DNA from: Acidimicrobiales bacterium
GTDB taxonomy: Bacteria; Actinomycetota; Acidimicrobiia; Acidimicrobiales; JAMCQF01
Assembly (NCBI GenBank): GCA_027366675.1
Contig: DAHXND010000180.1
Span: 1-51,419 of the forward strand
Length of the DNA stretch: 51,419 nucleotides
Reading direction: 5' to 3'
Below, piece by piece: positions 1-51,419 of this stretch. Under the pieces are notes generated by a model. The model was given only the letters and a program-made list of their open reading frames with translations, had not been told where the DNA came from and searched no databases. Numbering within the stretch: position 1 is the stretch's first letter; the number at the start of each line of letters is the position of its first letter. A program made the translations under genes and the position numbers.

Positions 1-498
1 CGGCGCCTCTGCAGTGAAGTGCACGATCCCCCCCGATGCTTTATGGATCAGCACCGGCGTCACCTCGTTCGAGCCGAAGTCCGCCACGAGAGCCAGCGTT
101 CCCGATGGCGCCACTGCCACCGCATCGGGTTCCGATCCGACCCCGACGCGGTCTATGACAGCTCCAGAACGCGTGTCTACTACGCCCAGGGTGTCAGCAC
201 CCCAGTCTGCCGATAGCAGGTAACGTCCGGATGGACTTAGGGCCAGAGCTATGGGCATGGCGGCAGCGCCGATGCGCCGGGCCAAGTCTATTGGCCTGCC
301 AGCAGCGCCGGTGGCGAGATCGACCGGGGTGACCGTGTTGCCTGGGTCAGCCATGGTCGCCAGGTTCGCGACCCATGCCTCCCCTCCGTGAGAAGCGCGC
401 GAAGCGAGCCCTCTCGAGCAGGAGGAAAGCGACAGGGCGGATAGGGCAGCCAGGCTCACCAGTAGGAGCAGGCGGGACGACCTCTGTCTGAGGGGCAC
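1..498 (-). CDS. YVTN-type beta-propeller repeat lipoprotein. The 3' end runs off the left edge, leaving the N-terminal 166 codons.
   Basis: Absent from the ORF track because it has no ATG and is edge-truncated. Hand translation of the minus strand from GTG at 498 gives VPLRQRSSRLLLLVSLAALSALSLSSCS, a signal peptide plus an L-S-S-C lipobox. It continues with PIALALSPSGRYLLSADWGADTLGVVDTRSGAVIDRVGVGSEPDAVAVAPSGTLALVADFGSNEV, the 40-residue YVTN propeller pattern. The frame stays open to position 1. Confidence 0.55.
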   Translation of the reverse strand, partial: MPLRQRSSRLLLLVSLAALSALSLSSCSRGLASRASHGGEAWVANLATMADPGNTVTPVDLATGAAGRPIDLARRIGAAAMPIALALSPSGRYLLSADWGADTLGVVDTRSGAVIDRVGVGSEPDAVAVAPSGTLALVADFGSNEVTPVLIHKASGGIVHFTAEAP

Positions 499-543
499 GG
501 AGAAACCTTACGTGCTGTCCCGATTCGGGTACCATGCACTTGC

Positions 544-996
544 GTGGACATCATGCCGGAGAACCCAGCCAGATCCCTGGAGGACGCGGGCGGCGAGCGG
601 CCGGCCCTCCCCGCAGTCGCCGGCATGCACACGACCGCTTCCCTGGAAACGACCCCGGCCCTCCCCGCAGTCGCCGGCATGGAGGCGAGCGCTGCTTTGG
701 ACCTGGCCGACCTGGCCGAGACTCTGGACCTTGTTGACATCTGTCTGGCCCGCCTGGATGCAGGCACGTACGGAACCTGTGCTACATGTGGCATCCCACT
801 GCCGGAGCCACTGCTCGAGGCCGATCCCCTGCGCCAGCACTGCTCTATGCACGATCCCGGGTCTTCCCGGGATCTCAGGATGCGGGAAGGGCCCGGGCCG
901 CTTTCCCACTCCCCGGAGCCCCTGGGTCTGAGCTCCCAGCCGGCTCATCAGTCGACTGAGCCCGGCGCCGCACTCAGTGACATCGAAGACATCTGA
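544..996 (+). CDS. TraR/DksA-family zinc-finger protein (variant C-x2-C-x17-C-x2-H finger)
   Basis: LARLDAGTYGTCATCGIPLPEPLLEADPLRQHCSMH matches the DksA/TraR C4 finger spacing, with the last Cys replaced by His. The start is uncertain: in-frame ATGs at 544, 553, 625 and 679, the last two lying inside an exact 27-nt repeat. Confidence 0.55.
   Translation: MDIMPENPARSLEDAGGERPALPAVAGMHTTASLETTPALPAVAGMEASAALDLADLAETLDLVDICLARLDAGTYGTCATCGIPLPEPLLEADPLRQHCSMHDPGSSRDLRMREGPGPLSHSPEPLGLSSQPAHQSTEPGAALSDIEDI
601..681 (+). repeat. Exact 27-nt direct repeat ccggccctccccgcagtcgccggcatg (601-627 and 655-681), 54 nt apart and in frame
   Basis: Read directly from the sequence. Each copy encodes (R/T)PALPAVAGM and ends in an in-frame ATG. 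Confidence 0.9.
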
Positions 997-1042
997 CAAC
1001 CGCAGCTAACCGATGGTACAGAGAGTAGAGAGAGGAGCGACC

Positions 1043-1891
1043 ATGGCACTTCCCGTCCAGAAGCTGGGGACCGTCTATGACGAGCGCCGGGCGGTGATCG
1101 ACCCTGACAGAGCAAAGGCGTACGCGGCGGCGACGAACGACGATAATCCCGCGTACCTGAGCGGGCGGCTCGCTCCTCTGGTATTCGGAGTCGTTCCCGT
1201 CTGGGAAGCCATGAGCCTTGCTGTAATGGATGTGGTGCCGGCTGATGCCCTGCTCATGGTTGTCCACGGCGAGCAGGACATGCACTTTCTGGAGCCCCTT
1301 GTCCCGGGTGCCACCCTCGTCACCCGTGCGGAGGCCTACAACATTCGTGTGGGCAGCTCTGGGTCACGTTTCGCTGTCAAGTCCACGAGCAGGGATGCCG
1401 ATAGTGATTACGTGGTCCTGGAGCAATATGCCACCATGTTCGTCCGGGGCATGAGCGATGGCGAGAGCGGTGGCCCCGATCTGCCTGACCACTCGTTCCC
1501 GGAGGCTGTTCGGTCCGATGAGGTCGGCAGTTTCGGCGTGCACGTAGATAAGGACCAGACGTATCGCTACGCCGATGCCTCGGGGGATCCCATGCCCATA
1601 CACCTGGACGAGAATGTGGCCAGGAGCGTAGGGCTCCCGGGCATCATCGCTCACGGGCTCTGCACCATGGCTATGACCAGCCAAGCGGTCGTGAAGCTGG
1701 CGGCTGGCGGTGACCCCGCTCGGGTGAGGCGTCTTGCGGTTCGCTTCGCGAAGCCTGTCTTCCCGGGTAATGATGTGGTCACCACGATCTACGAGGCCGG
1801 CTCAGCGAACGGCGGGAGGGCATACGCTTTCGAAGCTGAGAGCGCCGGTGCCCAGGTCATCGTGAACGGGCGCGCCGAGGTGAGCTTGTGA
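1043..1891 (+). CDS. MaoC-family double hot-dog dehydratase / (R)-specific enoyl-CoA hydratase
   Basis: The N-terminal half (YAAATNDDNPAYL) and the C-terminal half (YADASGDPMPIHLDENVARSVGLPGIIAHGLCTMA) are both typical MaoC hot-dog motifs. AGGAG lies 7 nt upstream of ATG 1043. The track ORF starts at 1013. Confidence 0.8.
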   Translation: MALPVQKLGTVYDERRAVIDPDRAKAYAAATNDDNPAYLSGRLAPLVFGVVPVWEAMSLAVMDVVPADALLMVVHGEQDMHFLEPLVPGATLVTRAEAYNIRVGSSGSRFAVKSTSRDADSDYVVLEQYATMFVRGMSDGESGGPDLPDHSFPEAVRSDEVGSFGVHVDKDQTYRYADASGDPMPIHLDENVARSVGLPGIIAHGLCTMAMTSQAVVKLAAGGDPARVRRLAVRFAKPVFPGNDVVTTIYEAGSANGGRAYAFEAESAGAQVIVNGRAEVSL

Positions 1892-2025
1892 AGCCGTGGA
1901 GGCCGGCTACAGGACGGCGGGTCGAGTAAAGGAGCGGGTCCACCAAGGGAGGATCCCAGCTGGCCTTCCAGGCGGAGCATCTCTGGGTGGAGAGCCTCAA
2001 GTGGCTCGCAGGAGCGGGTCCAGAG

Positions 2026-2126
2026 CAGTGAAGCGTAAAGCGAGCAGGAGTCCCCCGCCTGGCTCCTCGCTGGCAAGCATCTCATCAGAGGAGGCAGCAG
2101 TGAAGCGTGAAGGGAGCAAGGGTCCC
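2026..2126 (+). repeat. Imperfect 30-nt direct repeat (2026-2055 and 2097-2126, 26/30 identical) inside a 454-nt non-coding gap
   Basis: The copies are gcagtgaagcgtaaagcgagcaggagtccc and gcagtgaagcgtgaagggagcaagggtccc. A second 12-mer, ggagcgggtcca, repeats at 1931-1942 and 2012-2023. Confidence 0.85.
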
Positions 2127-2345
2127 GGAGACGGGGTGCCGGTAGCTCCGCCGCGTGTGTGGGCGGAGAGACATGGACGGGCGTCACTAGGTCTGGCAGG
2201 GATTATGAGATTTATCGGCCCACCTGCTTCCCCCGGGGCCTCGTTCCTGTGGGCTCGCTATTCGCTACCTGGTGACAAGCCGTCGCAGGGGCGATACGCT
2301 TGCACTCATGGGGTGCGCCAGGTCGGCAGTCTTCCGGGGTTCTTC

Positions 2346-2921
2346 ATGGAGGTAGAGCGATCTTCCCGTCTCGAGCTCCTCAGGGACCCTGGCTTCCTTG
2401 CCAATCTCGGATCCCTGTCGAACGCCGAGTTGCGTGCGCTGCGCTCTGGATGCGCGGAGGTGGAGGTCGTGCTGTCCTACGTTCGCCGCCTCGCTCAGGC
2501 TCGTTCCGATATCCTGGCGTCCCTGATGGAGCAGCTCGCGGACGGCGTGACCGCTGAAGAGGCTGCCGGAGGCGTGCGTGAGCACCTACCCGAGATCCTT
2601 GGAGCCCAGGAGAGGCCACCGGGCATGGGGCACATGACGGAGCTCTTGGCCCCGGACCAGGAGGATCCTGACTACGAGCGCCTCCTCGATGCCTTGGACG
2701 CGATAGTGGACGGCGATGAGCTCGGGCGTCTCGGTGACCTTGCGGCTACCGGGATAGAGAATCTCGAAGTGATACACAGTGCTCTGGTGGAGTTCGAGGC
2801 AGGAGTCTCGTCGGAGCGCCGCCGCCTCCACGAGGTGATCGATAACATCCAGAGCGAGATGGTTAGTCGCTACCGCTCGGGTGCCGCTCTCGTGGACGAG
2901 ATCCTTGCGGAACGGCCATGA
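2346..2921 (+). CDS. rsiG: RsiG-like anti-sigma factor candidate (c-di-GMP-binding coiled-coil family, often annotated as aerial mycelium formation protein)
   Basis: The 191-aa protein starts at ATG 2346. It contains E40-x3-S-x2-R-x3-Q-x3-D55 (EVVLSYVRRLAQARSD), an exact match to the published RsiG c-di-GMP motif E(X)3S(X)2R(X)3Q(X)3D. A second copy lies 111 residues downstream with Q replaced by H (EAGVSSERRRLHEVID). The 150 codons upstream in the track ORF (from 1896) look non-coding. Confidence 0.6.
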   Translation: MEVERSSRLELLRDPGFLANLGSLSNAELRALRSGCAEVEVVLSYVRRLAQARSDILASLMEQLADGVTAEEAAGGVREHLPEILGAQERPPGMGHMTELLAPDQEDPDYERLLDALDAIVDGDELGRLGDLAATGIENLEVIHSALVEFEAGVSSERRRLHEVIDNIQSEMVSRYRSGAALVDEILAERP

Positions 2922-2964
2922 GGAACCAGCCAGGTGGCCGGTTATCTCGTATGGAGATCGGCTG

Positions 2965-3495
2965 ATGGATATCCCCGACAGGTGGCGTGACCTCGGGGAG
3001 TTCATCAGGGAGCAGCGGAACACCGCTCGGCTGTCGCTACGGCGCCTGAGCGAGCTCGCCGGCATCTCGAATCCCTACCTGAGCCAGATCGAGCGTGGGC
3101 TACGACGGCCATCCGCAGAGATACTCCAGCAGATAGCCCGGGCGCTCAGGATCTCGGCTGAGACGTTGTACGTCAGAGCGGGGATCCTCGAGGAGCGTGA
3201 CGGGGAAGTGGATGTTCCCCGGATGATCCTGGCCGACCCCCACTTGAGCGAGGACCAGAAGCAGGCGCTCATACGGATCTACCTCTCTTTTCGCTACGAG
3301 AGTGATTCGGCGCTCGCTAGCGCACCCGGGCAGTGGGAGGGATCTTCCGAGGTAGGCCATAGCCTCGATTCCGAAGATCGTGGACCGGTTGTGCCCGGGG
3401 ATCAGCCGGCATACCAGGGGGATGACTCGCCATCCGGCAACTCTGCTCCAGAGCAGCTGGGTCAGGTCGAGGCAGGCGGCGTCGCGATAGCCTGA
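2965..3495 (+). CDS. XRE-family helix-turn-helix transcriptional regulator
   Basis: LGEFIREQRNTARLSLRRLSELAGISNPYLSQIERGLRRPSAEILQQIARALRISAETLY is a canonical XRE/Cro HTH. ATG 2965 was chosen over the track start at 2881, which overlaps the rsiG end. The C-terminal roughly 60 aa are low complexity. Confidence 0.7.
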   Translation: MDIPDRWRDLGEFIREQRNTARLSLRRLSELAGISNPYLSQIERGLRRPSAEILQQIARALRISAETLYVRAGILEERDGEVDVPRMILADPHLSEDQKQALIRIYLSFRYESDSALASAPGQWEGSSEVGHSLDSEDRGPVVPGDQPAYQGDDSPSGNSAPEQLGQVEAGGVAIA

Positions 3496-3576
3496 GGGCC
3501 CAGGATCCCGTGCCGGCTCCCGGGCCAGGCGCTCGGTCTGGCGAGGCCGCTGCCGGCAGGAGGGCCGGGAGCGCTT

Positions 3577-4878
3577 ATGCTCCCTGGCGTGCATCGGATT
3601 GCTTTCATCTGCCTGCACACGTCGCCACTGGCCCAGGCAGGATCTGGTGATGGCGGAGGTATGAACGTCTACGTGCGCGAGCTCGCCACTGCGCTCGCCC
3701 GCGGTGGCGACGAGTGCCTGGTGTTCACCCGAGCGGACCGGAGCGGTCTCCCCGAGCGGGTCGAGGTCGAACCTGGCTTCGTGGTGCACTACCTGAGAGC
3801 AGGACCAGAACGCGGGCTGCCGAAGGGGGAGCTGGCGGGCCATGTGGAGGCGTTCACCGATGCCATGGCTGATGTGCTCGAAGATGCGGGCGGCTGTGAC
3901 ATGCTCTTTGCCCACTACTGGCTCTCCGGCCTGGCTGCTCATGCGCTGAAGCACGAGCTGGAGCTTCCACTCGTTACCACGTTTCACACTCTCGCTCGGG
4001 TGAAGGAGCAGGCCGGCACCGGCTTACCGGCCCCGCCAGCCTCAGATCTCGCCGGTCTTGCTTCCTTCCCGATGTCACGTTTCGGGGATGATCCCGCGTG
4101 GCGGGCAGATGCCGAAGAGGAGATCGTCAGCTGCTCTGATGCCCTGATCGTGTCCACGCCCGTCGAGGCCAGGCAGCTCGCGGATCTTTACGGAGCAGAC
4201 CTCGCACGGGTGGCTGTGGTGCCACCTGGGGTGGATCCGGCATATTACGGGCCCGGCGATCAGGCGCAGGCCAGGCGAGCGCTGGGACTCGGCATCGATG
4301 ACCCGCTGTTGCTTTTCGTAGGGCGGATCCAGCCCCTGAAAGGCGCGCCCGTGGCAGTGAGGGTGCTTGCCTCGGTGAAGGAGCAGGGCGTGAACGCCCG
4401 GCTGGTGATACTAGGTGGCCCGAGCGGCCCGGATGGCGAGAGCGAGCTTGCCAGGATACACGATCTCGTCGACGGTCTCGGCCTCTTTGGATCGGTCAAG
4501 TTCGTCGAGCCCCAGCCGCACGAGCTGCTCCCGACCTTCTACAGAGCTGCAGACGTTTGCTTGATGCCGAGCCGCTCCGAGTCCTTCGGCTTGGTAGCTC
4601 TGGAGTCTGCAGCCTGTGGTGTGCCTGTGGTCGCCTCGGCTGTAGGTGGCCTCACCAGCCTGGTGCTGCCGGCCAAGACCGGCATGCTAGTGGGTCCAGA
4701 CGACATAGACGGCTTCACCAGTGCTGTCATGGCGTTGCTGACTGGTCCGGCCTGGCGCAGGGAGATGGGGCGTAGAGCAGTAGCCCGTGCCAGGTCTTAC
4801 CGCTGGGACGCTGCCGCTATGGGTGTGCGCCGCATCTGCGAGCGCCTTAGGGGAGAGAAGCCGGTGGTGTGCCGGTGA
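3577..4878 (+). CDS. mshA: D-inositol-3-phosphate glycosyltransferase (mycothiol biosynthesis, GT4)
   Basis: N-terminal signature HRIAFICLHTSPLAQAGSGDGGGMNVYVRELA plus the GT4 C-terminal core (PSRSESFGLVALESAACGVPVVAS). Confidence 0.8.
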   Translation: MLPGVHRIAFICLHTSPLAQAGSGDGGGMNVYVRELATALARGGDECLVFTRADRSGLPERVEVEPGFVVHYLRAGPERGLPKGELAGHVEAFTDAMADVLEDAGGCDMLFAHYWLSGLAAHALKHELELPLVTTFHTLARVKEQAGTGLPAPPASDLAGLASFPMSRFGDDPAWRADAEEEIVSCSDALIVSTPVEARQLADLYGADLARVAVVPPGVDPAYYGPGDQAQARRALGLGIDDPLLLFVGRIQPLKGAPVAVRVLASVKEQGVNARLVILGGPSGPDGESELARIHDLVDGLGLFGSVKFVEPQPHELLPTFYRAADVCLMPSRSESFGLVALESAACGVPVVASAVGGLTSLVLPAKTGMLVGPDDIDGFTSAVMALLTGPAWRREMGRRAVARARSYRWDAAAMGVRRICERLRGEKPVVCR

Positions 4879-5699
4879 CGGGGCAACCCGGCCGGCTGCG
4901 CCTCGCCATCATTGGCGGTGGGAGGATGGGATCGGCTATTCTGAGAGGCCTCGTATCCTCGGCCTGGTCGGGCCCATCGGAGCTGGCTGTCGTCGAGAAG
5001 GACGAGGGTCGCCTGGCTGAGGTCATCACGTCATATCCCGAGGTGCTTGCCGTCAGTGATCCGGGCAAGCTTCCGGCGAGGCCCGAAGGGGCGATCCTGG
5101 CGGTCAAGCCTCAGGATGCCTCCCGCTCAGCGGCAGCGCTTGCTGGCTGCGCATTCCCGCCCCCTAGGGTCCTTTCCGTCATGGCCGGTATAAGCATGGG
5201 TAGCCTGCGCTCTCTCTTGCCTGGCGATACCGTGGTCCTGCGCGCGATGCCGAACACCCCGGCTCTCGTTGGCCGGGCCATATCGGCTCTGGCCCTTGAC
5301 GCTGATCTGGAAGAGGCCGATCTGGCATGGGCCGAGTCGCTGCTGAGCGCCATAGGTGCAGTTCTCCGGGTGCCCGAAGACTTGATCGACGCTGTGACCG
5401 GGTTGTCTGGATCTGGCCCGGCGTACGTATGCCTGGTAGTCGAAGCCCTGATCGAAGGTGGTGTTGCTGCGGGCCTGGCCAGGGACATAGCGGAGAAGCT
5501 TGCCGTCCACACGGTTGCCGGCACCGGAGAGCTGCTGCTCGGCAGCGGGGAGGCACCTGGCACCCTGCGGGCGGCTGTTACCTCGCCTGGCGGCACGACG
5601 GCTGCTGGTTTGCAGGTTCTGGAGGCTCACGCCGTGCGGGCGGCTTTCGCAGAGGCGGTGCTGGCGGCGACCCGCCGCTCGAGGGAGCTCGGCGCCTGA
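4869..5699 (+). CDS. proC: Pyrroline-5-carboxylate reductase
   Basis: LAIIGGGRMGSAIL Rossmann motif, MPNTPALVG and VTSPGGTTAAGLQVLE signatures. The GTG start overlaps the mshA stop. Confidence 0.9.
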   Translation: MPVTGQPGRLRLAIIGGGRMGSAILRGLVSSAWSGPSELAVVEKDEGRLAEVITSYPEVLAVSDPGKLPARPEGAILAVKPQDASRSAAALAGCAFPPPRVLSVMAGISMGSLRSLLPGDTVVLRAMPNTPALVGRAISALALDADLEEADLAWAESLLSAIGAVLRVPEDLIDAVTGLSGSGPAYVCLVVEALIEGGVAAGLARDIAEKLAVHTVAGTGELLLGSGEAPGTLRAAVTSPGGTTAAGLQVLEAHAVRAAFAEAVLAATRRSRELGA

Positions 5700-5802
5700 G
5701 GCGGCTGCCCTCACATGGCTGGTAGGTGTGGTAGATCAGACATATGGAGCCGGGTGGCTTCGCTGGTAGCTGGCCCGATGCCGGGCAGAGCTGAAGGTCA
5801 GG

Positions 5803-5808
5803 TAGAAT
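5803..5808 (+). promoter_or_regulatory. Candidate -10 hexamer TAGAAT upstream of the small HTH gene
   Basis: TAGAAT lies 27 nt upstream of ATG 5836 and is followed by a GGAGGAGG Shine-Dalgarno. No convincing -35 was seen. Confidence 0.25.
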
Positions 5809-5835
5809 GCCATTGGGCGGAGGAGGTGGTCCATA

Positions 5836-6030
5836 ATGAAGGCACGACAGCCCGAGACGCGGTTTTTGACCGTCGGCGAGGTGGCAGAGATGTTGCGCGT
5901 CTCCACCATGACCGTTTACAGGCTGATCCGGCAGGGAGAGATTCCCGCGGTGCGCGTGGGGAAGTCGTACCGCTTGGTGAAGGAAGACTTCGATCGCTAC
6001 CTGGCGGATCGTTACACGCGAGCTGGTTGA
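5836..6030 (+). CDS. Excisionase/MerR-type small helix-turn-helix DNA-binding protein
   Basis: FLTVGEVAEMLRVSTMTVYRLIRQGEIPAVRVGKSYRL is the excisionase-family HTH. Its position directly after proC matches the conserved actinobacterial proC-HTH arrangement. Confidence 0.8.
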   Translation: MKARQPETRFLTVGEVAEMLRVSTMTVYRLIRQGEIPAVRVGKSYRLVKEDFDRYLADRYTRAG

Positions 6031-6084
6031 TTCCACTGAGGTTGTCCGGTAGCAGGTGACGCCTCGGGCGTTCTCGCGGATCCC

Positions 6085-7026
6085 GTGATGTCGAACGTCT
6101 ACTTCATGAGTGACTACGGACTCGATGATGAGTTCGTAGGGGTGGTTCATTCGGTTATCTCTCGCTTGGTTCCCGGCGTGCAGGTAGTCGATATCTCACA
6201 CGGGATCCGGCCCGGTGACGTCTTTTCGGCAGCCATGATGTTGGAACGTGCGCTGCCCTATCTAGGGCCCGGAGTGGTTCTGGCAGTAGTGGACCCCGGC
6301 GTCGGCACGAACAGGCGTGCGCTTGGCATACAGGCTCCTCTGGCGCCGGCCTCCATGCCAGGCGCCCCTCGGGCGCCAGCTTCAAGAAGGCTAGTCCACC
6401 AGGGAGAGCGCTTCTTTGTAGGTCCCGACAACGGGGTCTTCACGATGGCCATCGAAGCCCTGGGAGGGCCGCAGCGAGCGGTAGCGCTGCACCCACCCGG
6501 CGATATCGGCCGATCTGCTGGACCGGGCTGGGTTCCGGCTGCGGGGCCGACATTCGATGGGCGCGACCGGTTTGCCCTGGCGGCAGCTCGTCTTTGCCAC
6601 GGCGAGGAGCTGACCGGGCTCGGGACTGTGGTGGATCCAGGGTCGCTCGTCTCGATCGAGCGACCCGGGTCTCTGATCGCCGGTGGCAGGCTGGGTACCG
6701 TAGTTGCCTGGGTGGATCGTTTCGGGAATGCCGAGCTTGCCTGTGATCCAGGCCTGCTCCACCGATTCGTGCCAGACGCTGGACCTACCTGGCGGATCTG
6801 GGTTCCTTCACAGCCTTCACCTCTGCCTCTGAAGCTGGTGGACACGTTTGGCGAGCTTCCCGCTGGTGAGCTCGGTGGCCTGGTGGACAGCGCAGGGAAG
6901 CTGGCTCTCGTGATGGCGAACCAGTCTGCAGCGGCGTACCTGCGTCTCGATGCGGGAAGCGAGGTCTTCCTGGCGCCAGATGGCGGGCCGTGCTCCTCAG
7001 GAGCTCGGCGCGGGTCCGAGCTGTGA
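6085..7026 (+). CDS. SAM hydrolase / SAM-dependent halogenase family protein (DUF62, S-adenosyl-L-methionine hydroxide adenosyltransferase-like)
   Basis: VYFMSDYGLDDEFVGVVHSVI...VVDISHGI...LAVVDPGVGTNRR...FVGPDNGVF...VDRFGN are the family hallmarks. Confidence 0.75.
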   Translation: MMSNVYFMSDYGLDDEFVGVVHSVISRLVPGVQVVDISHGIRPGDVFSAAMMLERALPYLGPGVVLAVVDPGVGTNRRALGIQAPLAPASMPGAPRAPASRRLVHQGERFFVGPDNGVFTMAIEALGGPQRAVALHPPGDIGRSAGPGWVPAAGPTFDGRDRFALAAARLCHGEELTGLGTVVDPGSLVSIERPGSLIAGGRLGTVVAWVDRFGNAELACDPGLLHRFVPDAGPTWRIWVPSQPSPLPLKLVDTFGELPAGELGGLVDSAGKLALVMANQSAAAYLRLDAGSEVFLAPDGGPCSSGARRGSEL

Positions 7027-7661
7027 GCGAGGCAGCGTCCCGGAGGATCCCGGATGTCACCGTGGAGCGGCTGCCCGTCTACAGGCGAGCCGCCATGGAC
7101 CTCCTCTCGGCCGGGATGCGTGCAGCGTCGTCGGATCTGCTGGCAAAGCGTGCCGGGGTAAGCGCAGCGACCCTCAGGAAGGATCTCTCCTACTTGGGCT
7201 CCTTCGGGACGAGGGGATCCGGCTACGAGCTCTCCTTCCTTCTCGGGCAGGTGGATCGCCAGCTCGGCCTTGACCGGGCGTGGCCGATAGCCATAATCGG
7301 GATCGGGAATCTGGGGAGGGCGCTGGCCAGCGCGCCAGGCTTTGCAGGGCGTGGCTTTCGGGTAGCGGCTCTTCTCGATGTCGATCCTCATGTGGTCGGC
7401 CAGTTCGTTAATGGCATAGAGATCCTTCACCTGGAGGAGCTGCCCAGGATGGCAGATAAGAGCCAGATCGCCATAGGGGTTATAACCACACCAGCTCGCG
7501 CCGCCCAGGAGGTGGCCGGGGCCCTGGAGGCGGTCCATACCATGGCGATCTTGAATTTCGCGCCCGTAGTGCTCCAGGTCGGCAAAGGGGTGGCTGTGAG
7601 GAATGTGGAGCTCGCCACAGAGCTCCAGATATTGAGCTTCCACCGCTTGCACAGGTTCTAG
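7023..7661 (+). CDS. rex: Redox-sensing transcriptional repressor Rex
   Basis: IPDVTVERLPVYRR (winged-helix N-terminus), LSYLGSFGTRGSGY and IIGIGNLGRALA (NADH Rossmann). GTG 7023 overlaps the preceding stop (GTGA). Confidence 0.9.
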   Translation: MSEAASRRIPDVTVERLPVYRRAAMDLLSAGMRAASSDLLAKRAGVSAATLRKDLSYLGSFGTRGSGYELSFLLGQVDRQLGLDRAWPIAIIGIGNLGRALASAPGFAGRGFRVAALLDVDPHVVGQFVNGIEILHLEELPRMADKSQIAIGVITTPARAAQEVAGALEAVHTMAILNFAPVVLQVGKGVAVRNVELATELQILSFHRLHRF

Positions 7662-7777
7662 GCTCGAAGAGCTGGTCGGGATAGTTCGGCCCCGGGGCTC
7701 ACCTGGTCGCGCCGGGCCGACTGGCAGGAATGGCTCGAAAGAGAGAAGCTGGTAGCCAGCCCCGAGGAGGAAGCATC

Positions 7778-9064
7778 GTGTCGCTCGTTGCCATAGGTCT
7801 TGCCCAGCAGGACGTAGCCGTAGAGGAGTTCGGTCGCTTCAAGGTGAGCGACGAGGACATGTCGAAGGTGCTGCTCACGCTTTCCGGTAGCCCATATCTG
7901 GACGAGGTCGCCGTCTTGTCCACCTGCATGCGCACCGAGATCTACGCCGTGGCCGAGCGCTTTCATGACGGTGTCGGTGAGATCCATTCTTTCCTGGCAG
8001 GCTTTGCCCAGGTGGATGTGGATCGTCTCGCCGATTTCGCGACATGCTGGATCGACGATGCGGTAGCCGGGCACCTGCTGGCCGTGGCCGGAGGCATAGA
8101 ATCTCCTGTACTGGGGGAGACCGAGGTCCTAGGCCAGGTGCGCCGGGCGATTGCCCGGGCTCAGGAGGAGGGGTCCGCCGGGCCTGTTCTTGCACGCCTC
8201 TTCCGGCATGCCGTCGAGGCTGGTAAGCGGGTCCGCACAGAGACAGATATATCGCGGGGAACGACATCAGTTGCCCACGCGGCCGTGGACATAGCGAGCA
8301 GCGAATGCGGCGGATCCCTGTCCGGCGCGGTGGTCGTGGTGATAGGTGCTGGCGAGGTAGGTAGCGGCGTGGTGAGGGCCCTCGACAAGGCTCCCAACTG
8401 CCAGATCTCGGGCACTGGCCGGCGCGTGCTCCTGAGCCGCACCCTGGAGCGCTCGCGAGCTCTGGCGTCGAGCTCCGAGCGAGGCTGGGAAGCATGCGCT
8501 ATGTCCAGCCTGCAGGATCTTCTCGGATGTGCTGACGTGGTGATAGTAGCGGCCGGCGCCCGCGAGCCCGTCCTCACGCTTCGCCTGCTCGCTGATGTGG
8601 TGCGGGAGCGCCATGGCCGGCCGTTGCTGGTGATGGACTTGGGGGTGCCCAGGAACGTAGAGCCCGCCGTCGGTGCCCTGCCGGGTGTGGCTCTCCTGGA
8701 TCTGGACGATGTTCACTCCGCCGTCGGTAGTGCTGTGTCAGGCAGGCGGCGGGAGATCGCCCGGGTCCGAGCCATACTGGACGAGGAGATGGAGCGCTAC
8801 CGCGTGATCACGTCTGAGCGTAGCGCTGCACCACTCGTGAAGGCCCTCCGCCAGCACGGGGAGTCTATACGTCGCTCCGAGATGGAGCGCTACAGGAGCC
8901 AGCTTGCCAGGCTGCCAGAGGGCGATCAGGAGGTCGTCGATGCTCTCACGCGCTCTCTCGTAGCGAAGCTGCTGCACACGCCTACGGTTCGTCTGAAGGA
9001 GGCGGCTGCCACGAGCCGGGGCGAGCGGCTCATGGAGGCGTTGCGCTCCCTGTTCGATCTGTGA
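7778..9064 (+). CDS. hemA: Glutamyl-tRNA reductase
   Basis: LSTCMRTEIYAV active-site Cys motif and VIGAGEVG NADPH site. GTG 7778 is preceded by GAGGAGG at 7764-7770. Confidence 0.9.
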   Translation: MSLVAIGLAQQDVAVEEFGRFKVSDEDMSKVLLTLSGSPYLDEVAVLSTCMRTEIYAVAERFHDGVGEIHSFLAGFAQVDVDRLADFATCWIDDAVAGHLLAVAGGIESPVLGETEVLGQVRRAIARAQEEGSAGPVLARLFRHAVEAGKRVRTETDISRGTTSVAHAAVDIASSECGGSLSGAVVVVIGAGEVGSGVVRALDKAPNCQISGTGRRVLLSRTLERSRALASSSERGWEACAMSSLQDLLGCADVVIVAAGAREPVLTLRLLADVVRERHGRPLLVMDLGVPRNVEPAVGALPGVALLDLDDVHSAVGSAVSGRRREIARVRAILDEEMERYRVITSERSAAPLVKALRQHGESIRRSEMERYRSQLARLPEGDQEVVDALTRSLVAKLLHTPTVRLKEAAATSRGERLMEALRSLFDL

Positions 9065-10110
9065 ACCCCGCGTATCCAGGACTGTCCGCGAGTCTCATGC
9101 GTGACGCTCTAACCGGTCGCTCCGGTCCGTCCGGTCGCCGGTCCGGTCGCCGGTCGCTACGGATAGCTACCAGAGGGAGCGAGCTGGCTCGGTGGCAGGC
9201 TCGCTTCGTCGGGGACCACCTGATAGAAGCCGGAGCTGTTGAAGCCTATGACCTCGTAACGGTTAGGACAGAAGGGGACCGCGATCAGGCGAGCCGGTTG
9301 TCCTCCATGTCAGGCAGGGGAGTGTTTGCCAAGGATGTGCAAGCGGCTGTGCTGGCCGGACTTGCAGACATAGCCGTTCACTCGGCCAAGGATCTTCCGG
9401 CAGGCGGCTCTGCTCCCGGGATGGTGATCGCTGCAGTGCCCGCCAGGGGAGATGTTCGTGATGCTCTGGTTGGCGCGCCGCTCTCAGGCCTGCGTCCCGG
9501 CGCCCCTGTTGCCACCGGTGCACCCAGGCGTCGCGCCCAACTATCCTGGTTGCGCCCAGACCTTACCTTCTGCGACGTGCGTGGGAACATCACCACGCGA
9601 CTTGGCCGCACGCCGAGCGGTGGAGCGCTGGTGGTCGCATTCGCTGCCCTGGAGAGACTTGGCCTGCTTGGGGAGGTCGCAGAGGCGTTGGACCCGCGCT
9701 CGTTCGTACCTCAGGTTGGGCAGGGCGCGCTGGCGGTCGAGTGCAGGGAGGGAGATGAGGCCACACGCTCGAAGGTCTGGGCCATCGACGATCCCCCATC
9801 CCACGAATCGCTTCTCGCCGAGCGGGGATTCCTCGCCGCTCTCGGCGGGGGATGCAACGTTCCGGCGGGAGCATGGGCGCGCCATATCCCGGCAGGTGCT
9901 GCTACGGTGCTGCGGATGGACGTAATGCTTGCAAGCCTGGATGGCCAGCAACTCGTCAGGTACGGAGATTCTGCACACGACAGCGAGGGCGCGGAGTCCT
10001 TCGGTATGCGCCTGGCAGCGAGCCTCGTCCTGGAGCACGGTGGGTCCTTTCTCATGACCCCGTCCAGCTCCGGTTCCCTGTTCTCCCCGCAGCGGGAGCT
10101 CGATCTGTGA
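9061..10110 (+). CDS. hemC: Porphobilinogen deaminase (hydroxymethylbilane synthase)
   Basis: LRIATRGSELARWQA, DIAVHSAKDLP and GGCNVPAGA motifs. The start is GTG 9061 (overlapping the hemA stop) or ATG 9097. The N-terminus holds the 12-nt repeat tract 9113-9158 (GRSGPSGRRSGRRS). Confidence 0.9.
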   Translation: MNPAYPGLSASLMRDALTGRSGPSGRRSGRRSLRIATRGSELARWQARFVGDHLIEAGAVEAYDLVTVRTEGDRDQASRLSSMSGRGVFAKDVQAAVLAGLADIAVHSAKDLPAGGSAPGMVIAAVPARGDVRDALVGAPLSGLRPGAPVATGAPRRRAQLSWLRPDLTFCDVRGNITTRLGRTPSGGALVVAFAALERLGLLGEVAEALDPRSFVPQVGQGALAVECREGDEATRSKVWAIDDPPSHESLLAERGFLAALGGGCNVPAGAWARHIPAGAATVLRMDVMLASLDGQQLVRYGDSAHDSEGAESFGMRLAASLVLEHGGSFLMTPSSSGSLFSPQRELDL

Positions 10111-11684
10111 CCGTTTACCTGGTAGGGGCCGGTCCAGGTGATCCGGGGCTTCTGACTGTTCGCGCCGAAGAGTTGATACGGCAGGCAGACGTAGTGGTCC
10201 ATGACCGCCTTGTCAGCCGCTCTGTGCTGGCACGGGCTCCGCGAAATGCCCTCCTTGTCGACGTGGGCAAGCGCCGCGGATCCTCGGTTGCCCAGTCGGA
10301 GATAAACGGGATGCTCGTGTCACACGGCAGGACGGGCGCCACGGTGGTGAGGCTGAAGGGCGGTGACCCTTTCGTCTTCGGTCGCGGGGGAGAGGAGGCA
10401 GAGGCTCTACGTGATGCATCCATACCCTTCGAGGTGATCCCCGGCGTGAGCGCCGCCTTCGGCGTGCCAGCTGCAGCCGGCATACCGGTTACCCATAGAG
10501 GCCTTTCCCGTTCCGTGAGTGTAGTGACCGGCCATGAGGGTCTCCTGGCCGGGACTGGGGAAGCCGATCTGCTCGCGAGGAGTGCCGGCACGGTAGTTGT
10601 TCTTATGGGTGCCGAGCGTGCCCGGGAGATAGCAGCAGCTTGCGTAGCATGCGGGAGGGACCTGGGTACGCCCGTCGCCATCATCGAGGATGGCAGCCTT
10701 CCGGGTGAGCGCATATCCCGCACGACGCTTCAGGATCTGGCAGAGCGGGAGAGCGCTGTGCGCTCTCCCGCTACGATCGTGATAGGAGCGGTAGCATCGC
10801 TCGACTTTTCGGGCGCGAAGGTGGGGATGCTCGCCGGCTGGCGGGTGGTGGTAACCCGCCCGGAGGGCAGCTCGCACGATCTCGCTCGTGCGCTCCGGGA
10901 GGAGGGAGCCCAGGTGGTGGAGGTGCCCCTCATCGCTATCGAGGATCCCGAGGATGATGGAGCAGCGCTGTCGACCCGCCTGAAGTTCGGAGTGGATGCC
11001 GACTGGGTGGTTCTGACTTCCGCGAATGCCGTGGAGAGGATCTTCGCCGTTATGAGAGATGCTCGTGACCTGGGAGGGGTGAAGGTAGCTGCCGTAGGAG
11101 AGCAGACGGCGGCCTCCCTGCGTGATCGCGGGATCGATCCCGATCTCATCGCTCCCGGGGCCAGCGCGGCCTCCCTGGTCGAGGTGTTCCCAGATTTCGT
11201 GGGAGCAGCCAGCCACGTGGCAGGTGGTACCACCTCGACCGGAGACAGAGACCTGGAGAGCGCCGGTGAAATGCCGCCCACCGCCCGCAAGGGTGCGCAA
11301 GGGAAGATTCTCTACGTTTGCCAGAGCGGGGCTTCGGGCACCATACCTTCGGGATTGGCAGCGAAGGGCTGGGCGGTCGACATCCTCCACGCATACAGGG
11401 TGAAGCCAGCCCTGCTTGGCTCCCGGGAGCTGGAGCTCGTGGCTGGCTCTGATGCGATCCTCTTCGCGTCTCCTTCCGCCGTGAGGGCCTTCGCAGGCGT
11501 CCGGGACTCCACTGGTGTTCCATGCCCTCCAGTCGTGGCCTGCATAGGGCCCACCACTGCGGCGGCTGCTCGTGCGTGCGGCTTCGAGGTAGCAGCAGTG
11601 GCGGCTGAGCGCGGGGCAGAGGGCTTCGTGCGGGCCCTCGGTGAGGCTCGCCAGCGCTCGACGTCGCCTAACCTGGACGGGTGA
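10107..11684 (+). CDS. hemD: Bifunctional uroporphyrinogen-III C-methyltransferase / uroporphyrinogen-III synthase
   Basis: The N-terminal SUMT domain has VYLVGAGPGDPGLLTVRA and RLKGGDPFVFGRGGEE. The C-terminal HemD-like half begins around VVVTRPEG. GTG 10107 overlaps the hemC stop. The track ORF starts upstream at 9852, inside hemC. Confidence 0.85.
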   Translation: MTVYLVGAGPGDPGLLTVRAEELIRQADVVVHDRLVSRSVLARAPRNALLVDVGKRRGSSVAQSEINGMLVSHGRTGATVVRLKGGDPFVFGRGGEEAEALRDASIPFEVIPGVSAAFGVPAAAGIPVTHRGLSRSVSVVTGHEGLLAGTGEADLLARSAGTVVVLMGAERAREIAAACVACGRDLGTPVAIIEDGSLPGERISRTTLQDLAERESAVRSPATIVIGAVASLDFSGAKVGMLAGWRVVVTRPEGSSHDLARALREEGAQVVEVPLIAIEDPEDDGAALSTRLKFGVDADWVVLTSANAVERIFAVMRDARDLGGVKVAAVGEQTAASLRDRGIDPDLIAPGASAASLVEVFPDFVGAASHVAGGTTSTGDRDLESAGEMPPTARKGAQGKILYVCQSGASGTIPSGLAAKGWAVDILHAYRVKPALLGSRELELVAGSDAILFASPSAVRAFAGVRDSTGVPCPPVVACIGPTTAAAARACGFEVAAVAAERGAEGFVRALGEARQRSTSPNLDG

Positions 11685-12676
11685 GCTCGATAGGCAGCTT
11701 CCCAGAACGCCGTCCGCGCCGCCTCCGCCGCACGCCGGCACTGAGGCGGCTGGTAGCAGAGACCGAGATCTCCGTGAATGATCTTATCGCTCCACTTTTC
11801 GTGAAAGAGGCGATAGGCCAGCCGAATCCGGTCTCGTCTATGCCAGGGGTGGTTCAGCACACGCTGGAGAGCCTGGTGAAAGCCACATCCGAGCTGGTCA
11901 CCCTGGGGGTGCCAGCCGTGGTCCTGTTCGGGATCCCGGCGCACAGGGACGCTACCGGATCTGGTGCGACAGATCCTAACGGGATCGTACCACTTGCGCT
12001 GCGAGCGGTCCGCGACGAGGTCGGGGATTCCCTGGTGCTGATAACGGACTGCTGCCTCGACGAGTACACAGACCATGGTCATTGTGGCCTGCTCGATGCG
12101 AGCGGGCGCGTCGCGAACGATGCCACCCTGGAGCGTTACAGCGAGATGGCGACTTGTCACGCCGCTGCCGGAGCTGATCTCGTGGCTCCGAGCGGCATGA
12201 TGGACGGGCAAGTTCGAGCGATACGCTCCAGTCTCGACGCGGAGAGTTACCCCGACGTCGGGATACTCGCCTATGCAGCCAAGTTCGCATCCAGCTTCTA
12301 CGGGCCGTTCCGCGACGCCGTCGATGTCGAGATAGCAGGTGGTGGAGATCGCCGTAGCTACCAGGAAGATCCCGCGAACGGCCGTGAGGCTCTGGTCGAG
12401 GTGGCCCTCGATGTAGCCGAGGGAGCTGACATGGTCATGGTGAAGCCAGCGCTTCCCTACCTGGACGTTATCTCGGAAGTACGTCGCAGGGTCGACGTGC
12501 CCGTGGCTGCATATCAGGTGAGCGGTGAGTATGCCATGGTGAAAGCAGCAGCCGGGAATGGTTGGCTGGACGAGCCAGCGGTGGCCCTCGAATCGCTGGT
12601 CGCCATAAAGCGCGCAGGGGCAGGTTCCATCCTGACGTACTTCGCGCGTGATATCGCTCGGGAGCTTGGCAGGTGA
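11681..12676 (+). CDS. hemB: Porphobilinogen synthase (delta-aminolevulinate dehydratase)
   Basis: RPRRLRRTPALRRLVAET, DLIAPLFV, the active-site region VMVKPALPYLD and YQVSGEYAM. Confidence 0.9.
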   Translation: MSSIGSFPERRPRRLRRTPALRRLVAETEISVNDLIAPLFVKEAIGQPNPVSSMPGVVQHTLESLVKATSELVTLGVPAVVLFGIPAHRDATGSGATDPNGIVPLALRAVRDEVGDSLVLITDCCLDEYTDHGHCGLLDASGRVANDATLERYSEMATCHAAAGADLVAPSGMMDGQVRAIRSSLDAESYPDVGILAYAAKFASSFYGPFRDAVDVEIAGGGDRRSYQEDPANGREALVEVALDVAEGADMVMVKPALPYLDVISEVRRRVDVPVAAYQVSGEYAMVKAAAGNGWLDEPAVALESLVAIKRAGAGSILTYFARDIARELGR

Positions 12677-14085
12677 GCCACCTGGTGTCCCCTTCCCCTG
12701 CGGCGTCAGGCGTGCCGGATGCCACCGGCCCGGATGCCAGCGTGCCGGATGCCGGCGGCCCGGATCCCAGCGGCCCGGATGCCGGCGTGCCGGATGCCAC
12801 CGGCCCGGATCCCAGCGGGCCCTGGGCCAGGTCCAACGCCACGTGGTTCGAGCGCGCGAGGCGGGTTATCCCGGGCGGGGTCAGCTCCCCGGTCAGGGCC
12901 TTTCGTGCAGTGGGCGGCGTCCCCTATACGGTGGTTCGAGGATCCGGCTCACGGCTGGAGGACGTGGAAGGCAGGCAGTACCTGGACTTCGTGCAGTCGT
13001 GGGGGGCCCTTATCCTGGGCCACGCGCACCCCGCAGTGGTCGAGGCTGTGCAGAGAGCCATGGAGCATGGTTCGAGCTTCGGCGCTCCGACCACCTACGA
13101 GGTGCTTCTCGCCGAGGAGGTGTGCTCTCGCGTGAGCGGCTGCGAGCAGGTGCGTTTCGTGTCTTCCGGGACCGAGGCAGCGATGAGCGCTATTCGTATC
13201 GCGCGAGGCTACACTGGTAGAGACAGGTTAGTGAAGTTCTCCGGCTGCTATCACGGCCACAGCGACGGCCTGCTCGCAGCTGGGGGAAGTGGGGTCGCCA
13301 CGCTTGGCCTTGCCGGAAGCGCAGGCGTTCCTGCCGGTATGGTGGCCGACACGGTCGTCGCTCCGTACAACGTGGTGCCGGAGATCACCGGGGACGTGGC
13401 TTGTGTCATAGTGGAGCCCCTTGCAGCGAATATGGGCTTCGTTGCGCCCAGGCAGGGGTTCCTGGATGGGCTTAGAGAGGCCTGCGATAGAGCAGGGGCG
13501 CTGCTCATCTTCGACGAGGTCATTACTGGCTTTCGCCTGGCCTACGGTGGGGCGACCGAGCACTTCGGTGTGCGCCCAGACATCTGGTGCTTCGGGAAGG
13601 TGCTTGGAGGAGGGCTCCCGCTCGCGGCGTTCGGGGGGAGCAGAGAGGTCCTCTCCGTGCTGGCCCCCGAGGGACCGGTCTACCAGGCCGGCACGCTCTC
13701 CGGGAACCCGGTCGCCCTGGCTGCTGGTCTTGCCACACTGTCTCAGATGGATAGATCTGCCTATGACATCGTCTCGAAGAAGGTCGCAGACTTCGCTCAG
13801 GCGCTTGGCGCTGTCTTCGCAGAGGCTGGCATTCCTGTGCAGGTTCCCGCCGCCGGAGCTTTGCTGGGTATATCATTCGCCGAGCATCCCCTGATAGATT
13901 ACGAGGATGCTCGGCTACAGGCCGAGGGCGGCAGGTACGCATCATTCTTCCACGCCATGCTGGGCGAGGGGATCGCCTTCGCACCCAGTGCCTTCGAAGT
14001 AGCGTTCCCTTCTATGGCGCATAAGGATAGTGACTACGAGCAGGTGCTGCAGGCCGCTTCACGGTTCTGTGCGAACGTTATGTGA
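12673..14085 (+). CDS. hemL: Glutamate-1-semialdehyde 2,1-aminomutase with a repeat-containing N-terminal extension
   Basis: IPGGVSSPVRAF, the PLP-fold core and FDEVITGFR. No ATG, GTG or TTG lies between the repeat tract and the conserved core. Initiation must therefore be at GTG 12673 or at a GTG inside the repeat (12712, 12742 or 12787). Confidence 0.9.
   Translation: MSHLVSPSPAASGVPDATGPDASVPDAGGPDPSGPDAGVPDATGPDPSGPWARSNATWFERARRVIPGGVSSPVRAFRAVGGVPYTVVRGSGSRLEDVEGRQYLDFVQSWGALILGHAHPAVVEAVQRAMEHGSSFGAPTTYEVLLAEEVCSRVSGCEQVRFVSSGTEAAMSAIRIARGYTGRDRLVKFSGCYHGHSDGLLAAGGSGVATLGLAGSAGVPAGMVADTVVAPYNVVPEITGDVACVIVEPLAANMGFVAPRQGFLDGLREACDRAGALLIFDEVITGFRLAYGGATEHFGVRPDIWCFGKVLGGGLPLAAFGGSREVLSVLAPEGPVYQAGTLSGNPVALAAGLATLSQMDRSAYDIVSKKVADFAQALGAVFAEAGIPVQVPAAGALLGISFAEHPLIDYEDARLQAEGGRYASFFHAMLGEGIAFAPSAFEVAFPSMAHKDSDYEQVLQAASRFCANVM
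12712..12816 (+). repeat. Tandem 15-nt repeat, 7 units, in frame at the 5' end of hemL
   Basis: Units gtgccggatgccacc / ggcccggatgccagc / and so on, read directly. They encode (V/G)PD(A/P)(T/S/G) pentapeptides. Confidence 0.9.
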
Positions 14086-14226
14086 CCTTCCTGGAATCGT
14101 TGTTCTGGCGTAGATACCTGCTCGCGTCTGGCACGGCAGTATCCGCTGCAGTGTCTACGGCAGTGTCCACGGCAGCATCGAGTGGGGCAGATCGGTTGGG
14201 GCAGCATCGATTGCAGCAGATCGCAT

Positions 14227-15285
14227 CTATCTCAGGAGATTCTGAGCGGCCAGAGCCTCTGTCACGGATCGGAGCTGGTTCTCCATCTTCTGGAGAGCAT
14301 CCTTCGCTACGCGCATGGAGCGAAGCGACGACTGTAGTGTGAGCTCGTAAGCTCTTATCGCTTCGAGCATCCCCTCGGACCAGGCGTCGCGATTGCCCAG
14401 TTCGGGTGGATCCCATTTCGCGTGGATTCCTTCCATGCCATCTAAGATCGCCATCAGACGTAGCTGGCTTGGCAGTAATATGCCGGGGTCAGGGTGTGGG
14501 TTGTGATCTAGTGCGGAGTCCCACCAGTTACGCTGCTCCGATACAGTAGTAGAAGCGGTCACGCCAGCATCAGTAGAAGCGGACACGCCAGCATCGGCGC
14601 CGCTGAGGCTTCCCTGGTCGGTGGCTGTGGCCTTTACTGCGACACCGGAGCTGGCCAGAAATCGCCCTACGTTGGCGCTTATCCAGGCAGGATCCGATAG
14701 CGCGTGCTCGTAGCTCGTCACGAGCACCGGTAGCCCCGCAAGCTCTTGCAGGGCAGCGCGGTTGTACTCCTCCCAGAGGGTGAGGCCTCTCGTTATGGCG
14801 AAACCTCCCAGGCGTGAAAGGGAGGCGGCGGTGCCGAGGGGATGGCGCCATATATGGATGGCGGCGACAGGCCGGAAAGCCAGCACGCGGCGCCAGAACG
14901 CCATGGTCAAGCAGTTCCGTGGATCCTTCCAGACGCATGGCCCTCTGGGCAGTGCATCGGCCGCTACTTGGATGGCCCCGGGGAGCTGTTCTCGCACCTG
15001 CTCCTGGTCGACCCATCCCGGGGCCAGGAGTGGTGGCGCCAGGAACGATCCGTTGACTATCCTGAGCAGGGTATCGTTCACCGTGCTCAGGGCCCTGCTC
15101 TCGAAGATCCCTTTCGGATTGAACTGATTCGGCGGGAAGATGTCGTCCTCCTCCACCCCTTGGGCGAGTGCCAGCCCGAGGTTCACGAGCATTCCAGACA
15201 TCGCAGACGTACCGCTCCTCGGTGCGCCTGTCACGAGCACGCACAAGCCTGAGCCGGTATCTTCGCCTGCGCCTTCGGTGGTCAT
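14227..15285 (-). CDS. Sulfotransferase-family protein (PAPS-dependent, P-loop type)
   Basis: The N-terminal LVTGAPRSGTSAMSG matches the 5'-PSB loop of sulfotransferases, and WKDPRNCLTMAFW matches the Stf-type KDPR motif. The C-terminal part looks like a coiled coil. It contains a 24-nt x2 tandem repeat at 14548-14595. Confidence 0.55.
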   Translation of the reverse strand: MTTEGAGEDTGSGLCVLVTGAPRSGTSAMSGMLVNLGLALAQGVEEDDIFPPNQFNPKGIFESRALSTVNDTLLRIVNGSFLAPPLLAPGWVDQEQVREQLPGAIQVAADALPRGPCVWKDPRNCLTMAFWRRVLAFRPVAAIHIWRHPLGTAASLSRLGGFAITRGLTLWEEYNRAALQELAGLPVLVTSYEHALSDPAWISANVGRFLASSGVAVKATATDQGSLSGADAGVSASTDAGVTASTTVSEQRNWWDSALDHNPHPDPGILLPSQLRLMAILDGMEGIHAKWDPPELGNRDAWSEGMLEAIRAYELTLQSSLRSMRVAKDALQKMENQLRSVTEALAAQNLLR

Positions 15286-16781
15286 CGATCAAGACGGCCG
15301 GCAGGGTCGCGCCAGCGGGCTGCCGGCAGTAACTCGCGGCATATGAAGCGGGCCGCACTCGGCCTATCGGGAGGCATGAGGTTGGCCATGATCTGGAGGA
15401 TCCAGTCCATTAGTGTCCGGCTGCGCAGTCCTGTGCCGACGCAGGCGCGCATGAGCACCGGGTTCTCGATCAGCCGAACGAAGGCGCGTCCGAAACGGTA
15501 GTAGTCGCCGTAGGCCTGTTCCAAGAGAGCAGGATAAGTCCTGAGCACACCCGGGTCATCGCTGGCCAGCGCATCGGCCAGCACCAGAGCTGCCATGCGG
15601 CCGGTCTCGTAGGCATAGGAGATGCCCTCCCCGTTGAAGGGGTTTATGGTCCCGGCGGCATCGCCCGCCACCAGCACGTTCTCGCCAGAGCGGGGAGCTA
15701 CGCAGAGGCCCATAGGCAGCTTGCCACCGGTGACGGGGCTGCAGGCATTCTGAGGGGTGAGCTCCCAGGACTTAGGCGCGCTTGCCAGAAAGGCGTCCAT
15801 GATCTTGCTGGTGTTCAGCCCTTTCCAGCGTCCCGAAGTGGATAGTAGCCCTGCGCCCACGTTCACGCGACCGTCGCCGAGCGGGAAGATCCATCCATAT
15901 CCCGGTACCACGTTGCCCTCGGCGTCACGTATGTCGAGGTGGGACTCGATCCAGGGATCATCGTGCCTTGGCGATCTCCAGTAGCCCCGCACGGCCATAC
16001 CCAGCGGGTAGTTATGGCTTCGGGAGGTGCCGAGAGCCCAGCCGAAACGTGAGTTCGAGCCGTCAGCCACCACTACATAGCGCGCGGTGATATCCCGCTC
16101 CCTGCCGGACTCCTTGTCCTTCACCCTGGCTCCCGCGGTGTAGGGGAGCGGTCTCGTGGCAGGGCCGGGAAGGGAGCTGTCGCGATGAGCTGCGCCGTCC
16201 CCGCCAAGGGGGGCGACTGCCTCGGTTCCCTGGTAGAGCGTGGCTCCGGCCTTCGAAGCGTTCTCCGCCACGATCTGGTCCAGATCGTGGCGGGTGACCG
16301 TAACGCCGTATGCAGGGAACTGGGGATGTGCGGGCCAGCGAAGCTCCAGGCTCCGGCCGAATCCGATGGCCCGCAGCCCCCTGTACCTGTGATGGCCGTC
16401 CAGTGCGTGAGAGAGACCCATGTCAGCGAGCTGGCGGACAGCTCGGGGCGTTAGCCCGTCCCCGCAGGTCTTTTCCCTGGGAAAGTGCTTGCGCTCTACC
16501 ACCCCCACGTCCCAGCCTGCCGAGGCTAGCCAGTATGCACAGGCCGCACCAGAGGGCCCGGCTCCTATTACCAGAACATCGTGATGCTGATTCGTGTGGG
16601 CCGCTGGCGCTTTCCTGGCCCGCTGCAGCGGATTCTCGCTGTGCCGTGCTGCTGCGCCGCCACTGGCCCGCCCGGCATCTACGGCGGCTCCGGGTGGCAG
16701 CGGATTCTCGCTGTGCTCTGCTCCTCCTCCCCCTCCGTTTCCTGGGGATATGCCGCTCACGGGCTTCGGAGACGATGACAT
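15282..16781 (-). CDS. Geranylgeranyl reductase family FAD-dependent oxidoreductase (MenJ-like)
   Basis: HDVLVIGAGPSGAACAYWLASAG dinucleotide fold followed by REKTCGDGLTPRAV, the GGR-family signature. The roughly 65-aa N-terminal extension carries a duplicated HSENPL segment. There is a 4-nt overlap with the downstream sulfotransferase gene. Confidence 0.8.
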   Translation of the reverse strand: MSSSPKPVSGISPGNGGGGGAEHSENPLPPGAAVDAGRASGGAAARHSENPLQRARKAPAAHTNQHHDVLVIGAGPSGAACAYWLASAGWDVGVVERKHFPREKTCGDGLTPRAVRQLADMGLSHALDGHHRYRGLRAIGFGRSLELRWPAHPQFPAYGVTVTRHDLDQIVAENASKAGATLYQGTEAVAPLGGDGAAHRDSSLPGPATRPLPYTAGARVKDKESGRERDITARYVVVADGSNSRFGWALGTSRSHNYPLGMAVRGYWRSPRHDDPWIESHLDIRDAEGNVVPGYGWIFPLGDGRVNVGAGLLSTSGRWKGLNTSKIMDAFLASAPKSWELTPQNACSPVTGGKLPMGLCVAPRSGENVLVAGDAAGTINPFNGEGISYAYETGRMAALVLADALASDDPGVLRTYPALLEQAYGDYYRFGRAFVRLIENPVLMRACVGTGLRSRTLMDWILQIMANLMPPDRPSAARFICRELLPAARWRDPAGRLDR

Positions 16782-16884
16782 GGCCCCAGTGTAGGTTCAG
16801 GTTCGCGTCGCCGGGCTTGACCGTTCGCTCTCCACTCCCGTCTTCGCCGATGTGCTTTCACCAGAGCGGGCGTGGTAGAACCGA

Positions 16885-17442
16885 ATGGCGCCTATGGACA
16901 ACTACCTGCCCATCTTCGTGCTGCTCGTGCTGGGTTTCCTGTTTGCCGCGCTCTCCTTTACGGCCTCTGCCATCCTTGCTCCCAGGCGCCCCAGCGTGGC
17001 GAAGGCAGCCCCCTACGAGTGCGGGATCGTACCCAGGAACGAGCCCCCGGAGCGCTTCCCGGTGAGGTTCTACCTGGTCGCCATGATTTTCATTGTTTTC
17101 GACATCGAGATCGTGTTCCTCTATCCCTGGGCAGTCGAGTTCCGGGCGCTCGGAACCTTCGGTCTCGTGGAGATTCTCGTTTTCGCAGCAGCCGTGGTGA
17201 TCGCATTCCTCTACCTGCTTTCGAATGGGGCACTCGAGTGGGGGCCGGCTCGCCGCTCCGCTCATTGGTCGTCGGCTCGCACCACCGCTTCGACCGTCCT
17301 CCACATAAGCCCCGCACCGAGCGATCCTCGCCTCAGCCAGGCCTCCGGCGGGGAAGCGCCGGAGCACGAGACGCCCGCTGAAGAGCTGGCTGAGGGATCA
17401 TCTGAGGCGCCTGCCCGTGCTCATCCTCACGAGGCGGCTTGA
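16885..17442 (+). CDS. nuoA: NADH-quinone oxidoreductase subunit A
   Basis: MDNYLPIFVLLVLGF, YECGI and FDIEIVFLYPWA. An alternative ATG lies at 16894. A roughly 65-aa non-conserved C-terminal tail is present. Confidence 0.9.
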   Translation: MAPMDNYLPIFVLLVLGFLFAALSFTASAILAPRRPSVAKAAPYECGIVPRNEPPERFPVRFYLVAMIFIVFDIEIVFLYPWAVEFRALGTFGLVEILVFAAAVVIAFLYLLSNGALEWGPARRSAHWSSARTTASTVLHISPAPSDPRLSQASGGEAPEHETPAEELAEGSSEAPARAHPHEAA

Positions 17443-18039
17443 ATGGGCCTCGAGAGCTTCCACCATAACTTCCTCACCGGAACTCTGGAGGAGTTGGTGA
17501 AATGGGGGAGGCGCGCCAGCGTCTGGCCGGCTACATTCGGTCTCGCCTGCTGCGCGATAGAGATGATGTCAGCGGGCGCCGCAGACTTCGATCTGGCCCG
17601 CTTCGGTATGGAGGTCTTCCGCGGCTCTCCTCGCCAGGCAGACCTCATGATAGTCGCGGGCAGGGTCTCGCAGAAGATGGCACCTGTCCTTCGCCAGGTG
17701 TATGACCAGATGGCCGAGCCTAAGTGGGTCATATCCATGGGGGTGTGTGCCTCGACCGGCGGGATGTTCAACAACTACGCCATCGTCCAGGGCGTGGACC
17801 AGGTGGTGCCTGTCGACGTCTACGCTCCAGGGTGCCCACCTAACCCCCAAACGCTCATCCATGCGATTCTCACCCTGCACGAGAAGATCCGAACGGGGGA
17901 ATTGACGCGCCGCACGGGTAGTGGCGGTGAACATGAGGGGGGGACCGGGAGGGAAGGTGCCGGCATCTCGGTCGCGGCCGTGCCGGCGGGCTGGACGCCT
18001 GAGCAACCGCAGGCAGTGCGACTCGGAACGCCACGATAG
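17443..18039 (+). CDS. nuoB: NADH-quinone oxidoreductase subunit B
   Basis: [14 protein letters not shown], the [10 protein letters not shown] region and [10 protein letters not shown] (N2 cluster ligands). Confidence 0.92.
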
Positions 18040-18495
18040 ATGGCATCACGTTTCAGCGCAAAGGTGCATTTCCCCGATCGAGCGGGATATCTCGCGTTGG
18101 TGGATCGGCTGAGGGGAGAGGGATACCAGATGTGTGCGGACCTGACCGCCGTCGACTACCTGAGGTATCCGGGGCGGCGCGCGCTGCCAGCAGGTGCGTC
18201 TCCGGAGCGGTTCGAGGTGGTGACCAATCTTCTCTCGTTGGAGCATCATGGAAGAGCGAGGATCCGGGTCCAGGTTCCAGAGGAAGATCCCGAGATAGCG
18301 AGCTTGTTCCATCGCTTCCCTGGAGTGGAGGCGATGGAGCGCGAGGTGTACGACCTGTTCGGGATCGTGTTCACCGGTCATCCGGACTTGACGCGCATCC
18401 TCATGCCAGAAGGCTGGGAGGGTCATCCGTTGAGGAAGGACTACGCCGTCGGCCGGGTTCCGGTTCAGTTCAAGGAGGCACCTGGTCCGAGATGA
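18040..18495 (+). CDS. nuoC: NADH-quinone oxidoreductase subunit C (short form)
   Basis: ERFEVVTNLLS, EREVYDLFGIVFTGHPDL and WEGHPLRKDY. Confidence 0.88.
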   Translation: MASRFSAKVHFPDRAGYLALVDRLRGEGYQMCADLTAVDYLRYPGRRALPAGASPERFEVVTNLLSLEHHGRARIRVQVPEEDPEIASLFHRFPGVEAMEREVYDLFGIVFTGHPDLTRILMPEGWEGHPLRKDYAVGRVPVQFKEAPGPR

Positions 18496-18574
18496 TCCCC
18501 TCCTTTGAAACAGGCTCTCGCCCTCGGAAGAGAAGCGATTCGACGCTAGAGATGGCCTCGCCCAGGAGCGATCC

Positions 18575-19975
18575 ATGAGCGATCCTCAGGATAACGAGCT
18601 GGCGGAGATCACTGCTCAGATCGCATCCGATACATCGGAGGGATCGCAAGAGATGGCGCAGCGAGAGGAGACATCACTTCTCGCTCTCAGATGGGAGTCA
18701 GGTGCCATAGAGGAGATTACCGGTGCCACTCTGCGCATCCCAGAGGACGAGGGGAGCGGCGACCTGGCGAGAGACGAGGAGTCCGAGCGGTCCCTCCCGG
18801 AGGCTGGCGATCAGCAGACGATGATCATAAACATGGGGCCGCAGCATCCATCCACTCACGGGGTTCTGCGTCTGATGCTGGAACTGCAGGGAGAGACTGT
18901 GCTCCGCACGAAGCCGGTTATCGGCTACCTGCATACGGGGATGGAGAAAACGGGGGAGGAGCTCACTTACGTCCAGGGCGCCACGAATGTCACGCGCATG
19001 GACTACCTGTCTCCCCTGAACAACGAGCTCGTTTATGCCCTTGCTGTCGAGGATCTCCTGGGTGTCGAGCTCCCTCCGAGAGCAGTCTGGATACGGATGC
19101 TCATGTCAGAGCTGAATCGCATGTCCTCTCATCTGATGTGGTTGGCTACGAACGGAATGGATCTCGGGTCTACATCGATGATGATCTACGGCTTCCGTGA
19201 GCGGGAGGTGATCCTGGCGTTCTTCGAGAAGACTACTGGGCTCAGGATGAATCATAACTATATCCGGCCAGGGGGTGTAGCTGCGGACTTGCCCGATGGC
19301 TGGGAGGATGATGTAGATCTGATCTGTGAGGTGGTCGAGACGAGCATGGATGAGTACGATCAGCTTCTCACAGGTCAGCCAATATTTCGTGAGCGGACCG
19401 AAGGGGTCGGTGTTCTCAGTCCGGAAGCAGCCCTGGCGCTGTCAGCCACGGGGCCGATCCTGCGCTCGACAGGGATTCCCTGGGACTTGCGCCGGGCTAT
19501 GCCCTACCTCGCCTATGACGAGGTGGATTTCGACGTGATAGTTGGCACATTCGGCGATACATTCGACCGCTATGCCGTTCGCTTCAACGAGATCAAGGAG
19601 TCGATAAGGATAGTCAGGCAGATCTTGGAGAAGATGCCGGCTGGCGACTACCGGGTGCAGGACAAGAAGGTCACGCCGCCGCCTCGTGCCCGTATAGATG
19701 AATCGATGGAGGCGCTGATACACCATTTCAAGATCTCGACCGAGGGTTTCTCGGTTCCCGAGGGTGAGACCTACGTAGCCATCGAGTCGCCACGGGGGGA
19801 GATCGGGTGCTATATGGTTTCTGATGGCTCGAACAAGCCCTACCGCATGCATATCCGGGGGCCGTCATTCGTGAACCTCCAGTGCCTGCCCACGCTTCTC
19901 CGCGGTGGCCTCGTGGCAGATGCCGTGGCTGTCATCTCGTCGATCGATCCCGTGATGGGCGAGGCTGACAGGTGA
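18575..19975 (+). CDS. nuoD: NADH-quinone oxidoreductase subunit D
   Basis: NMGPQHPSTHGVLRL, YLHTGMEK and the terminal DPVMGEADR. The acidic N-terminal extension is roughly 85 aa. Confidence 0.92.
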   Translation: MSDPQDNELAEITAQIASDTSEGSQEMAQREETSLLALRWESGAIEEITGATLRIPEDEGSGDLARDEESERSLPEAGDQQTMIINMGPQHPSTHGVLRLMLELQGETVLRTKPVIGYLHTGMEKTGEELTYVQGATNVTRMDYLSPLNNELVYALAVEDLLGVELPPRAVWIRMLMSELNRMSSHLMWLATNGMDLGSTSMMIYGFREREVILAFFEKTTGLRMNHNYIRPGGVAADLPDGWEDDVDLICEVVETSMDEYDQLLTGQPIFRERTEGVGVLSPEAALALSATGPILRSTGIPWDLRRAMPYLAYDEVDFDVIVGTFGDTFDRYAVRFNEIKESIRIVRQILEKMPAGDYRVQDKKVTPPPRARIDESMEALIHHFKISTEGFSVPEGETYVAIESPRGEIGCYMVSDGSNKPYRMHIRGPSFVNLQCLPTLLRGGLVADAVAVISSIDPVMGEADR

Positions 19976-20670
19976 GCGCGGCTTCACCAGAGGCGGCTCC
20001 CGGTGGCGCTCGATCTGGCGCTCCGTCCAGGGCAGGTGCCACACCACAGCCCGGACTGAGCAGGCAGGCGCAGGAGCGTGCCCGAAGCCTGATGGAGCTG
20101 TACCCGGAGAAGCGCTCTGCGCTCATTCCCATCTGCCATATCGCTCAGGCGGAGCACGGTTGGCTGACTCCTGAAGTGATAGAAGGTATTGCCGAGCTGC
20201 TCGGGCTGACGCCGGCGGAGGTTCGGGGTACAGCGAGCTTCTACGAGATGCTCAGGACCGAGCCCACTGGCAGGTACCTGGTCTCGATCTGCACGAACAT
20301 AGCCTGCATGCTCGATGGCGCCTATGAGCTGCTCGAGCATGCCGAGGAGCGCCTCGGGATCGCAGTGGGCGAGACCAGCTCGGATGGGATGTTCACCTTG
20401 GAGGAGTCAGAGTGTCTCGCGGGCTGCGATATGGCTCCCTGTGTCCAGGTCAACTATCGCTACGTCGGGAAGCTTGACTCTGCAGGCTTCGACTCCCTGG
20501 TCGGCGAGCTGGCCGCAGGCGAGCGGGATGCCGACATCCCGCCTCACGGTGTTCTTATCCGCACGCCCCGCCGTGCGCCTCGCGCCGTGGCGGGAGCGCC
20601 TTCGGGCGGGGGCCGCTCCGCAGGTGGGGAGCAGGCTGCCAGCTCAGGCGCCGCGGGGCAGGTGAGCTGA
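19972..20670 (+). CDS. nuoE: NADH-quinone oxidoreductase subunit E
   Basis: YPEKRSALIP, SFYEM, and CTNIACML plus ECLAGCDMAPC (2Fe-2S ligands). Confidence 0.9.
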   Translation: MSAASPEAAPGGARSGAPSRAGATPQPGLSRQAQERARSLMELYPEKRSALIPICHIAQAEHGWLTPEVIEGIAELLGLTPAEVRGTASFYEMLRTEPTGRYLVSICTNIACMLDGAYELLEHAEERLGIAVGETSSDGMFTLEESECLAGCDMAPCVQVNYRYVGKLDSAGFDSLVGELAAGERDADIPPHGVLIRTPRRAPRAVAGAPSGGGRSAGGEQAASSGAAGQVS

Positions 20671-21974
20671 TGGCACTAACCGGCGCGGCGCCCATAGTCT
20701 CTGCTCGGCGCGATCTGGAGGGCAGCCGCACACTCGAGGCTTACCTGGCTTCTGGCGGCTACGAAGGGCTACGGAAGGCTCTCGGCATGTCCCCGGAGGA
20801 GGTGGCTGCAGAGGTGGACGCGGCGAGCCTCCTTGGCCGTGGTGGCGCCGGGTTCCCTGCAGGGCGGAAGTGGTCCATGCTGGCGAAGAGCCCCGTTCGA
20901 TACCTGGTGGTGAACGGGGACGAGAGCGAACCTGCCACCTTCAAGGATCACCTGCTCGTGGAGAGCGATCCGCACCAGATAGTGGAGGGAACCCTGATAG
21001 CGGCGTACGCGGTACAGGCCACCCAGGCTTTCATCTACCTACGAGGTGAGTTCGCGTTGGGCCTCGAGCTTCTCCAGCAGGCCGTGGACGAGGCCTACGA
21101 GCACGGTGCAGCAGGGCGCGATATATTCGGTTCAGGCTTCTCGATAGACGTCGTGGTTCACCCCGGAGCAGGTGCTTACATCTGCGGAGAGGAGACGGCG
21201 TTGCTCGAGAGCCTGGAGGGGAAACGGGGCTTTCCAAGGATAAAGCCCCCGTACTTTCCTGCCGCTATAGGTCTATACGGGAAACCTACCATCGTGAATA
21301 ATGTGGAGACTGTATCGAACCTTCCATGGATCGTCATCCACGGGGGTAAAGCCTTCGCCTCCCTTGGAGAGGGCAGCTCCACAGGTACCCGTCTTTTTGC
21401 CCTCTCTGGTCATGTTCGCAGGCCAGGGGTCTACGAGCTCGAGATGGCGAAGACTACATTCCGTGACCTCATCTATGCTCCCGTGCTCGGGGACGGTATA
21501 CGACACGGCCACGAGTTGAAGGCGTTTGTCCCGGGTGGCGTGTCTGCACCATGGTTCGGCCCCGAACAGCTGGACATGCCGCTCAGCCAGGACGAGGTGG
21601 GGAAGGCGGGCTCGATGCTCGGCTCCGGATCAGTCGTGGTGATGGATGATCATGACTGTGTTGTACGAGCGGCGTGGAGGATCACGCACTTCTTCTGGCG
21701 GGAGTCATGCGGGCAGTGTACGCCGTGCCGTGAAGGGAGTGGCTGGCTCGAGAAGCTGATGCGAAGGATAGAGGAGGGGCAGGGCCGCGATGAGGATCTT
21801 GACCTCCTGATGGATATATGCGATAATATCGCTCCAGGGCTAACATGGCCGCCTCAGCAGACGACCATATGCGTGCTGGGTCCATCTATCCCGTCCTCGA
21901 TAGCGTCAGCTATAAGGATGTTCAGGGACGAGTTCCTGGTCCACGTGAAGGAGGGGGGGTGCCCGTATGCCTGA
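20670..21974 (+). CDS. nuoF: NADH-quinone oxidoreductase subunit F
   Basis: GRGGAGFPAGRKW (FMN/NADH site), YICGEETALLESLEG and ESCGQCTPCREG (N3 cluster). Confidence 0.93.
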   Translation: MALTGAAPIVSARRDLEGSRTLEAYLASGGYEGLRKALGMSPEEVAAEVDAASLLGRGGAGFPAGRKWSMLAKSPVRYLVVNGDESEPATFKDHLLVESDPHQIVEGTLIAAYAVQATQAFIYLRGEFALGLELLQQAVDEAYEHGAAGRDIFGSGFSIDVVVHPGAGAYICGEETALLESLEGKRGFPRIKPPYFPAAIGLYGKPTIVNNVETVSNLPWIVIHGGKAFASLGEGSSTGTRLFALSGHVRRPGVYELEMAKTTFRDLIYAPVLGDGIRHGHELKAFVPGGVSAPWFGPEQLDMPLSQDEVGKAGSMLGSGSVVVMDDHDCVVRAAWRITHFFWRESCGQCTPCREGSGWLEKLMRRIEEGQGRDEDLDLLMDICDNIAPGLTWPPQQTTICVLGPSIPSSIASAIRMFRDEFLVHVKEGGCPYA

Positions 21975-24915
21975 ACCTGGGACTGGTAGCGGCCAGGCTG
22001 AAGGTCCCGCTCAGAGGGCTCATCCCGGCTCGGACCAGGGAGCCAACTCCGGTCCAGCGCAGAGCGCTCAGCCCGGCTCCGGGCAGCCTTCAGAGCAGCC
22101 GCGCTCCCCCGGTAGCGATACCGTGAGCGTCACGATCGACGGTCGCCACGTCGTGGCCAGGAAAGGCGAGATGCTCATAGCGGCTGCGGAGCGAGCGGGT
22201 GTGTTCATACCGCGGTTCTGCTACCACCCGAGGATGGAGCCAGTCGGCATGTGCAGGATGTGCCTGGTGGAGGTGAAGGGACCCAGGGGATTCAGCCTGC
22301 AGCCATCCTGCTATCTGGCTGTCTCCGACGGCCAGGAGGTGGTGACGACTTCGCCGAAGGTAAAGAAGGCCCAGGACGGGGTGCTCGAGTTCCTGCTCGT
22401 GAACCACCCGCTGGACTGCCCCGTCTGTGACAAGGGAGGTGAGTGCCCGCTGCAGGACCAGACCCTCTCCTACGGTCCGGGCGAGAGTCGTTTCGTGGAG
22501 GAGAAGCGCCACTGGGCGAAGCCAGTGCCTATCTCTGATCTCGTGCTCTTGGATCGCGAGCGCTGCATACAGTGCGCCCGCTGCACACGCTTTGCCGACG
22601 AGATAGCCGGCGACCCGCTCATAGACTTTTTCTCGAGAGGCGATAGGATAGAGGTTTCTATCTTCGAGGGCAAGCCGTTCAAGTCCTACTTCTCGGCCAA
22701 TATCGTCCAAATTTGCCCGGTAGGTGCTCTGACGGCAGCCCCTTACAGGTTCAGGGCCCGGCCATGGGACCTCGACCAGGTCGAGAGCACCTGCACGATG
22801 TGCGCGCTTGGATGCCGCATGGTCGTACAGTCATCCGGGGACCGTGTGACGCGCCAGCTGGGCATGGACACCGATCCGGTGAACCAGAGCTGGCTGTGTG
22901 ACAAGGGAAGGTTCGCCTACGAAGCCCTGGAGCACGATACGCGCCTTACTGCGCCACTGGTTCGTAAGGACGGAGAGCTGGTCGAGACCTCCTGGAGCGA
23001 GGCTCTGGCTGCGGCAGCGAGGGGCCTGGAGGAGGCCCGCGCGAGGGGATCTGCCTCCGGAGTGGGGTTCATCGGTGGTGCACGCTGTACGAACGAGGGC
23101 GCCTATGCCTGGTCAAAGCTCGCGAAGTCAGTCATAGGAACGGACTCGGTGGATGCCCAGGTAGCCGACGGTCTGCCGGCAGAGGTGCTGCTCGGCCTCC
23201 CGAGAGCGACTATCGACGAGGCATGCGATGCCGACCTTCTGGTACTGGCGTCGGGGGATCTGCGCGAAGAGCTCCCGGTGCTGTTCCTCCGGATCCGCCG
23301 TGCCATCCTCGACGGGCGGACCCGCTTGATCGAATGCTCGCCCTACGGGACATCCCTCTCCCCCCTTGCCGAAGTTTCCCTGCGCCCGCGACCGGGAGCG
23401 ATCGTGGAGCTCATGGACGCGATCCTGGCTGATGACCGGGCATCTGACCATGGGCACGCAGCCGATGCATCCTCCGGAGTCGCCGCTGGCGGAGCCGCTG
23501 GCGGAGGTGCCGGCGCGAGTGGACATCTGGGGGCTGGAGGCGGAGCTCCCGCGAGCCAGATAGAGGCCGCTCGCAGGCTGATCTCCGAGGTATCTTCCAG
23601 CGAGCCACATGGTCGGGTCGTGGTCGTCATAGGCCGCTCGTCTCTGGCAGAGGACGGCCGGATCCTGGCGGAGGCGGCGCGCCGCCTTGCACAGGCACTC
23701 CCGGATGCGAGGTTCCTGCCTGCCCTGCGCCGCGGGAACGTCATGGGGGCACTCGACATGGGAATGGCCCCGGGGGTCCTGCCTGGCCGGGTCAGCCTGG
23801 ATGCAGGTCGCGCCTGGTACGAGGCTAAGTGGGGCAAGGTGCCCGCCAAGAGGGGACTCGATGCCCTGGGAATGCTGCGCAGCGCGGCAGCAGGAGAGCT
23901 CGATGCCCTGGTTCTCGTGGGCGCAGATCCCCTGGGCGACTTTCCGGACGCGGGCCTCGCCAAGCAGGCGATCGACAGGGCCAGCTTCCTGGTAGCAGTC
24001 GACGCCTTCCGGACCCAGGGCGTGGAGTGCGCCGATGTCGTGCTTCCGGTCGCTGCTTTCCAGGAAAGATCCGGCACCACGACGAACATCGAGGGCCGGG
24101 TGACCCGTCTCGCCCCGAAAGTGACGGTTCCAGTCCTCGCCTGGCCCGATTGGATGGTTGCCGTCGAGCTCGCCGGGGAGCTCGGTGCCGACCTGGGCAT
24201 GGGATCACTGGACGAGGTCACGGCCGAGATAGCGAGGGTAGCTGCCACCTATGAGCGCTGCACCCCGGAGGCTCTTGCCGAACCCGGCTCACGTGACGGG
24301 ATCGTGGTTCCAAATGGCCCGCGTGACGTGCTTCTCCCGCTCGACCCCATAGCGGTGCCGGGGATCGAGTCGGTCGAGCGTCAGGGCGCGCCGCTACGCT
24401 CCGGAACGGCTAGCGACATCGGTGGAAGCGACACGGATGCTGGCTCAGGCCCGCCAGGCTCCGGGGTCTCGCGCTCCGAAGCCGTGCCCGGCTCAGACGA
24501 CACCAGCGCATCTGGGGCCGGGTTGCAGGCTCCGCCCGTGCTTGGCGTGCCAGCGGAGCCTCTCGATGTGCATGTGCCACCAACTGATGCCTACAGTCTC
24601 AGGCTGGTGGCTCCCCGGCGGCTATATGACAGCGGAGTCGTCATGTCACGCTCTCCTGCCCTCTCGCCCCTCGCCGAGCATCTGGTCGCGCGCGCCAATC
24701 CCGCGGATCTGGCGCACCTGGGTCTGGCATCGGGCGACCTGGTCAGGCTGCGCTCTGCCACTGGGAGTCTCGAGCTGGAAGCCCTGCCAGACCCCGGTGT
24801 CAGGGAAGGATCGGTCGTGGTCCCTTTCCACTCTGCGGCAGGTGAACCCGGGGTGCGGTCATTGATAGATGCCAGCGTGGCTGTTACGGAAGTGCGAATG
24901 GAGACCACATCGTGA
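21967..24915 (+). CDS. nuoG: NADH-quinone oxidoreductase subunit G (982 aa, long form)
   Basis: FCYHPRMEPVGMCRMCLVEV, HPLDCPVCDKGGECPLQD and RCIQCARCTRF Fe-S motifs. Gly/Ala-rich insertions are present. Confidence 0.92.
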   Translation: MPEPGTGSGQAEGPAQRAHPGSDQGANSGPAQSAQPGSGQPSEQPRSPGSDTVSVTIDGRHVVARKGEMLIAAAERAGVFIPRFCYHPRMEPVGMCRMCLVEVKGPRGFSLQPSCYLAVSDGQEVVTTSPKVKKAQDGVLEFLLVNHPLDCPVCDKGGECPLQDQTLSYGPGESRFVEEKRHWAKPVPISDLVLLDRERCIQCARCTRFADEIAGDPLIDFFSRGDRIEVSIFEGKPFKSYFSANIVQICPVGALTAAPYRFRARPWDLDQVESTCTMCALGCRMVVQSSGDRVTRQLGMDTDPVNQSWLCDKGRFAYEALEHDTRLTAPLVRKDGELVETSWSEALAAAARGLEEARARGSASGVGFIGGARCTNEGAYAWSKLAKSVIGTDSVDAQVADGLPAEVLLGLPRATIDEACDADLLVLASGDLREELPVLFLRIRRAILDGRTRLIECSPYGTSLSPLAEVSLRPRPGAIVELMDAILADDRASDHGHAADASSGVAAGGAAGGGAGASGHLGAGGGAPASQIEAARRLISEVSSSEPHGRVVVVIGRSSLAEDGRILAEAARRLAQALPDARFLPALRRGNVMGALDMGMAPGVLPGRVSLDAGRAWYEAKWGKVPAKRGLDALGMLRSAAAGELDALVLVGADPLGDFPDAGLAKQAIDRASFLVAVDAFRTQGVECADVVLPVAAFQERSGTTTNIEGRVTRLAPKVTVPVLAWPDWMVAVELAGELGADLGMGSLDEVTAEIARVAATYERCTPEALAEPGSRDGIVVPNGPRDVLLPLDPIAVPGIESVERQGAPLRSGTASDIGGSDTDAGSGPPGSGVSRSEAVPGSDDTSASGAGLQAPPVLGVPAEPLDVHVPPTDAYSLRLVAPRRLYDSGVVMSRSPALSPLAEHLVARANPADLAHLGLASGDLVRLRSATGSLELEALPDPGVREGSVVVPFHSAAGEPGVRSLIDASVAVTEVRMETTS

Positions 24916-26237
24916 TCTCTGCCATAGCTGCTACCCTCGATCCTCTCTTCGACCACGGTGTAGGGCTAGCGGTTTTTCTGATCGTGCTCATCCGTGTAGC
25001 GGTGGCTTTCGCTGCCCTGATGGTTGCCGTGATGCTGATGATCTGGTTCGAGCGAAAGCTCATCTCCGATATGCAGAATCGGATAGGTCCGAACCGGGCA
25101 GGGCCGTTCGGCCTGCTCCAGAGCCTGGCGGACGGTATCAAGCTCTTCTTCAAGGAGGATCTCATGCCCACCGGCGCCGACCGGCGGGTGTTCCTCCTCG
25201 CTCCCTACCTCTCGATCCTCCCGGCGTTCCTTGCCTTCGCCATAGTTCCCATAGGGGGGCTCATCACTATTGCAGGGCATCGCTTCGAGCTCCAGGTGGC
25301 CGATCCTCCCATGGGGATACTGTTCCTGCTCGCCATGTCGGCGATATCTGTCTACGGCGTGATGCTGGCCGGATGGTCATCGGGATCGAAATACCCTCTC
25401 CTGGGCTCCGTGCGTGCATCCGCACAGATGGTGTCCTACGAAGCCCCGCTCGGCATCACGATCGTAACGGTCATCCTCCTCACCGGCTCGCTCTCCACCA
25501 GGGCGATAGTGGATGCGCAGGCGGCACACTTCTGGGACTGGAACCTTATCCGGCTCGGGATAGTGCCGTTCCTCATCTTCATGATCGCAGTGACTGCAGA
25601 GATGAACCGCCCCCCATTCGATCTGGTGGAGGCGGACTCCGAGCTGGTCGGAGGGTTCAACACCGAATACTCCTCCCTGCGCTTCGCCCTCTTCTACCTG
25701 GCGGAGTTCATGAACACGGTGACGATGTCGGCGATCATCGTCACGCTGTTCCTGGGCGGGCCTGATGGTCCTGGATTCCCCTTCCTTCGCTGGCTGTGGC
25801 CGATCCTGTGGTTCCTCGGCAAGACGTTCGTGTTCCTCTTCATATACGTGTGGCTCCGGGCTGCGCTCCCACGCCTGCGATACGACCAGCTCATGAATCT
25901 CGGATGGAAATGGCTGATCCCGATAGCGCTGGGTTGGATGCTCTTCGTGGCTGGGCTCAGGATAAACGAGGCATGGGGGCTCGGGATTCTCGGTGTCCTG
26001 GTGGTCCTGGTCGGGCCTGCGCTCTACAGGGCAGTGGCACTCGGCAAGCGTGCGGGACACCTGGGAGAGCCGCGGGCAGCAGTGGTCGCTTCCCCTGGTC
26101 TGGCGAAGAGGTCAGGCCTGCCCGCAGGTGGCGTGCCGGCTGGTGCCGTGCCCGCAGGTGGCGTGCCGGCTGGTGCCGGAGGTTCTGGACCTGTCCATGC
26201 GCCGAAGCCGGGTAGCGGCGGGGAGGAGGCTCCCTGA
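24912..26237 (+). CDS. nuoH: NADH-quinone oxidoreductase subunit H
   Basis: [24 protein letters not shown] and [18 protein letters not shown]. The C-terminal tail contains a 30-nt x2 tandem repeat (26121-26180). Confidence 0.92.
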
Positions 26238-27139
26238 TGGCCAGCCGCCCCCCGCTACGGGTAGGGCAGTTCATGGAGGGATTCGTTCGCTTCTTCGGCG
26301 GGTTCAAGGTGACAGCGGAGCAGATGGCGCGACCGCGTGTCACTTTCCAGTACCCTGACGAGAAGCGCCCCAAGCCCCCACGGCTCCATGGCCGGCACGT
26401 GCTGAACCGCTACGAGGACGGGATGGAGAAGTGCATAGGCTGTGAGCTCTGCGCGGCAGCCTGCCCTGCCGACTGCATATACGTGCGCGGAGCCGATAAC
26501 CCGGATGATGCGCCTGTCTCTCCCGGTGAGCGCTACGGTTTCGTCTACGAGATCAACTACCTGCGCTGCATCCACTGCGACCTCTGCGTGGAGGCGTGTC
26601 CTACCGAGGCAATCACCGAGTCGAAGCTCTTCGAGTTCTCCTTCACGAACCGGGCCGATGCCATCTACACGAAGAGCGAGCTCGTGGTCGATGATAATGG
26701 CATGCCGCGCCACCAGCCTTGGGAGGACTGGCGGGAGGGAGATGACAGGCACACCTCTGGATGGATGCGTGCGACTTCCCCGGGTGGGAGCGCTGCCTAT
26801 GAGGGTATCGCCCAGTGGTCGGGCGAGCTTGGCTACGGAGTGCGAGCTGCCGAGGGTGGCCAGAGCGGCAGGCGTGATGATGCAGCCACGGGGAACCTGG
26901 CGCTTCCAGAGATGATCCCCGAGCATTTCGGCTTGCGCCGTCGCGATCGGGCTCACCACAGCCTTATGCAGCTCCTGCCTCCAGGTGTCCGGGACTCGGT
27001 GCGCGATCGCCTGGCAGGGAAGCCTCGCGCAGGGACAAAGGATGTGGGGAGCGCCGGTCGGAGGCCTGGGGCCGAGTCTGGTGATCCCGGCGAGCCTGGC
27101 CCGAAAGGCGAGCCTGGCCCGAAAGGCGAGGTGGCCTGA
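26237..27139 (+). CDS. nuoI: NADH-quinone oxidoreductase subunit I
   Basis: Two ferredoxin motifs, [12 protein letters not shown] and [12 protein letters not shown]. The tail is long and ends in an 18-nt x2 repeat (EPGPKG x2, 27092-27127). Confidence 0.92.
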
Positions 27140-27837
27140 TGCATCCCGGGCTGGTGCCCGTGCCACTTCTCGCCACGAGCCTTCCGGACGCGATCACCTT
27201 CGCCGTCTCGGCGGTTATAGTCATAGCCGGAGCTATCGGGGTCGTGGTCGCGCGGAACCCCGTCCATTCCGCGCTGATGCTCGTCATGACCCTCTTCGGC
27301 GTAGCTGTGCTCTTCGTGGAGCAGAGGGCCGACTTCCTAGCTGCAGTTCAGGTTATCGTCTACGCGGGTGCGATAGTTGTCCTATTCCTGTTCGTCATCA
27401 TGCTGCTCGGTGTGGACCGCAGGGAGGCAGTTAGCGCTGACCCGCTTCCCTGGCAGAGGCCGCTAGCTCTCGTGCTCTCCTTCTGCGCCCTCGGCTCTGT
27501 GCTCGCTCTTGGCTTCAGCGGTGCCTGGTCCACCGGTGCGGCATCGGTTACCGGAGCCCTTCCTCACAGGGCGGGCGACACTGCTGCTCTCGGCAAGGTG
27601 GTGTTCACCACCTACCTCCTTCCATTCGAGGTCACTGCAGCGCTGCTCGTCATAGCAGTTGTGGCAGCCGTTCTCCTGGTGCGGGTGCCGCAGCTTCGTG
27701 AGCAGGGAGGCCAGGCGGGAGCCGAGCGTGGGGGCGCCGCGGGACTCGAGGGCGATCCAGAGGCCGTGAGTGACCCGGGAGTCGATGGCGATCCACAAGG
27801 CCTGGGAGAGCGTGACAGGGAGGTGGTGCCATCGTGA
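27139..27837 (+). CDS. nuoJ: NADH-quinone oxidoreductase subunit J
   Basis: [24 protein letters not shown] and [23 protein letters not shown]. Confidence 0.88.
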
Positions 27838-28142
27838 CCGACGTCAGCGGCGCATGGTACCTGTCCCTCGCTGCAGCGCTCTTCGGCATAGGAGCGTTCG
27901 GCCTGCTGGTGCGGAGAAACGTGCTGGTCATGTTCATGTGCGTAGAGCTCATGCTGAACGCAGCGAACCTTACGTTCGTCACCTTTGCCCGGATGTTGAA
28001 CGACATAGCCGGCCAGGCAGTCGTCTTCTTCGTGCTGGTGGTGGCTGCAGCTGAAGTGGTGGTTGGACTGGCGATTATCGTCGCGATATTCAGACGGCGT
28101 CGCGAAGCCACAGCGGATGACCTTCACATACTGAGGGGCTGA
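27834..28142 (+). CDS. nuoK: NADH-quinone oxidoreductase subunit K
   Basis: 100-aa protein with three TM segments, containing [13 protein letters not shown] and [13 protein letters not shown]. Confidence 0.9.
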
Positions 28143-28171
28143 GGAAGAGAGAGGACGGGACTCGAACAGCG

Positions 28172-30058
28172 ATGCTGCACGCCGCCTACCTGATGCCACT
28201 GTTCCCGCTTGCCGGGTTCGCCGTTCTCGCGGTCTTCGGCCGCAAGATTGGGAACCCGCTCGCCGGCTGGCTTGCCACAGGCACGGTCACTGCGTCTTTT
28301 GCCATCGCGCTCGTGACTCTGGCGGGAATGATCGGCGAGCCCGCCTCTCACCGATCCTTCGTGGAGACGCTGTTCACCTGGATCCCGGTGAGCGCGCTGC
28401 ACGTGCAGGTCGGCTTCCTGATCGACCCGCTGTCGCTCGTGATGGTGCTGTTCGTTACAGGGGTGAGCGCGGTCATCCACTGGTACTCGATCGGCTACAT
28501 GGCGCACGACGAGGGCTATGCGAGGTTCTTCGTGTACCTGAACCTGTTCGTAGCCTCCATGCTCATCCTCGTCATGGCGAGCAACCTGGTCTTCACATTC
28601 GTCGGCTGGGAGGGGGTGGGCCTGTGCTCCTACTTCCTGATTGCGTTCTGGTACGACCGGCCAGCGGCAGCGAGCGCCGGGAAGAAGGCGTTCATCATGA
28701 ACAGGGTCGGAGATGCAGGCTTCCTGCTTGCCATGTTCGTGCTGTTCAACGCGCTGCACACACTCTCCATCCCTGCCATCCTGGCTCACCTGGGTGATCT
28801 ATCCACCGGCACGGCCACGGCGGCCGCGCTGCTCCTTTTCCTGGCGGCCACCGGCAAGTCAGCTCAGATACCTCTATTCACCTGGCTGCCTGACGCCATG
28901 GAGGGCCCTACCCCTGTCTCTGCCCTCATACACGCAGCGACCATGGTCACCGCAGGCGTCTACCTCATGGTGCGCATGAGCCCGCTGCTCCATCGGGCGA
29001 CCGATGTATCTGAAGTGATCGCGATCGTCGGGGTAGCTACGGCCTTAGTGGCAGCCACGATCGCCTCCACGCAAAACGATATCAAGAAAGTAATAGCGTA
29101 CTCGACAGTCTCCCAGATCGGCTACATGTTCCTCGCTGTTGGGGTGGGTGCCTACACAGCTGCCATCTTCCTCATGGTGGCTCACGCGTTCTACAAGAGC
29201 CTCCTTTTCCTCTCGGCAGGCTCCGTGATCCATGGGCTCCATGACGAGCAGGACATCAAGAAGATGGGTGGGCTTCGTAAGTTCATGCCCTGGACGTTCG
29301 CTGCGTTCATGGCTGGCTGGCTGGCGATAGCGGGAGTGCCACCGCTCTCGGCGTTCTGGGCGAAGGGCGCAGTTCTGGTCCATGCTTTCAGCTACGACAT
29401 AGGGCTGTGGATCGTGGGAGCGATCACGGCCGTGTTCACCGCTTACTACATGGGCAGGGAGTTCTACATAGTCTTCTACGGGGACGAGCGCTGGCGACGG
29501 CTGGAGGTAATAAAGGGCGATCCACACGAGTCACCATGGGTGATGCGCGGGCCTCTCGTGATCCTCTCCGTGCTTGCTGCGATCGGCGGTCTTCTCGACC
29601 TGCCCTTCCATCCCCACCTCGATTTCCTCTCGAGCTGGCTGGCTCCTGTCGTGGGATCCGTGAGCCGGCACTCGAGCGTGGGAGTCGGCGGCGAGTGGGC
29701 ACTCGCGATCACAGACTCGGTTCTGGCCGTCATAGGCGTAACCCTTGCCTGGCGGCTGTGGAGGGTCACTGCGGACGCACGCCATCTCGAGCCGGCGTTC
29801 CTGCAGCGGGCCTGGCTGGTGGACGAGACCTACGACAAGATCTTCGCCCGTGGAGGGGAAGCACTGGCCGGGTTCCTGGCGAACGTCGTCGAAGCGAAGA
29901 TCATCGATGGCGCCGTGAACGGGACTGCCTCTGGTTTGCGCTGGATGGGTTCGGGCCTTCGCCGGATCCAGACAGGATATGTCAGGAACTACGCGATCGG
30001 TATAGTCCTGGGACTTGTAGCGATACTGGCGTGGATGCTCGTGCGGGCAGGGGTATGA
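28172..30058 (+). CDS. nuoL: NADH-quinone oxidoreductase subunit L
   Basis: GWEGVGLCSYFLI and WLPDAMEGPTPVSALIHAATMVTAGVY. Confidence 0.92.
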   Translation: MLHAAYLMPLFPLAGFAVLAVFGRKIGNPLAGWLATGTVTASFAIALVTLAGMIGEPASHRSFVETLFTWIPVSALHVQVGFLIDPLSLVMVLFVTGVSAVIHWYSIGYMAHDEGYARFFVYLNLFVASMLILVMASNLVFTFVGWEGVGLCSYFLIAFWYDRPAAASAGKKAFIMNRVGDAGFLLAMFVLFNALHTLSIPAILAHLGDLSTGTATAAALLLFLAATGKSAQIPLFTWLPDAMEGPTPVSALIHAATMVTAGVYLMVRMSPLLHRATDVSEVIAIVGVATALVAATIASTQNDIKKVIAYSTVSQIGYMFLAVGVGAYTAAIFLMVAHAFYKSLLFLSAGSVIHGLHDEQDIKKMGGLRKFMPWTFAAFMAGWLAIAGVPPLSAFWAKGAVLVHAFSYDIGLWIVGAITAVFTAYYMGREFYIVFYGDERWRRLEVIKGDPHESPWVMRGPLVILSVLAAIGGLLDLPFHPHLDFLSSWLAPVVGSVSRHSSVGVGGEWALAITDSVLAVIGVTLAWRLWRVTADARHLEPAFLQRAWLVDETYDKIFARGGEALAGFLANVVEAKIIDGAVNGTASGLRWMGSGLRRIQTGYVRNYAIGIVLGLVAILAWMLVRAGV

Positions 30059-30065
30059 AGGCGCT

Positions 30066-31739
30066 ATGACGGCCGAACCCTTCCCGTTCCTGACGGTCAT
30101 CGTCCTTTTGCCCGCCATAGCTGCTGTGGTAGTGGCGGTCGTTCAGAAGGCACCTCGCTGGGTCGCGGAGCTCGCGAGCGCGCTCGCGAGCTTGGCCGTG
30201 CTAGCGCTCGCTGTGACGATAGCTGTCCAGTTCCGCACCCACGATGCCGGCTACCAGATGGTGTCCAGGCACCAGTGGATTCCCGGGCTCGGTATCTCCT
30301 GGGCGCTGGGCGTCGACGGCATATCCCTCTTTCTCGTCGTGCTCACCGCTGTCATCTTCCCGCTCGCCATGCTCGGGGGAAAGGTCCGCCAGCGCCCGGC
30401 GTCATTCCTCGCCTGGATGCTGTTCCTGGAGGCTGCTTGCATAGCCAGCTTCCTCTCCCTCGATCTGATCCTGTTCTTCGTGGCATTCGAGATAACCCTG
30501 GTGCCCGCCTATTTCCTCATAAGTGGTTGGGGTCACGAGAGGCGCGGTTACGCCGCCATAAAGTTCTTCCTCTACACGTTCGTCGGGTCAGCGTTCCTGC
30601 TCGTCGGTATCCTTGCCCTTGCATTCATACACCTCCACCAGACGGGTCACCTCACCTTCGACATCGTCCAGCTTGCTCACACGCATCTCTCGGCCGTGAC
30701 AGGCGATCTGCTCTTCTGGGCTTTCACAGCGGCTTTCGCGGTGAAGGCGCCTCTGTTCCCGCTGCACACATGGTCGCCGGACGCCTACGGCGAGGCACCG
30801 ATCGCAGGCTCGGTGGTTCTGGCTGCCATCCTCGCGAAGCTTGGCACTTATGGCATCATTCGCTTCGACTTGACCCTCTTCCCTCGCGCTACCGTCTCCA
30901 TGGCCCCGGGAATCCTCACCCTGGCCGTGATTGGCATCATCTACGGGGCGCTCGTAGCCGCGAAGTCGAAGGACCTGAAGCGTCTGGTCGCCTACTCATC
31001 ACTCTCGCATATCGGATTTATCGTGTTAGGACTATTCGCCCTCTCTGCCGAGTCTCTTTCGGGCAGTGTTCTCCAGATGATCAACCACGGGATCATCGTG
31101 GCGGCTCTCTTCCTTCTGATCGGCATGATCTACGAGCGACGCGGTACTTGGCAGATACCGAAGCTTCGCGGCCTGCAACGCCCCGCGCCGATCCTGGCGG
31201 CGGTGTTCGTGGTGGTGGTGCTCGCGGCCGTGGGCCTGCCTGGTCTGAACGGGTTCGTGGGGGAGTTCCTGATCCTGATCGGCACCTTCGTCACGCACAG
31301 GTGGTGGGGAGTGGTAGCCGTGGCAGGTGTGGTGCTGTCGGCCGTGTACCTGCTCTGGGCGTACCAGCAGGTCTTCCACGGCAAGCCCGACGGGGAGAAC
31401 GAGCACTTCCACGAGATGCGCTGGCGCGAGGGGTTGCTCATGGTCCCACTTGTCGGCCTGATCGTGTTCCTCGGCATCTACCCGAAGCCAGTTCTCGACC
31501 GCATCGAGCCGACGGTGGACGCGCTGGTGGCCCATGTGGATGCTGCGGCCCATACCCGTCACGGCCCGCACACCCCGTGCCGGGAGCGCTCTGTCCGGTG
31601 TGCTGGACCGAAGGCAACCACGAGGAACCTCGCGCTCGCTCCCCGTAGTGGTGTCACGCCATCCGCCCGTGCCCAGGACAGCACGCACCGAGATGTTATT
31701 GGCACGGCTGCGACCACGGGAAGCGGGGTGGGTGGATGA
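30066..31739 (+). CDS. nuoM: NADH-quinone oxidoreductase subunit M
   Basis: VDGISLFLVVLT, HTWSPDAYGEAP and the antiporter-like core. The last roughly 65 codons are Arg/Cys-rich and non-conserved. Confidence 0.9.
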   Translation: MTAEPFPFLTVIVLLPAIAAVVVAVVQKAPRWVAELASALASLAVLALAVTIAVQFRTHDAGYQMVSRHQWIPGLGISWALGVDGISLFLVVLTAVIFPLAMLGGKVRQRPASFLAWMLFLEAACIASFLSLDLILFFVAFEITLVPAYFLISGWGHERRGYAAIKFFLYTFVGSAFLLVGILALAFIHLHQTGHLTFDIVQLAHTHLSAVTGDLLFWAFTAAFAVKAPLFPLHTWSPDAYGEAPIAGSVVLAAILAKLGTYGIIRFDLTLFPRATVSMAPGILTLAVIGIIYGALVAAKSKDLKRLVAYSSLSHIGFIVLGLFALSAESLSGSVLQMINHGIIVAALFLLIGMIYERRGTWQIPKLRGLQRPAPILAAVFVVVVLAAVGLPGLNGFVGEFLILIGTFVTHRWWGVVAVAGVVLSAVYLLWAYQQVFHGKPDGENEHFHEMRWREGLLMVPLVGLIVFLGIYPKPVLDRIEPTVDALVAHVDAAAHTRHGPHTPCRERSVRCAGPKATTRNLALAPRSGVTPSARAQDSTHRDVIGTAATTGSGVGG

Positions 31740-33397
31740 GCCTCTTCTTCCTCTCGGCGCTGGTCCTACCGAAGATCGCGTGGTCGGCGATCCTGCCCGA
31801 GCTGATCCTGCTCGCGGCCCCTCTCGTGCTGCTCGCCGTCTCGGCGCTCAGCGCCCGCCGGCTCCCGACCGGAGTCTATGCAGGAGGGATGGGAGCAGCG
31901 GGCCTCGCCTCGCTCGGGGCGTCGGTGTGGCTCTGGACGCAGGTGACCCCGCACGGAGCCGGCACCGCCGTGGACGGCGCCATAGCAGTGGATGGCTTCA
32001 GCGTGCTCGTGATGATCCTCGTGAGCTCGGTAGTCGTTCTGGCTGCTCTGATAGGGGAGGGCTACCTACGCCGTGAGGGTATAGGCGGCCCCGAGTACTA
32101 CGTGCTCGCCATGTTCTCGGCTGCCGGCGCGATGCTCATGGCATCTGCTGACGATCTGGTGCTCATCTTCCTGGGGCTCGAGATCATGTCTATAGCGCTG
32201 TACGTGCTCGCCGGCCTGGACGCTCGGCGCCAGGGTTCCGGCGAGGCGGCGATGAAGTACTTCCTTCTCGGAGCATTCTCGTCTGCCATATTCCTGTATG
32301 GCATTGCTCTGGTCTACGGAGCCACCGGATCGACGAACCTTCCCCAGATAGCCGATTTCCTCGCTCATAACGTGGCGAGCTCCGACGGGCTCCTGCTCGC
32401 GGGAATGGCGCTTCTCCTGGTCGGCTTCTTCTTCAAGATCGCTGCAGTGCCCTTCCACATGTGGACGCCCGACGTGTACCAGGGCTCTCCCACCCCCGTT
32501 ACAGGGTTCATGGCGGCAGTAGCGAAGGCGGGAGGCTTCGCTGCGCTGCTGCGCGTCTTCTTCGCTTCCTTCGGCCTCCTGCGTGATGACTGGCAACCCG
32601 TTATCTGGCTGGTCGCAGTCGTGACCCTGCTCGTGGGCGCGGTGCTGGCCCTCGTGCAGCGCGACGTGAAGCGCATGCTCGCGTATTCCTCGATCAATCA
32701 CGCAGGGTTTATCTTGGTGGGACTCGAGGCGGCGACCACGAGGGGCATAGCGGCATCGCTCTACTACCTGTTCGTCTACGGCTTCATGGTGGTGGGAACC
32801 TTCGCTGTTGTAACGGTAATAGCCAGGCGCGGTGATGAGGCTCATGATCTGGGCTCCTATCGCGGCTTGGCTCAGCGCCAGCCGTTCCTGGCAGCCATGC
32901 TGGCTCTGCTCTTGCTGGCCCAGGCCGGGGTGCCACTTACGACCGGCTTCCTGGCGAAGCTGTACATCATCTCGGCTGCGGTGGAGGCCCACTCCTACGC
33001 GCTCGCCGTGATCGCCATGGTGTCTGCTGCGATAGCAGCCTTCTTCTACCTCCGTGTGGTCGTGCTCATGTACGCAGGAGCGAAGTCGGGTGTCGGGCTG
33101 CCTGCCCCGCTCGCTGCCACCGGGGCTGGCGAGGGCGCAGGCTCAGGGGAGCTGAGCCCAGTAGCTGCTTACGGGCCTGGAGCGGCCAGCGCTGCCGAGC
33201 TGGAGGGTGATCGCCCGGAAGCTTCTCGCCCGGATGGCGCGGGCGGCGGGGAAGGCCACGGCGAGCCTGATGCAGCTGGCGTTCCTGCCACGATCGCGCT
33301 GGCTATAGCCTTATGCGCAGGTTTCACGCTGCTCTTCGGTATCTGGGCCCAGCCGGTCGTGGAGCTGGCACGCCAGGCCACGTTGCTGTTCCACTGA
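31736..33397 (+). CDS. nuoN: NADH-quinone oxidoreductase subunit N
   Basis: ILPELILL, PFHMWTPDVYQGSPTPVT and the KRMLAYSSINHAG region. ATGA overlap with nuoM. Confidence 0.92.
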   Translation: MSLFFLSALVLPKIAWSAILPELILLAAPLVLLAVSALSARRLPTGVYAGGMGAAGLASLGASVWLWTQVTPHGAGTAVDGAIAVDGFSVLVMILVSSVVVLAALIGEGYLRREGIGGPEYYVLAMFSAAGAMLMASADDLVLIFLGLEIMSIALYVLAGLDARRQGSGEAAMKYFLLGAFSSAIFLYGIALVYGATGSTNLPQIADFLAHNVASSDGLLLAGMALLLVGFFFKIAAVPFHMWTPDVYQGSPTPVTGFMAAVAKAGGFAALLRVFFASFGLLRDDWQPVIWLVAVVTLLVGAVLALVQRDVKRMLAYSSINHAGFILVGLEAATTRGIAASLYYLFVYGFMVVGTFAVVTVIARRGDEAHDLGSYRGLAQRQPFLAAMLALLLLAQAGVPLTTGFLAKLYIISAAVEAHSYALAVIAMVSAAIAAFFYLRVVVLMYAGAKSGVGLPAPLAATGAGEGAGSGELSPVAAYGPGAASAAELEGDRPEASRPDGAGGGEGHGEPDAAGVPATIALAIALCAGFTLLFGIWAQPVVELARQATLLFH

Positions 33398-33434
33398 GAG
33401 GAGCTGGCCAGCACCAGGCTGAACCGGTCGCCGG

Positions 33435-34148
33435 CTACGCCTTTGCCGCCGGGCTGGCCTTGTCACCAGGAAGGTAGGGCGCGATCGCAGCGGCGAGCAC
33501 CGGGAGTGGCATCGTCTGGAGCCAGACGGTGCCAGGACCGCTCAGGGCCACCAGGTGGAACCCGTCGGCACCGAAGAGCTTGTTCGCGATCCCCGGCACG
33601 CGGGTGATCTGGAAGCTCACGCTGTCCTGGAACACCCCGACGTGGCCCGGGTGGACGAGGATGCTCTGGCCCGCTGCGAGGTCGTAGGTGATGGTCTCGC
33701 CCGCCAGCTCCACCCACGCGGTGCCTTCCCCTTCGAGCTTCTCCAGGATGAAACCCTCGCCTCCCCACAGGCCGCCCCTGAAGCTCTGCTGCAACCCGAT
33801 CGATGGAACGACGCCGGGGGTAGCGCACAACCAGCCGTGCCGGTGGACGAGGAAACCCGCACCGGGGGCGACCGTCACCGGGAATATCCTCCCGGGAAGC
33901 TTCGCCGCGAAGGCGACGATTGCCTGGCCTCCACTGGCCTCGTAGCGGGTGAGGAACACTCCCCCGCCGCCCATGGCGCGCTTGATCCCAGCCATGACCC
34001 CGTGCTTGCCTCCGGTGCCCACGGTCTGGGACATCTGCATGTTGGGCCACATCCACGCGAGCTCGCCGTGCGTGGATATGACCTGCTCGCCCTGGTCGAG
34101 GACCACCTCCAGCACCGGGAGAGTCGACCCCTTCACGTCTGCCTGCAC
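33435..34148 (-). CDS. TIGR00266 / AIM24-family protein (DUF124)
   Basis: VLEVVLDQGEQVISTHGELAWM, GGGGVFLTRYEA, GEGFILEKLEGEG and VWLQTMPL are characteristic of the AIM24 double-psi-like family. Confidence 0.7.
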   Translation of the reverse strand: MQADVKGSTLPVLEVVLDQGEQVISTHGELAWMWPNMQMSQTVGTGGKHGVMAGIKRAMGGGGVFLTRYEASGGQAIVAFAAKLPGRIFPVTVAPGAGFLVHRHGWLCATPGVVPSIGLQQSFRGGLWGGEGFILEKLEGEGTAWVELAGETITYDLAAGQSILVHPGHVGVFQDSVSFQITRVPGIANKLFGADGFHLVALSGPGTVWLQTMPLPVLAAAIAPYLPGDKASPAAKA

Positions 34149-34234
34149 TTGCGTCTCCCTTCCCGGCGGGGCTCCCCCCTAGACCGGACACTGTTTATCC
34201 TACGCTCCGATGCTGCAATGACTCCTCGTGCTCT

Positions 34235-34423
34235 GTGGGTGACATCTGTGAGTGACATGTGGTCAAGAGGACTGTGAAATCTTTCGATACTATACCATAC
34301 GATCCACTGGAATATCGCTAGCCGCGCCTGCTCTTTCGTGGCCAGACGGGTGTCATGGACGGGTCCTCGCTTCAACGATGGCCACAGGCTTTCGGCCATT
34401 GCGTTGTCGTATGAGTCGCCGAC
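34235..34423 (-). pseudogene. IS3-family transposase remnant (only the C-terminal roughly 63 codons of the DDE integrase core)
   Basis: VGDSYDNAMAESLWPSLKRGPVHDTRLATKEQARLAIFQWIVWYSIERFHSPLDHMSLTD corresponds to the conserved end of IS3/IS6110-type OrfB (GDSYDNA.AE...LK.E......A...I..WI.W.N..R.HS.L). Everything upstream is missing, because the M50 protease gene starts at 34433. Confidence 0.6.
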
Positions 34424-34432
34424 CCGTAGGCT

Positions 34433-35764
34433 GTGGGGGTGCTGGTTCGGGGACATCGCATTCGCCTGGGCACGGTGCTCGGCTTTCCCGTCGAGATAAC
34501 TTCCTCATGGTTCCTCCTCGTAGTCATAGTGGTATGGAGTTTCTGGGTGCGCTACGCGTTGGAGTTCCACCATAAGACAGATGGTGTAGGCGTGGTGATG
34601 GCGATCGTGGCGACGGTCATCTTCCTCGGATCCGTGTTCGTCCACGAGCTGGCGCACGCTGTGGTGGCTCGCCGGAGAGGCATGGCCGTTACCGGTATAA
34701 CGCTCTACATCTTCGGAGGCGCCACGAGCGCGGGCGACCCGAAGAAGCCAGGTGACGAGTTCCTCATGACCGCAGCCGGCCCGCTTGTGAACTTCGTTGC
34801 CGCTCTGGTCCTGTGGGGGATAACCATTGCAGCTACCCACGGGCACCTGGCGGAGGTAGCGGAGGTATCAGGCGAGGCAGCCTGGCTGAACCTCCTGCTG
34901 GGAGCGTTCAACATAGTTCCGGCCTCTCCCCTGGACGGGGGGCACCTGCTCGAGGCGGTGGCGTGGCGGGTAAAGGGGTCACGTCCGAAGGCGATCCTCA
35001 TCGCGGCTGGTGCTGGAACGGTCCTGGGGTGGCTCCTGCTCGCGGCTGGCTTCTTCGAGCTCCTCTTCGTCACGGGAGGGCTGTTCGAGGGGCTATGGAT
35101 CGGGCTTATCGGGTTCATGCTGCTCGAGGGGGCCCGCTCGGAGAAGATGCGAGGATGGGTGGAAGGTGTGCTGGAGAACAAGCCCGCCTGGTACCTGCTA
35201 ACGGAGCACGCGGCCCCTGTCACCCCGGAGACGTCCATAGGCTGGCTGATAGGCGCTGAGCTCGTGCGCCACCACGTGGACGCTGTGCCGGTGGTGGACT
35301 CGAATCATGTGGCTGGAGTGGTGCTCGCGCAGGACGCGCTGTCCATCCCGCCGGCCGAGCGGTTCGGGCGCGTGGCGAAGGACGTCATGCGCCCGGTTAC
35401 CGACCTCCCCTGGGCGCGGGCCAGCGGTAAGGCCATGGATGTGCTCCGCCAGCTTGCCGAGCACCCGATCATTCTTCTGGTGGACGACAGGGGTGGGGCC
35501 GTTGGCGTGGTGAGCGAGCGCCAGGTTGGAGCCGTTCTCGAGCGCCTGCGTCTCCTGGACCAGCGTGGCGGCCAGCCCAGATCGGCGGGCCAGTTCGGGC
35601 CGTCAGGCTCATGGGACCAGTGGCAGCCAGGGGCAGGGTGGCAGCCGGGGACAGGGTGGCAGCCAGGATCCGGACCCCAGCCGGGATCTCCGTGGGATCA
35701 GGGACCACCAGGCCAGGACCGCCCGAAGCAGGATCCTCCTGGCAAGGATCCGGGAGCAGGCTGA
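34433..35764 (+). CDS. Site-2 (M50) zinc metalloprotease with CBS domain pair
   Basis: HELAHAVVARR (HExxH), FNIVPASPLDGGH (NxxPxxxLDG) and a C-terminal CBS-like region (VDAVPVVDSNHVAGVV...ILLVDDRGGAVGVVS). The tail has WQPG(A/T/S)G repeats (18-nt units, 35621-35692). GTG start. Confidence 0.8.
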   Translation: MGVLVRGHRIRLGTVLGFPVEITSSWFLLVVIVVWSFWVRYALEFHHKTDGVGVVMAIVATVIFLGSVFVHELAHAVVARRRGMAVTGITLYIFGGATSAGDPKKPGDEFLMTAAGPLVNFVAALVLWGITIAATHGHLAEVAEVSGEAAWLNLLLGAFNIVPASPLDGGHLLEAVAWRVKGSRPKAILIAAGAGTVLGWLLLAAGFFELLFVTGGLFEGLWIGLIGFMLLEGARSEKMRGWVEGVLENKPAWYLLTEHAAPVTPETSIGWLIGAELVRHHVDAVPVVDSNHVAGVVLAQDALSIPPAERFGRVAKDVMRPVTDLPWARASGKAMDVLRQLAEHPIILLVDDRGGAVGVVSERQVGAVLERLRLLDQRGGQPRSAGQFGPSGSWDQWQPGAGWQPGTGWQPGSGPQPGSPWDQGPPGQDRPKQDPPGKDPGAG

Positions 35765-35870
35765 GCCCGCGTAGCACCTCGCGGCCAGGGCACGGTTCGC
35801 TGGAGGTTCCTTCGACCGTGGTGCTGCGACCCTGGTGCTGCGCTTCGGTCTGTACGGCGCTTCTGGCTGC

Positions 35871-36887
35871 TCAGACCGCTGGAACGGCCGTCTTCACTAT
35901 GGCGCCTGATGGCCGCATGACATGCCAGATCCCATCGAACTGATCCAGGTTCTGGCCGGCCAGGTCGCCAGGAGCGGTGTCCGTAGCGTAGTGGTAGAGC
36001 GGCCACCCGTTATATGTGAGCTCCTCACTCCCGCTCGGCCGCCTCACCTCCCCGACCAGGGAGCGCTGTATGCCGGGCCCGAAGCGCGATTCGCTCAGCG
36101 GTTTCTTGGTGAGCACCGGAGGCCACAGAGCCGTGCAGGCCCCGTGAGGGCAGTTGCTCCTGACCCCTCGCTGGTCACGGGTGAACATGAACACAGACAG
36201 CCCGGACCCTGTGGTGACGATGGTGCCAACTTTGGTCTTACGCGTGGAAAGCGCGTAGGGCGAGCTTGCCGAGCTGCTTGCGGAGCTGGAGGAGCCACAC
36301 GCTGCGAGAAGGCATGCAGCCAGAACTATCACAGCGAGTGGCGTTATGGTAAGGCGTGAAGCCTTGTCCTGGCTGGTGGCCGCATGGCTCTGGCCGTGAT
36401 CACTGACGGCAGAAGTCGCCGCAGGCGTGTAGGGGGAAGCGCCTGGCGCATCCGGAGAGCCTCCCCTGCCGGTACGGCCAGCTCCCAGGTAGCGACCGAG
36501 CAGCCCAGAGTGCTCGGCTGTGGATCCCCACACCGACCAGGCCAGCAGGGTGGTGGCGCCGATCACTTCTGACGCGATCGCGATCCCCCCCGAGTACGAG
36601 ATGCCTGGTTCGTGGAAGCCGAAAAGCACGGACTCGACAGCATATATGTACGCCCCGAGCGCACCTAGGCACATGAGTCCCGACGCGAGTGCCACCAGCC
36701 TGAGCGGGTATAGGGCGAGCAGGATGGCCAGCAAGAACGAGGAGATCACCAGCGCCAGGAACATCCAGCCGACCGTGGGTATGGCATCGTACTGCTCTCG
36801 CGCATACAGATTCAGGTGATCGACGGCTATGACGACCAGCATGGCTATCCCTACCCACAGCGCAGCGTGTCTGGTGTTCCGGGGCAT
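35871..36887 (-). CDS. Fusion of a 4-TM membrane domain to a lipobox-bearing COG4315 (Yx[FWY]xxD-motif secreted repeat, PF03640-like) domain
   Basis: The N-terminal roughly 120 aa form four hydrophobic helices. Then comes LTITPLAVIVLAACLLAACGSSS, a signal-peptide-like segment with an L-A-A-C lipobox. The C-terminal part carries CPHGACTALWPP and TYNGWPLYHYATDTAPGDLAGQ...GIWHV. No in-frame ATG, GTG or TTG precedes the internal lipobox segment. Confidence 0.6.
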   Translation of the reverse strand: MPRNTRHAALWVGIAMLVVIAVDHLNLYAREQYDAIPTVGWMFLALVISSFLLAILLALYPLRLVALASGLMCLGALGAYIYAVESVLFGFHEPGISYSGGIAIASEVIGATTLLAWSVWGSTAEHSGLLGRYLGAGRTGRGGSPDAPGASPYTPAATSAVSDHGQSHAATSQDKASRLTITPLAVIVLAACLLAACGSSSSASSSASSPYALSTRKTKVGTIVTTGSGLSVFMFTRDQRGVRSNCPHGACTALWPPVLTKKPLSESRFGPGIQRSLVGEVRRPSGSEELTYNGWPLYHYATDTAPGDLAGQNLDQFDGIWHVMRPSGAIVKTAVPAV

Positions 36888-36988
36888 GGGTACATTTCAG
36901 CATACGGCCTTGTCCCGGTCAGAGCGCGGGAGTCGACCCTCGCACTTGCTCAGCCAGTTCGTTCAGCGCTCTGACCCAGCCAGGGAGA

Positions 36989-37807
36989 TCAACTCGCGAA
37001 TGCCGTCTCGGCGTGGGCCTCTGCCGGGTCGTCGGATTCTGCCATCTCGTCCATCTGGATCGGTCCTTCGGTGCGACCGGCCAGGAACTGCTCTATGACG
37101 GGATCGGTGCTTGCCATCATCGCTTCCTTGGGGCCGAAGCCCACCAGGTGGGAGCGAAAGAGGATCCCGAGGAAGTCTGCTGTTCTGCTCACCGATTGGA
37201 TGTTGTGTGTGATGATGAAGAAGGTTGCTTTTGTGGCAGCCTGCGCTGTCACGACCAGCTCGTCCAGGTATGCAACGCGCACTGGATCGAGTCCGGAGTC
37301 CGGCTCGTCGAACAGGACTATCTCGGGCTCCATGACAAGCGCGCGCGCCAAGCCGGCGCGCTTGCGCATTCCTCCGGAGATCTCTCCCGGAAGCTTGTCC
37401 AGATGGTCGCCGAGCCCGACTATGGACGCATAGTGCATCACGATGTTCCTTATGGAACGCTCGTTGTTCTTCGTGTGCTCGCGCAGTGGAAATGCGATAT
37501 TGTCGTAGATGGGCATGGAGCCGAACAGGGCTCCATCCTGGAATAGCACGCCGAACTTGCGTCGCACCCGGTAGAGATCCTTCGTTCGCATGCCGACCAG
37601 TGGCTCTCCGTCTACCCATATCTGCCCGCTATCTGGCATGAGCAAGCCGAGGATGTGCTTCAGCAGGACGGACTTGCCGGTGCCGGAGGGCCCGAGAATA
37701 GCCGTGATGCGACCCTTCGGGATGTCGAAGGTGACATCGTCCAGGACAAGGTGGCTTCCGAACGCCTTGGTCAGCCCTTTGATGCTGATGATGGGCGTGG
37801 GTGGCAT
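36989..37807 (-). CDS. mceG: Mce-associated ABC transporter ATPase (MceG/Mkl, MlaF-like)
   Basis: Walker A GPSGTGKS, Q-loop FQDGALF, signature LPGEISGGMRKR and Walker B IVLFDEPDSGLD. ATG 37807 (GGAGA SD upstream) was chosen. The track ORF extends to 38005 but would run into the neighbouring gene. Confidence 0.85.
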   Translation of the reverse strand: MPPTPIISIKGLTKAFGSHLVLDDVTFDIPKGRITAILGPSGTGKSVLLKHILGLLMPDSGQIWVDGEPLVGMRTKDLYRVRRKFGVLFQDGALFGSMPIYDNIAFPLREHTKNNERSIRNIVMHYASIVGLGDHLDKLPGEISGGMRKRAGLARALVMEPEIVLFDEPDSGLDPVRVAYLDELVVTAQAATKATFFIITHNIQSVSRTADFLGILFRSHLVGFGPKEAMMASTDPVIEQFLAGRTEGPIQMDEMAESDDPAEAHAETAFAS

Positions 37808-37970
37808 TCTCCGGGCCTCGGGGCTCCCCTGGCTGGAGCCTGTCCGGCTCCCCTTGCCTGCTGCCGGTTCGGGGCGTACCCAGGAGATGCTCACGTACTG
37901 GTAACGTGCCTGCACAGCAGATCTTGCGGAGGCGCGCATGAGCCCCACTGATGGCATTGATTGGCGTTCC

Positions 37971-39602
37971 TCAGAGGCCGCTGCCGAGAACACCAGTGAG
38001 GTCACCGATCACGCCGGTGGCTCCCGACACCGTGCTACCGAGGGCGCTAGTGGCTCCAGATGCCGTGCGAGCGAGGGCGCTAGTGGCTGAAGATGCCGTG
38101 CTGCCGAGGGCGGACCCAGCCCCCGACACGGTGTTACCCAGGGCGCTAGTGGCTCCAGAAGCCGTGCGAGCGAGAGCGCTAGTGGCTCCCGATGCCGTGC
38201 TACCGAGAGCGCTAGTGGCTCCCGATGCTGCGCTACCGAGGGCGGACCCGGCCCCGGACAGCGTGCTGCCGAGAGCGGATCCGGCCCCAGACACCGTGTT
38301 ACCGAGAGCAGACCCGGCCCCAGACACCGTGTTACCAAGGGCGGATCCGGCTCCCGACACGGTGGAACCGAGAGCAGACCCAGCCCCGGACACCGTGCTA
38401 CCGAGAGCGGACCCAGCCCCGGACACCGTGCTACCGGGGGCGCTGGTGCTCGCGGCGCTGTCTCTTGCCGAGTTGGTAGCAGAACCTGATGTAGTGCCGG
38501 CGCCAGAGGCCTTCACGGGCAAATGCGCCTCCGAGCGGGGATGGGTCACCGATCCAGTCGGGGCGCTTCCGCCCGCGCGGGAGCTCACGGGACTCACGAG
38601 ATGGATGGCCCTCTTCCCGCTGGCCGGCGTGTTGCTGCCCTGAAGAATCACGGTAGGTACGATGACGCCAGCCGTGGCAACCGCAGCGAGAGCTCCGAGG
38701 AGCAGCAGGCGCGCGCTGTGCCCGGCAGCGGGGGCCCCTGACGTCAGAGCCTGAGACCCTCCAGGCATATGGCGGGCGAGCGATAGCCGCATGGCAGCGA
38801 GTTTCTCTCGTATCGCACTGGCGGCCCGGCTTGGTATCGCCCAGAGACTGGAAAGAGCGCCACCCAGCAGAGCGAAGGCCCCGAGGCCACCCTCGCAGAT
38901 CGCCTGGTATTCGCGTTTCAGCGCTTGCCGGGCACGCCACAGCAGGGTTTCCACCGTGCTCACCTCTACGCCCTCGCGCTCTGCTATCTCCTGGTAGCTG
39001 AGTGACGATCCTTCTCTGAGCTCGAGGACCATCTGGTGGCGCCGGTTCAGTCGCCTGAACGCCAACGATGCGATCCGGCGATCTTCTGCTTCCAGTACGG
39101 AAGCCTCACCGTCGTCTCGCTGGATTGCCGCTTCCACCTGGTGGCGACCAGCGAGATCGATATCTGCGACCGGGATGCTCCGGTGCCGCTTCCTGAGCTG
39201 GTCTGTGCATAGGTTGGCTGCGATCACGCTGAGCCACGGGTAGAAGCGCCTGTCTCCACCGAAGCGACCGAGCGCCTTCCAGGCCTTAATGAAGGATTCC
39301 TCGGTTACGTCCTCTGCCTCATGAGAGTCGCGCAGCCTCCTCATGCAGAAACGGAAAAGCCGCTCCCTGTAGCGGCGGTAAAGCTCCTCGAACGCTGAGT
39401 GGTCGCCCGCCTGGCACTGCTCCACCAGCAGGCGATCTCTGGCCAGATCCACGTCGTCCGAAAGTGACAGCCCTACGAGGGACCGATCCGCTCGACTGAC
39501 TCTCCAGCGAGAAGCTCGCTCCTGCCGCTGGCTCTCGTGCCCCCAGGCGTCTTCCTGCTCCCACTGATCCCCTTGCCCCCACTGGGCTTCTTCTATAGCC
39601 AT
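37971..39602 (-). CDS. ECF-type sigma-70 factor fused to hydrophobic segment(s) and a C-terminal 11-residue-repeat domain
   Basis: Region 2 is FEELYRRYRERLFRFCMRRLRDSHEAEDVTEESFIKAW. Region 4 is LNRRHQMVLELREGSSLSYQEIAEREGVEVSTVETLLWRARQALKRE. The same frame continues with hydrophobic stretches (aa 236-256 and 298-320). It then runs through 12 full plus 2 degenerate copies of GSTVSGAGSAL to the stop at 37971. Confidence 0.75.
   Translation of the reverse strand: MAIEEAQWGQGDQWEQEDAWGHESQRQERASRWRVSRADRSLVGLSLSDDVDLARDRLLVEQCQAGDHSAFEELYRRYRERLFRFCMRRLRDSHEAEDVTEESFIKAWKALGRFGGDRRFYPWLSVIAANLCTDQLRKRHRSIPVADIDLAGRHQVEAAIQRDDGEASVLEAEDRRIASLAFRRLNRRHQMVLELREGSSLSYQEIAEREGVEVSTVETLLWRARQALKREYQAICEGGLGAFALLGGALSSLWAIPSRAASAIREKLAAMRLSLARHMPGGSQALTSGAPAAGHSARLLLLGALAAVATAGVIVPTVILQGSNTPASGKRAIHLVSPVSSRAGGSAPTGSVTHPRSEAHLPVKASGAGTTSGSATNSARDSAASTSAPGSTVSGAGSALGSTVSGAGSALGSTVSGAGSALGNTVSGAGSALGNTVSGAGSALGSTLSGAGSALGSAASGATSALGSTASGATSALARTASGATSALGNTVSGAGSALGSTASSATSALARTASGATSALGSTVSGATGVIGDLTGVLGSGL
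37974..38435 (-). repeat. Tandem 33-nt repeat array, 14 units (12 full and 2 degenerate), in frame with the sigma gene
   Basis: Read directly. For example, 38403-38435 and 38370-38402 differ at 1 nt. Units 38403-38435 and 38337-38369 differ at 9 of 33 nt yet encode the identical peptide GSTVSGAGSAL on the minus strand. Confidence 0.95.
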
Positions 39603-39949
39603 GACCCCTCCCAGACCCCCTTCTCAGGCGATCATCACCAGGCGTTTGCACCCGGCAACAACCGGACTACCGAAGCTGGCCCTGCGGTCGGCCCAATCGC
39701 AGTTCCCCTATAGCTCGGGCTGACTTCCCCCGAAATTGCTGTTACCTCACGTATATCACGCTTGGTAGTGCTTTGCAAGCGCGCCGTGTTCGGGTTCTCA
39801 CCACAGGAGCTTCTGGCGGTGATCCCGGACGGATGATGGATGCTACCGCAAGTTCCCGATAGGGCAGCCGTTCCCTCTCCGTGGGGTTACCGTTCGTAGT
39901 GGTGACCGGAGCGAACGGGAATACACGAGATGCTCTATAAGGAGTCAGG
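39603..39949. promoter_or_regulatory. Divergent intergenic control region between the sigma fusion gene and the surface-protein/sortase operon
   Basis: This 347-nt gap lies between divergent start codons. It contains the inverted repeat ccgttcg-N15-cgaacgg (39890-39896 / 39912-39918) and an AAGGAG Shine-Dalgarno at 39939-39944. No confident -35/-10 pair was identified by eye. Confidence 0.4.
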
Positions 39950-41614
39950 ATGATGCTATATGAGGGGAAGATGTACAGATCCAGGGGTCTTGCCCTCGCA
40001 GCCGAGGCAGCCCTTGTCACAGCAGCCGTGCTGCTCGTGCTGCTCTCGAGCGTGGTATTCGTGGCATTCACCGATGGAGCGGCAGGAGCCGCACTGGCTC
40101 CCACCTGGAAGGGGAGCGCCTCGGCTCAGGCTCTCAAGGTATCCCTCGCGGGTACCAGCCTCGTAGGCGGAGATGCCACTTCGTCACTCTCGGGGACGCC
40201 GGCAGAAGGGGCGAGTGCCTCCTCGCAGATGCAGTCCCCAGATCTCCAGGCAACTGGCTCAGGCGAGCTCCTGCCGGTCCTGACAGCGCAGCAGAGCGCC
40301 AGGGTGACGGCGGCTGGCCGCCAAGACTCGCTACCGCAGGCCTGTGGCACCCCCTCGCTTCCCTCGCTTCCCGCTCCATTCACCTCCCTGCTTGCTCTTG
40401 GTGCAGGGTGCGGCTCAGCGACTGCCACAGCGACTGGACCCGACGAGGCTGCGAGCGCTACCGGGAGCGTGGCCAACCTGACCATCGGGCTCGGAGGTCT
40501 GTTGAAGGATGTGCCGGGGCTCAGCAGCGGCCTGTCGAGCCTAACATCGGCCCTCCAGTCTGCCCTTGGCTCCCTGCCGAGCTTGCCGGGCGGCGGGGTC
40601 TCGCCTACCAGTGCGTTGAGCAGCGTGCTGGGTGTCTTGAGCCATGCACCTGGCAGCCAGTCATCGTCGGTCTCTTCTAACAGCAGTGGCAGCGCCGGCG
40701 CGGATGGTGGGGGTGCCACCGTGGAAGGCAGTGGGTCATCCTCGGCATCCTCCAGCGGAGGCTCGGGCGGCTCTTCCGGCCTTCCATCGGTCCCCGGGCT
40801 CTCATCGCTGGCTGGGATCGTCCAGGGCATAGTCGGCTCACTCCCCGGCATGGCAAGCGGCGGCGTCTCCCCGGCAAGCGTGCTCGAAGGCGTCCTCGGG
40901 GTGCTCTCGGCGAGCCAGCTTCTCTCTGCGCAGATTGGCCAGTCCCAGGCAAGCATGGCAGCCACCGGGTCGGCATCCCTTCAGGCCTCGTCCACTGCAA
41001 ACGGGGGTAGCGTGGCGCTTTTCCCAGGGCTGGATGGGGGTTCAACTGCTCTCCTGACCGTGAACGTGGCTGCGGCGAGGAGCGTGGCGACCGAGCCGGC
41101 TGACGGCCAGCCTCCCACGGCGAGCGTGACGCCGGCCGTAGCCACCGTGACTGTTGCCCTACCGGGCACGGCGCCACAGACCCTGTCAGTCGGTCCTGGC
41201 AAGTCGGAGACGCTCTTCTCCGGGACGCCGCTCGAGAGCACGATCTCAGTCGCTGGAGGTAATACCTCGGTGCAGGGAGATACGGCTACGGCGAGCTCCC
41301 AGGGGGTTCAGATAGACCTGCTCCAAGGTCTGGATGGCGGCGTAAACCTCGATCTGGCCTCTACGAACGCGTCAGTCGACACCCCGGCGGTTCCGAGCAG
41401 CAGCCCGGTGAGCCCAGTCCCACCGGTGCAGGTGACGTCTTCGAGCACGCTTGCTCCGGTGACGGGCGTGACAAGCGTGCACACGGGCGAGCCGTGGGCT
41501 GGGGGGCTTCCTTACGCAGCGGGCCTTCTGGCTGTCGGGGCGGGTCTCATGAACCTACAGCGCATCCGGCGTGCTCTGAAACGCCTGCGGCTCCATCATG
41601 TCTCGGATAGATGA
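39950..41614 (+). CDS. Ser/Gly/Ala/Leu-rich secreted protein with a C-terminal cell-wall sorting-signal-like tail (candidate sortase substrate)
   Basis: N-terminal hydrophobic anchor or signal (ALVTAAVLLVLLSSVVFVAF). An internal roughly 40-aa duplication lies at 40511-40642 and 40790-40909. The C-terminus reads LAPVTGVTSVHTGEPWAGG, then the hydrophobic LPYAAGLLAVGAGLM, then the basic tail NLQRIRRALKRLRLHH. Confidence 0.6.
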   Translation: MMLYEGKMYRSRGLALAAEAALVTAAVLLVLLSSVVFVAFTDGAAGAALAPTWKGSASAQALKVSLAGTSLVGGDATSSLSGTPAEGASASSQMQSPDLQATGSGELLPVLTAQQSARVTAAGRQDSLPQACGTPSLPSLPAPFTSLLALGAGCGSATATATGPDEAASATGSVANLTIGLGGLLKDVPGLSSGLSSLTSALQSALGSLPSLPGGGVSPTSALSSVLGVLSHAPGSQSSSVSSNSSGSAGADGGGATVEGSGSSSASSSGGSGGSSGLPSVPGLSSLAGIVQGIVGSLPGMASGGVSPASVLEGVLGVLSASQLLSAQIGQSQASMAATGSASLQASSTANGGSVALFPGLDGGSTALLTVNVAAARSVATEPADGQPPTASVTPAVATVTVALPGTAPQTLSVGPGKSETLFSGTPLESTISVAGGNTSVQGDTATASSQGVQIDLLQGLDGGVNLDLASTNASVDTPAVPSSSPVSPVPPVQVTSSSTLAPVTGVTSVHTGEPWAGGLPYAAGLLAVGAGLMNLQRIRRALKRLRLHHVSDR

Positions 41615-42851
41615 CGCGGCCGGCCCTCGAAGTAGCGGTGCGCGCGCCCTGCATCCAAGCGTCGTAGCCGGTACACTTCTAATCTGGGTCGTTCTAGGAT
41701 TCGTTGGCTACGCTGCCGGCTGGACGTTCCGGAGCCATCGCGCAGACCAGGCCATAGTTCACTCTGTGCATTCGCAGCTTTCCACGATCAGCGTTGCCGG
41801 CTGCAGGCCAGTTCTGCCATCGAGCGGGCAAGTAGCTGGCATACTGTCCATTCCATCCCTCCATGTGAAGGCTCCCGTGGAGCAGGGGCTGGCAGGCGCG
41901 GTGCTGGATGTGGCAGTTGGCCACGCCTCCCAGTCGGTATGGCCAGGGCAAGGTGGCTCGGCCGTCTTCCTGGCCCACGACGTCAGCTATTTCAGCAGGA
42001 TCGACGAGCTCGCTCCCGGCTCTGTGATCACGTTCCAGGGTCTTCCTGAAGGTTGCAGGAAGCTGACGTTCGAGGTCACCGGCCACGACGTCGTTCCCGC
42101 TGGCTCTCCTATAGCTCAGCAGGCAGAGCCATCCATGGTGCTCGACACCTGCTGGCCCGTTAACGCGCTCTGGTACACACCGAACCGCTATCTGGTGCGC
42201 GCCGTGGAGGTAGGAGGCTCGCCTTCCAGGGTCGGTCCTCACTCCAGGGTCAATCCTCACTCCAGCGCCAGGAGCGCTGCTGCATCTAGAAGCGAGAAGG
42301 CGCACGAGAGCCCGCCGGGGAAGGCGGGAGTATCGAGAGCGCTACGGGAAGTCATGGTCAACCCCTCCTCCAGCTGGTCACTGCCGGCGTCATCGAACCT
42401 GGAAGTCCCTGCTCCGGCTGCCCTCGTCGCCCAGGGCCTGACGCTCCAGGACAACGAGGCACCCATGGGAGCCATGGCGCTGCTCGGGAGCCCTGCGTCG
42501 AGCTGGGCAGAGTCGCCAGCCCCGCTGGAGGTGGAGGCCAGCGCTCTCGAGGAGTACTTCGGTGCACTTCACGCGCTCTCTCAGGGCGAGGCTGCCTGGT
42601 GGGCAGATCTCGCTCCAGGAGTCACATTTCCCCAGATATTCGACGGGACTTCTGTGGTAGCCCATGACAGCGGTCTCGACGTCACGATCACGGCAGAGGG
42701 GACGCACCCGCTGGAAGTGATCCTCAGCTCCACCGTCGGGTTGTCAGGCGCATCAGTGCCAGGGGGATCCGGAGCTTACCGGCTAGAGGTGAAAGAGGCC
42801 GTGGAGGGCGGATCACTCTTCATAACTACATGGAGCGTGACGCCCGCATGA
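41598..42851 (+). CDS. Divergent sortase (class E/F-like transpeptidase fold) with N-terminal TM anchor and a roughly 200-aa C-terminal extension
   Basis: GILSIPSLHVKAPVEQG...VGHASQSVWPGQGGSAVFLAHDVSYFSRIDELAPGSVITF...MVLDTCWP...RYLVRAVEV reproduces the order of sortase His, Cys (TC.P) and Arg motifs. The usual AGHR is replaced by LAHD. There is a 17-nt overlap with the upstream gene. Confidence 0.6.
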   Translation: MSRIDDAAGPRSSGARALHPSVVAGTLLIWVVLGFVGYAAGWTFRSHRADQAIVHSVHSQLSTISVAGCRPVLPSSGQVAGILSIPSLHVKAPVEQGLAGAVLDVAVGHASQSVWPGQGGSAVFLAHDVSYFSRIDELAPGSVITFQGLPEGCRKLTFEVTGHDVVPAGSPIAQQAEPSMVLDTCWPVNALWYTPNRYLVRAVEVGGSPSRVGPHSRVNPHSSARSAAASRSEKAHESPPGKAGVSRALREVMVNPSSSWSLPASSNLEVPAPAALVAQGLTLQDNEAPMGAMALLGSPASSWAESPAPLEVEASALEEYFGALHALSQGEAAWWADLAPGVTFPQIFDGTSVVAHDSGLDVTITAEGTHPLEVILSSTVGLSGASVPGGSGAYRLEVKEAVEGGSLFITTWSVTPA

Positions 42852-43810
42852 TCCGAGCGCTTGCTATGGGGCTGAAGTTTTTTCCCCATGTGACCGCAAG
42901 GGTCCTGAAGCTCCGGCGTTTCACCGAGGTGGTGAAGACTCGGGGCCTCGCAGCGCGGCTTTCCAGTACGAGCTGGCGAACGCGTGCGATCATTTTCTCT
43001 GCGGGCAGCCTCGGCGCGCTGCTCACAGGTGGGATCCTGGGTGGAGCTCTGGGTGGGTTCCAGGTCTCCTTCCCATTCGCCGGAGCGTCCAGTCATGAAG
43101 GAAGGGTTCCCGCCCCTCGCGCAGGAAGGGTTCGAGCCCCAGGCAGAGGAGATGAGCTCAGGTCGCAGGATGTGGCCCTGATGTACCCTGCAGGTACATC
43201 GATCGCCGGGAGCTTTGGATCATCAGCCCCCGGTAGCAAGATCCCGGGAAGTGCTAGGGGCGCGACAGGCCCCGAGCTGGCCACGACCCCGGCCAGTGGT
43301 ACCGCCCATGGCGAGCCCGATTCGGCAACGGGAGCCCCACCCCGGAGCACGGATCCCACTCCGGGCTCGTCGAACGGGGCCGGCCCCGGCACTTCCTCGG
43401 GAGCGGATGGACCTTCCGGTGGGTCCACGACGCCGGTATCGGGGCCGGTATCGGGTACGCATGAAGGCTCGACCAGTAGCCCCCTTCCTGGCCATATCGA
43501 TCTCGGTAACGGCACTGTCCAGGTAGCTGCCAGCGGTAGCGGGGTTTCCGTCTCTGCCGGTAAGGGCGCGGCGGGCATCGGAGCAGGAAGCTCCGGGATC
43601 AGTGCTTCCCTGGGCAGCGGCGCAGTAGGCGTCAGCGCCGGCAGTTCCGGGGGCGGATCCTCGGCCACGAGCTCGTCTGGTAAGAGCGGATCCCCGACCG
43701 CGAGCTCGTCTGGCAAGAGCTCGCCAGGTGTCAGTGTGAGCGTTGCCGGGATCGATGTCGGCATCAGCTCTGGAGGCGTGACCAGCAATCTGAATCTCGG
43801 AGGTCTGTGA
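42830..43810 (+). CDS. Gly/Ser-rich membrane-anchored hypothetical protein
   Basis: The ORF overlaps the sortase gene end by 22 nt. It has one hydrophobic segment (AIIFSAGSLGALLTGGILGGALGGF), followed by a low-complexity P/S/G/T region and GSG(V/I)S(V/A)S-type repeats. The exact start is uncertain and no family was recognised. Confidence 0.4.
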   Translation: MERDARMIRALAMGLKFFPHVTARVLKLRRFTEVVKTRGLAARLSSTSWRTRAIIFSAGSLGALLTGGILGGALGGFQVSFPFAGASSHEGRVPAPRAGRVRAPGRGDELRSQDVALMYPAGTSIAGSFGSSAPGSKIPGSARGATGPELATTPASGTAHGEPDSATGAPPRSTDPTPGSSNGAGPGTSSGADGPSGGSTTPVSGPVSGTHEGSTSSPLPGHIDLGNGTVQVAASGSGVSVSAGKGAAGIGAGSSGISASLGSGAVGVSAGSSGGGSSATSSSGKSGSPTASSSGKSSPGVSVSVAGIDVGISSGGVTSNLNLGGL

Positions 43811-44000
43811 CTGCCTCCACCTAGATCGCAGCCTGTGACACGGGGGGACGCCTACCGGCTTGGTCGGCCCCCCAGAGGTCGGTATCGACCCCCCGTGGGC
43901 TGCATTGGCGCGATACATGCCCCTGCACGGGGCTTGCCCCTGGCTGCAGTTCCAGAGAGGGCTTTCATTCGGCCGGCTTCCCAGCGGCCAGCTTTCCGGT

Positions 44001-44040
44001 AGAGGGCTTCCCAGTAGAGGGCTTCCCAGTAGAGGGCTTT
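44001..44040 (+). repeat. Non-coding tandem 15-nt repeat agagggcttcccagt, about 2.7 units
   Basis: Read directly, in the 400-nt gap upstream of the mce operon. Confidence 0.85.
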
Positions 44041-44210
44041 CATGTGCCGGGCTTTAGCGGCTAAATATCTCACTTCCTGTGGTCGGCTGGCCGCAAGGCA
44101 AGGGGTGTTGCCACGTTACCCAGACAGGGGAGCAGTCGAGGATAGGCCGCTCCGATCGGAAGGACTACAGCAGGGGGCCTTCAGTGGTGCAAGATACCGA
44201 CAGGGAAGGT

Positions 44211-45053
44211 ATGAGGGGAGCGCTCGGGCTGTCCTCGGGCGCGCCGAAGGCCCGTCCATCCGATCCTCTGGTGCCGCCGCTCGGAGCGAAGGTTCGGCGG
44301 CTGCTCGAGGATACAGGCAACATGTTCGCAGTTGCCCTGGAAGCGCTACGCAGTCTCTTCACGGAGGGAATGCCGCTCGGTGAGCTCATAGACCAGTGCT
44401 GGTTCCTCGCACGGGTAACGACCCTGCCACTCATACTGGTCTCGGTTCCCTTCGGTATGGTGATCGCGCTCGAGGTCGGATCCCTGCTGTCCCAGGTCGG
44501 GGCGCAGGCTCAGCTGGGAGGCGCGATGGTCCTCGCTGTAGTGCGCGAGCAGGCTCCCATTGCCACAGCCCTGCTCATAGCTGGTGCGGGCGGGTCCGCG
44601 ATGTGCGCCGATCTCGGTAGCAGGAGGATTCGCGACGAGATCTCGGCGATGGAGGTTATGGGTGTCAATCCGCTGAACAGGCTCGTTCTCCCGCGCCTCG
44701 CGGCAGCCATGATCGTGGCGTTCCTTCTCGATTCTGTCGTGAGCGTTGCCGGGATCGCAGGAGGGCTCTACTTCGGAACTGCGTCAGTTCACATAACCGT
44801 CAGCAGCTTCTTCGCCACATTCAGCGAGCTGAGCCAGATCTGGGATCTGCTCATGGCACTGGTGAAGGCGTTGATCTTCGGCCTTATCGCTGCGATGGTT
44901 GCCTGCTACAAGGGCCTCTACGCGAAGGGAGGCCCCAAGGGAGTCGGGGATGCAGTGAACCAGGCTGTCGTCATAACGTTCATCCTCGCGTTCGTGGTGA
45001 ACTCCGTGCTCACCATCGGATACTTCAACTTCATACCTCAGAAGGTGATCTGA
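44211..45053 (+). CDS. yrbE: Mce-system permease YrbE-A (MlaE family)
   Basis: LGELIDQCWFLARVTTLP, VVREQAPIATALLIAGAGGSAMCADLGSRRIRDEISAMEVMGVNP. ATG 44211 is preceded by GGGAAGG. The track ORF starts at 44079. Confidence 0.85.
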   Translation: MRGALGLSSGAPKARPSDPLVPPLGAKVRRLLEDTGNMFAVALEALRSLFTEGMPLGELIDQCWFLARVTTLPLILVSVPFGMVIALEVGSLLSQVGAQAQLGGAMVLAVVREQAPIATALLIAGAGGSAMCADLGSRRIRDEISAMEVMGVNPLNRLVLPRLAAAMIVAFLLDSVVSVAGIAGGLYFGTASVHITVSSFFATFSELSQIWDLLMALVKALIFGLIAAMVACYKGLYAKGGPKGVGDAVNQAVVITFILAFVVNSVLTIGYFNFIPQKVI

Positions 45054-45055
45054 GC

Positions 45056-45946
45056 ATGGCTATAGCCGTCGACAGGGGGGTAGCTGATCGCAGGGGGGTC
45101 TCCGGCGAGCGCCGCCATCACACTCCGGGCCAGCGTGCTCTGAGCCAAGCCCTTGGCGCGATCGAGCTCGTATACGACCATCTGGCCTTCTACTGGCAGG
45201 TTCTGCGGGCGATGCCAAAGGCACTGAAGTACCGGGCCGAGATCTTGCTCCTCATCTCGGACATAGCTGTTGGACCCAGCGCTCTCGTAGTAGGGGGCGG
45301 GATGCTCTTCGTCGTAGTCAGCATCTCGTTCTTCACGGGCACCGAGGTGGGTCTGGAGGGATTCACGGGCCTGCACGAGATCGGGGCCCAGGCATTCGTA
45401 GGGGTGATCGCGTCACTCGCCAACACGAGAGAGATCACGCCGCTGGTAGCCGGGATCGCCCTGGCTGCACAGGTGGGTGCTGGCTACACCGCGCAGATTG
45501 GCGCGATGAAGATCTCCGAGGAGATCGACGCTCTCGAGGTAATGGGCGTGAACAGCACGGTTTACCTGATCGGCACGCGCGTCTGGGCAGCTCTGGTAAC
45601 GATGATACCGCTATACTTGGCAGCGCTGTTCTCCAGCTTCTTGGCCAGCCAGTTCATCGTTACTACCTTCGAGCACCTGCCAGTTGGCACCTACCAGCAC
45701 TACTTCCAGCTCTTTCTCCCACCGATAGATATCTTCTACTCATTCCTGAAAGCCATGGCGTTCGCGGTTGTCGTGGTCATGGTGCACTGCTACTACGGCT
45801 ACAAGGTCAGGGGCGGCCCTGCAGATGTTGGTGTGGCAGCGGGAAGGGCCATAAGGCTCTCGATCATCTTGATAGTGCTTCTGAACCTCTTCCTCTCGCT
45901 CGTGATGTTCGGAGGGGACTCGAACACGGCGAGGTTGCTCGGGTGA
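45056..45946 (+). CDS. yrbE: Mce-system permease YrbE-B (MlaE family)
   Basis: TREITPLVAGIALAAQVGAGYTAQIGAMKISEEIDALEVMGVNS, paralogous to the preceding gene. Confidence 0.85.
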   Translation: MAIAVDRGVADRRGVSGERRHHTPGQRALSQALGAIELVYDHLAFYWQVLRAMPKALKYRAEILLLISDIAVGPSALVVGGGMLFVVVSISFFTGTEVGLEGFTGLHEIGAQAFVGVIASLANTREITPLVAGIALAAQVGAGYTAQIGAMKISEEIDALEVMGVNSTVYLIGTRVWAALVTMIPLYLAALFSSFLASQFIVTTFEHLPVGTYQHYFQLFLPPIDIFYSFLKAMAFAVVVVMVHCYYGYKVRGGPADVGVAAGRAIRLSIILIVLLNLFLSLVMFGGDSNTARLLG

Positions 45947-47358
45947 CGGGGAAGCTTGTGACGAGAGCCACAGCGGGTCCATCCCTCGAGCCTGGGGCTG
46001 TTCCTGAGTCGGCAGAGGTGCGACGTAGCGCTGCGGGCCACGAGCGGAGCCATCGCATCAGGAGGATAGCGACCGCGCTCGTGGCGGTCATGGCTCTCGT
46101 CGCTGGTGTCACGGTCGCTATCAGGGCCGCTGACGGTGATTACTCAGGAGCCTACCGGCTGGTAGGAATGTTCAGTCGAGCAGGCGAGGGGCTTGCGCCA
46201 GGTTCCCAGATCACTTACCGAGGGGTGCAGGTGGGGCGAGTGTCTGGTGCAACGCTGTCAGGTGGTCACGCGCGCCTGGTAATGCTGATCGACCCAGGAT
46301 TCCGAGTCCCACGCGATGCCGTGGCGACCATAGCACCTCAGAATATTTTCGGGGCCGACCAGGTAGACTTGAGCTTCCCGGCTGGAGATCATGGTCCCTG
46401 GCTTCGCCACGGTGGGACGGTTCTGGCTACTCGGGTGCAGGGACAGATCCTCGATCTGTTCGCTGCTGCTGACCCGCTGCTCGAGCGGATCGACACGGGC
46501 GCGCTCTCTAGCGTGGTATCGGAGCTTGCACAGGCGTCATCCGGGGACGGTCCTCAGATAGCGCGGTCGATCAGTGCGGGCGCGAAGCTGGCCAGCTTGC
46601 TCGATCAGACTGTCAGCAGCCAGATCTCCTTCCTCGACAGCTTCGACGCGCTCAGCGCCCAGGTGGCGGGTGTCGGTCCTACTCTGGACAACCTCTCGAA
46701 TCAGAGCAACGTATTTCTGCCATCGTTCAACGATGCGGCAGCATCCTACGCCAAGGTGCTGGCGAGCTTCACGCCTTTCGCCAACGATTTCGCCAGCCTG
46801 CTGGCCGACTACCGGCCGAACTTCGTGCAGCTCCTGAACGAGGGGGAGGACGTAGTAGCCGTGCTCGTCGCAAGCCGGCCCCAGATCGCCGGGGCCCTCG
46901 AGGGCCTGGACAACTACGTGTACAAGATCGAGCACGGTGTCAGCAGCGAGACCCTTCCGGATGGGTCGCATTTCTCCTACTTCAACACCTTCATCATGTT
47001 CTCTGATGTGAACAATCTCGTGTGTAGCTTGCTCGCTCCGAACCAGCCTGGCATGGCATTCCTCGAGCCGCTCCAGCAGGCGCTCACCGGTTCGGGGAGC
47101 CCGTTCAACTGCAGCACGGAGCTGGCCAGGTTCGATGCCGCTCAGGCTGGCAGCTCCTCGACCAGAGCCGCGCCAGCACCAGCGGCCAAGCCGGCCCCGA
47201 AGCCGAGCGGCACGAGCGTCACCTCCCTTCTGCCGCCAGCCGTATCGGGCGCGGCGAGGAAGCTTCTCCAGGCGGTGGACCAGATCCTGGGTGCCCCAAC
47301 CTCTGCGAAGCAGAGGTCGATAGGGTCTTATGTCCACATGCTTCTGGGAGGTCTGTGA
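45943..47358 (+). CDS. mce: Mce-family substrate-binding protein (MlaD domain), first of the series
   Basis: N-terminal TM (IATALVAVMALVAGVTVAI) followed by an MlaD/MCE domain (YRLVGMFSRAGEGLAPGSQITYRGVQVGRVSG...). The start overlaps the yrbE-B stop. Confidence 0.85.
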   Translation: MTGKLVTRATAGPSLEPGAVPESAEVRRSAAGHERSHRIRRIATALVAVMALVAGVTVAIRAADGDYSGAYRLVGMFSRAGEGLAPGSQITYRGVQVGRVSGATLSGGHARLVMLIDPGFRVPRDAVATIAPQNIFGADQVDLSFPAGDHGPWLRHGGTVLATRVQGQILDLFAAADPLLERIDTGALSSVVSELAQASSGDGPQIARSISAGAKLASLLDQTVSSQISFLDSFDALSAQVAGVGPTLDNLSNQSNVFLPSFNDAAASYAKVLASFTPFANDFASLLADYRPNFVQLLNEGEDVVAVLVASRPQIAGALEGLDNYVYKIEHGVSSETLPDGSHFSYFNTFIMFSDVNNLVCSLLAPNQPGMAFLEPLQQALTGSGSPFNCSTELARFDAAQAGSSSTRAAPAPAAKPAPKPSGTSVTSLLPPAVSGAARKLLQAVDQILGAPTSAKQRSIGSYVHMLLGGL

Positions 47359-48599
47359 TGGCCTGGTGGCGGCGCAGCTCCCCCGCGGACGGGCGTGCCC
47401 GGCCGAGGCAGGGCAGGCGCTTCTCCAGGAAGTCGCTCCTGGGCTTCACTGCCTTCGCGGTAGTGTGCCTGCTTCTCCTCGGTGAGCTGGCGATCAAGGT
47501 GGGGAACTTGCATCCCTTCGCCAGCACCAGGACCTACTACGCGGATATGGCCAACGTGACGGGCCTCACGAGCGGGGATGCCGTGAAGATAGCCGGCGTA
47601 TCTGTCGGCCAGGTCGCTGCCATCGGCGTTCAGCACGGGCATGCTGTCGTGACACTTGCGATCAACCGGGGGGTGAAGCTTCCAGAGGGGACAGAGGTGG
47701 GGATCCAGTGGAGGAACGTCATCGGGCAGATGGAGCTGTACCTCTACCCACCATCAGCGGGCCGGCCGATGCCTGCAGGCTCTACTATCCCACTGAGCGC
47801 CAACGCCGCCAGCCCTAACCTCGGGGCGCTTCTCAGCTCTTTCGGGTCTTTCCTCGGCGCGATAAATCCGGAAGAGGCCAATGCGTTTATCGTGAGCATC
47901 GCTAACGCCCTGGACGGCCAGAGCGCACAGGTGCGCGAGCTCATAGCCAACGGGGCAGTCGTATCGAAGACGCTCGGAGGGTTGAACAGCGAGATAGGGG
48001 CGGTGATCGGTGACTTCGACCAGGTGTTGTCGGCACTCGCGTCACGCAGCTCTGACCTCGGTTCCCTGCTGGATCACCTCGACAGCCTGACCTCCACCCT
48101 GCAACAGCACAACGATCTCCTGGACCAGGCGATAGGGAACCTGGGTAGCTTCGCGAACGATCTGGCGAGTCTCGAGAAGACGAACCACGCAGCGCTTTCC
48201 GGCCTCCTCACGAACCTGAACGCTGTCGTTTCGACCCTGAGCACCCACCAGAGCGAGCTTGCAGGAACCCTCAGCACCCTCGGTGAGGGTATAGCACCTT
48301 ACGAGCTGATCTCCTCGCAGGGTCAATGGTTCCAGATAAGGACTGTCTATACCTGCCTGGCGAACGAGACCACTTGCAACTACTACGAGCCGACGAATCC
48401 GCCCTCTGGTACTGGCTTGCTCGGCTCCCCGCCTACCTCGCTCCCGCTATCAGTGCCTGGCACTTCCGGGCGAGCGGCTACAGCGCAGCCATCCGGCGGG
48501 GCTCCCTTCTCTGGCACTGGCGGTATAGAGCAGGTACTGGAGCAAGTGGCTGGGGCTACCAGCGATGCTGGATCCGGAGCGGGAGCGGGAAAGTCATGA
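47355..48599 (+). CDS. mce: Mce-family protein, second
   Basis: TM segment followed by YYADMANVTGLTSGDAVKIAGVSVGQVAAI (MCE domain) and a helical region. ATGA overlap with the preceding gene. Confidence 0.85.
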   Translation: MMAWWRRSSPADGRARPRQGRRFSRKSLLGFTAFAVVCLLLLGELAIKVGNLHPFASTRTYYADMANVTGLTSGDAVKIAGVSVGQVAAIGVQHGHAVVTLAINRGVKLPEGTEVGIQWRNVIGQMELYLYPPSAGRPMPAGSTIPLSANAASPNLGALLSSFGSFLGAINPEEANAFIVSIANALDGQSAQVRELIANGAVVSKTLGGLNSEIGAVIGDFDQVLSALASRSSDLGSLLDHLDSLTSTLQQHNDLLDQAIGNLGSFANDLASLEKTNHAALSGLLTNLNAVVSTLSTHQSELAGTLSTLGEGIAPYELISSQGQWFQIRTVYTCLANETTCNYYEPTNPPSGTGLLGSPPTSLPLSVPGTSGRAATAQPSGGAPFSGTGGIEQVLEQVAGATSDAGSGAGAGKS

Positions 48600-49750
48600 A
48601 GGCTTTCACGGATAGGAAGCCGCTGGTGATCGGCGTAGTCGCGATCGTGGTGATCGTCGTGCTGGGATCACTCGTGCTCGTGCTGAAGCGCACGACATTC
48701 GAGTCCGCTTATCCCATCCGAGCGAGCTTCGCCTCGGCGGCAGGGGTGGGAGCAGGGGCAGATGTGCTGCTCGCAGGTGTCCCTGTGGGGCGCGTGGCGT
48801 CGGTGCAGCTTCATGGTGACCATGTGATCCTAACGCTGAACATAGACCACGGTGTCGTGCTCCCACACGATACGTCAGCCTCTATACAGACAGAGACCGT
48901 GCTCGGGGTCCTGGACGTGAGCCTGCACGCGATAGGCGGGTGGGCTCGCCCTCTCCCTGCCGGCGACCTCATCACTGACACGAGCATGCCCACAGAGCTG
49001 TACCAGCTCCAGGACGAGGCGGGTCGTTTCTTCGAGAGGGTGAACACGCAGGCCTTCAACGAGCTGGTAGATGAGCTGAATAAGATAACATCGGGTAACG
49101 AATCCCAGGTCAAAGCCATCATAGACGGCCTGGGCAGGCTCACTACGACGATCGACGAGAGATCGAGCGAGCTGGCACAGCTCATAGATGCCGCAGATAG
49201 CGTTAGTGGGCTCCTGGCCAGTCATGATGCCCAGATCCAGGGCGTGCTCGACAACCTGACCACAGTGGTGCAGGGGCTGGCAGACCGCAGTGGCGAGGTC
49301 GCGGCGTTCATCCAGGGCATAGACGCGGCGGGCGCCAATACCGCTTCGCTCGTGCGCCAGGATGCTCCGGAGCTCGACTCCCTCATCTCACACCTGGAGA
49401 GCGTCCTCGGTGTCGTAGCGAGCCATCAGCTCGACCTGGCCGAGGCGGTGTCGTATCTGGCTGCCGGGGTGAAGGGCTTCGCGTCGGTCGGCTACTCGGG
49501 TCCGGCTGATACGCCCAACACCTGGGCTAACATCTATACGAACCTCTTGGTGACGTCCGGTGTCTATGGAGTTCTCGGCGCCTGCGGGGCACTCTCCGAG
49601 GTGGAGAACGTCGCCCTGGGGCCGGATCCTCTCCCCTGTGGCAAGCGGGACGGCCCATCCCCGTCAGGCAGCTCTTCCCCCGCTCGCGGATCGGGGGGGT
49701 CGAAGGTGTCCTCCGTGATCTCCCCCCTGCTTCCCGGAGGTGGCTCGTGA
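48596..49750 (+). CDS. mce: Mce-family protein, third
   Basis: MKAFTDRKPLVIGVVAIVVIVVLGS followed by YPIRASFASAAGVGAGADVLLAGVPVGRVASV. ATG 48596 overlaps the preceding stop (ATGA). The track ORF start at 48326 is out of context. Confidence 0.85.
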   Translation: MKAFTDRKPLVIGVVAIVVIVVLGSLVLVLKRTTFESAYPIRASFASAAGVGAGADVLLAGVPVGRVASVQLHGDHVILTLNIDHGVVLPHDTSASIQTETVLGVLDVSLHAIGGWARPLPAGDLITDTSMPTELYQLQDEAGRFFERVNTQAFNELVDELNKITSGNESQVKAIIDGLGRLTTTIDERSSELAQLIDAADSVSGLLASHDAQIQGVLDNLTTVVQGLADRSGEVAAFIQGIDAAGANTASLVRQDAPELDSLISHLESVLGVVASHQLDLAEAVSYLAAGVKGFASVGYSGPADTPNTWANIYTNLLVTSGVYGVLGACGALSEVENVALGPDPLPCGKRDGPSPSGSSSPARGSGGSKVSSVISPLLPGGGS

Positions 49751-51396
49751 AGAGGCATGCCTTCATCGAGCGCATGGCTGGGAGGCGCCTGGCTGGGAGG
49801 CGGCTGTTTGTGGTGACAGCGGCTGTAGCGATGCTGCTCGGAGGAGCACTGGCTGCTGTGGTGGCGCTGACGAGCGGCCCCTCGACCTACCGGATAGAGG
49901 CTGAGTTCGCGAGCGCGCCGGGGCTCTTCGCAGGTGCTCCCGTGGAGATGCTTGGTGTCCAGATCGGCACAGTGACTGCAGTGAAGGCGGATCCCGGCCA
50001 CGTGCTGGTCACCATGGGCATCGACAGCGGGCGGCCTGTGCCAAGGGGTGCCGATGCAGCGCTGACTTCCGTAGAGCTGCTGAACGAGCCCGACGTAGTG
50101 CTCGTTCCGGGATATAGTGGTGGTCCGCGTATGAGGCCGTCCTCCGTGATTCCCGAGTCCCACACTGCGGTCCCGGTCTCCACGGAGCGCCTGCTAGAGG
50201 AGCTCCAGACGGTGCTCAGGCAGGTGAACCCGAAGTCGGTCGGTGGCCTGGTGCACAACCTTGCTCTCGACCTGGGTGGCCAGGGCAAGGAACTCCAACG
50301 TCTCATCTCCGGAGCGGCAGGGACGCTTCAGGTGCTTGCCCAGAAGGGCAACGATCTCGGCCGCCTCGACGGATCTCTCGCTTCGGTGATGAAGACATTG
50401 CGCGCAGACTCGACGAATCTGGTGCAGCTGATCACGGACTACGATACGGTGTCTTCCGTAATCGCCAGCAACGACAGCGCTCTCGGGCAGGGCCTGGCGA
50501 ATCTGGACGCTGCCTCGAAGCAGCTCGTCGACCTGCTGGCTCCGAACCTCGCGCCACTGGAAAAGGAGGTGCCCGTAGTCACCACGGTCGGCAGGACACT
50601 GGACCGGAACCTGAGCTCGCTGGACGAGCTCCTGGCATCGGCGGTGAAGCTCTTCAGCGGGGCGGAGCGGGCATACGTTCCCCAGTACAAGTGGCTGAAC
50701 CTGAACAATCAGCTGCCACCAGGTATGACCGGTGCTTACGTGGCCGGGCTGATAGGAGATCGCTTGGCCGGGATATGCCGTCGCCTGCTGGCTAACCACT
50801 CGGCCGGCCTGAGCGTAGCAGAGATCGCGACTCTGAAGACCTGCGGGAATCCTGACTCGGGATTCTTCGACCCGATACTCGGCCTCGTGCCGAAGATACT
50901 GGACTCCCTGCCCGGTGGGGGAAATGCCACCAGCCTGCCGAACCTATCGGGTGTGAGCGCATCACCAGCTACCTCTGCCAGCTCTGTCTTCGAGAAGGGT
51001 CTTGGCGAGATACCGGGCCTGAGCAACGCAGAGAAGGCAGCCCTCGAGCACGGTGCATCGTCCCCGCCATCCTCTGGATCTCGGGCTACGGCGCAGGGAG
51101 GACCATCCTCGGGCTCATCCCGGGCGTCCTCTGCGCCCAGCGGATCTACCCGGTCGGGCGGAAATGGAGCGTCGCCGTCGGGTGGGAAGCAGATCACGAT
51201 CAAGACCCCGCTGTTGAACCTGTCTCTCTCTGCCGACAGGGATCTTCCTTCCATAGCGCGCCTACCCGGCGCAGCCAGGCGGCCAGGCGGTGTGAGCGGC
51301 TTCTTCGACCAGGTCGCTCATGCTGTCTCGAGCGCGCTGTCGAGCGCTGCCCACGCGCTGTCCAGGGGCTTCGAAGTGATTGGCGGGTGGCTCTGA
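49747..51396 (+). CDS. mce: Mce-family protein, fourth, with a Ser/Gly-rich C-terminal tail
   Basis: TM segment followed by YRIEAEFASAPGLFAGAPVEMLGVQIGTVTAV (MCE domain). GTGA overlap with the preceding gene. Confidence 0.85.
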   Translation: MKRHAFIERMAGRRLAGRRLFVVTAAVAMLLGGALAAVVALTSGPSTYRIEAEFASAPGLFAGAPVEMLGVQIGTVTAVKADPGHVLVTMGIDSGRPVPRGADAALTSVELLNEPDVVLVPGYSGGPRMRPSSVIPESHTAVPVSTERLLEELQTVLRQVNPKSVGGLVHNLALDLGGQGKELQRLISGAAGTLQVLAQKGNDLGRLDGSLASVMKTLRADSTNLVQLITDYDTVSSVIASNDSALGQGLANLDAASKQLVDLLAPNLAPLEKEVPVVTTVGRTLDRNLSSLDELLASAVKLFSGAERAYVPQYKWLNLNNQLPPGMTGAYVAGLIGDRLAGICRRLLANHSAGLSVAEIATLKTCGNPDSGFFDPILGLVPKILDSLPGGGNATSLPNLSGVSASPATSASSVFEKGLGEIPGLSNAEKAALEHGASSPPSSGSRATAQGGPSSGSSRASSAPSGSTRSGGNGASPSGGKQITIKTPLLNLSLSADRDLPSIARLPGAARRPGGVSGFFDQVAHAVSSALSSAAHALSRGFEVIGGWL

Positions 51397-51419
51397 TGGC
51401 TCTTAGGCGCCGTGCGCAA
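51396..51419 (+). CDS. Start of a further gene, probably the fifth Mce protein. Only 8 codons lie in the window.
   Basis: ATG 51396 overlaps the stop of the preceding gene (TGATG) and encodes MALRRRAQ. The identity is inferred only from operon context. Confidence 0.3.

Follow-up and report, generated by a model that had tools for sequence, protein, structure and literature searches.

A predicted twin-motif RsiG anti-sigma factor and its candidate WhiG2-type partner in a flagellated Acidimicrobiales-like bacterium

The gene at positions 2346–2921 of the window, the whole 51,419-nt stretch of DNA that was analysed, very probably encodes a monomeric twin-motif RsiG that is armed by c-di-GMP and sequesters the WhiG-type sigma factor encoded on contig C118 of the same genome. 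The protein belongs to the RsiG family, carries both motifs, has the predicted fold, and shares its genome with a partner sigma factor and with c-di-GMP enzymes. The original prediction, made from the DNA alone, was of an RsiG-type c-di-GMP-dependent anti-sigma factor; it is well supported by the Pfam match, by the sequence match in the PDB, by the predicted fold, and by a genome that also encodes a WhiG2-type partner and c-di-GMP enzymes.

Results

A gene for RsiG in an Acidimicrobiales-like genome

The window is contig C12 of a 2.48-Mb metagenome-assembled genome (MAG; G000, 85% complete, 234 contigs). The host is an uncultured, flagellated, small-genome, Acidimicrobiales-like bacterium. It belongs with the Actinomycetota: in a species-representative collection, the loci closest to its whiG come from Acidimicrobiia and Microthrixaceae MAGs (52–60% identity), and the genes around rsiG (MshA-like GT4, ProC, BldC-like, Rex, and HemA) show actinobacterial synteny. 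We noted that the closest WhiG2-type genes (59–60% identity) include, alongside Acidimicrobiia MAGs, two loci titled 'uncultured Burkholderiales bacterium' (L008 and L009; CAZFAO010000007.1 and CAYMMG010000009.1); these titles are probably taxonomic mislabels.

The longest open reading frame in the frame of rsiG begins at 1896, and the gene caller's product is a 273-aa protein with a start upstream of 2346. We placed the start at ATG 2346 because the N-termini of 35 homologues align at this position. The upstream starts that would give 273-aa and 341-aa proteins were rejected, since the homologues begin at the M1 position. The features of the gene and its product are:

2346–2921 (+): rsiG, predicted twin-motif RsiG anti-sigma factor, 191 aa (Pfam PF22802, phmmer versus 6pfj_T, homologue N-termini)
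2421–2540 (+): helix alpha1, residues 26–65, predicted antiparallel coiled coil (AlphaFold2, pLDDT 94–97)
2463–2510 (+): predicted c-di-GMP binding motif 1, E40, S44, R47, Q51, and D55 (translation; alignment with 6pfj_T)
2598–2666 (+): predicted linker loop, residues about 85–107, counterpart of the RsiG loop folded over c-di-GMP and WhiG, with residues unlike those of Streptomyces (pLDDT 59–77)
2754–2876 (+): helix alpha5, residues 137–177, predicted coiled coil (AlphaFold2, pLDDT 93–98)
2796–2843 (+): predicted c-di-GMP binding motif 2, E151, S155, R158, H162, and D166 (translation; alignment with 6pfj_T)

The protein matched the Pfam RsiG family (PF22802) in two domain stretches, at 67.6 bits against a gathering cut-off of 27 (E = 7.6e-19). 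A phmmer search of the PDB retrieved 6pfj_T (E = 2e-10), with query residues 20–188 aligned to chain residues 21–176; chain T of 6PFJ/6PFV is S. venezuelae RsiG, deposited under the name "AmfC". Similarity to a characterised RsiG, which the original prediction had put forward as a check, thus reaches well beyond the short motifs. NCBIfam has no RsiG model and gave only noise matches for the query protein.

Translation of 2346–2921 returned both motifs at the residues and nucleotides first assigned to them. Motif 1 reads E40-VVL-S44-YV-R47-RLA-Q51-ARS-D55 (nt 2463–2510, EVVLSYVRRLAQARSD) and motif 2 reads E151-AGV-S155-SE-R158-RRL-H162-EVI-D166 (nt 2796–2843, EAGVSSERRRLHEVID). In the phmmer alignment, both motifs are in register with those of S. 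venezuelae RsiG, and H162 lies opposite Gln173 of helix alpha5. Residues that contact WhiG in S. venezuelae (roles from PMC7005675) are mostly kept in the 6pfj_T alignment: Y69 corresponds to Y45, R54 to R30, R57 to R33, D142 to D131, and Y187 to Y176. By contrast, three residues of the S. venezuelae c-di-GMP loop are not kept (S108 to E, H110 to P, and S112 to G), and the contacts of the loop to c-di-GMP must therefore differ from those in Streptomyces. S. venezuelae R115 lies opposite H96 here, while most order-mates have Arg at that position (loop consensus RxxGxGRLP).

An AlphaFold2 model built from a 36-sequence alignment (mean pLDDT 89.2, pTM 0.82) predicted the antiparallel coiled coil that the original prediction had suggested looking for, with the motifs in mid-helix. 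R47 is 21 residues from the start of helix alpha1 and R158 is 19 residues from the end of helix alpha5; in this model the two motifs therefore face each other as an antiparallel pair. A Foldseek search of the PDB gave only four matches with E < 0.001, all of them RsiG chains of 6PFV and 6PFJ (probability 1.0, TM 0.69–0.71 normalised to the target, 30–34% identity); the next match had an E value of 0.65. The predicted structure thus has the antiparallel coiled-coil fold that is unique to RsiG. An earlier claim that the two-helix spacing is that of Streptomyces RsiG stood in part: both motifs are in mid-helix and in register in the model, but they are 111 residues apart, versus 98 in S. venezuelae (motifs at 64–79 and 162–177; PMC7005675), because the linker is longer here. 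The single-motif homodimeric form of RsiG was also considered and rejected, as this 191-aa protein carries two motifs and matches Pfam RsiG in two stretches. As judged by sequence and model, the protein is a true twin-motif RsiG, a full-length relative of S. venezuelae RsiG.

The neighbourhood of rsiG

Two features flank the gene:

1892–2345 (no strand): 454-nt upstream gap between a MaoC-like gene and rsiG (no Rfam family; not kept in G001)
2965–3495 (+): XRE-family HTH regulator (Pfam HTH_3, E = 1.4e-13, and HTH_31)

The ATG of the XRE gene at 2965 lies 43 nt after the rsiG stop, just as first described. A scan of 1800–3700 gave no terminator-like site between the two genes and no sigma-70-like promoter upstream of rsiG, and the XRE gene may be co-transcribed with rsiG. 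An Rfam search of 1700–3100 (E up to 1) found neither a riboswitch, such as a c-di-GMP riboswitch, nor another RNA family upstream of rsiG. The upstream gap holds an imperfect direct repeat of roughly 30 nt. In a genome of the same family (G001), the MaoC-like gene is absent, and a short gap from a TraR/DksA-like gene takes the place of the 454 nt.

The order rsiG-(XRE)-MshA-like GT4-YbjN-ProC-...-Rex-HemA is kept in an NCBI MAG (L006, without XRE), in a JGI contig, and in G001, where it starts rsiG-XRE-mshA. Among 12 plus-strand order-mate loci, the gene directly after rsiG encodes an XRE regulator in five, a GT4 protein in two, and a response-regulator receiver in one. XRE is hence a frequent but not obligatory syntenic neighbour of rsiG, and nothing in the neighbourhood comparison ties it to the RsiG-WhiG switch. 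We also noted that a response-regulator receiver gene directly follows rsiG in L051, and that the JGI contig of P0003 has such a receiver gene directly after rsiG, with an HD/HD_5-domain gene next in line. The product of this HD gene is possibly a c-di-GMP phosphodiesterase of the HD-GYP type, and that would be a hint of a local c-di-GMP module near rsiG. Further along the window, 5836–6030 (+) encodes a 64-aa MerR/excisionase-type DNA-binding protein that is BldC-like by eye; its gene is flanked by proC and a SAM-hydrolase-like gene and forms part of the conserved actinobacterial stretch mshA-proC-rex-hemA.

A WhiG2-type partner and c-di-GMP enzymes

No TIGR02479 match lies on the rsiG contig, in agreement with the original prediction that the window holds no WhiG-type sigma gene. 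The same prediction had proposed a search of the whole genome for a WhiG/FliA-type sigma factor and for diguanylate cyclases, and both were found. TIGR02479 matches in the genome are confined to contigs C118, C66, C8, C115, and C147, and those other than the one on C118 are SigA/SigB-like or ECF sigma factors. The C118 gene (8650–9537, minus strand; 253 bits against a cut-off of 189.6) encodes the sole FliA/WhiG-family sigma factor above the cut-off; it scored 280 bits against S. venezuelae WhiG (6pfv_A) and 143 bits against FliA. Genes for c-di-GMP turnover account for six GGDEF matches (at least five proteins) and five EAL matches. Profile searches of the assembly, which is 85% complete, found no other FliA-type sigma factor and no FlgM, a short protein that is hard to detect.

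The C118 protein keeps K57, G61, and R62 as well as the sigma-4 contacts L236, Y239, E240, and L242, while T235 is replaced by Leu (residue roles from PMC7005675 and bioRxiv 10.64898/2026.01.14.699351). K57, G61, and R62 contact c-di-GMP and set the RsiG-regulated WhiG2 apart from WhiG1 (bioRxiv 10.64898/2026.01.14.699351). The C118 whiG gene directly adjoins rpsB-tsf-pyrH-frr. In S. coelicolor too, whiG (SCO5621) lies close to rpsB-tsf-pyrH-frr (SCO5624–5627). The C118 sigma factor is classed as WhiG2-type from its signature residues, score class, and rpsB synteny, rather than from a tree. One position of the interface deserves mention: WhiG R43, which in the Streptomyces complex forms a salt bridge with RsiG D142 (PMC7005675), is Glu in the C118 protein, with Lys at 42, while RsiG keeps the Asp (D131). 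The interface may thus be slightly shifted.

Of 61 genomes of the order, 45 encode RsiG, and in every one of them the Pfam domain gives two adjacent matches. Across these 61 genomes the FliA_WhiG (TIGR02479) matches fall into two score classes, of 246–287 bits, which includes the C118 sigma factor, and of 157–211 bits. RsiG-positive genomes carry the higher class, except for G046 (no match) and three matches truncated at contig ends; RsiG-negative genomes lack it, apart from two that are 70–74% complete. The lower class is often encoded on the flagellin contig, yet it also occurs in many genomes without flagellin. Flagellin, RsiG, and only the high-scoring sigma class come together in seven genomes (G000, G019, G038, G044, G049, G051, and G053), and G019, G038, G049, G051, and G053 are 93–99% complete. 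Two other genomes of the host's family likewise have only a WhiG2-class sigma factor.

Candidate WhiG promoters at motility genes

The genome was scanned with the published WhiG2/sigma-28 consensus, TAAA-N15-17-GCCGATA. Four exact sites were found, none of them in the window; each precedes a motility gene by 93–155 nt, the genes being flgB, flbD, fliC, and one for a type IV pilin:

Contig C200, 6266–6292 (+): exact consensus site
Contig C200, 17754–17780 (+): exact consensus site
Contig C225, 4599–4625 (-): exact consensus site
Contig C107, 5284–5310 (+): exact consensus site

On C200, flgB heads a flagellar cluster whose other genes include flgC, fliG, fliI, flgE, and motB. The other identities rest on Pfam FlbD (E = 9e-24) for flbD, Flagellin_N and Flagellin_C for fliC, and an N_methyl motif (GFTLIELLVV) for the pilin. 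A fifth site, with one mismatch, lies upstream of a second pilin-like gene (C151, 953–980, minus strand). In the same genome a reversed-pattern control gave two sites versus four for the strict pattern, and support therefore comes from where the sites lie, not from their number. A WhiG-like site at 1377–1403 of the window was set aside as chance: it is intragenic in the MaoC-like gene, has a weaker -35 element (TCAA), and lies 940 nt from rsiG.

In a scan of 16 flagellated order-mates, the strict sigma-28 pattern was enriched in G002, G049, and G027; at the flagellin genes that could be placed, including those of genomes with only the WhiG2 class, no site lay immediately upstream. The regulon claim is thus limited to the host's own genome and, weakly, to its family. 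Given promoter sites at motility genes, and given that neither a second flagellar sigma factor nor FlgM was found, the switch probably gates motility genes. On balance, we lean towards flagellar and type IV pilus genes as the transcriptional output of RsiG-WhiG in this bacterium. WhiG targets in other actinobacterial families are already predicted to include motility, chemotaxis, and pilus genes (bioRxiv 10.64898/2026.01.14.699351), so this would extend a known principle, not introduce a new one.

A different output is possible, though on the whole unlikely. The RsiG could be canonical while the missing 15% of the genome encodes an undetected sigma factor of the WhiG1/FliA type that drives the flagellar genes, leaving RsiG-WhiG2 to control other genes, for example pili only, or genes for DGCs and PDEs as is predicted in other actinobacteria. 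The assembly is, after all, 85% complete and in 234 contigs, and about half of the RsiG-positive order-mates do have a second, lower-scoring FliA_WhiG match, which lies on the flagellin contig in G012, G015, G016, G025, G027, and G029. Moreover, the promoter consensus published for WhiG1 overlaps with that for WhiG2 (bioRxiv 10.64898/2026.01.14.699351). Nevertheless, the four sites fit TAAA/GCCGATA, the WhiG2-type consensus, rather than CTCA/GCCGAACT, and the flagellar contigs C200 (22 kb) and C225 (12 kb) contain no sigma match. The two same-family genomes with WhiG2 as their only class also speak against an undetected flagellar sigma factor, as do the five flagellated, RsiG-positive order-mates of 93–99% completeness that have the WhiG2 class only.

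The stacking residue of motif 2 is His or Phe across the order

The original prediction regarded His in motif 2 as an intermediate or variant state between the single- and two-motif forms, and this did not hold. The RsiG motif has been published as E(X)3S(X)2R(X)3[Q/H](X)3D, and His and Gln have been judged equally suited to stacking on the rotated guanine, the substitution having been seen in helix alpha1 (PMC7005675, PMC8325347). Twin-motif RsiGs have been reported for three of four Acidimicrobiales species (PMC8325347). We compared 30 order-mate rsiG loci (L025–L054), each from a different family, taking in each case the coding stretch that spans both Pfam domains. The motif-1 position is Gln in 26 and His in 4, whereas the motif-2 position is His in 19, Phe in 11, and Gln in none; among 36 metagenomic homologues (30–43% identity), 31 have His at the latter position. 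Gln in motif 1 with His in motif 2 is, in these alignments, the commonest configuration in the order, and His falls within the published motif; the protein is no intermediate between single- and twin-motif forms.

Published logos, drawn mostly from Streptomycetaceae, Pseudonocardiaceae, and Geodermatophilaceae, show Q-to-H variation in helix alpha1 only (Schumacher et al. 2021, PMC8325347). What is new relative to the literature is that the predicted alpha5 stacking position in this order is His or Phe, never Gln, which suggests that any flat stacking side chain suffices. The E, S, R, and D residues of both motifs are near-invariant across homologues and order-mates; in motif 1, the homologues show no variation at E, S, and R. 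In three order-mate loci (L039, L045, and L053) the first Glu of motif 1 is replaced by Ala or Gly.

The same substitutions could be read as signs of an altered ligand response, with weaker, absent, or different c-di-GMP binding in an RsiG-family protein that acts as a constitutive or differently regulated anti-sigma factor. H162 does stand in for the Gln173 equivalent, S108, H110, and S112 of the Streptomyces loop are lost, and Phe in 11 of 30 order-mates implies that the motif-2 position is free to vary. We nevertheless regard this reading as quite improbable. The base-specifying Arg and Asp, together with Glu and Ser, are intact in both motifs; His and Phe are both good stacking residues, and His, as noted, is held to be equivalent to Gln and is frequent in RsiG helix alpha1 (PMC7005675, PMC8325347). 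The WhiG residues that touch c-di-GMP are also kept. That the two motifs arose by chance or convergence in an unrelated coiled-coil protein can practically be dismissed: short motifs can recur in helical, Arg/Glu-rich proteins, but resemblance to RsiG extends over the whole length (Pfam, phmmer, and Foldseek), and E...S..R...[QH]...D had just four further matches besides the two in the 191-aa RsiG, six in all, in the six-frame translation of the genome (ORFs of at least 60 aa, 3.19 million residues). By this count, two RsiG motifs in one protein are far beyond chance.

Discussion

By analogy with the Streptomyces and Rubrobacter structures, we infer that the protein binds c-di-GMP and sequesters its sigma factor. 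In the mechanism that we favor, c-di-GMP-armed sequestration of the C118 WhiG, a monomeric RsiG would present two long antiparallel helices with one E-x3-S-x2-R-x3-[Q/H]-x3-D motif each, and the two motifs would jointly form a clamp around a partly intercalated dimer of c-di-GMP. The guanines would be read by Arg and Asp, while Q51 and H162 would stack on the outer bases. At high c-di-GMP, loaded RsiG would sequester the genome's single sigma-28-family factor (WhiG2-type, encoded beside rpsB on another contig), and a drop in c-di-GMP would set WhiG free. If the output is motility genes, high c-di-GMP would turn these genes off.

rsiG at 2346–2921 is an ordinary RsiG orthologue, from a group for which the family is already on record, and the gene itself adds little, as the published [Q/H] motif allows for its His. 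The order-wide comparison adds two minor points of possible specialist value. First, His or Phe, never Gln, at motif 2 extends the published logo, whose variation is confined to helix alpha1. Second, the host and at least six order-mates have flagella and RsiG together with a WhiG2-class sigma factor only. A broader proposal is about as likely as not: in this and several other flagellated Acidimicrobiales lineages, the sole sigma-28-family factor would be the RsiG-regulated WhiG2, with no FlgM, and c-di-GMP-armed RsiG, its alpha5 stacking residue being His or Phe and never Gln, would gate flagellar and type IV pilus promoters. If true, c-di-GMP would act on motility directly at the level of transcription, via sigma-28, possibly the ancestral role of the switch. 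c-di-GMP would then shut off flagellar transcription directly, through an anti-sigma-28 factor, and this would fill the FlgM gap noted in flagellar clusters of actinobacteria. RsiG may be a functional replacement of FlgM in flagellated Acidimicrobiales.

Comparison with known systems

The closest characterised relative is the monomeric twin-motif RsiG of S. venezuelae (vnz_19430, 'AmfC'; PDB 6PFJ/6PFV), which has the same Pfam family, the same alpha1/alpha5 motif architecture, and the coiled-coil fold predicted here, at 30–34% identity over about 170 residues. Equivalents of the WhiG-contact residues (Y69, R54, R57, D142, and Y187) are found in both systems, as are K57, G61, and R62 of the partner. 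Both proteins have Gln in motif 1, whereas at the motif-2 stacking position Gln in S. venezuelae contrasts with His here. The S. venezuelae linker is shorter (motif spacing 98 versus 111), and the protein described here has an order-specific RxxGxG[R/H]LP-like loop. In a flagellated host with a small genome, the likely output would be motility genes and not sporulation as in Streptomyces.

Rubrobacter radiotolerans RsiG (PDB 7LQ2–7LQ4) belongs to the same family and has the same helix-alpha1 motif, although its sequence match is weak (E = 0.19). With about 85 residues and one motif, it acts as a homodimer and controls type IV pili, whereas the protein described here carries the two helices on a single chain; a type IV pilin gene is among the predicted WhiG targets in both. 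The twin-motif RsiGs of Acidimicrobiales (Schumacher et al. 2021) share taxonomic group and architecture with this protein, and its gene is best seen as a further orthologue.

FlgM, the classical anti-sigma-28 factor, would have the same role, holding back a flagellar sigma factor, if RsiG-WhiG gates flagellar promoters. The fold and mechanism of FlgM are unrelated to those of RsiG: FlgM is exported via the hook-basal body, while it is c-di-GMP that arms RsiG.

Follow-up and report, generated by a model that had tools for sequence, protein, structure and literature searches.

What kind of system is encoded where a membrane-tethered sigma factor, a surface protein, a sortase and a Gly/Ser-rich membrane protein lie side by side in the DNA of an uncultured Acidimicrobiales bacterium? 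The stretch analyzed here (the window) is 51 kb in length, and a sequence-only reading had described the four genes as a self-contained module that could not be assigned to any described system. All four open reading frames (sigma, P554, sortase and P326) are present where that reading placed them and are conserved in relatives. The difficulty of assignment is also real, in that P554, P326, the sorting tag and the C-terminal domain of the sortase all lie outside the curated Pfam and NCBIfam families. Self-containment did not survive comparison with related genomes. The invariant core comprises three genes, and the promoter motif found within the module also precedes mceG and yrbEAB-mce in its flanks.

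This core consists of a secreted substrate, the sortase and a Gly/Ser-rich protein that spans the membrane once; the three are always found together and occur in at least 165 Acidimicrobiales species. The expectation that relatives keep the four genes together is thus borne out for substrate, sortase and gene 3, whereas the long membrane-tethered ECF sigma factor adjoins them in only 19 of 54 species-level loci (∼35%). The mce genes adjoin the module in 10 of the 54. We favor, with moderate confidence, the reading that the region is a dedicated sortase system of a subtype outside Pfam and NCBIfam that is co-regulated with the surrounding Mce lipid-transporter genes. The neighboring sigma factor probably belongs to the same co-regulated unit. 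Both the sortase system and the fused ECF sigma factor are of known kinds, here in variant form, and the association of a sortase with Mce is new; no sortase was tied to Mce in the literature that was searched.

Substrate, sortase and gene 3

The substrate gene, P554, occupies positions 39950 to 41614 of the forward strand and is supported by ortholog alignments and by its passenger family. The protein has a signal-peptide-like N-terminus and ends in a motif, a hydrophobic segment and a basic tail. This C-terminal sorting signal (aa 505–554; 41462–41611, forward strand) reads TGVTS-VHTGE-PWAGGLP, with VHTGE at 41477–41491, and is followed by the hydrophobic stretch and an RIRR basic tail. A logo built from 79 loci gives the consensus xVHTGE-x-W-x-G-x-LP, with three invariant residues, W (+6), G (+8) and P (+11). 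Every substrate carries the same three parts (a short motif, a hydrophobic stretch of ∼20 residues and a cluster of basic residues), which is the architecture of LPXTG-type signals, and the tail that had been called sorting-signal-like is therefore a tripartite signal shared by substrates across loci. The LPXTG consensus itself is absent from the substrates, where the motif is [STA]VHTG, and the isolated tails have no NCBIfam or Pfam match even at E = 10. VHTGE in place of LPXTG is a sorting tag so far undescribed.

The remainder of P554 is less unusual than its earlier description implied. Although no Pfam or NCBIfam family matches the protein, its passenger is one member of an actinobacterial family of uncharacterized surface proteins that comprises 491 clusters. 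Most members end in ordinary LPXTG or LAXTG signals; among the best 148 matches retrieved, 90 end in LPxTG and 19 in LAxTG, and some are intermediates such as VPHTGLPWAG. The LPxTG members read LPRTGGTPWLP, so that “PW..LP” after TG is common to them and to the VHTGE signal. A graded series (LPRTGGTPWLP, VPHTGLPWAG, VHTGEPWAG) can therefore be arranged inside one passenger family, and these intermediates support the view that, at the sequence level, xVHTG is the positional homolog of LPXTG. The tag also occurs on other proteins. A 38-aa segment is all that window-type passengers have in common with unrelated choice-of-anchor P/TIG passengers (hhalign probability 97%, E = 3.5e-11). The choice-of-anchor P model NF040603 has no match in the P554 of the window, and the substrates at the same position in the sigma-only loci L026 and L029 score 45–62 against a cutoff of 27. 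Judged by these alignments, the sorting signal is modular, with one tag on unrelated passenger domains.

The sortase gene (41598–42851, forward strand) encodes 417 aa and was delineated with PF04203, AF2 and Foldseek. It comprises a transmembrane (TM) helix (41655–41723), a catalytic barrel (41832–42224) and, after a linker, an NTF2-like domain (42399–42848). PF04203 matches aa 83–204 with 56 bits (cutoff 26.6). A His-Cys-Arg triad, formed by H127 in LAHDVSYF (41976), C185 in the TLxTC-like LDTCWP (42150) and R197 (42186), is invariant in 97 sequences. The AF2 model (pLDDT 81) has the eight-stranded beta-barrel sortase fold and matches PDB sortases in Foldseek at E ∼1e-10. Among the NCBIfam class models, those of class D match best and fall below cutoff (NF033746, 57.4 versus 165; NF058671, 58.4 versus 140), as do those of class E (NF033747, 35 versus 160), whose LAXTG motif differs from xVHTG, and class C (NF033745, 23.8 versus 160). 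The best structure-linked sequence match is SrtD of B. anthracis (PDB 2LN7, E = 1.7e-5). By its model scores, the sortase fits no curated sortase class.

The extra region of roughly 200 aa noted earlier in the sortase resolves into ∼210 aa made up of a disordered linker and a folded domain of 150 aa. This domain is modeled with a pLDDT of 94, and its Foldseek matches all belong to the NTF2 superfamily but are weak (E = 4e-3 to 5e-2, TM ∼0.45–0.5). No sequence similarity was found between it and locus proteins other than sortases.

The pattern [VI]HTG[EA]xW occurs once per locus and always in the gene 5′ of the sortase (83 of 83 loci), from which P554 and the sortase can be recognized as the dedicated enzyme–substrate pair that had been suggested. 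A different possibility is that the VHTGE segment stays uncleaved and P554 is a tail-anchored membrane protein, in which case the sortase-like protein would act on another target or serve mainly as an NTF2-domain scaffold. The cytoplasmic tails beyond the hydrophobic segment measure 10–50 aa, which is unusually long for sorting signals, and are partly conserved (...PPGPASGTSSVPPPVSGPARRQ); the motif, with its invariant W, G and P, is also far longer than a pentapeptide. However, the strict conservation of the triad, the one-to-one match of enzyme and tag across loci, and the graded series within one passenger family make an uncleaved tail improbable, and the reading of a cleaved signal with a dedicated sortase is retained.

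The three genes had been thought to overlap by 17 nt and 22 nt as a sign of translational coupling. The 17-nt overlap of P554 and sortase holds, whereas the 22-nt overlap of sortase and P326 exists only for the longest open reading frame of gene 3, which begins at 42830. A promoter-like motif at 42891–42928, the highest-scoring one in the window, begins 40 nt past the stop codon of the sortase gene; 8 nt separate its −10 element from a GTG at 42929. Because of this arrangement gene 3 probably starts at that GTG (42929–43810, forward strand) on a leaderless transcript, an assignment based on motif position and ortholog comparison. Its product, P326, crosses the membrane once; it has a Gly-zipper TM segment, an RGLxR motif beside the membrane and an ectodomain rich in G, S, T and P, and matches no Pfam or NCBIfam family.

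A promoter motif in the module and its Mce flanks

On the reverse strand, 3′ of the sigma gene, lies a gene for an mceG/Mkl-like ABC ATPase (36989–37807, with a probable start at ATG 37807 and a longest frame reaching 38005; PF00005, 110 bits), which is a conserved neighbor at this place in Mce-linked loci. On the other side, Pfam matches and synteny identify the MlaE permease genes yrbEA and yrbEB together with four or more Mce genes (MlaD plus Mce4_CUP1) at 44211–51396 of the forward strand, in an operon that runs past the window. The ATPase, the pair of MlaE permeases and the several MlaD/Mce4_CUP1 proteins together mark the flanks as an Mce/Mla-type transporter locus; orthologous loci have six Mce genes. 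The borders drawn in the sequence-only reading leave out both mceG and yrbEAB-mce, parts of the unit that carry the same promoter motif.

This motif is of the ECF type, CGCAAGG-N16-CGTT, and was scored with a position weight matrix (PWM) at a threshold of at least 21 bits; shuffled sequence tops out at ∼14 bits. Exactly four matches occur in the window, all correctly oriented and 0–90 nt 5′ of gene starts. One precedes mceG (CCGCAAGA-N-CACGTT; 37895–37932, reverse strand; 21.4 bits), with equivalents in L004, L006 and L010. The others, on the forward strand, precede P554 (CCGCAAGT-N-GCCGTT; 39843–39880; 21.5 bits), gene 3 (CCGCAAGG-N-GGCGTT; 27.1 bits) and yrbEA (CCGCAAGG-N-CACGTT; 44088–44125; 23.5 bits), the last with equivalents in L010, L019, L021, L025, L063, L074 and L089, of which L063 comes from the cultured Aciditerrimonas ferrireducens JCM 15389. 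An AGGAG ribosome-binding site lies at ∼39940, between motif and P554, and CCGCAAG and GTT are invariant across 10 aligned intergenic regions 5′ of P554. A repeat search of the window also located three to four 15-nt direct repeats (GGCTTCCCAGTAGAG; 43975–44054, forward strand) 5′ of the yrbEA motif.

Searched as a regular expression, the motif gives 99 matches in 1.36 Mb of related loci, compared with 7–14 in shuffled versions; 86 are on the sortase strand and 91 have one spacing. Its positions 5′ of substrate, gene 3, yrbEA and mceG are fixed in related genomes. Since it stands at these four sites, and at the same positions in relatives, the sortase module shares a predicted regulon with the surrounding Mce transporter. 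The motifs 5′ of P554 and gene 3 also fit the earlier proposal that the sigma factor drives the divergent operon.

The distribution of the motif could be explained in another way. The module may be an independent housekeeping-type anchoring cassette whose place between sigma/mceG and yrbE-mce is a lineage-specific rearrangement, with the motif being read by a general envelope ECF sigma factor encoded elsewhere. This would accommodate the 34 of 54 species-level loci (63%) that have no sigma or mce genes within 4.5–6 kb and retain the module with the motif 5′ of substrate and gene 3, the latter again 11–80 nt past the sortase stop; in such loci, the motif would be read by the sigma factor acting in trans or by some other factor. 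Most ECF sigma factors autoregulate, and the PWM scan of the window found no motif at the adjacent sigma gene itself. A further point against co-regulation by this sigma factor is L088, where its gene is present with no mce, sortase or motif nearby. In addition, the sortases that serve the passenger family elsewhere (L091, other actinobacteria) are short, of an ordinary class-E-like kind, and the signals there are LAXTG. Nevertheless, the motif is restricted to the module and mce genes in every ∼21-kb locus and in the 51-kb window, and at L089 it precedes yrbEA beside the sigma gene even though the sortase module is missing. The sigma gene adjoins the module in two unrelated genomic contexts, of which only one includes mce, and the proximity of module and mce recurs in a different arrangement at L090, in another Actinomycetota lineage. 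We therefore consider an independent cassette possible but rather unlikely, and prefer co-regulation of the module with the Mce genes.

The sigma factor and its tail

The sigma gene (37971–39602, reverse strand) encodes 543 aa, which family matches and hydropathy divide into an ECF core (38904–39428), a TM helix (38643–38714) and an extracytoplasmic low-complexity tail (37974–38642). Pfam Sigma70_r2 (PF04542) and r4_2 (PF08281) cover aa 59–233, and the TIGR02937 score of 103.9 (cutoff 42.9) places the protein among the ECF (group 4) sigma factors. The BldN family model TIGR02952 reaches 82.4 against a cutoff of 206.45. No zinc-finger (ZAS, HxxxCxxC) is present in the linker, aa 234–296, which has one Cys and one His that are not conserved in orthologs.

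As had been noticed, the reading frame continues through a hydrophobic segment into a repeat. There is a single strong TM segment (aa ∼297–320) followed by a 223-aa tail, and both are conserved in orthologs. Within the tail, a 33-nt tandem repeat of 12.8 copies (38019–38442, reverse strand; TRF score 267–311) encodes GSTVSGAGSAL units, of which 12 are clean and two degenerate (aa 390–543). Only this genome has the 11-residue repeat in clean form; orthologous tails are of low complexity and not tandem. Among the best 120 of 429 homolog clusters, lengths are ∼350–580 aa and 70 tails (58%) end in L.?GG.{0,2}, compared with 4.3% of internal 8-mers. The majority terminus is LLGG, LGGG or LGGL, from which the tail of the window deviates (...GVLGSGL).

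The tail had been viewed as a repeat domain related to the surface proteins, and the sortase as the builder of a surface polymer. In such a model P554 would be polymerized into a pilus- or chaplin-like fiber or sheath with the sigma tail co-assembling. All three nonenzymatic proteins do have a low-complexity G/S/A/T/L/V composition, class C pilus sortases are among the top Foldseek matches of the enzyme, and sigma-BldN offers an analogy by driving chaplin and rodlin sheath genes (PMC6101532). However, the tails resemble each other in nothing but composition (with the sigma tail as query, BLASTP gives E = 0.7–4.7 for P326 and P554), and Foldseek does not discriminate among sortase classes, all of which score ∼1e-10. 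The class C lid motif is missing from the aligned family consensus, and neither P554 nor P326 has a Pfam match at E ≤ 1, chaplin and pilin families included. We reject polymerization, which we regard as very improbable, for want of a conserved lysine in the substrates: Lys reaches 60% of sequences in no alignment column, and one member, P0122, has no Lys in 470 aa. Anchoring of single P554 molecules by a dedicated sortase is preferred.

Relation to known systems and a proposed mechanism

Dedicated sortase–substrate pairs with variant motifs include class D SrtD/LPNTA in Bacillus, class E SrtE/LAXTG in Actinobacteria, and class B/NPQTN. The pair described here resembles them in that a membrane-anchored His-Cys-Arg transpeptidase is encoded beside its own substrate, which has a C-terminal signal of motif, hydrophobic segment and basic residues, and class D is nearest by sequence (NCBIfam; SrtD 2LN7). 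Unlike these pairs, it uses the xVHTGE-x-W-x-G-x-LP signal, its enzyme has an additional NTF2-like ectodomain of 150 aa, a third conserved gene goes with it, and an ECF-type promoter motif is common to module and mce genes.

In the sigma-BldN/RsbN system of Streptomyces, a membrane-held ECF sigma factor directs transcription of genes for secreted surface proteins, the chaplins and rodlins, part of which are anchored by sortases (PMC6101532). The present sigma factor is likewise predicted to be held at the membrane, with a single TM helix and an extensive extracytoplasmic part (there supplied by the partner RsbN). In contrast, its tether is part of the sigma protein itself, where BldN has RsbN as a separate anti-sigma factor, its predicted targets are not chaplins by Pfam, and its predicted regulon includes an Mce transporter. 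Release of ECF sigma factors with a fused TM extension by proteolysis is an established mechanism, for example for IutY and ECF52 (PMC8999054), and such activation is presumed or shown for ECF48/52/53 (e.g., SCO4117) and IutY (ECF243) (PMC8999054, PMC5826349). These proteins share with ours a sigma core, linker, TM helix and long extracytoplasmic region. Ours differs from them in having no ZAS motif between sigma-4 and the TM helix, and its ectodomain is a G/S/T/A low-complexity thread, commonly with the LLGG/LGGL-type end among homologs, rather than carbohydrate-binding or FecR-like.

As in Mce systems with Mam/Omam proteins, mceG, yrbEAB and genes for several Mce proteins are found in the flanks. 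Mam/Omam proteins are Mce accessory proteins in mycobacteria (PMC13492129; bioRxiv 10.1101/2025.03.26.645568), and each has a single TM helix and an NTF2-like ectodomain, as in OmamA (PMC13492129). The sortase, too, is TM-anchored and has an ectodomain that is NTF2-like by weak Foldseek matches, although here the domain is appended to a sortase. The cited Mce review describes mce regulation in M. tuberculosis without a sigma factor, and the word “sigma” is absent from its text.

A mechanism consistent with these features can be proposed. P554 would be exported by Sec and held by its C-terminal anchor. By analogy with other sortases, the enzyme would cut after the Thr of VHTG, the candidate target peptide being ...VTSVHTGEPWAG..., and transfer P554 onto a peptidoglycan precursor, so that the protein would become covalently wall-anchored. 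The TM helix and the ∼220-aa extracytoplasmic tail of the sigma factor would keep it at the membrane, and it may be freed or activated through proteolysis of that tail, whose terminus is conserved in over half of the 120 homologs and is a variant in the window. Once active, it is predicted from the motif to switch on all four putative promoters, and the wall protein, sortase, gene 3 product and Mce transporter would thus be produced together. Speculatively, the wall-anchored protein, the NTF2-like domain of the sortase, or both, might assist the Mce machine in the movement of hydrophobic substrates across a thick monoderm wall, by analogy with the part that Mam/Omam accessory proteins play in mycobacteria.

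Gene content and genomic setting

All four open reading frames proposed in the sequence-only reading are present, and their positions were confirmed. An ECF sigma factor of 543 amino acids, consisting of an ECF core, a transmembrane (TM) segment and a tail, is encoded on the minus strand (37971–39602). On the plus strand are the genes for P554, the 554-aa sortase substrate (39950–41614), for a sortase that matches PF04203 (41598–42851), and for P326, the product of gene 3 (42830–43810 for the longest open reading frame). P326 has no match in Pfam or NCBIfam, and the same holds for P554, for which PDB profiles were negative as well. The proposal that these genes form a self-contained unit of four did not survive comparison with related loci. 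The invariant core consists of three genes, which encode the substrate, the sortase and a single-pass membrane protein rich in Gly, Ser, Thr and Pro (gene 3). The sigma gene adjoins this core in 19 of 54 loci, and in the window genes for an Mce lipid transporter flank the module.

In the window, a gene for an MceG/Mkl-type ABC ATPase lies directly downstream of the sigma gene on the same strand. Gene 3 is followed by genes for two MlaE permeases and then for at least four MlaD/Mce4_CUP1 proteins that run off the window (Pfam assignments). Three long contigs keep this gene order, even though the identity of their sortases to that of the window is only 44–51%. The conserved arrangement is ATPase and long sigma factor, divergent from a protein of ∼475–535 aa, sortase, a protein of ∼240–275 aa, two MlaE and six Mce proteins.

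The sortase was found in at least 165 species, all of them Acidimicrobiales, when one genome per species was scanned. One carrier, Aciditerrimonas ferrireducens JCM 15389, is in culture, and its locus (L063) is of the same type as that of the window; the nearest relatives of the window itself are without exception Acidimicrobiales MAGs. Gene calling and clustering covered 80 loci, and genomic contexts were counted in the 54 for which both flanks were available. Neither sigma nor mce genes are nearby in 34 of these, where the flanks carry Lhr helicase, TauE-like and CYTH/CHAD genes. A divergent sigma gene alone is present in 10, sigma together with mce in nine, and mce alone in one. The sigma gene also occurs without the module: in locus L089 a sigma–mceG pair is divergent from yrbEAB–mceA-F and there is no sortase module, and locus L088 has sigma–PAP2–DsbA with neither mce nor sortase. 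In a different Actinomycetota lineage (L090), 2.5 kb separates a VPHTG-type module from Mce genes, and the arrangement differs.

Several features of these neighborhoods were recorded in passing. Downstream of mceG, the window encodes a 338-aa protein (35871–36887, minus strand) with an N-terminal multi-helix membrane region and C-terminal Lipoprotein_15 repeats (PF03640), and in related Mce-linked loci PAP2 and DsbA genes are found there. Mce-linked loci (L003, L004, L006) and L088 have, as a conserved neighbor of sigma–mceG, a DsbA-like gene that is frequently accompanied by a PAP2 phosphatase gene; it is not found in the window. A Tad/Flp pilus cluster (two Flp pilins, TadB/C, TadA and RcpC) occupies positions 14012–21135 of L089, directly beside the sigma–mceG/mce locus. 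The G+C content of the window is 62–66%. Third-position G+C is 0.66–0.71 in the four module genes versus 0.73–0.77 in neighboring genes, and second-position G+C is high in the module. Because Gly/Ser/Ala richness raises the latter value, a simple gene caller based on the difference between the two positions misses the module genes and offers antisense frames instead (40126–40965, 43093–43788 and 37951–38643). No RNA element was detected with Rfam between 36500 and 45500 at E ≤ 0.1.

The sortase and its sorting signal

The sortase matches PF04203 with 56 bits, and all curated NCBIfam class cutoffs are far from being reached (the best is class D, 57 versus 165). Its only sequence match in the PDB is Bacillus anthracis SrtD (E = 1.7e-5). 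All 97 sortases compared keep residues H127, C185 (within LDTCWP) and R197; the family also has a conserved pair of non-catalytic cysteines, C69 and C153. The AlphaFold model (pLDDT 81) has an N-terminal TM helix, a barrel at residues 79–209, a disordered linker at 214–265 and a compact C-terminal domain, and Foldseek places it equally close to classes A, C, D, E and F (∼1e-10). For the C-terminal domain modeled by itself, pLDDT is 94 and pTM 0.88. Its structural neighbors are all NTF2-like (YchJ, SgcJ, LinA, the CaMKII hub, VirB8-like proteins and the NTF2 domain of RsgI9), with matches that are modest (E = 4e-3 to 5e-2, TM 0.45–0.5). The domain is described as NTF2-like on the basis of fold search only. 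It has no sequence relative in Pfam or the PDB, and a domain HMM matched only the sortase in each of the loci scanned, with no standalone paralog.

Every substrate ends in [VIA]-P-[GNS]-[VP]-T-[STA]-V-H-T-G-E-[FPYW]-W-[ASG]-G-[ST]-L-P, followed by ∼20 hydrophobic residues, an Arg cluster and a tail of 10–50 aa. A candidate peptide for this putative sortase recognition signal is ...PVTGVTSVHTGEPWAGG... Across 79 loci there is no variation at T(−2), H, T, G, W(+6) or G(+8), and 78 of them keep P(+11). The tag occurs once per locus, in the gene upstream of the sortase, in 83 of 83 cases. No NCBIfam or Pfam model matches the isolated tag even at E = 10.

Comparison of substrates shows that the tag is modular. 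The remainder of the substrate, or passenger, in loci with sigma only is a choice-of-anchor P protein with IPT/TIG domains (NF040603, 45–62 bits versus a cutoff of 27), and in a profile–profile comparison between window-type substrates and this family only the 38-residue tag aligns (probability 97%, E = 3.5e-11). A word-indexed search for homologs of P554 returned just four proteins, and an exhaustive profile search was required to reveal a passenger family of 491 clusters at 50% identity. Among the best 148 matches, 90 end in LPxTG, 19 in LAxTG or LSxTG and at least 14 in VHTGE, and intermediate tags such as VPHTGLPWAG and STHTGAPWAG also occur. LPxTG members read LPRTGGTPWLP..., and since the LPxTG and VHTGE forms thus have the same ‘PW..LP’ after TG, VHTG occupies the LPxTG position. 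One LATTG member adjoins a short class-E-like sortase of 234 aa that has no extra domain. All members of the passenger family that were looked up are annotated as hypothetical proteins. The passenger has two conserved cysteines, C132 and C154 in P554. A subset of substrates (L030, L031, L040, L043, L048, L055 and L065) extends past the anchor in a long conserved cytoplasmic tail (...GGPPPGPASGTSSVPPPVSGPARRQ), which is also present in the individual proteins P0255, P0266, P0274 and P0332. Sorting signals do not usually carry such a tail, which suggests that the cleaved C-terminal fragment may have a second role.

The sequence-only reading had envisaged a polymer or sheath built by the sortase. 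The substrates have no conserved Lys column and one member contains no Lys at all, which rules out pilin-type polymerization, and this model was rejected. Homology of the sigma tail with P326 and P554 was also discarded, as these sequences are alike in composition only (BLASTP E = 0.7–4.7).

The tethered sigma factor and a shared promoter motif

The ECF core of the sigma factor (residues 59–233) scores 62 bits with Sigma70_r2, 37 bits with r4_2 and 104 bits with TIGR02937 (cutoff 43). It is followed by one strong hydrophobic segment (297–320) and a 223-aa tail that is 73% Ser/Ala/Gly/Thr and holds 11 charged residues. Part of the tail consists of 12 clean and two degenerate units of GSTVSGAGSAL, for which the DNA has a 33-nt repeat in 12.8 copies (38019–38442, minus strand), whereas orthologous tails are low-complexity without tandem repeats. 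The 120 best homologs among 429 clusters are ∼350–580 aa long, and a long tail is thus the norm in this family. LLGG, LGGG or LGGL forms the terminus of 70 of these 120 proteins versus 4.3% of internal 8-mers, which indicates that the extreme C-terminus is under selection. The tail in the window ends in ...GVLGSGL, a variant outside the majority motif. Unlike in ECF52/53, the linker between sigma-4 and the TM segment lacks a zinc-finger motif.

Of the ECF sigma factors that carry fused membrane extensions, IutY alone has an activation mechanism that has been demonstrated; the C-terminal/PDZ-type protease in its pathway is Prc (PMC8999054). By analogy, the conserved terminus would suit recognition by a protease of this kind. 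An M50 site-2-protease homolog with a CBS domain is encoded two genes from the sigma factor (34433–35764, plus strand). It would be a natural choice for intramembrane cleavage but was dismissed as the releasing enzyme because it is not conserved beside the module in any other locus.

The aligned sigma/substrate intergenic regions share two invariant blocks, CCGCAAG and GTT, with a separation of 17 nt. This layout corresponds to the GGAAC-N17-GTT type of ECF promoter. The pattern CGCAAG[GT]-N12-15-[CG]GTT has 99 matches in 1.36 Mb of related loci compared with 7–14 in shuffled sequence; 86 are on the sortase strand and 91 share one common spacing. The motif has fixed places in related loci: before the substrate gene, before gene 3 (11–80 nt past the sortase stop) and before yrbEA, and on the other strand before mceG. 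A position weight matrix was built from related loci, excluding duplicate contigs of the window. Scanning the 51-kb window with it gave exactly four sites at 21 bits or above and none between 12 and 21 bits, where the maximum in shuffled sequence is ∼14 bits. These promoter-like sites lie at 39843 (plus, upstream of P554), 42891 (plus, gene 3), 44088 (plus, yrbEA) and 37932 (minus, mceG). The matrix found no site upstream of the sigma gene in the window, and no sigma-70-type promoter was found in 37500–44400. The motif is also carried by loci without an adjoining sigma gene, which requires that whatever factor recognizes it can work in trans.

These sites bear on the annotation of gene starts. 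The most likely start of mceG is ATG 37807 rather than 38005, and that of yrbEA is near 44211. For gene 3 it is GTG 42929, 8 nt past the −10 element, which would give a leaderless mRNA. Translational coupling through the 22-nt overlap between the sortase gene and gene 3, as had been suggested, is therefore doubtful in this genome. In all three contexts, gene 3 products have a Gly-zipper TM segment and, next to the membrane, an RGLxR[WY] motif; where sigma and mce are both missing, they start with MSFDEMYDEMLHEEF.

Two other elements were observed near these genes. A 15-nt direct repeat, GGCTTCCCAGTAGAG, occurs three to four times at 43975–44054, which places it 40–115 nt ahead of the −35 element in the yrbEA motif. 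A second regulator, acting on the mce operon, could use it as an operator or activator site. In the divergent intergenic region of L004, L014, L015 and L025, a conserved block, CACCACTAAGAGTACTCA...GTAAGTCCAC, lies on the side of the sigma gene, ∼100 nt ahead of the start of that gene (alignment A7, columns ∼130–170). This block contains the palindrome GAGTACTC, is absent from the window and may be the control site of the sigma gene itself.

A possible link to Mce transport

Established sortase and ECF biology suggests how the parts might work together. P554 would be exported by Sec and cleaved by the sortase at VHT|G for transfer to a wall precursor. Proteolysis would free the tethered sigma factor, which would then initiate transcription at the four promoter-like sites. 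More speculatively, the wall protein and the NTF2-like domain of the sortase might cooperate with the Mce machine, an idea that gains support from the VPHTG-type module near Mce genes in L090. OmamA and other mycobacterial Mce-associated membrane proteins are reported to have one TM helix and an NTF2-like ectodomain (PMC13492129). This hints that the sortase and Mce might be physically connected, which falls short of demonstrated homology.

The components are of known kinds: a sortase with a dedicated substrate, an ECF sigma factor fused to a membrane extension, and an Mce transporter. What is new is the sorting motif, the sortase–NTF2 fusion, the shared promoter that ties the sortase module to the mce locus, and a zinc-finger-less tailed sigma factor with a conserved LLGG-type end. 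A full-text literature search returned no paper linking sortase, Mce and ECF sigma, and a 2026 review of Mce mentions neither sigma factors nor sortases.

Sortase classes and sorting motifs serve surface-proteome prediction and are used as protein-ligation tools. The catalog is extended here by an order-wide subfamily that combines a longer xVHTGE-x-W-x-G-x-LP recognition sequence with an NTF2-like domain; no sorting-signal or sortase-class model in Pfam or NCBIfam recognizes either the subfamily or its tag. ECF sigma factors with fused membrane extensions likewise gain a form that has a low-complexity tail and no zinc finger.

The function of Mce systems and their accessory needs in actinobacteria without a mycolate outer membrane are a question for the field. 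The motif common to the mce locus and the sortase module provides a concrete hypothesis that is testable in cultured A. ferrireducens JCM 15389. An encompassing reading, which we consider rather improbable, is that in monoderm Acidimicrobiales the xVHTG wall protein, the NTF2-sortase and gene 3 are structural accessories of Mce, forming a route that is switched on by the tethered ECF sigma factor. This wall-spanning route would serve lipid or sterol uptake or envelope-lipid maintenance, and the thread-like, LLGG-terminated sigma tail would report the state of the wall or of the assembly. If this reading is true, the module would include the first sortase-dependent Mce component and define the first sigma-controlled mce regulon.

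Follow-up and report, generated by a model that had tools for sequence, protein, structure and literature searches.

The window, by which we mean the whole 51-kb stretch of genome that was analysed, carries on its minus strand an open reading frame for an ECF sigma factor extended by a transmembrane (TM) segment and a long tail. Around it lie genes for lipid transport and the cell envelope:

34433-35764, opposite strand to the sigma gene: M50 metalloprotease with a CBS domain (Pfam)
36989-37894, minus strand: mkl/mlaF-type ABC ATPase (NCBIfam MlaF, E = 1.2e-63)
37971-39602, minus strand: membrane-anchored ECF sigma factor, 543 aa plus stop (open reading frame list and translation)
39950-41614, plus strand: putative sortase substrate with an N-terminal TM or signal segment, a G/S/T/L-rich body, and C-terminal VHTGEPW, TM segment and basic tail
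41598-42851, plus strand: sortase-domain protein (Pfam PF04203)
42929-43810, plus strand: tail-only membrane protein with a basic N-terminus, one TM segment and a G/S-rich tail ending NLNLGGL
44079-51396, plus strand: mce operon (Pfam MlaE; TIGR00996, 148.9 against a cut-off of 140.5)
44079-45053, plus strand: first MlaE/YrbE permease (Pfam MlaE), true start probably at about 44211
45056-45946, plus strand: second MlaE/YrbE permease (Pfam MlaE)
45943-47358, 47355-48599, 48326-49750 and 49747-51396, plus strand: four Mce/MlaD proteins (TIGR00996)

The Mce transporter locus in the window comprises two yrbE/mlaE genes, several mce/mlaD genes and the mkl/mlaF ATPase. The sortase-domain protein scored below the cut-off of every NCBIfam sortase class, and the tail-only protein is in effect the extension of the sigma factor without the sigma. 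An Rfam search of 36800-44400 returned no match. The sigma gene has an SD-like GGGAGG 4 nt before its ATG, and its product is identical to a protein already in the database (record P0001). An earlier reading of the DNA, made from the letters alone and hereafter called the sequence-only reading, had placed the frame at the correct coordinates while leaving its strand unstated.

Domain organisation of the sigma protein

The protein is divided as follows:

39465-39602, minus strand: acidic, Trp-rich leader, aa 1-46 (alignment of 27 homologues; modelled at low confidence, pLDDT 44-59)
38898-39464, minus strand: ECF sigma core, aa 47-235 (Pfam, NCBIfam, pLDDT >90, invariant alignment columns)
39180-39383, minus strand: sigma-2, within the core
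38919-39062, minus strand: sigma-4, within the core
38712-38897, minus strand: juxtamembrane linker, aa 236-297 (modelled helices, family pattern, charge)
38643-38711, minus strand: single Ala-rich TM helix, aa 298-320 (Kyte-Doolittle 2.23)
37974-38642, minus strand: predicted extracytoplasmic low-complexity tail, aa 321-543, ending LTGVLGSGL (composition; model)
38019-38442, minus strand: 33-bp (11-aa) tandem repeat within the tail, about 13 copies of G-S-T-V-S-G-A-G-S-A-L (TRF)

Pfam assigned Sigma70_r2 to aa 74-141, Sigma70_r4_2 to aa 181-228 and Sigma70_ECF to aa 59-232, with PF04542 (62 bits) and PF08281 (36.6 bits) each above its cut-off, and the NCBIfam model TIGR02937 (sigma70-ECF) scored 103.9 bits against a cut-off of 42.9. 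Regions 2 and 4 alone are present, which is the layout of an ECF (group 4) sigma-70 factor, and no stop codon follows region 4, the frame being uninterrupted over 543 codons; the sequence-only reading, which had put the two regions at about aa 62-231 with no stop behind them, was correct on both counts. The best PDB matches are ECF sigmas, and comparison with PDB and NCBIfam places the core closest to RpoE, AlgU and SigW. Family signatures within it are DDVDLxRDR, GDRRFYPWL and LLWRARQALKRE. The leader, whose acidic, Trp-rich stretch spans aa 4-23, is probably translated, since no alternative ATG, GTG or TTG start lies between M1 and DDVDLARDR at aa 49. It had been flagged earlier as unusual, and it is indeed present, as an insertion peculiar to this protein among 27 aligned homologues rather than a feature of the family.

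The linker between sigma-4 and the TM helix spans about 46-60 residues. The last sigma-4 helix runs straight on into a Gly-rich hydrophobic helix (H1), which starts about 10 residues past the -35-recognition helix, comprises only about 14 hydrophobic residues and is followed by a basic stretch; the family pattern reads GAWLGGxLSLAxLRRLL plus R/K. AlphaFold2 predicted helices at aa 214-254 and 261-275 with moderate confidence (pLDDT 60-84), did not render the TM segment as a helix, and was uninformative on the packing of the linker; the model shows no folded juxtamembrane domain outside the membrane. Kyte-Doolittle 19-residue means reached 1.3-1.5 at aa 234-258 (weak) and up to 2.23 at aa 297-321 (strong), in agreement with the weak hydrophobic stretch (aa 236-256) and strong TM segment (aa 298-320) noted before. 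A check of the TM topology, likewise a prediction, yielded one strong TM segment with a net charge of +4.2 in the 25 aa before it versus +0.15 after it, a positive-inside bias that points to a single-pass, N-in/C-out protein with an extracytoplasmic tail. A two-TM hairpin with the tail inside was rejected because H1 has only about 14 residues and such a fold would put the basic stretch on the outside.

The tail consists of 223 residues (Ser 22%, Ala 20%, Gly 19%, Thr 11%), was modelled at pLDDT <50 without secondary structure, and is probably disordered. The earlier count of some 220 further residues was accurate; the 11-residue repeat of about 13 copies had gone undescribed. TRF reported 12.8 copies of the 33-bp unit with 76% matches, and self-identity at a lag of 11 residues is 0.55 in this tail and 0.21 family-wide, against a background of ~0.13. 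Between near-identical genes the array grows or shrinks by whole 11-aa units, which preserves the reading frame; since most of the related sequences are MAG contigs, assembly may have collapsed some of the repeat copies. An antisense open reading frame (37951-38643) lies opposite the repeats and exists because the repeat contains no stops. The sigma tails share an LLGG-type C-terminal motif with MceA/MceC and the neighbouring tail-only protein, MceA in the window ending MLLGGL. The C-termini of MceA and MceC are extracytoplasmic, and the common motif is thus a further argument for an extracytoplasmic sigma tail. The uncorrected BLAST similarity of sigma tails to the sortase substrate is driven by composition and is no evidence of homology.

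Conservation of the fused architecture

Relatives were found at no fewer than 226 loci (≥226) in species-representative genomes, almost all from Acidimicrobiales, and the sigma factor belongs to a large, apparently undescribed family of that order. The clade is sharply bounded, with 255 cluster representatives at E ≤ 1e-30 against 26,365 at 1e-10, and the best 150 representatives are nearly all 300-580 aa long. Among the 120 matches listed, homologues are 337-578 aa in length and carry the low-complexity tail; about 50 of the first 60 listed have a TM segment at ~240-290 plus a G/S/T-rich tail at the threshold used. The C-terminal extension measures 308 aa here and 150-330 aa in homologues. 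Complete reading frames from other genomes, one isolate genome included, have the identical fused layout in every case (76/76), and 75 of these 76 homologues have the equivalent of the TM helix. Conserved residues run unbroken across the junction, from LLWRARQALKREF through the hydrophobic helix and LRR into the TM segment, and the LLGG motif is conserved in frame at the C-terminus. No convincing unfused family member was found, the short ones (191-266 aa) looking truncated or frameshifted, and no anti-sigma gene is adjacent: mkl takes the +1 position, and either mlaE or the sortase-substrate gene the -1 position.

These observations bear on the fusion itself, which the sequence-only reading had proposed together with its own caveat that a sequencing error might have made it. 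A missed stop or frameshift could in principle have joined separate genes for a sigma and an anti-sigma or membrane protein, the sequence coming from a single metagenome-type contig and repeats being error-prone. Such an artefact is extremely improbable given that all 76 complete homologous frames are colinear in independent assemblies, the isolate genome among them, and that conservation is continuous over the junction and in frame at the C-terminus. Judged by this conservation, sigma, TM helix and tail in one polypeptide are real and under selection.

Nothing in the extension points to an anti-sigma part of the sigma factor's own. The zinc finger HxxxCxxC occurs in 0 of 110 family members, and 107 of them lack Cys altogether over the first 90 aa of their extension. 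Pfam and PDB searches with the extension gave nothing similar up to E = 10; zf-HC2, RskA and carbohydrate-binding domains, as well as FecR, DUF4880 and DUF4974, were all absent from it in Pfam searches at this threshold. Inhibition by tethering alone is thus assumed in what follows, as no anti-sigma-like fold is detectable in the linker.

Known actinobacterial groups with fused extensions offer another assignment, namely that the protein is an ordinary member of ECF48, ECF52 (e.g. SCO4117) or ECF53 with a zinc-binding anti-sigma domain and a TM helix. In favour of this, ECF48, ECF52 and ECF53 are likewise actinobacterial, their ECF sigmas being extended at the C-terminus by as much as ~400 aa, a 230-330 aa C-terminal extension with about one TM helix is common to them and the family, no separate anti-sigma gene lies alongside, and proteolytic release has been predicted. 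However, the zinc finger that defines their extension is missing throughout the family, and so is the carbohydrate-binding domain often found in ECF52 (NPCBM or ricin-type in some subgroups; none in 110 members). The group descriptions of ECF classification 2.0 mention neither an Mce context nor Acidimicrobiia, the family's signature peptides did not turn up in the truncated supplementary tables searched for them, and the ECF53 promoter (TGTTTATC / TCTCC) differs from the motif described below. With the core nearest to RpoE, AlgU and SigW, membership in one of these groups is improbable, and the family is set apart from them here by the absence of the zinc finger and by the group descriptions.

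Promoter motif and Mce neighbourhood

The association with the transporter recurs beyond the window. In 42 of 68 loci mkl immediately follows the sigma gene in the same orientation, in 34 of 58 mlaE is divergent from the sigma gene, and at some family loci the sortase cassette accompanies the mce operon. About a quarter of the loci have no mkl, mce or sortase gene nearby, and paralogues may therefore have other targets. A bipartite ECF-type motif, CGCAAG-N15-17-GTT, precedes mkl, the yrbE-mce operon, the sortase-substrate gene and the tail-only gene, and occurs in the window at four sites, all with the N17 spacer:

37903-37928, minus strand: before mkl, with the GTG at 37894 lying 8 nt past GTT and in frame
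39847-39872, plus strand: toward the sortase substrate, divergent from the sigma gene, with an equivalent in 37 loci
42895-42920, plus strand: before the tail-only gene, with the GTG at 42929 lying 8 nt past GTT and in frame
44092-44117, plus strand: before the mce operon, with an equivalent before mlaE in 15 sortase-type loci

Four sites compare with 0.68 expected, and none of 100 shuffles reached four; none is more than 6.2 kb from the sigma gene, and each is aimed at a downstream gene. In the related loci the strict motif occurs at 112 sites in 1.24 Mb, versus 22.6 ± 5.5 in shuffles, and 85 of the 112 fall into three gene-proximal positional classes. An ATG or GTG in frame with Mkl lies 8-9 nt past GTT in 26 of 31 related loci, which fixes the orientation of the motif and its nature as a promoter; the in-frame GTG at 37894 implies a leaderless mkl mRNA. 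Where mkl and mce are both missing, the motif is found in just one of nine loci. We infer from this distribution that the sigma factor reads these promoters, although CGCAAG, the -35 half, does not contain the 'AAC' that is canonical for ECF sigmas, and another sigma could read them instead.

Several candidates were set aside. Read in the sigma sense, the motif becomes an autoregulatory promoter GGAAC...CTTGCG with a 140-340 nt leader; this was dropped because the reverse orientation gives the in-frame starts 8-9 nt past GTT, and the sigma-sense reading also left odd 'antisense' copies of the motif. An autoregulatory candidate at -84 of the sigma gene, CGCAGG-N18-GTT, has one mismatch and a long spacer, and a scan of 37700-40000 for sigma-70-type promoters found nothing. 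The minus-strand frame 43223-43918, considered as a possible target of the 44.1-kb site, was rejected because it translates into Arg-rich, out-of-frame junk.

A proposed model of sequestration and release

We propose, with a confidence slightly better than even for the reading as a whole, that the product is a genuine ECF sigma factor, anchored in the membrane as a single chain and belonging to a discrete Acidimicrobiales family, and that it is a membrane-sequestered pro-sigma, most likely released by proteolysis, in control of the Mce/envelope cluster. The factor would be a dedicated regulator of the flanking lipid-transporter and envelope genes, acting at the CGCAAG-N15-17-GTT promoters of mkl (leaderless), the yrbE-mce operon, the sortase-substrate gene and the tail-only gene. 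Newly made sigma would be kept inactive at the membrane, because no more than about 10 residues separate the -35-recognition helix from the start of the tether. The outside tail would sense some change and thereby become open to trimming, after which cleavage of the Ala-rich helix within the membrane would set the sigma core free. Once cut by a site-2 protease, Ala-rich TM segments such as those of RseA and RsiW give rise to Clp degrons.

Control by the tail or by proteolytic release, as suggested in the sequence-only reading, remains the most reasonable interpretation; the protease nominated there fared less well. The M50 metalloprotease is a genuine family member situated 2.2 kb from the sigma gene as stated, and release, if it occurs, needs some intramembrane protease. 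As the dedicated site-2 protease, however, the enzyme is a doubtful candidate: it is encoded on the opposite strand with two genes in between, reaches 21.6 bits where the RseP equivalog model demands 147.6, and carries a CBS rather than a PDZ domain, the known anti-sigma site-2 proteases RseP, RasP and Rip1 being of the PDZ type. By tblastn, none of 81 related loci has a homologue of this enzyme within ±8-10 kb, and together with the CBS domain this leaves the link to the sigma factor unsupported. No conserved protease gene was found in the neighbourhoods of the related loci.

Release might also not occur at all. A sigma factor that stays tethered could recruit RNA polymerase at the membrane to nearby promoters, acting in cis and coupled to transertion. 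The sigma gene and the membrane-protein genes it targets would be inserted there in the course of transcription and translation, and the tail would modulate activity allosterically or by clustering. All predicted target promoters, in the window and at related loci, do lie within about 5 kb of the sigma gene, the targets all encode membrane or secreted proteins, the linker may be long enough for reach, and the lack of both an anti-sigma domain and a conserved protease would be accounted for. Yet a hydrophobic helix so close to the -35-recognition helix should get in the way of docking on the beta-flap and DNA, some loci have no targets nearby, and we know of no membrane-tethered active sigma factor, so that this possibility is considered unlikely. 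A similarly small chance is given to the idea that the tail mimics the Mce needle subunits as a decoy. As sigma tails, MceA/MceC and the tail-only protein share the LLGG-type end, the factor could read out the state of the Mce complex, its assembly or occupancy, via a common outside partner or protease, and it may tune mce, mkl and the envelope genes while perhaps still tethered, in cis within 5 kb.

The proposed pro-sigma has partial counterparts among characterised systems. IutY of Pseudomonas putida (ECF243) is likewise one polypeptide that starts with an ECF sigma, crosses the membrane once and ends outside the cytoplasm; this sigma/anti-sigma hybrid is cleaved by Prc and the site-2 protease RseP, and its truncation yields a constitutively active sigma (PMC8999054). 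In IutY the extension is an anti-sigma of the FecR type, which relays signals from a TonB-dependent receptor of the Gram-negative envelope, whereas the family has no receptor, no FecR domain and no other recognisable anti-sigma domain in the linker; its outside part is a disordered repeat tail, and its neighbours are mkl, mce and sortase genes. In the SigI/RsgI system of Firmicutes, RsgI is similarly single-pass with a long disordered extracytoplasmic region that senses the envelope and licenses intramembrane cleavage, and this region is required for signalling through RasP (PMC10556640). RsgI is, however, encoded apart from its sigma and has an anti-sigma domain at the N-terminus and an autoproteolytic SEAL domain by the membrane, whereas in the family it is the sigma that forms the cytoplasmic domain, and the model predicts no folded domain by the membrane at the outer face. 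The closest sigma cores are those of RpoE/RseA and SigW/RsiW (PDB 1or7, 6in7 and 5wuq; NCBIfam RpoE and SigW; E 1e-20 to 1e-31), the classic cases of regulated intramembrane proteolysis of a single-pass partner, although the sigma factor misses all NCBIfam equivalog cut-offs by about 100 bits. RseA and RsiW are separate partners, while the extension is covalently fused and not homologous to them.

Regulators encoded beside actinobacterial mce operons are familiar, namely Mce1R and Mce2R (GntR-type) and Mce3R and KstR (TetR-type). These share the local position of the family sigma but are soluble repressors rather than a membrane-anchored ECF factor. A full-text literature search found no report of an mce-linked membrane-anchored ECF sigma, and to our knowledge no such regulator has been described.

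Membrane-spanning ECF sigmas are known mainly from IutY, by experiment, and from the zinc-finger groups, by prediction only, and the family differs from both: it lacks an anti-sigma domain, its tail is a disordered repeat, and the regulon predicted for it is small and encoded locally. It thereby offers a clean system for the silencing of a sigma factor by tethering alone and for signalling by a disordered outside segment. If the decoy idea were true, the protein would be a one-protein, structure-mimicking feedback sensor for a lipid transporter. For genome annotation, the motif with start codons 8-9 nt downstream offers a means of correcting start-codon calls in Acidimicrobiales. For Mce transporters, the findings suggest a new type of regulator and a conserved C-terminal motif common to sensor and transporter subunits, both of which are testable in the cultured species Aciditerrimonas ferrireducens.

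A fused ECF sigma factor and its family

The interval where the sequence-only reading had placed an ECF sigma factor fused to a membrane-spanning extension holds a single ORF, on the minus strand, with a tandem repeat inside it:

37971-39602, minus strand: sigma ORF, 543 uninterrupted codons, ATG start with GGGAGG ahead of it
38019-38442: 33-bp tandem repeat, 12.8 copies, encoding G-S-T-V-S-G-A-G-S-A-L in the sigma tail

Sigma regions 2 and 4 were confirmed by Pfam (Sigma70_r2, aa 74-141; Sigma70_r4_2, aa 181-228; Sigma70_ECF, aa 59-232) and by the NCBIfam ECF superfamily model (103.9 bits, cut-off 42.9); the protein fell ~100 bits short of every cut-off among the named NCBIfam equivalogs (RpoE, SigW, others). 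The nearest solved structures (PDB) are RpoE, AlgU-like and SigW sigmas, with no match extending beyond residue ~237. Hydropathy recovered both hydrophobic stretches described earlier, a weak one at aa 234-258 (1.3-1.5) and a strong TM segment at aa 297-321 (mean 2.23). The roughly 220 residues said to follow are present, as a 223-residue Ser/Ala/Gly/Thr-rich part whose tandem repeat had gone unmentioned. The acidic, Trp-rich N-terminal leader also exists, and must be translated if the protein is to contain the conserved DDVDLARDR (aa 49-57); among aligned homologues it is an insertion private to the window protein.

A word-indexed protein search (E<=1e-5) retrieved 367 proteins, the best 120 of which all measure 337-578 aa and carry sigma domains alone in Pfam. 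At the threshold used, about 50 of the top 60 show a single hydrophobic helix at ~240-290 and, behind it, a 150-280 aa tail enriched in G/S/T/A/L. Scanning one genome per species gave at least 226 relatives, nearly all from Acidimicrobiales or Acidimicrobiaceae and including the isolate Aciditerrimonas ferrireducens. Exhaustive phmmer searching with the core alone returned 255 cluster representatives at E<=1e-30 versus 26,365 at 1e-10, and the best 150 matches are nearly all 300-580 aa long. Judged by this phmmer search, the family is a sharply bounded clade.

The fusion into one polypeptide is real. A sequencing artefact, the alternative named in the sequence-only reading, is ruled out by the presence of sigma, TM and tail in all 76 complete ORFs (from 81 non-redundant loci), by junction conservation (LLWRARQALKREF, GAWLGGxLSLAxL, LRRLL with basic residues and an Ala-rich TM, in that order) and by repeat changes between near-identical sigma genes, which vary by entire 11-residue units (8, 11 or 14 copies), so that the tail reading frame is maintained. 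The few short family members appear truncated or frameshifted. At loci L005, L006, L007 and L008, from other genomes, the near-identical genes contain 8, 11, 11 and 14 copies of SSGLSNTLNST, a difference due either to fast gain and loss of units in frame or to short-read assembly of MAGs having collapsed the repeats. Three database homologues (P0186, P0192, P0216) and a 928-aa ORF at locus L084 have 180-660 additional residues N-terminal of the sigma core, which could be mis-called starts or further fusions.

Nature of the extension

The suggestion that the extension is an anti-sigma part was not borne out: HxxxCxxC occurs in none of 110 family members, 107 of which are without any Cys in the first 90 extension residues, and linker and tail had no match to Pfam or PDB sequences at E<=10. 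ECF classification 2.0 takes a zinc finger as the defining trait of ECF48, ECF52 and ECF53, its actinobacterial groups with a TM, some ECF52 subgroups having an additional carbohydrate-binding domain; the finger is absent from 110/110 members. The group descriptions in that classification mention neither Mce nor Acidimicrobiia, and by its features, set against these descriptions, the family would fall outside all three groups.

Net charge is +4.2 over the 25 residues preceding the TM versus +0.15 past it, and the first hydrophobic stretch of the extension spans ~14 residues before a basic segment; the topology predicted from this bias has the sigma domains inside, one TM and the tail outside. 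An AlphaFold2 model built with a 110-sequence alignment gave pLDDT >90 for sigma-2 and sigma-4, extended the final helix of sigma-4 as far as residue 254, added a helix at aa 261-275 (pLDDT 60-84) and left the TM and all residues beyond unstructured (pLDDT <50). A tail periodicity of 11 residues, with sub-peaks at 4 and 7, was found family-wide.

An envelope gene cluster around the sigma gene

On the minus strand, the sigma gene is followed by genes for an MlaF/Mkl-type ABC ATPase (E = 1e-63) and a SCO0930-like lipoprotein. Divergent from it, in order, are the first four features below; the last is the proposed releasing protease.

39950-41614, plus strand: G/S/T-rich protein of 554 aa, sorting signal at its C-terminus
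41598-42851, plus strand: sortase
42929-43810, plus strand: 293-aa tail-only membrane protein
Next, plus strand: operon of two yrbE and four mce genes
34433-35764, plus strand: M50 metalloprotease with a CBS domain, of the SpoIVFB-like subgroup, not RseP-like

Of the related loci with enough flank, 42 of 68 carry mkl as the next gene downstream, on the strand of the sigma gene; 34 of 58 have mlaE upstream in divergent orientation, and 20 of 58 have a sortase. Both mkl and mce are present in 31 of 51 with both flanks. Homologues of the window's M50-CBS protease, lipoprotein and AIM24 occur at 0/81 loci. The M50 protein, which bears a CBS domain, scored 21.6 bits against the RseP model (cut-off 147.6). 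A releasing role for it was not upheld: given the missing homologues and the low score, its proximity is, as far as synteny tells, a coincidence of the window genome.

Two ORF starts on the plus strand are probably placed too far upstream: mlaE1 (44079-44211), which has a promoter motif inside the ORF, and the third mce (48326-48596), whose N-terminal TM begins ~90 codons in. Separately, a 341-aa protein (1896-2921, plus strand) surrounded by heme-biosynthesis and housekeeping genes has an RsiG-like domain (PF22802, E = 4e-18), from the family to which WhiG's c-di-GMP-dependent anti-sigma factor belongs.

Of 76 sigma tails, about 42 terminate in GGLLGG or similar, that of the window in VLGSGL. 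Mce proteins share an LLGG-type C-terminus at the first operon position (27 of 38 operons) and at the third (7 of 30), never at the others, and so do the tail-only proteins; among ~1970 other ORFs of >=200 aa at the same loci, only about four have it. The A. ferrireducens tail-only protein bears GxTVSGL-type repeats. With this common terminus and these repeats, the predicted outside part of the sigma factor resembles a module of envelope proteins from the same cluster.

The tail-only protein (also at L005, L006, L007, L008, L015, L046 and L047) consists of a basic N-terminus, a single TM and a G/S-rich tail whose last residues are LLGGL or NLNLGGL, and so looks like the sigma factor's extension minus sigma. 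Its gene seems to have a separate leaderless promoter for expression, inside the sortase gene 3' end. The sortase-neighbour protein (>20 loci, e.g. L015, L022, L047) ends, in place of LPXTG, with a sorting signal of conserved, non-canonical form: (S/T)(A/S)VHTGE(W/P)W(A/S)GS-LP plus a hydrophobic helix and PRLRR. With the window sortase none of the NCBIfam sortase class models reached its cut-off (class D came nearest, 58 bits versus 140), and the pair may be an undescribed class.

A candidate promoter and a model of control

K-mer enrichment upstream of sigma genes yielded a bipartite motif, CGCAAG-N15-17-GTT, with 112 sites in 1.24 Mb of loci versus 22.6 +/- 5.5 in shuffles. Three positional classes account for 85 of the 112, and the remaining 20 match background level:

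Class 1: right after the sigma stop, directed at mkl; 31 loci
Class 2: divergent from sigma, directed at mlaE or the sortase-substrate gene; 37 loci
Class 3: ahead of mlaE where the locus is of sortase type; 15 loci

At 26 of 31 loci the Mkl frame opens with an ATG or GTG exactly 8-9 nt past GTT, which fixes the motif's orientation; the opposite-strand reading was rejected on this ground. Such spacing is that of a -10 element from which a leaderless mRNA is transcribed, making the motif a candidate promoter. Exactly four sites occur in the window versus 0.68 expected (four were reached in 0/100 shuffles), all confined to 6.2 kb around the sigma gene:

37903-37928, minus strand: directed at mkl; in-frame GTG 37894, 8 nt downstream
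39847-39872, plus strand: directed at the sortase-substrate gene
42895-42920, plus strand: directed at the tail-only gene; in-frame GTG 42929, 8 nt downstream
44092-44117, plus strand: directed at the mce operon

The motif is without a TANNNT -10; with CGTT at -10 and GCAAG as -35 it looks like an ECF-type promoter, and a GCAAG-type -35 is reported for some ECF218 subgroups (ECF classification 2.0). It is nearly absent at family loci without mkl and mce. Adjacent and co-occurring, the ECF sigma factor would be its parsimonious reader.

At 39881-39940 (plus strand), a GTG 8 nt past the promoter-like GTT starts a 19-codon ORF, with its TAA stop just ahead of the sortase-substrate gene's ribosome-binding site, AAGGAG; it could be a leaderless upstream ORF. 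In one subclade (L031, L063, L076 and like loci) the 17-nt mkl-motif spacer is a GC-rich inverted repeat, e.g. CCCGGGCCCGGG, which may double as a sigma-gene terminator hairpin or operator.

Fusion of an ECF sigma factor to a membrane-spanning extension is, as a general idea, already known. The present family, which appears undescribed in the literature searched, differs in five respects: it lacks an anti-sigma domain, has a disordered repeat tail, shares its LLGG terminus with Mce subunits, is tightly linked to mce/mkl and comes with a defined local promoter set. Beyond the architecture, clade, synteny, motif geometry and common terminus established here, we propose that the full-length protein would be inactive, because the membrane-proximal helix begins ~10 residues past the -35-recognition helix. 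The main rival, a sigma factor active while tethered and acting in cis on neighbouring promoters, seems less likely to us. Inactivity of the tethered form would be relieved by tail trimming and then intramembrane cleavage of the Ala-rich helix, by analogy with RseA/RsiW. IutY (PMC8999054) and the disordered sensor region of RsgI (PMC10556640) offer further analogies for such proteolytic activation. By reading the motif, the sigma factor would thereby control the Mce/envelope cluster.

Follow-up and report, generated by a model that had tools for sequence, protein, structure and literature searches.

The stretch of DNA considered here (the window; 51,419 nucleotides from an uncultured Acidimicrobiales bacterium) carries a Mce transporter locus, comprising two MlaE proteins, several proteins that combine MlaD and Mce4_CUP1 domains, and an MceG-type ATPase. 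Next to the ATPase gene is a continuous open reading frame of 543 residues on the minus strand, encoding an extracytoplasmic function (ECF) sigma factor, a transmembrane (TM) helix, a linker and a tail of 11-residue repeats. The preliminary description of this DNA dealt with the repeat array and mentioned neither the membrane-anchored sigma factor nor the Mce genes around it. The features of the locus are the following.

36989-37894, minus strand: mceG/mkl-type ABC ATPase, directly 3' of the sigma factor gene (Pfam ABC_tran; match to 8fed_G)
37903-37928, minus strand: CGCAAG-N17-GTT motif, 8 nt 5' of the GTG at 37894, a probable leaderless mceG start
37971-39602, minus strand: 543-residue sigma factor fusion, within which lie the next six features
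37974-38006, minus strand: C-terminal cap GDLTGVLGSGL, a variant of the family end motif TVxGLLGG
38007-38435, minus strand: 13 units of 33 nt, residues 390-532, predicted amphipathic 11/3 α-helix
38436-38642, minus strand: S/A/G/T/P-rich linker (by composition), residues 321-389, predicted extracytoplasmic
38643-38708, minus strand: single predicted TM helix (Kyte-Doolittle), residues ~299-320, LLLLGALAAVATAGVIVPTVIL
38916-39062, minus strand: sigma-70 region 4, residues 181-229 (Pfam PF08281 and PF04545)
39180-39383, minus strand: sigma-70 region 2, residues 74-141 (Pfam PF04542, E = 4e-17; AlphaFold2 pLDDT >90)
39847-39872, plus strand: the same motif, facing the divergent genes for the 554-residue protein and the sortase
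39950-41614, plus strand: 554-residue secreted protein rich in S, G and L, whose C terminus has a hydrophobic anchor and a basic tail; no Pfam match
41598-42851, plus strand: sortase (Pfam PF04203)
42895-42920, plus strand: the same motif, 8 nt 5' of the GTG at 42929
42929-43810, plus strand: membrane-anchored S/G-rich protein ending in LNLGGL, which resembles the cap motif (the longest open reading frame starts at 42830)
44079-51396, plus strand: mce operon (Pfam)
44092-44117, plus strand: the same motif, at the head of the yrbE-mce operon
44079-45053 and 45056-45946, plus strand: two MlaE/YrbE permeases (Pfam)
45943-47358, 47355-48599, 48326-49750 and 49747-51396, plus strand: four MlaD/Mce4_CUP1 proteins (Pfam)

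Sigma-70 regions 2 and 4 are present in the 543-residue protein and region 3 is absent, as is characteristic of ECF (group 4) sigma factors. The Pfam scores are 62 bits for Sigma70_r2, 36.6 bits for Sigma70_r4_2 and 24.7 bits for Sigma70_ECF (cut-off 21.1). The NCBIfam model of the sigma70-ECF superfamily, TIGR02937, is matched with 103.9 bits against a cut-off of 42.9, and no NCBIfam model at the equivalog level exceeds its own cut-off. The Kyte-Doolittle profile in a 19-residue frame has its maximum, 2.23, at residues 301-319, the sole segment of the protein above 1.2; a hydrophobic stretch occupies the same position in the family consensus. Because the sigma domain is expected to be cytoplasmic and there is one TM helix, the tail is predicted to lie outside the cell.

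This layout, in which sigma2 and sigma4 at the N terminus are followed by one TM helix and an extended C-terminal part outside the cytoplasm, resembles that of the ECF48, ECF52 and ECF53 fusions, of which SCO4117 is an example, and of IutY from Pseudomonas putida. The single TM segment and the 223 residues beyond it correspond to the one or two TM helices and the long extension found in ECF52/ECF53-type fusions. IutY is activated by regulated proteolysis, and the same has been predicted for ECF48, ECF52 and ECF53, the sigma domain being set free by the cleavage (PMC8999054). The window protein differs from these fusions in several respects, however. The zinc-finger anti-sigma motif HxxxCxxC, which lies between sigma4 and the TM helix in ECF52/ECF53-type fusions, was sought across the whole protein and is absent; the sole cysteine past sigma4 is C236. 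Residues 321-543 match no Pfam domain at E <= 1 and thus lack the carbohydrate-binding domain of ECF52 (SCO4117-like) proteins, and a Pfam search of the entire protein gave no match to the FecR domain of IutY-like (ECF243) factors. Instead, the outer part is a low-complexity 11-residue repeat, predicted to be helical, with an LLGG-type end. Furthermore, unlike ECF48, ECF52 and ECF53, the family is found almost exclusively in Acidimicrobiales and is embedded in mce loci. The main text of the ECF classification 2.0 (Casas-Pastor et al. 2021) lists no Acidimicrobiia group of this architecture.

Slices of 33 nt taken downward from 38435 on the minus strand give 14 units in register, which is the number reported in the preliminary description. 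Only 13 of them are recognisable repeats, however: units 1 to 12 are clear copies and unit 13 (GSTVSGATGVI) is partly diverged. The units encode peptides of the GSTVSGAGSAL and GSTASGATSAL types. The 14th slice, GDLTGVLGSGL, has 18-22 mismatches in 33 nt to the other units, about the level expected of unrelated sequence, and matches the C-terminal end motif conserved in the family, so that it is better named a cap than a decayed repeat. In the output of Tandem Repeats Finder the 33-nt period extends over 38019-38442, where it is repeated 12.8 times with 76% matches. The program also reported a 99-nt super-period, which was discarded because its 73% matches are no improvement on the 33-nt unit. 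As a bare tandem repeat the array is ordinary; its interest comes from its context.

All nucleotide counts given earlier were reproduced on recount. The units at 38403-38435 and 38370-38402 differ by 1 nt, and those at 38403-38435 and 38337-38369 differ by 9 nt, although both encode GSTVSGAGSAL. One of the latter changes converts a serine codon from AGC to TCC. Differences between units were then tallied in all six frames over units 1 to 12, the last unit being omitted so that each frame stays within the array. Frame 0 of the minus strand has 260 synonymous and 159 non-synonymous codon differences, a peptide identity of 0.78 and no stops. In four of the other frames the ratio is ~45-52 to 380-400, the identity is 0.45-0.48, and stops are present in three of the four. 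Pairwise comparison of the seven GSTVSGAGSAL-type units gives 115 nucleotide differences, of which 88 are at the third codon position; 91 codon differences are synonymous compared to 18 non-synonymous. The synonymous fraction over units 1 to 13 is 0.569, a value that was not reached in any of 1000 column permutations (mean 0.205, maximum 0.465).

The next-best frame is antisense. It belongs to a plus-strand open reading frame (37951-38643, 230 residues) that has an ATG start and no stops within the array, and its peptide identity of 0.69 could make it appear to be the conserved one. Its tally of 220 to 222 is nevertheless below that of the sense frame, and its conservation is a by-product of wobble positions that coincide in the two frames. 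Of 74 homologue tails, 22 contain stops in this frame, whereas more than 300 homologues with this layout have the sense frame joined without a break to the sigma domain. It is thus very improbable that the conserved frame is the antisense one (or, as discussed below, that the repeat is a β-solenoid or fibre). No other frame or strand equals frame 0 of the minus strand in peptide conservation. The minus-strand frame is translated and its peptide is under purifying selection, as had been proposed from the pairwise unit differences.

The homologues number 325 at E <= 0.001; among the matches listed, they have lengths of 337-578 residues and the same layout. The 90% cluster of the window protein contains the window contig only. 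Loci were compared in 79 genome loci of homologues, nearly all from Acidimicrobiales. The length of homologous arrays changes by gain and loss of entire 33-nt units, which bears out the earlier suggestion of copy-number variation. P0018/L007 and P0037/P0040 match one another in nearly everything apart from an exact indel of 33 residues (three units). Near-identical relatives thus have 2 compared to 5 units, and members of the SGLSNTLNSTS subfamily have 2, 6, 11 or 13. Independent 33-nt arrays are present in loci L001, L003 and L007. The unit sequence varies by lineage (GSTVSGAGSAL, SGLSNTLNSTS, GGTVKGVTGAL), but positions 1, 4, 6 and 11 (Gly1, Val/Ala4, Gly6, Leu11) are kept across divergent unit types.

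According to the preliminary description, its interpretation would be refuted by orthologues that keep the module while lacking the array. This is partly the case: the closest syntenic relative (P0012/L006) retains the sigma-mce module and has no sequence repeat. A clear 11-residue sequence periodicity is present in only 75 of 191 family tails. These two observations indicate that the tandem array is lineage-specific, whereas a predicted amphipathic helical tail persists throughout the family.

The tail is probably a long amphipathic 11/3 α-helix. The hydrophobic residues of the 11-residue unit are spaced 4 and 7 apart and are aligned at ~98° per residue. The hydrophobic moment of the window tail is 0.99 at 98.2°, and all other harmonics are at or below 0.64. 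When power spectra are averaged over 190 homologue tails, the peak is at 98-100° and reaches 8.5 times the background, compared to ~1 for shuffled sequences; individual peaks fall within 90-109° in 176 of the 190 tails. The repeat lags found across the family (11, 7, 18, 22, 15 and 14) are all helical periodicities. AlphaFold2, given the tail alone as a single sequence, predicted one continuous helix at residues 8-163 with a pLDDT of 89.9, although two of the five models failed, with pLDDT ~30. The 11-residue period with 4/7 hydrophobic spacing is that of the known hendecad, or 3-11 amphipathic helix (PMC5889406), contrary to the earlier statement that no class could be named for the repeat.

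The solenoid or fibre-like element suggested earlier would be in keeping with the G/S/T/V-rich composition, which recalls some β-helical repeats. The region of 160-180°, where a β pattern is expected, is only 1.5 times the background in the homologue spectrum, however, and 11 residues are too short for one coil of a solenoid. With the helical moment and the AlphaFold2 model, this argues strongly against a β-structure.

A disordered tail is a more serious, if rather unlikely, alternative. The tail would then be a wall-crossing spacer, possibly glycosylated, in which the period only reflects recent 33-nt slippage and selection acts on composition, favouring small and uncharged residues, rather than on a periodic fold. 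The composition is indeed extreme: 79% of the residues are G, S, T or A, and 3 of 154 are charged. Gly and Ser together account for 45%, which is a poor helix-forming composition in water. A spacer would also explain why unit sequences differ between lineages, why 2 to 13 units are tolerated and why the closest syntenic relative can do without the repeat. When AlphaFold2 was run on the full-length protein with an 86-sequence alignment, the tail was left without secondary structure at pLDDT <50. The same low value was obtained even for the TM segment, and because the repeat region aligns poorly this result is uninformative rather than proof of disorder. On the other hand, the 98-100° periodicity is also found in tails that have no repeat or have lags of 7, 18 or 22, and slippage of one unit size cannot explain it. 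The retention of positions 1, 4, 6 and 11 across divergent unit types and the strong synonymous excess, including the two-step AGC to TCC serine switch, speak against a spacer, as does the helical tail-alone prediction.

The 3-11 amphipathic-helix class includes apolipoproteins, α-synuclein and perilipins; its 11-residue repeats have no fold of their own but become helical on lipid, to which longer arrays bind more strongly (PMC5889406). The window tail resembles perilipin 4, apolipoproteins and α-synuclein in its 11-residue period of three turns, its weak hydrophobicity based on small residues and its tandem arrays free of internal indels. The growth of perilipin 4-class binding with repeat number (PMC5889406) fits the copy-number variation in the family. 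Unlike those proteins, the tail is bacterial, predicted to be extracytoplasmic and joined to a transcription factor; it is essentially uncharged, contains far more Gly and has no detectable homology to them. The window protein gave no Pfam match to Apolipoprotein, ApoLp-III, Perilipin, Synuclein or LEA_4 at E <= 1. A sequence search of solved structures with the tail returned only matches with E > 2 (AlyQ and spider minor ampullate fibroin). In a phmmer search of 1.84 billion proteins, the tail matched mostly proteins with periods of 11, 22 or 33, and three of the ten matches that were scanned had sub-threshold hits to Apolipoprotein, ApoLp-III or Phasin.

The window unit also fits the a-d-e-h core of a hendecad coiled coil, with a = Leu11, d = Thr3, e = Val4 and h = Ala7. 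Such 11/3 coiled coils are found in tetrabrachion, and phage tape-measure proteins are 11-periodic. The periodicities of 7, 11, 15 and 18 in the family are the usual set for coiled coils. A core of this kind would be small to an unusual degree, however, and so much Gly is not typical of stable coiled coils.

The ABC protein encoded downstream of the sigma factor gene has as its best match among solved structures MceG of the Mce1 complex (8fed_G, E = 6e-92), and matches MlaF with E = 5e-60. An MceG gene is downstream of the sigma factor gene in 53 of the 79 loci, MlaE is upstream in 41 and a sortase is upstream in 27. The window also encodes an M50 protease with CBS domains (34433-35764), which was considered as a site-2 protease partner and rejected because it is absent from all 79 related loci. 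Among the 51 loci with full flanks, 31 are linked to mce genes, and ~60% of family members lie between mceG and a divergent yrbE-mce operon. The sigma factor probably regulates the surrounding Mce gene cluster. Against this role, the remaining 20 of the 51 members have no adjoining mce genes, and similar 11-residue G/S/T/V tails occur in a second, unrelated sigma-fusion family (P0130, P0172 and P0173), which has HxxxCxxC and no mce context. No earlier connection between ECF sigma factors and mce operons was found in the literature.

The four exact copies of CGCAAG-N17-GTT in the window all lie within 37903-44117, by the sigma factor gene, and face mce-related genes. The related loci contain 73 copies, compared to 5-7 in shuffled sequences, and 46 of these are directly upstream of MlaE or MceG. 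In 26 of 74 loci an equivalent motif separates the sigma stop codon from the ABC gene, and in 26 loci one is found upstream of MlaE. The motif is a candidate ECF-type promoter, which this sigma factor may recognize. No copy lies upstream of the sigma factor gene itself. When read on the other strand, as [AG]AAC-N17-CTTGCG, the motif had been considered as an autoregulatory promoter and as an antisense promoter into the array; this was rejected because on the opposite strand the motif stands directly in front of MlaE and MceG, 8 nt before a start codon.

The end of the tail resembles that of some transporter proteins. The pattern L[LVIF]G is present in the last 14 residues of 119 of 191 family members (62%), compared to 0.05 occurrences per 14 residues elsewhere in the tail. 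The consensus sigma-tail end, xLLGGxx, is also that of the MceA and MceC encoded beside the sigma factor gene: it or a close variant terminates MceA in 22 of 24 and MceC in 11 of 12 related loci, and the window MceA ends in HMLLGGL. Apart from the sigma fusions and Mce proteins, hardly any protein of these loci has an LLGG-type ending. The similarity extends over just ~8-10 residues, however, and the sigma tail contains neither the MlaD domain nor the helical repeat of Mce proteins. As seen by cryoEM, Mce1 is a complex ~310 Å long with a distal portal formed by the MceA-F C-termini (PMC9882608). The tail could therefore be imagined as a docking arm that runs along the Mce needle, its cap occupying the distal site of the MceA or MceC C-terminus, and that reports transporter assembly rather than lipid. 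The position of the gene between mceG and yrbE-mce is in keeping with such an arm, and a helix of 143 residues would measure ~21 nm, of the same order as the complex.

Tail length, however, varies several-fold among close relatives, so the arm is not a fixed ruler, and the window cap, VLGSGL, is a weak variant of the consensus LLGG. Mce-like endings are also found on sigma paralogues that are not linked to mce: the cap is present in 23 of 31 linked and 12 of 20 unlinked members (p = 0.36; p = 0.31 in another test), a negative result for the idea that it is specific to mce-linked members. The docking arm thus appears improbable. So does its corollary, in which the sigma factor is a removable subunit of the transporter whose cap competes for the MceA/MceC portal site, and whether sigma is released to transcribe mceG and yrbE-mce depends on how many transporters are unoccupied or mis-assembled, or on the flux of lipid through them. 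If it were true, a transcription factor would be a removable subunit of an envelope-spanning machine.

We favour, with some reservation, a different reading, in which the Mce lipid-transport genes are under the control of a one-component ECF sigma factor that is tethered in the membrane and has a helical tail as its sensor or tether. Each 11-residue unit would make three helical turns, and 13 units would give an amphipathic 3-11 (hendecad) α-helix of ~21 nm. Its hydrophobic stripe would be narrow, consisting of Leu11 and Val4 flanked by Thr3 and Ala7, with an uncharged Gly/Ser face. Like other 11-residue amphipathic helices, it would probably fold only against a hydrophobic surface, for which the outer leaflet, the lipid substrate and the Mce needle are candidates. 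The avidity of the tail would scale with unit number, which would account for a drifting copy number alongside the retention of Gly1, Val/Ala4, Gly6 and Leu11. Whether the tail is occupied would govern either the freeing of the sigma domain by proteolysis or the activity of the tethered domain, as in other sigma-transmembrane fusions. Once free or active, this domain would direct transcription of mceG, yrbE-mce and the sortase-linked genes for surface proteins from CGCAAG-N17-GTT promoters.

Outside mycobacteria, little is known of what regulates Mce lipid importers. The locus may represent a compact circuit composed of a tethered sigma factor, a helical tail that probably binds lipid or a partner, and a conserved motif before the transporter genes. 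If so, the principle of the 11-residue amphipathic helix, familiar from eukaryotic lipid-droplet and lipoprotein proteins, extends to an extracytoplasmic bacterial sensor, the length of which could be tuned by 33-nt slippage. A cultured relative exists, Aciditerrimonas ferrireducens JCM 15389 (locus L010, NZ_JBHLYQ010000015.1).

Divided every 33 nt from 38435, the minus strand of the array at 37974-38435 yields 14 units, numbered here downwards from 38435. Tandem Repeats Finder gives 12.8 copies at 38019-38442, with 76% matches. As the preliminary description had stated, units 1 and 2 differ at 1 nt and units 1 and 3 at 9 nt, both of the latter encoding GSTVSGAGSAL. One of the changes is a serine switch from AGC to TCC, which is unreachable in one synonymous step. 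Units 1-6 and 10 are GSTVSGAGSAL-like, units 7-9, 11 and 12 are GSTASGATSAL-like, and unit 13 mixes the two. Between unit 14 (GDLTGVLGSGL) and any of the others, 18-22 of 33 nt differ.

The array is real, coding and under selection, and the pattern observed in it is far from chance. The claim that the minus-strand frame is translated and its peptide selected agrees with a six-frame tally, in which minus frame 0 has the highest ratio of synonymous to non-synonymous differences (260:159) and a peptide identity of 0.78. The best other frame, the wobble-aligned antisense frame, has 220:222 and 0.69, and the remaining four have about 45-52 : 380-400 and 0.45-0.48. Of 115 pairwise differences among units of the main type, 88 fall at codon position 3, and 91 codon differences are synonymous versus 18 non-synonymous. 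None of 1000 column permutations reached the synonymous fraction of units 1-13. A stop-free antisense ORF of 230 aa (37951-38643, plus strand) lies opposite the array, and its frame shares wobble positions with the sense frame. It was judged a compositional by-product, because stops interrupt the same frame in 22 of 74 homologue tails.

The array forms the 3'-terminal part of a minus-strand ORF of 543 codons (37971-39602). Residues 59-232 of the product are an ECF sigma-70 domain according to both Pfam and NCBIfam, predicted by AlphaFold2 with a pLDDT above 90. The sole strongly hydrophobic segment (residues ~299-320) is directly followed by a 69-residue linker rich in S, A, G, T and P, then by 13 repeats (residues 390-532) and the terminal unit. 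The protein lacks the HxxxCxxC motif of zinc-finger anti-sigma segments. Because the sigma domain must act in the cytoplasm and there is a single transmembrane helix, the tail probably lies outside the membrane. The best-supported interpretation is a one-component membrane-tethered ECF sigma factor. The main value of the array is its context, which was invisible to a reader of the sequence alone.

Genes around the sigma fusion
21967-33397, plus strand, nuo genes G, H, I, L, M and N (scanned on either side of 27140-28171)
33435-34148, minus strand, AIM24-family protein
34433-35764, plus strand, M50+CBS protease
35871-36887, minus strand, Lipoprotein_15 protein
36989-37894, minus strand, ABC ATPase
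37971-39602, minus strand, sigma fusion
39950-41614, plus strand, 554-aa secreted S/G/L-rich protein
41598-42851, plus strand, sortase
42929-43810, plus strand, membrane protein ending LNLGGL
44079-45946, plus strand, two MlaE/YrbE permeases
45943-51396, plus strand, four MlaD/Mce4_CUP1 proteins

A homologue search of 5.8 billion proteins (E <= 0.001) returned 325 relatives, the best 120 of which have 337-578 aa and the same layout. The nearest is only about 40-60% identical, so that no strain-level relative of the window organism is among them. A scan of one genome per species located 229 encoding loci; the 79 fetched, which include two or three from the same MAG in some cases, are almost all labelled Acidimicrobiales/Acidimicrobiaceae or unclassified Actinomycetota, with two exceptions.

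Periodicity of the tail sequence is common, not universal. The top autocorrelation lag is 11 in 49 of 120 homologues (other top lags are 7, 18, 22, 15 and 14), and lag-11 identity is at least 0.25 in 75 of 191 non-redundant tails, the window tail having 0.69. Further lineages carry 33-nt arrays of different units, with 13.5 copies in locus L001, 11.5 copies at 97% identity in L003 and 5.1 copies in L007. An exact 33-aa block separates protein P0018 of L007 from the near-identical P0037 and P0040, each form being present in two independent sources, and unit number in the subfamily with SGLSNTLNSTS units is 2, 6, 11 or 13. The expected copy-number variation is thus found among homologues. Array length in relatives does differ by whole blocks, but the closest syntenic relative (P0012, locus L006) has no sequence repeat at all. 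What is conserved is therefore the tail; tandem arrays are a dynamic state of it that arises recurrently and in particular lineages.

The hydrophobic moment of the window tail is maximal at 98.2 degrees, equivalent to three turns per 11 residues. The mean hydrophobicity power spectrum of 190 other family tails has a single sharp peak at 98-100 degrees, 8.5 times the mean, compared to about 1 in shuffles and 1.5 in the beta region near 164 degrees; in 176 of the 190 the maximum lies between 90 and 109 degrees. The peak does not depend on the local repeat length, an argument that what the tails conserve is an amphipathic alpha-helix. The solenoid or fibre proposed earlier was thus a wrong guess. 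In a hendecad mapping of the window unit, Leu11 occupies position a, Thr3 d, Val4 e and Ala7 h.

Structure prediction favors the helix in part. AlphaFold2 applied to the tail alone produced one helix (residues 8-163, pLDDT 89.9) in three of five models, whereas the tail is unstructured in the full-length run with an alignment, and its high Gly/Ser content counts against a helix. Given this disagreement and composition, the helix may form only against a partner surface, as do the 11-mer helices of perilipins, apolipoproteins and alpha-synuclein (PMC5889406).

A phmmer search with the tail against 1.84 billion representatives matched 213 proteins of very diverse architectures at E <= 0.001. The 11-mer periodicity does recur in other proteins: the best period is 11, 22 or 33 in 142 of the 149 best matches, the window's own protein excluded. 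Sub-threshold Apolipoprotein, ApoLp-III or Phasin matches were found in three of ten tail-search proteins scanned; the window tail itself matched no Pfam family and no solved structure. Three of the matches are ECF sigma fusions of a different family with HxxxCxxC.

P0130, P0172 and P0173, with locus L080 8001-10136, represent this second, unrelated ECF sigma-fusion family of 650-730 aa, with an HxxxCxxC anti-sigma motif, a transmembrane segment and long 11-mer G/S/T/V tails (units GSGVGNTVKGV, GSTVSGVTEAA and GVGTTVQKTTS). The P0130 gene has a patatin-like lipase gene beside it, and so do two unlinked paralogues from the window's family. Tails of 11-mers may be a module that actinobacterial sigma fusions generally use outside the cytoplasm.

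The ABC ATPase is far closer to MceG of the Mce1 complex than to MlaF (6e-92 vs 5e-60). The sigma gene is followed by MceG in 53 of the 79 related loci and has a divergent MlaE upstream in 41, and 27 of the loci include a sortase; 31 of the 51 loci with full flanks are mce-linked. Unlinked paralogues neighbor patatin, FadD and SDR genes, or PAP2 and DsbA, which anecdotally are again membrane-lipid-related. In a literature search, no report connected an ECF sigma factor with an mce operon or described the 11-mer tail of this fusion.

The motif CGCAAG-N17-GTT (extended consensus cCGCAAGgt-N13-gcCGTTytCC) has four exact copies in the 51-kb window, all between 37903 and 44117, facing mceG, the 554-aa gene, the LNLGGL gene and yrbEA; a rough estimate for the 9-base pattern is about 0.4 copies by chance. 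A stricter pattern has 73 copies in the related loci, compared to 5-7 in shuffles, and 46 of the 73 are directly upstream of MlaE or MceG on the same strand. The geometry of the motif is that of an ECF promoter, with AA within the -35 element, a spacing of 17 nt and CGTT as the -10 element. From its position, we infer that the window sigma factor reads this motif. Of 97 sites, 26 have a start codon 8 nt downstream of GTT, among them GTG 37894 and GTG 42929 in the window, which suggests that these two transcripts are leaderless.

Three to four direct non-coding 15-nt repeats (GCTTCCCAGTAGAGG) at 43975-44054, about 40 nt upstream of the 44092 motif (yrbEA), are potential operators through which a second regulator would act on the mce operon. 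Starting exactly 8 nt downstream of the GTT in the 39847-39872 motif, a 19-codon ORF (39881-39940, GTG GGG TTA ... CTA TAA) ends in a stop that overlaps the ribosome-binding site (AAGGAG) of the 554-aa gene, to which it may be coupled as a leaderless upstream ORF.

The tails have a common C-terminal end motif, or cap. In 119 of 191 family members the last 14 residues include L[LVIF]G, mostly in the form TVxGLLGG with 0-2 residues after it, the density of L[LVIF]G elsewhere in the tail being 0.05 per 14 aa. The cap or a close variant also ends MceA in 22 of 24 loci (HMLLGGL in the window) and MceC in 11 of 12, and among 2561 open frames of at least 150 aa in the loci LLGG endings are almost confined to sigma fusions and Mce proteins. 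These endings suggest a shared partner for sigma tails and MceA/MceC. The C-termini of mycobacterial Mce1 form the distal portal (PMC9882608), and the common ending would fit a sigma tail that docks on the Mce machine. However, the cap is equally frequent in mce-linked and unlinked family members (p = 0.36), and docking is therefore kept as a minority reading.

In the mechanism preferred for the tethered sigma factor, the outside tail would be an amphipathic 3-11 helix of variable length, with a hydrophobic surface as the thing it senses or binds, and the cytoplasmic sigma domain would drive the flanking Mce genes. Activation would probably come from proteolytic release of the domain, the mode of IutY and the one proposed for ECF48/52/53 (PMC8999054). 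The fusion belongs to neither the ZAS-containing fusion groups nor the apolipoprotein-like Pfam families, because the defining features of both are absent from it, although by analogy it would work like both.

In a subfamily including P0011, P0021, P0026, P0035 and P0043, LLGG is not terminal but lies between two cysteines (...C-x17-LLGG-x9-C-S), an arrangement suggestive of a disulfide-closed loop presenting the motif. The LNLGGL protein is membrane-anchored and S/G-rich (ORF 42830-43810, probable start 42929), and its end resembles those of sigma tails and MceA. The gene has a CGCAAG-N17-GTT motif of its own and a 33-nt repeat (2.1 copies, 43653-43720). Loci L010 and L042 have comparable ORFs, about 300 aa long and ending in LLGG.

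The 554-aa protein has an internal duplication (GLSSGLSSLTSALQSALGSLPSLPGGGVSP... and LPSVPGLSSLAGIVQGIVGSLPGMASGGVSP...). Its C-terminus consists of a ...VHTGEPWAGG segment, a hydrophobic stretch and a basic tail. With this C-terminus and a sortase gene downstream, the protein resembles a sortase substrate whose signal is not of the LPXTG type. In 27 of 79 related loci, the two genes form an insertion that separates the sigma gene from the mce operon. The M50 protein, 2 kb from the sigma gene, belongs to the site-2 protease family and has a CBS domain and a C-terminal GWQPG-type repeat; in none of the 79 related loci is the protease conserved beside the sigma gene. Other short tandem repeats in coding sequence are a 15-nt array of 6.9 copies (12715-12818), which encodes (V/G)PDA(S/T)G-type pentapeptides N-terminally in a 470-aa protein (12673-14085), GVPAG pentapeptides at the NuoH C-terminus (26115-26178) and 2.3 copies of an 18-nt unit (27089-27130) with which the Fer4-domain (NuoI-like) gene ends. 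Low-complexity terminal repeats seem common in this genome.

Follow-up and report, generated by a model that had tools for sequence, protein, structure and literature searches.

Organisation of the locus

The window (the whole 51,419-nt stretch of DNA that was analysed, contig DAHXND010000180.1 of the Acidimicrobiales bacterium assembly GCA_027366675.1) carries a predicted operon of three genes, which encode a secreted protein, a sortase and a Gly/Ser/Pro-rich membrane protein (Table 1). Neighbouring genes overlap where one stops and the next starts: the end of the first gene (41,614) overlaps the start of the sortase gene by 17 nt, and the third gene starts 22 nt before the sortase stop. A compositionally similar gene is found in the third position in relatives. 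The operon is flanked by a divergently transcribed sigma factor gene and by a yrbE/mce block. An obligatory linkage of the cassette to either neighbour was rejected. The yrbE/mce block was found downstream of the cassette in 15 of 66 related loci and the sigma factor gene within 7 kb of the sortase gene in 23 of 58, in nearer clades only, so neither of them defines the cassette.

Table 1. Features of the sortase locus and its surroundings
Feature	Position	Strand	Evidence
Membrane-tethered ECF sigma factor, divergently transcribed	37971..39602	-	Sigma70_r2, r4 and ECF domains
Putative cognate substrate gene, 554 aa; secreted Ser/Gly/Ala/Thr-rich protein with N-terminal signal/TM segment	39950..41614	+	ORF
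Predicted non-LPXTG sorting signal T508-S-V-H-T-G-E-P-W-A-G-G-L-P521, hydrophobic helix and basic tail (RIRRALKRLRLHH)	41471..41611	+	Consensus of 63 signals
Sortase gene, 417 aa, member of the two-domain family	41598..42851	+	ORF; PF04203; 120 full-length relatives
N-terminal membrane anchor and stalk helix, aa 20-66	41655..41795	+	AF2 helix 20-66; conserved residues
Sortase catalytic beta-barrel, aa 75-210	41820..42227	+	PF04203 match, 2LN7 alignment, Foldseek, invariant motifs
18-nt tandem duplication in linker, SRVGPH/SRVNPH	42225..42265	+	TRF
Pro/Ser/Ala-rich linker, disordered and hypervariable, aa 211-262	42228..42383	+	pLDDT <50; gapped, unconserved alignment columns
Conserved C-terminal NTF2-like domain (predicted), aa 268-417, about 150 aa	42399..42848	+	AF2, Foldseek, family conservation
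Third operon gene, 326 aa; single TM, Gly/Ser/Pro-rich ectodomain, ends in LGGL	42830..43810	+	ORF
Two yrbE (MlaE) genes, then mce (MlaD/Mce4_CUP1) genes	44079..51396	+	Pfam matches

The catalytic domain

The initial annotation had described the second gene as encoding a sortase-fold enzyme with the motif order GH...PGQGG, His, Cys and Arg, and we found both the ORF, of 417 aa, and the motif order as described. VGH (aa 107-109) and PGQGG (aa 116-120) are followed by LAHD with His127, LDTCWP with Cys185 and finally Arg197; the codons of these last three residues lie at 41976-41978, 42150-42152 and 42186-42188. An HMM search with PF04203 gave a significant match to the sortase family (56 bits, cut-off 26.6), which extended over aa 83-204 and almost the full length of the model, and when the entire genome was scanned with the same profile the protein scored 59 bits. 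The AF2 model of the full-length protein had a mean pLDDT of 82, and in a Foldseek search it matched sortases of classes A-F with a probability of 1.0 and a target TM of up to 0.76-0.78. Sequence and model thus both indicate that this ORF encodes a genuine sortase.

We collected 120 full-length relatives that are 38-56% identical to the sortase. His127, Cys185 and Arg197 are invariant in their alignment, and they coincide with the SGH, TTC and DRY positions of the class D structure 2LN7 in both the phmmer and the family-profile alignments. In the AF2 model they lie at or beside the predicted strands 121-126, 179-186 and 196-209. We infer from the alignment and the shared fold that the three residues are juxtaposed as a catalytic triad. 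The LAHD and LDTCWP motifs, which had been singled out as altered, are indeed present in the protein, but they are not peculiar to it: LAHDVSYF and DTC-P together with the Arg are invariant across the relatives, so they are a family signature and not a defect. The N-terminal anchor has a hydrophobic core at about aa 22-44, its residues G25, L28, W30 and W42 are conserved family-wide, and by analogy with other sortases it would give the enzyme a type II topology.

The linker and the C-terminal domain

The catalytic domain stops near aa 210, slightly later than the previously estimated aa 205. The extension of about 200 aa that had been noted does lie beyond it but is not a single domain; it consists of a disordered linker of about 55 aa and a globular domain. 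The 18-nt duplication in the linker, also noted earlier, is real (TRF: period 18, 2.3 copies, 91% matches, score 68), but it was not found in any aligned relative. Since it lies in a hypervariable, disordered segment and is missing from the relatives, it is probably a lineage-specific, neutral slippage event.

The globular domain was modelled with high confidence within the full-length protein (pLDDT 94-98) and also when modelled alone (pTM 0.75), with a predicted beta-alpha-alpha-beta5 topology. Its invariant or nearly invariant residues include L276, G280, L283, N286, G291, S306, P307, P309, F321, G322, W334 and W335. Residues 271-291 dropped in confidence in the isolated model, which may reflect the shallower alignment (22 sequences, compared with 120 for the full-length protein) and not a lost contact. 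When the domain was used in a fold search, all of the top 50 Foldseek matches were NTF2-like, mostly with a probability of 0.9-1.0, E-values of at least 3.6e-3 and a TM of about 0.45-0.58; the predicted structure thus resembles the NTF2-like cone, a very common fold.

That no sequence family could be recognised in this part of the protein, as the initial annotation had stated, was borne out: a Pfam search with 22 members of the domain gave no match, including to SnoaL and DUF4440-type families, and a PDB profile search gave nothing significant. With its predicted alpha+beta cone topology the domain would resemble NTF2-like/SnoaL-like proteins, among them the Mam/OmamA and VirB8-like envelope proteins, and OmamA is likewise described as an extracytoplasmic domain of this kind on a single-pass membrane protein (PMC13492129). 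At the sequence level the domain is nevertheless related neither to a Mam-type protein nor to any member of Pfam or the PDB, and it differs from the known cones in an extra N-terminal strand and in an invariant APxxLxAxGLxLxxNExPMG segment. It occurs solely in fusion with a PF04203 sortase (65 of 65 proteins).

The putative substrate gene and its predicted sorting signal

The product of the first gene had no match in Pfam or NCBIfam. Its C-terminus is tripartite, consisting of TSVHTGEPWAGG, a hydrophobic stretch and the basic tail RIRRALKRLR, and this architecture is repeated in 76 related loci, in which a homologous or analogous gene with the signal lies directly upstream of the sortase gene. 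From 63 unique signals we derived the consensus T-x-[VI]-H-T-G-E-[PWFY]-W-[ASG]-G, followed by a membrane helix and a basic tail; the T, H, T, G, W and G are invariant and the E is present in 62 of the 63. Among the 74 loci with sufficient upstream sequence, 60 showed the signal with a tail of at most 75 residues and a strict E at position +3, and the remaining loci carry it with longer tails or with a change of E to A. The pairing of sortase and signal is therefore near-universal in the family.

The signal is the best-conserved portion of the substrate. In one clade it sits on a protein with an IPT/TIG domain, which indicates that it is modular, and in some clades it is followed by long conserved cytoplasmic tails beyond the anchor. 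The genome of the window, which is 85% complete, contains one sortase and one HTGExW protein, and a six-frame scan of it for LPxTG and LAxTG tails revealed no credible substrate. The two complete chromosomes that we inspected encode 3-4 sortases each and exactly one HTGExW signal, located beside the sortase of this family; their other sortases score higher on PF04203 (113-116 bits). Aciditerrimonas additionally has a divergent paralogue with the motifs EAHDVGYF and ISCWP, next to a protein that ends with ASTGEPWSG, a TM helix and RRRG, so by its motifs the paralogue retains the core of the sortase-signal system.

We also looked at covariation between signal position +4 and the columns of the enzyme alignment. 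The top columns tracked three clades and were distributed evenly among the TM, sortase and C-terminal parts, so that reading of the signal by the C-terminal domain finds no support in this pattern.

Relationship to known sortase classes

The initial annotation had placed the enzyme near classes E and F, whereas HMM and PDB profiles both ranked class D first and class C second. Against the two NCBIfam class D models (NF033746 / NF058671) the sortase reached 57.4 bits with a cut-off of 165 and 58.4 bits with a cut-off of 140. None of the 24 sampled family members reached the class D cut-offs; the best E-value among them was 2.7e-22. The third-best match was class GN (TIGR03784; 41 bits, cut-off 158), class E followed (NF033747; 35 bits, cut-off 160), and no class F model appeared among the NCBIfam matches at E-values up to 1. 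In the PDB, the family profile matched 2LN7 of class D at 2.4e-14, class E structures at 2.8e-5 to 2.1e-4 and the class F structure 5UUS at 3.5e-5; a phmmer search with the sortase itself matched 2LN7 at 1.7e-5. In class membership tests the protein fell outside classes D, E and F alike. By these profile scores, the family is nearest to class D, then to class C, and not to E or F, and it lies far below every curated class cut-off.

Class D, with B. anthracis SrtD/'SrtC' (2LN7) and C. perfringens SrtD (4D70), gave the best match in both sequence and fold (Foldseek target TM 0.76). The two groups have in common the His-Cys-Arg order, the VGH...PG..G before the His, an N-terminal anchor and few dedicated substrates. 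However, the family has AHDVSYF in place of GHR, DTCWP in place of T(L)xTC and the extra NTF2-like domain, and its signal is VHTGExWxG, whereas that of class D is LPNTA or LPxTA(TN). The class GN ('marine') sortases consist of one dedicated sortase beside one target with a non-LPXTG signal, and the family is organised in the same way; class GN nonetheless belongs to the Proteobacteria, has another signal and another target protein, and lacks the NTF2-like domain. With class E (SrtE1, 5CUW; LAXTG) the family shares its occurrence in Actinobacteria, a non-proline residue at P4 (A there, V here) and the retained Thr-Gly. Class E sortases are housekeeping enzymes with many substrates, whereas a member of this family would serve a single substrate encoded next to it and, in complete genomes, occurs alongside sortases with higher scores.

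The NTF2-like domain was present in 3 of 301 evenly drawn genomes of the class, so the family is lineage-restricted and not class-wide. It was found in at least 168 species-level genomes and, as far as sequence searches reach, is restricted to Acidimicrobiia. Known sorting motifs are, to our knowledge, close variants of LPXTG, and we know of no described class with a fused NTF2-like domain. A literature search found no publication on this sortase family, its NTF2-like fusion or its motif.

Proposed mechanism and alternatives

Taken together, sequence comparison and modelling make it likely that the gene encodes an active membrane-anchored transpeptidase of a two-domain, Acidimicrobiia-only sortase family, dedicated to the HTGExW signal of the upstream protein. 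After export, the C-terminal helix and the basic tail would keep the substrate in the membrane, and the sortase would recognise the extended signal T-x-V-H-T-G-E-x-W-x-G. We infer the cleavage site, the acceptor and the role of the NTF2-like domain as follows. By analogy with LPXTG, which is cut between its Thr and Gly, cleavage would probably take place between the Thr and the Gly, giving a thioacyl intermediate on Cys185 with the assistance of His127 and Arg197, and the substrate would then probably be handed to an amine acceptor, for which a peptidoglycan precursor is the most likely candidate. On its flexible linker, the NTF2-like domain most likely acts as an accessory exosite, which may read the conserved residues E-x-W-x-G-x-L-P after the cleavage site; alternatively, it may bind the acceptor or the wall. 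Substrate docking and wall binding, the functions suggested for the extension in the initial annotation, are both possible.

Recent abstracts count six sortase classes (A-F). An extended form of our proposal, which we offer tentatively and regard as rather doubtful, is that the family represents a seventh class confined to Acidimicrobiia, in which specificity lies mainly on the leaving-group side (T/G-E-x-W-x-G-x-L-P, the slash marking the cut) and is read by the NTF2-like exosite, with one enzyme for one substrate and a long orthogonal tag.

The enzyme could instead be a polymerising sortase of the pilus type, similar to class C, that links copies of the substrate, or the substrate and the product of the third gene, into a covalent fibre. 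Some of the best fold and profile matches are to class C structures, the operon encodes two Ser/Gly-rich envelope proteins, and pilus loci typically have a dedicated sortase next to the substrate. We nevertheless consider this unlikely. The substrate has no pilin-type domain or motif in Pfam or NCBIfam, its ectodomain is replaced by the IPT/TIG domain in one clade, and the third gene product has no sorting signal. Moreover, the class C lid motif DP[FWY] was not found before the barrel in the alignment, and the window's genome, as far as it is complete, has no second, housekeeping sortase that would anchor a fibre.

We also find it improbable that the enzyme merely processes or releases its substrate, cleaving the signal and passing the protein to water or to an acceptor other than peptidoglycan (a lipid, glycan or protein). 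The signal is strongly unlike LPXTG and its leaving-group side is conserved, the long cytoplasmic tails of some clades would fit such a process, and, judging by the ligand-binding habits of the fold, the NTF2-like cone could accommodate an acceptor that is a glycan or a small hydrophobic molecule. Wall-sorted proteins, on the other hand, have the same Thr-Gly core and tripartite architecture, and the characterised sortases of classes A-F are all transpeptidases acting on wall precursors or pilins, as stated in the review PMC8225981.

Still less probable is a function in lipid transport, in which the NTF2-like domain would act like a Mam/Omam module and dock the sortase, and with it the substrate, onto the Mce transporter. 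Mycobacterial OmamA is described as one TM helix and a C-terminal NTF2-like fold thought to contact Mce complexes (PMC13492129), and in the window the cassette lies directly upstream of the yrbE/mce genes. The LGGL end is shared by the third gene product and the first Mce protein, which are two of the four such ORFs among the 3,245 in the genome. However, mce genes follow the cassette in the 15 of 66 loci mentioned above, yet every member of the family has the NTF2-like domain, and the fold itself is very common. We aligned the C-terminal domain by hhalign with the Mam-type protein encoded downstream of the Aciditerrimonas mce operon, itself without a Pfam match, and obtained a probability of 0.07%; homology to Mam/Omam was therefore rejected, and the two would share only the common fold.

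A reading as a conventional housekeeping sortase of class D or E, whose tail would be drifting and of no relevance, would agree with the NCBI label 'class D sortase' on several relatives and with the best HMM and PDB matches, but it is contradicted by the results and highly implausible, as all 24 tested members are far under the class D cut-offs, the genome contains no credible LPXTG/LAXTG substrate and the tail forms a domain that is strongly conserved and modelled with confidence.

Significance

The Acidimicrobiia, an actinobacterial class common in soil and peat, have been little studied. Judged by its gene pairing and its conserved motifs, the cassette probably comprises a sortase dedicated to one substrate and a signal that is not of the LPXTG type, so that a divergent catalytic domain is combined with a long conserved signal whose invariant residues lie mostly past the presumed cleavage site. 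The family has a cultured carrier, Aciditerrimonas ferrireducens JCM 15389, in which direct testing is possible. If the enzyme is active, it would broaden the rules of sortase recognition and could provide protein engineering with a pair of ligation enzyme and tag that does not cross-react with SrtA/LPXTG; it would also give a function to the abundant 'hypothetical' Ser/Gly-rich surface proteins.

A predicted substrate with an HTGExW sorting signal is encoded just before the sortase gene

The main finding of this analysis is the product of the gene just upstream of the sortase, a predicted substrate with its own C-terminal sorting signal, HTGExW. The protein is rich in Ser, Gly, Ala and Thr, begins with an N-terminal signal or anchor, and ends in ...T-S-V-H-T-G-E-P-W-A-G-G-L-P, a hydrophobic stretch and RIRRALKRLRLHH. 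The sortase ATG lies 17 nt ahead of the stop of the substrate gene and gene 3, the next gene downstream, starts 22 nt ahead of the sortase stop; with three overlapping genes, the arrangement is therefore like that of a translationally coupled operon.

The same arrangement of the substrate was found immediately upstream of the sortase in relatives. A first scan recovered the signal in 60 of the 74 loci with enough upstream sequence, and in the seeming exceptions it is also present, but the cytoplasmic tail is longer or, in Aciditerrimonas, A stands in place of E. The consensus from 76 loci (63 unique signals) is T-[STA]-[VI]-H-T-G-E-[FPWY]-W-[ASG]-G-x-L-P, in which T(-3), H, T, G, W(+5) and G(+7) are invariant among the unique signals. 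No other part of the substrate is nearly as well conserved; elsewhere little beyond a Cys pair is kept. In one clade, an HTGEPW signal stands on a shorter protein with an IPT/TIG domain (57 bits) and no Ser/Gly-rich ectodomain, which makes the signal a portable module.

In the window's genome (85% complete) there is a single sortase and a single HTGExW protein; the search for LPXTG and LAXTG substrates gave none that was credible. Two complete chromosomes encode three to four sortases each and exactly one genuine HTGExW signal, beside the sortase of this family. In Aciditerrimonas, one divergent paralogue is preceded by a protein ending in ASTGEPWSG, a TM helix and RRRG; thus the core T-G-E-x-W-x-G stays with the enzyme family also when the His differs. 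Another protein near the paralogues, with TTPTTGVPVLGLW, a TM helix and RRRR at its end, may carry one more variant of the signal.

In the substrates of one clade, a conserved Pro-rich extension on the cytoplasmic side, ...GGPPPGPASGTSSVPPPVSGPARRQS, comes after the basic tail; it would be lost with the anchor on cleavage. Its conservation suggests that it acts before or during sorting.

Features of the sortase locus and of related loci (L numbers; L095 and L096 are from Aciditerrimonas ferrireducens, L093 from Aciditerrimonas)
Feature	Location	Strand	Description
Substrate gene	window 39950-41614	+	554 aa
Sortase gene	window 41598-42851	+	ORF, 417 aa
Gene 3	window 42830-43810	+	next downstream gene
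Sigma gene	window 37971-39602	-	membrane-tethered ECF sigma factor
ORF used in tblastn	window 36989-38005	-	
N-terminal long helix	sortase aa 20-66		AlphaFold2 model; predicted membrane anchor and stalk
Beta-barrel	sortase aa 79-209		AlphaFold2 model
Disordered stretch	sortase aa 211-262		AlphaFold2 model, pLDDT < 50
Compact C-terminal domain	sortase aa 268-417		pLDDT 94-98; strand, two helices, five strands
Cys69	window 41802-41804		≥90% conserved
Cys153	window 42054-42056		invariant in the family
Residue 188	window 42159-42161		just after DTCWP
18-nt tandem duplication	window 42225-42265		2.3 copies
LGGL end of gene 3	window 43796-43807		
LGGL end of first Mce protein	window 47344-47355		
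LGSGL end of sigma factor	window 37974-37988	-	
Divergent paralogue	L095 3547-4339	+	AAHDVTWF/VTCYP
Divergent paralogue	L095 5351-6680	-	AGHDVTWF/VTCWP
Divergent paralogue	L096 4210-5341	-	EAHDVGYF/ISCWP
Protein ending in TTPTTGVPVLGLW	L095 8984-9779	-	possible signal variant
Mam-type protein	L093 4993-5985		
IPT/TIG substrate genes	L023, L024, L026, L029, L031, L033		PF01833
Pro-rich GGPPPGPASGTSSVPPPVSGPARRQS extension	L027, L028, L037, L040, L045, L052, L062, L078		substrate C-termini

The enzyme and its family

The catalytic part was identified as a sortase by Pfam: PF04203 matched aa 83-204 over nearly the full model with 56 bits (cut-off 26.6), as the initial annotation had expected, and all the motifs it had listed were found (VGH(A) at aa 107-109, PGQGG at 116-120, LAHD with His127, LDTCWP with Cys185, and Arg197). 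Class-specific NCBIfam models scored far lower than their cut-offs: class D, 58 against 140 bits (NF058671) and 57 against 165 bits (NF033746); class GN, 41 against 158; class E, 35 against 160; class C, 24 against 160. The same was true of 24 diverse relatives. On this evidence the enzyme appears to work like a sortase outside the curated classes D, E, C and GN.

Its proposed affinity to classes E and F was not supported. The best solved structure was 2LN7, the B. anthracis class D sortase, on which His127 aligned with SGH, Cys185 with TTC and Arg197 with DRY. When a profile of the catalytic domain only was compared with the PDB, 2LN7 ranked first (2.4e-14) and class C enzymes second, while class E (2.8e-5 to 2.1e-4) and class F (3.5e-5) came much lower, so that an E/F affinity is unsupported; similarity to the solved class F structure was weak. 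The nearest known enzymes are those of classes D and C. The closest analogy on sequence and fold is class D, and on logic it is the class GN system, with one sortase and one adjacent target.

A search of about 5.8 billion proteins gave hundreds of full-length relatives (about 94% coverage, 38-56% identity), whose named source organisms were Acidimicrobiales or Actinomycetota. An exhaustive HMMER scan gave 147 cluster representatives at E < 1e-30, most of which align over two separate stretches, one in the sortase part and one in the C-terminal part. In a 120-member alignment, A126-H127-D128-V129, Y131-F132, D183-T184-C185, P187 and R197 are invariant, with another cluster of invariant or near-invariant positions at aa 272-345. 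The "altered" His and Cys motifs, though present as described, are therefore no peculiarity of this enzyme; their invariance marks a family signature under selection, not decay.

Relatives occur in 168 species-level genomes. The labels of the 80 matches listed are MAGs of Acidimicrobiales, Acidimicrobiaceae, Actinomycetes and Actinomycetota, barring one cultured strain (Aciditerrimonas ferrireducens JCM 15389) and one labelled Acidobacteriota. The latter (L009, JAGWNV010000021.1), set against 79 listed matches with actinobacterial labels, is probably a mis-binned or mislabelled contig. The family is lineage-restricted, since only three of 301 genomes drawn evenly from the class carry the C-terminal domain. 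A. ferrireducens has at least three more paralogues of the two-domain enzyme, all of them divergent.

Predicted structure and the C-terminal domain

An AlphaFold2 model was built with the 120-sequence alignment (mean pLDDT 82). In Foldseek it matched sortases of classes D, E, C, A and F with probability 1.0 (for example 2LN7, target TM 0.76; 4D70, rmsd 2.5 Å), in agreement with the sortase fold proposed initially. In the predicted strands, His127 comes straight after 121-126, Cys185 close to the end of 179-186 and Arg197 shortly after the beginning of 196-209. These are their canonical places in sortase structures, and from the alignment and the shared fold we infer that the three are juxtaposed. 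Besides Cys185, the enzyme has two conserved cysteines, Cys69 just ahead of the barrel and Cys153 within it, and these two may be joined by an extracytoplasmic disulfide; in relatives L001 and L002, genes for DsbA and PAP2 are found near the sortase.

The duplication noted in the initial annotation is real (Tandem Repeats Finder, 91% matches, score 68). Its unit codes for SRVGPH/SRVNPH and sits within the disordered linker, a region free to differ in length and sequence from one relative to another; the simplest reading of the duplication is recent slippage that serves no special function.

The C-terminal part, described as being of no recognised family, gave no Pfam match in 22 members and nothing significant in a PDB profile search. 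Modelled in isolation (pTM 0.75), its best 50 Foldseek matches were all of the NTF2-like cone superfold, including the CaMKII hub, SgcJ, SnoaL-type, ketosteroid-isomerase-like, bile-acid dehydratase, VirB8-like and designed NTF2 proteins; probabilities were mostly 0.9-1.0, but E-values were 3.6e-3 or weaker and TM 0.45-0.58. We read the model as a remote NTF2-like fold and not as a member of a known family. A search limited to this region gave 65 proteins, all 65 with PF04203, and it seems that the domain occurs nowhere but attached to the family's sortase. The full-length model, but not the isolated one, gives high confidence to its invariant segment APxxLxAxGLxLxxNExPMG (aa 272-291); this segment might pack against the catalytic domain, and the shallower alignment (22 against 120 sequences) explains the drop equally well.

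Proposed mechanism and genomic neighbourhood

As to where the signal is cut, what accepts the product and what the C-terminal domain does, we infer the following. By analogy with LPXT↓G, the conserved Thr-Gly bond of the signal is likely to be the scissile one. The acyl intermediate would form on Cys185 with the help of His127 and Arg197, and would be resolved by an amine of the wall precursor. Most (near-)invariant positions of the signal (E+3, W+5, G+7, P+10) fall after the presumed cut, and a recognition surface is therefore needed for the leaving-group side. The obvious candidate for reading it is the NTF2-like cone on its flexible tether. A covariation test of signal against enzyme did not tell which domain reads the signal. 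Residue 188, which adjoins the catalytic Cys, is Pro in 41 of 41 enzymes paired with a substrate that carries F, Y or L at +4 and mostly Thr (31/35) where +4 is P or W, an association that is clade-linked and not proof.

The NTF2-like domain could instead dock to Mce proteins. The mycobacterial Mce-associated OmamA combines a TM helix with an NTF2-like fold (review, PMC13492129), and yrbE/mce genes lie downstream in the window; however, mce genes are found downstream in 15 of 66 loci, and homology to the Aciditerrimonas Mam-type protein was rejected (hhalign probability 0.07%), so Mce docking is kept only as a low-probability rival. The sigma gene, divergent from the cassette, lies within 7 kb of the sortase in 23 of 58 loci, and both linkages are conserved only in closer clades. 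In the loci with the sigma gene, the window ORF used in tblastn also has a counterpart, which lies on the opposite strand some 3.6-4.9 kb upstream of the sortase.

LGGL ends both gene 3 and the first Mce protein, and occurs at the end of four of 3,245 long ORFs of the window's genome. The outside tail of the sigma factor ends in a similar LGSGL, and similar ends were seen in gene-3 homologues and one Mce protein of relatives; such ends may be a C-terminal motif that envelope proteins of the locus have in common.

Literature searches for sortases in Acidimicrobiia, NTF2-like sortases, the motif strings and new sortase classes found nothing relevant. The abstracts covered here still count six sortase classes. 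Judged by its sequence, the sortase beside the HTGExW substrate would belong to no curated class.
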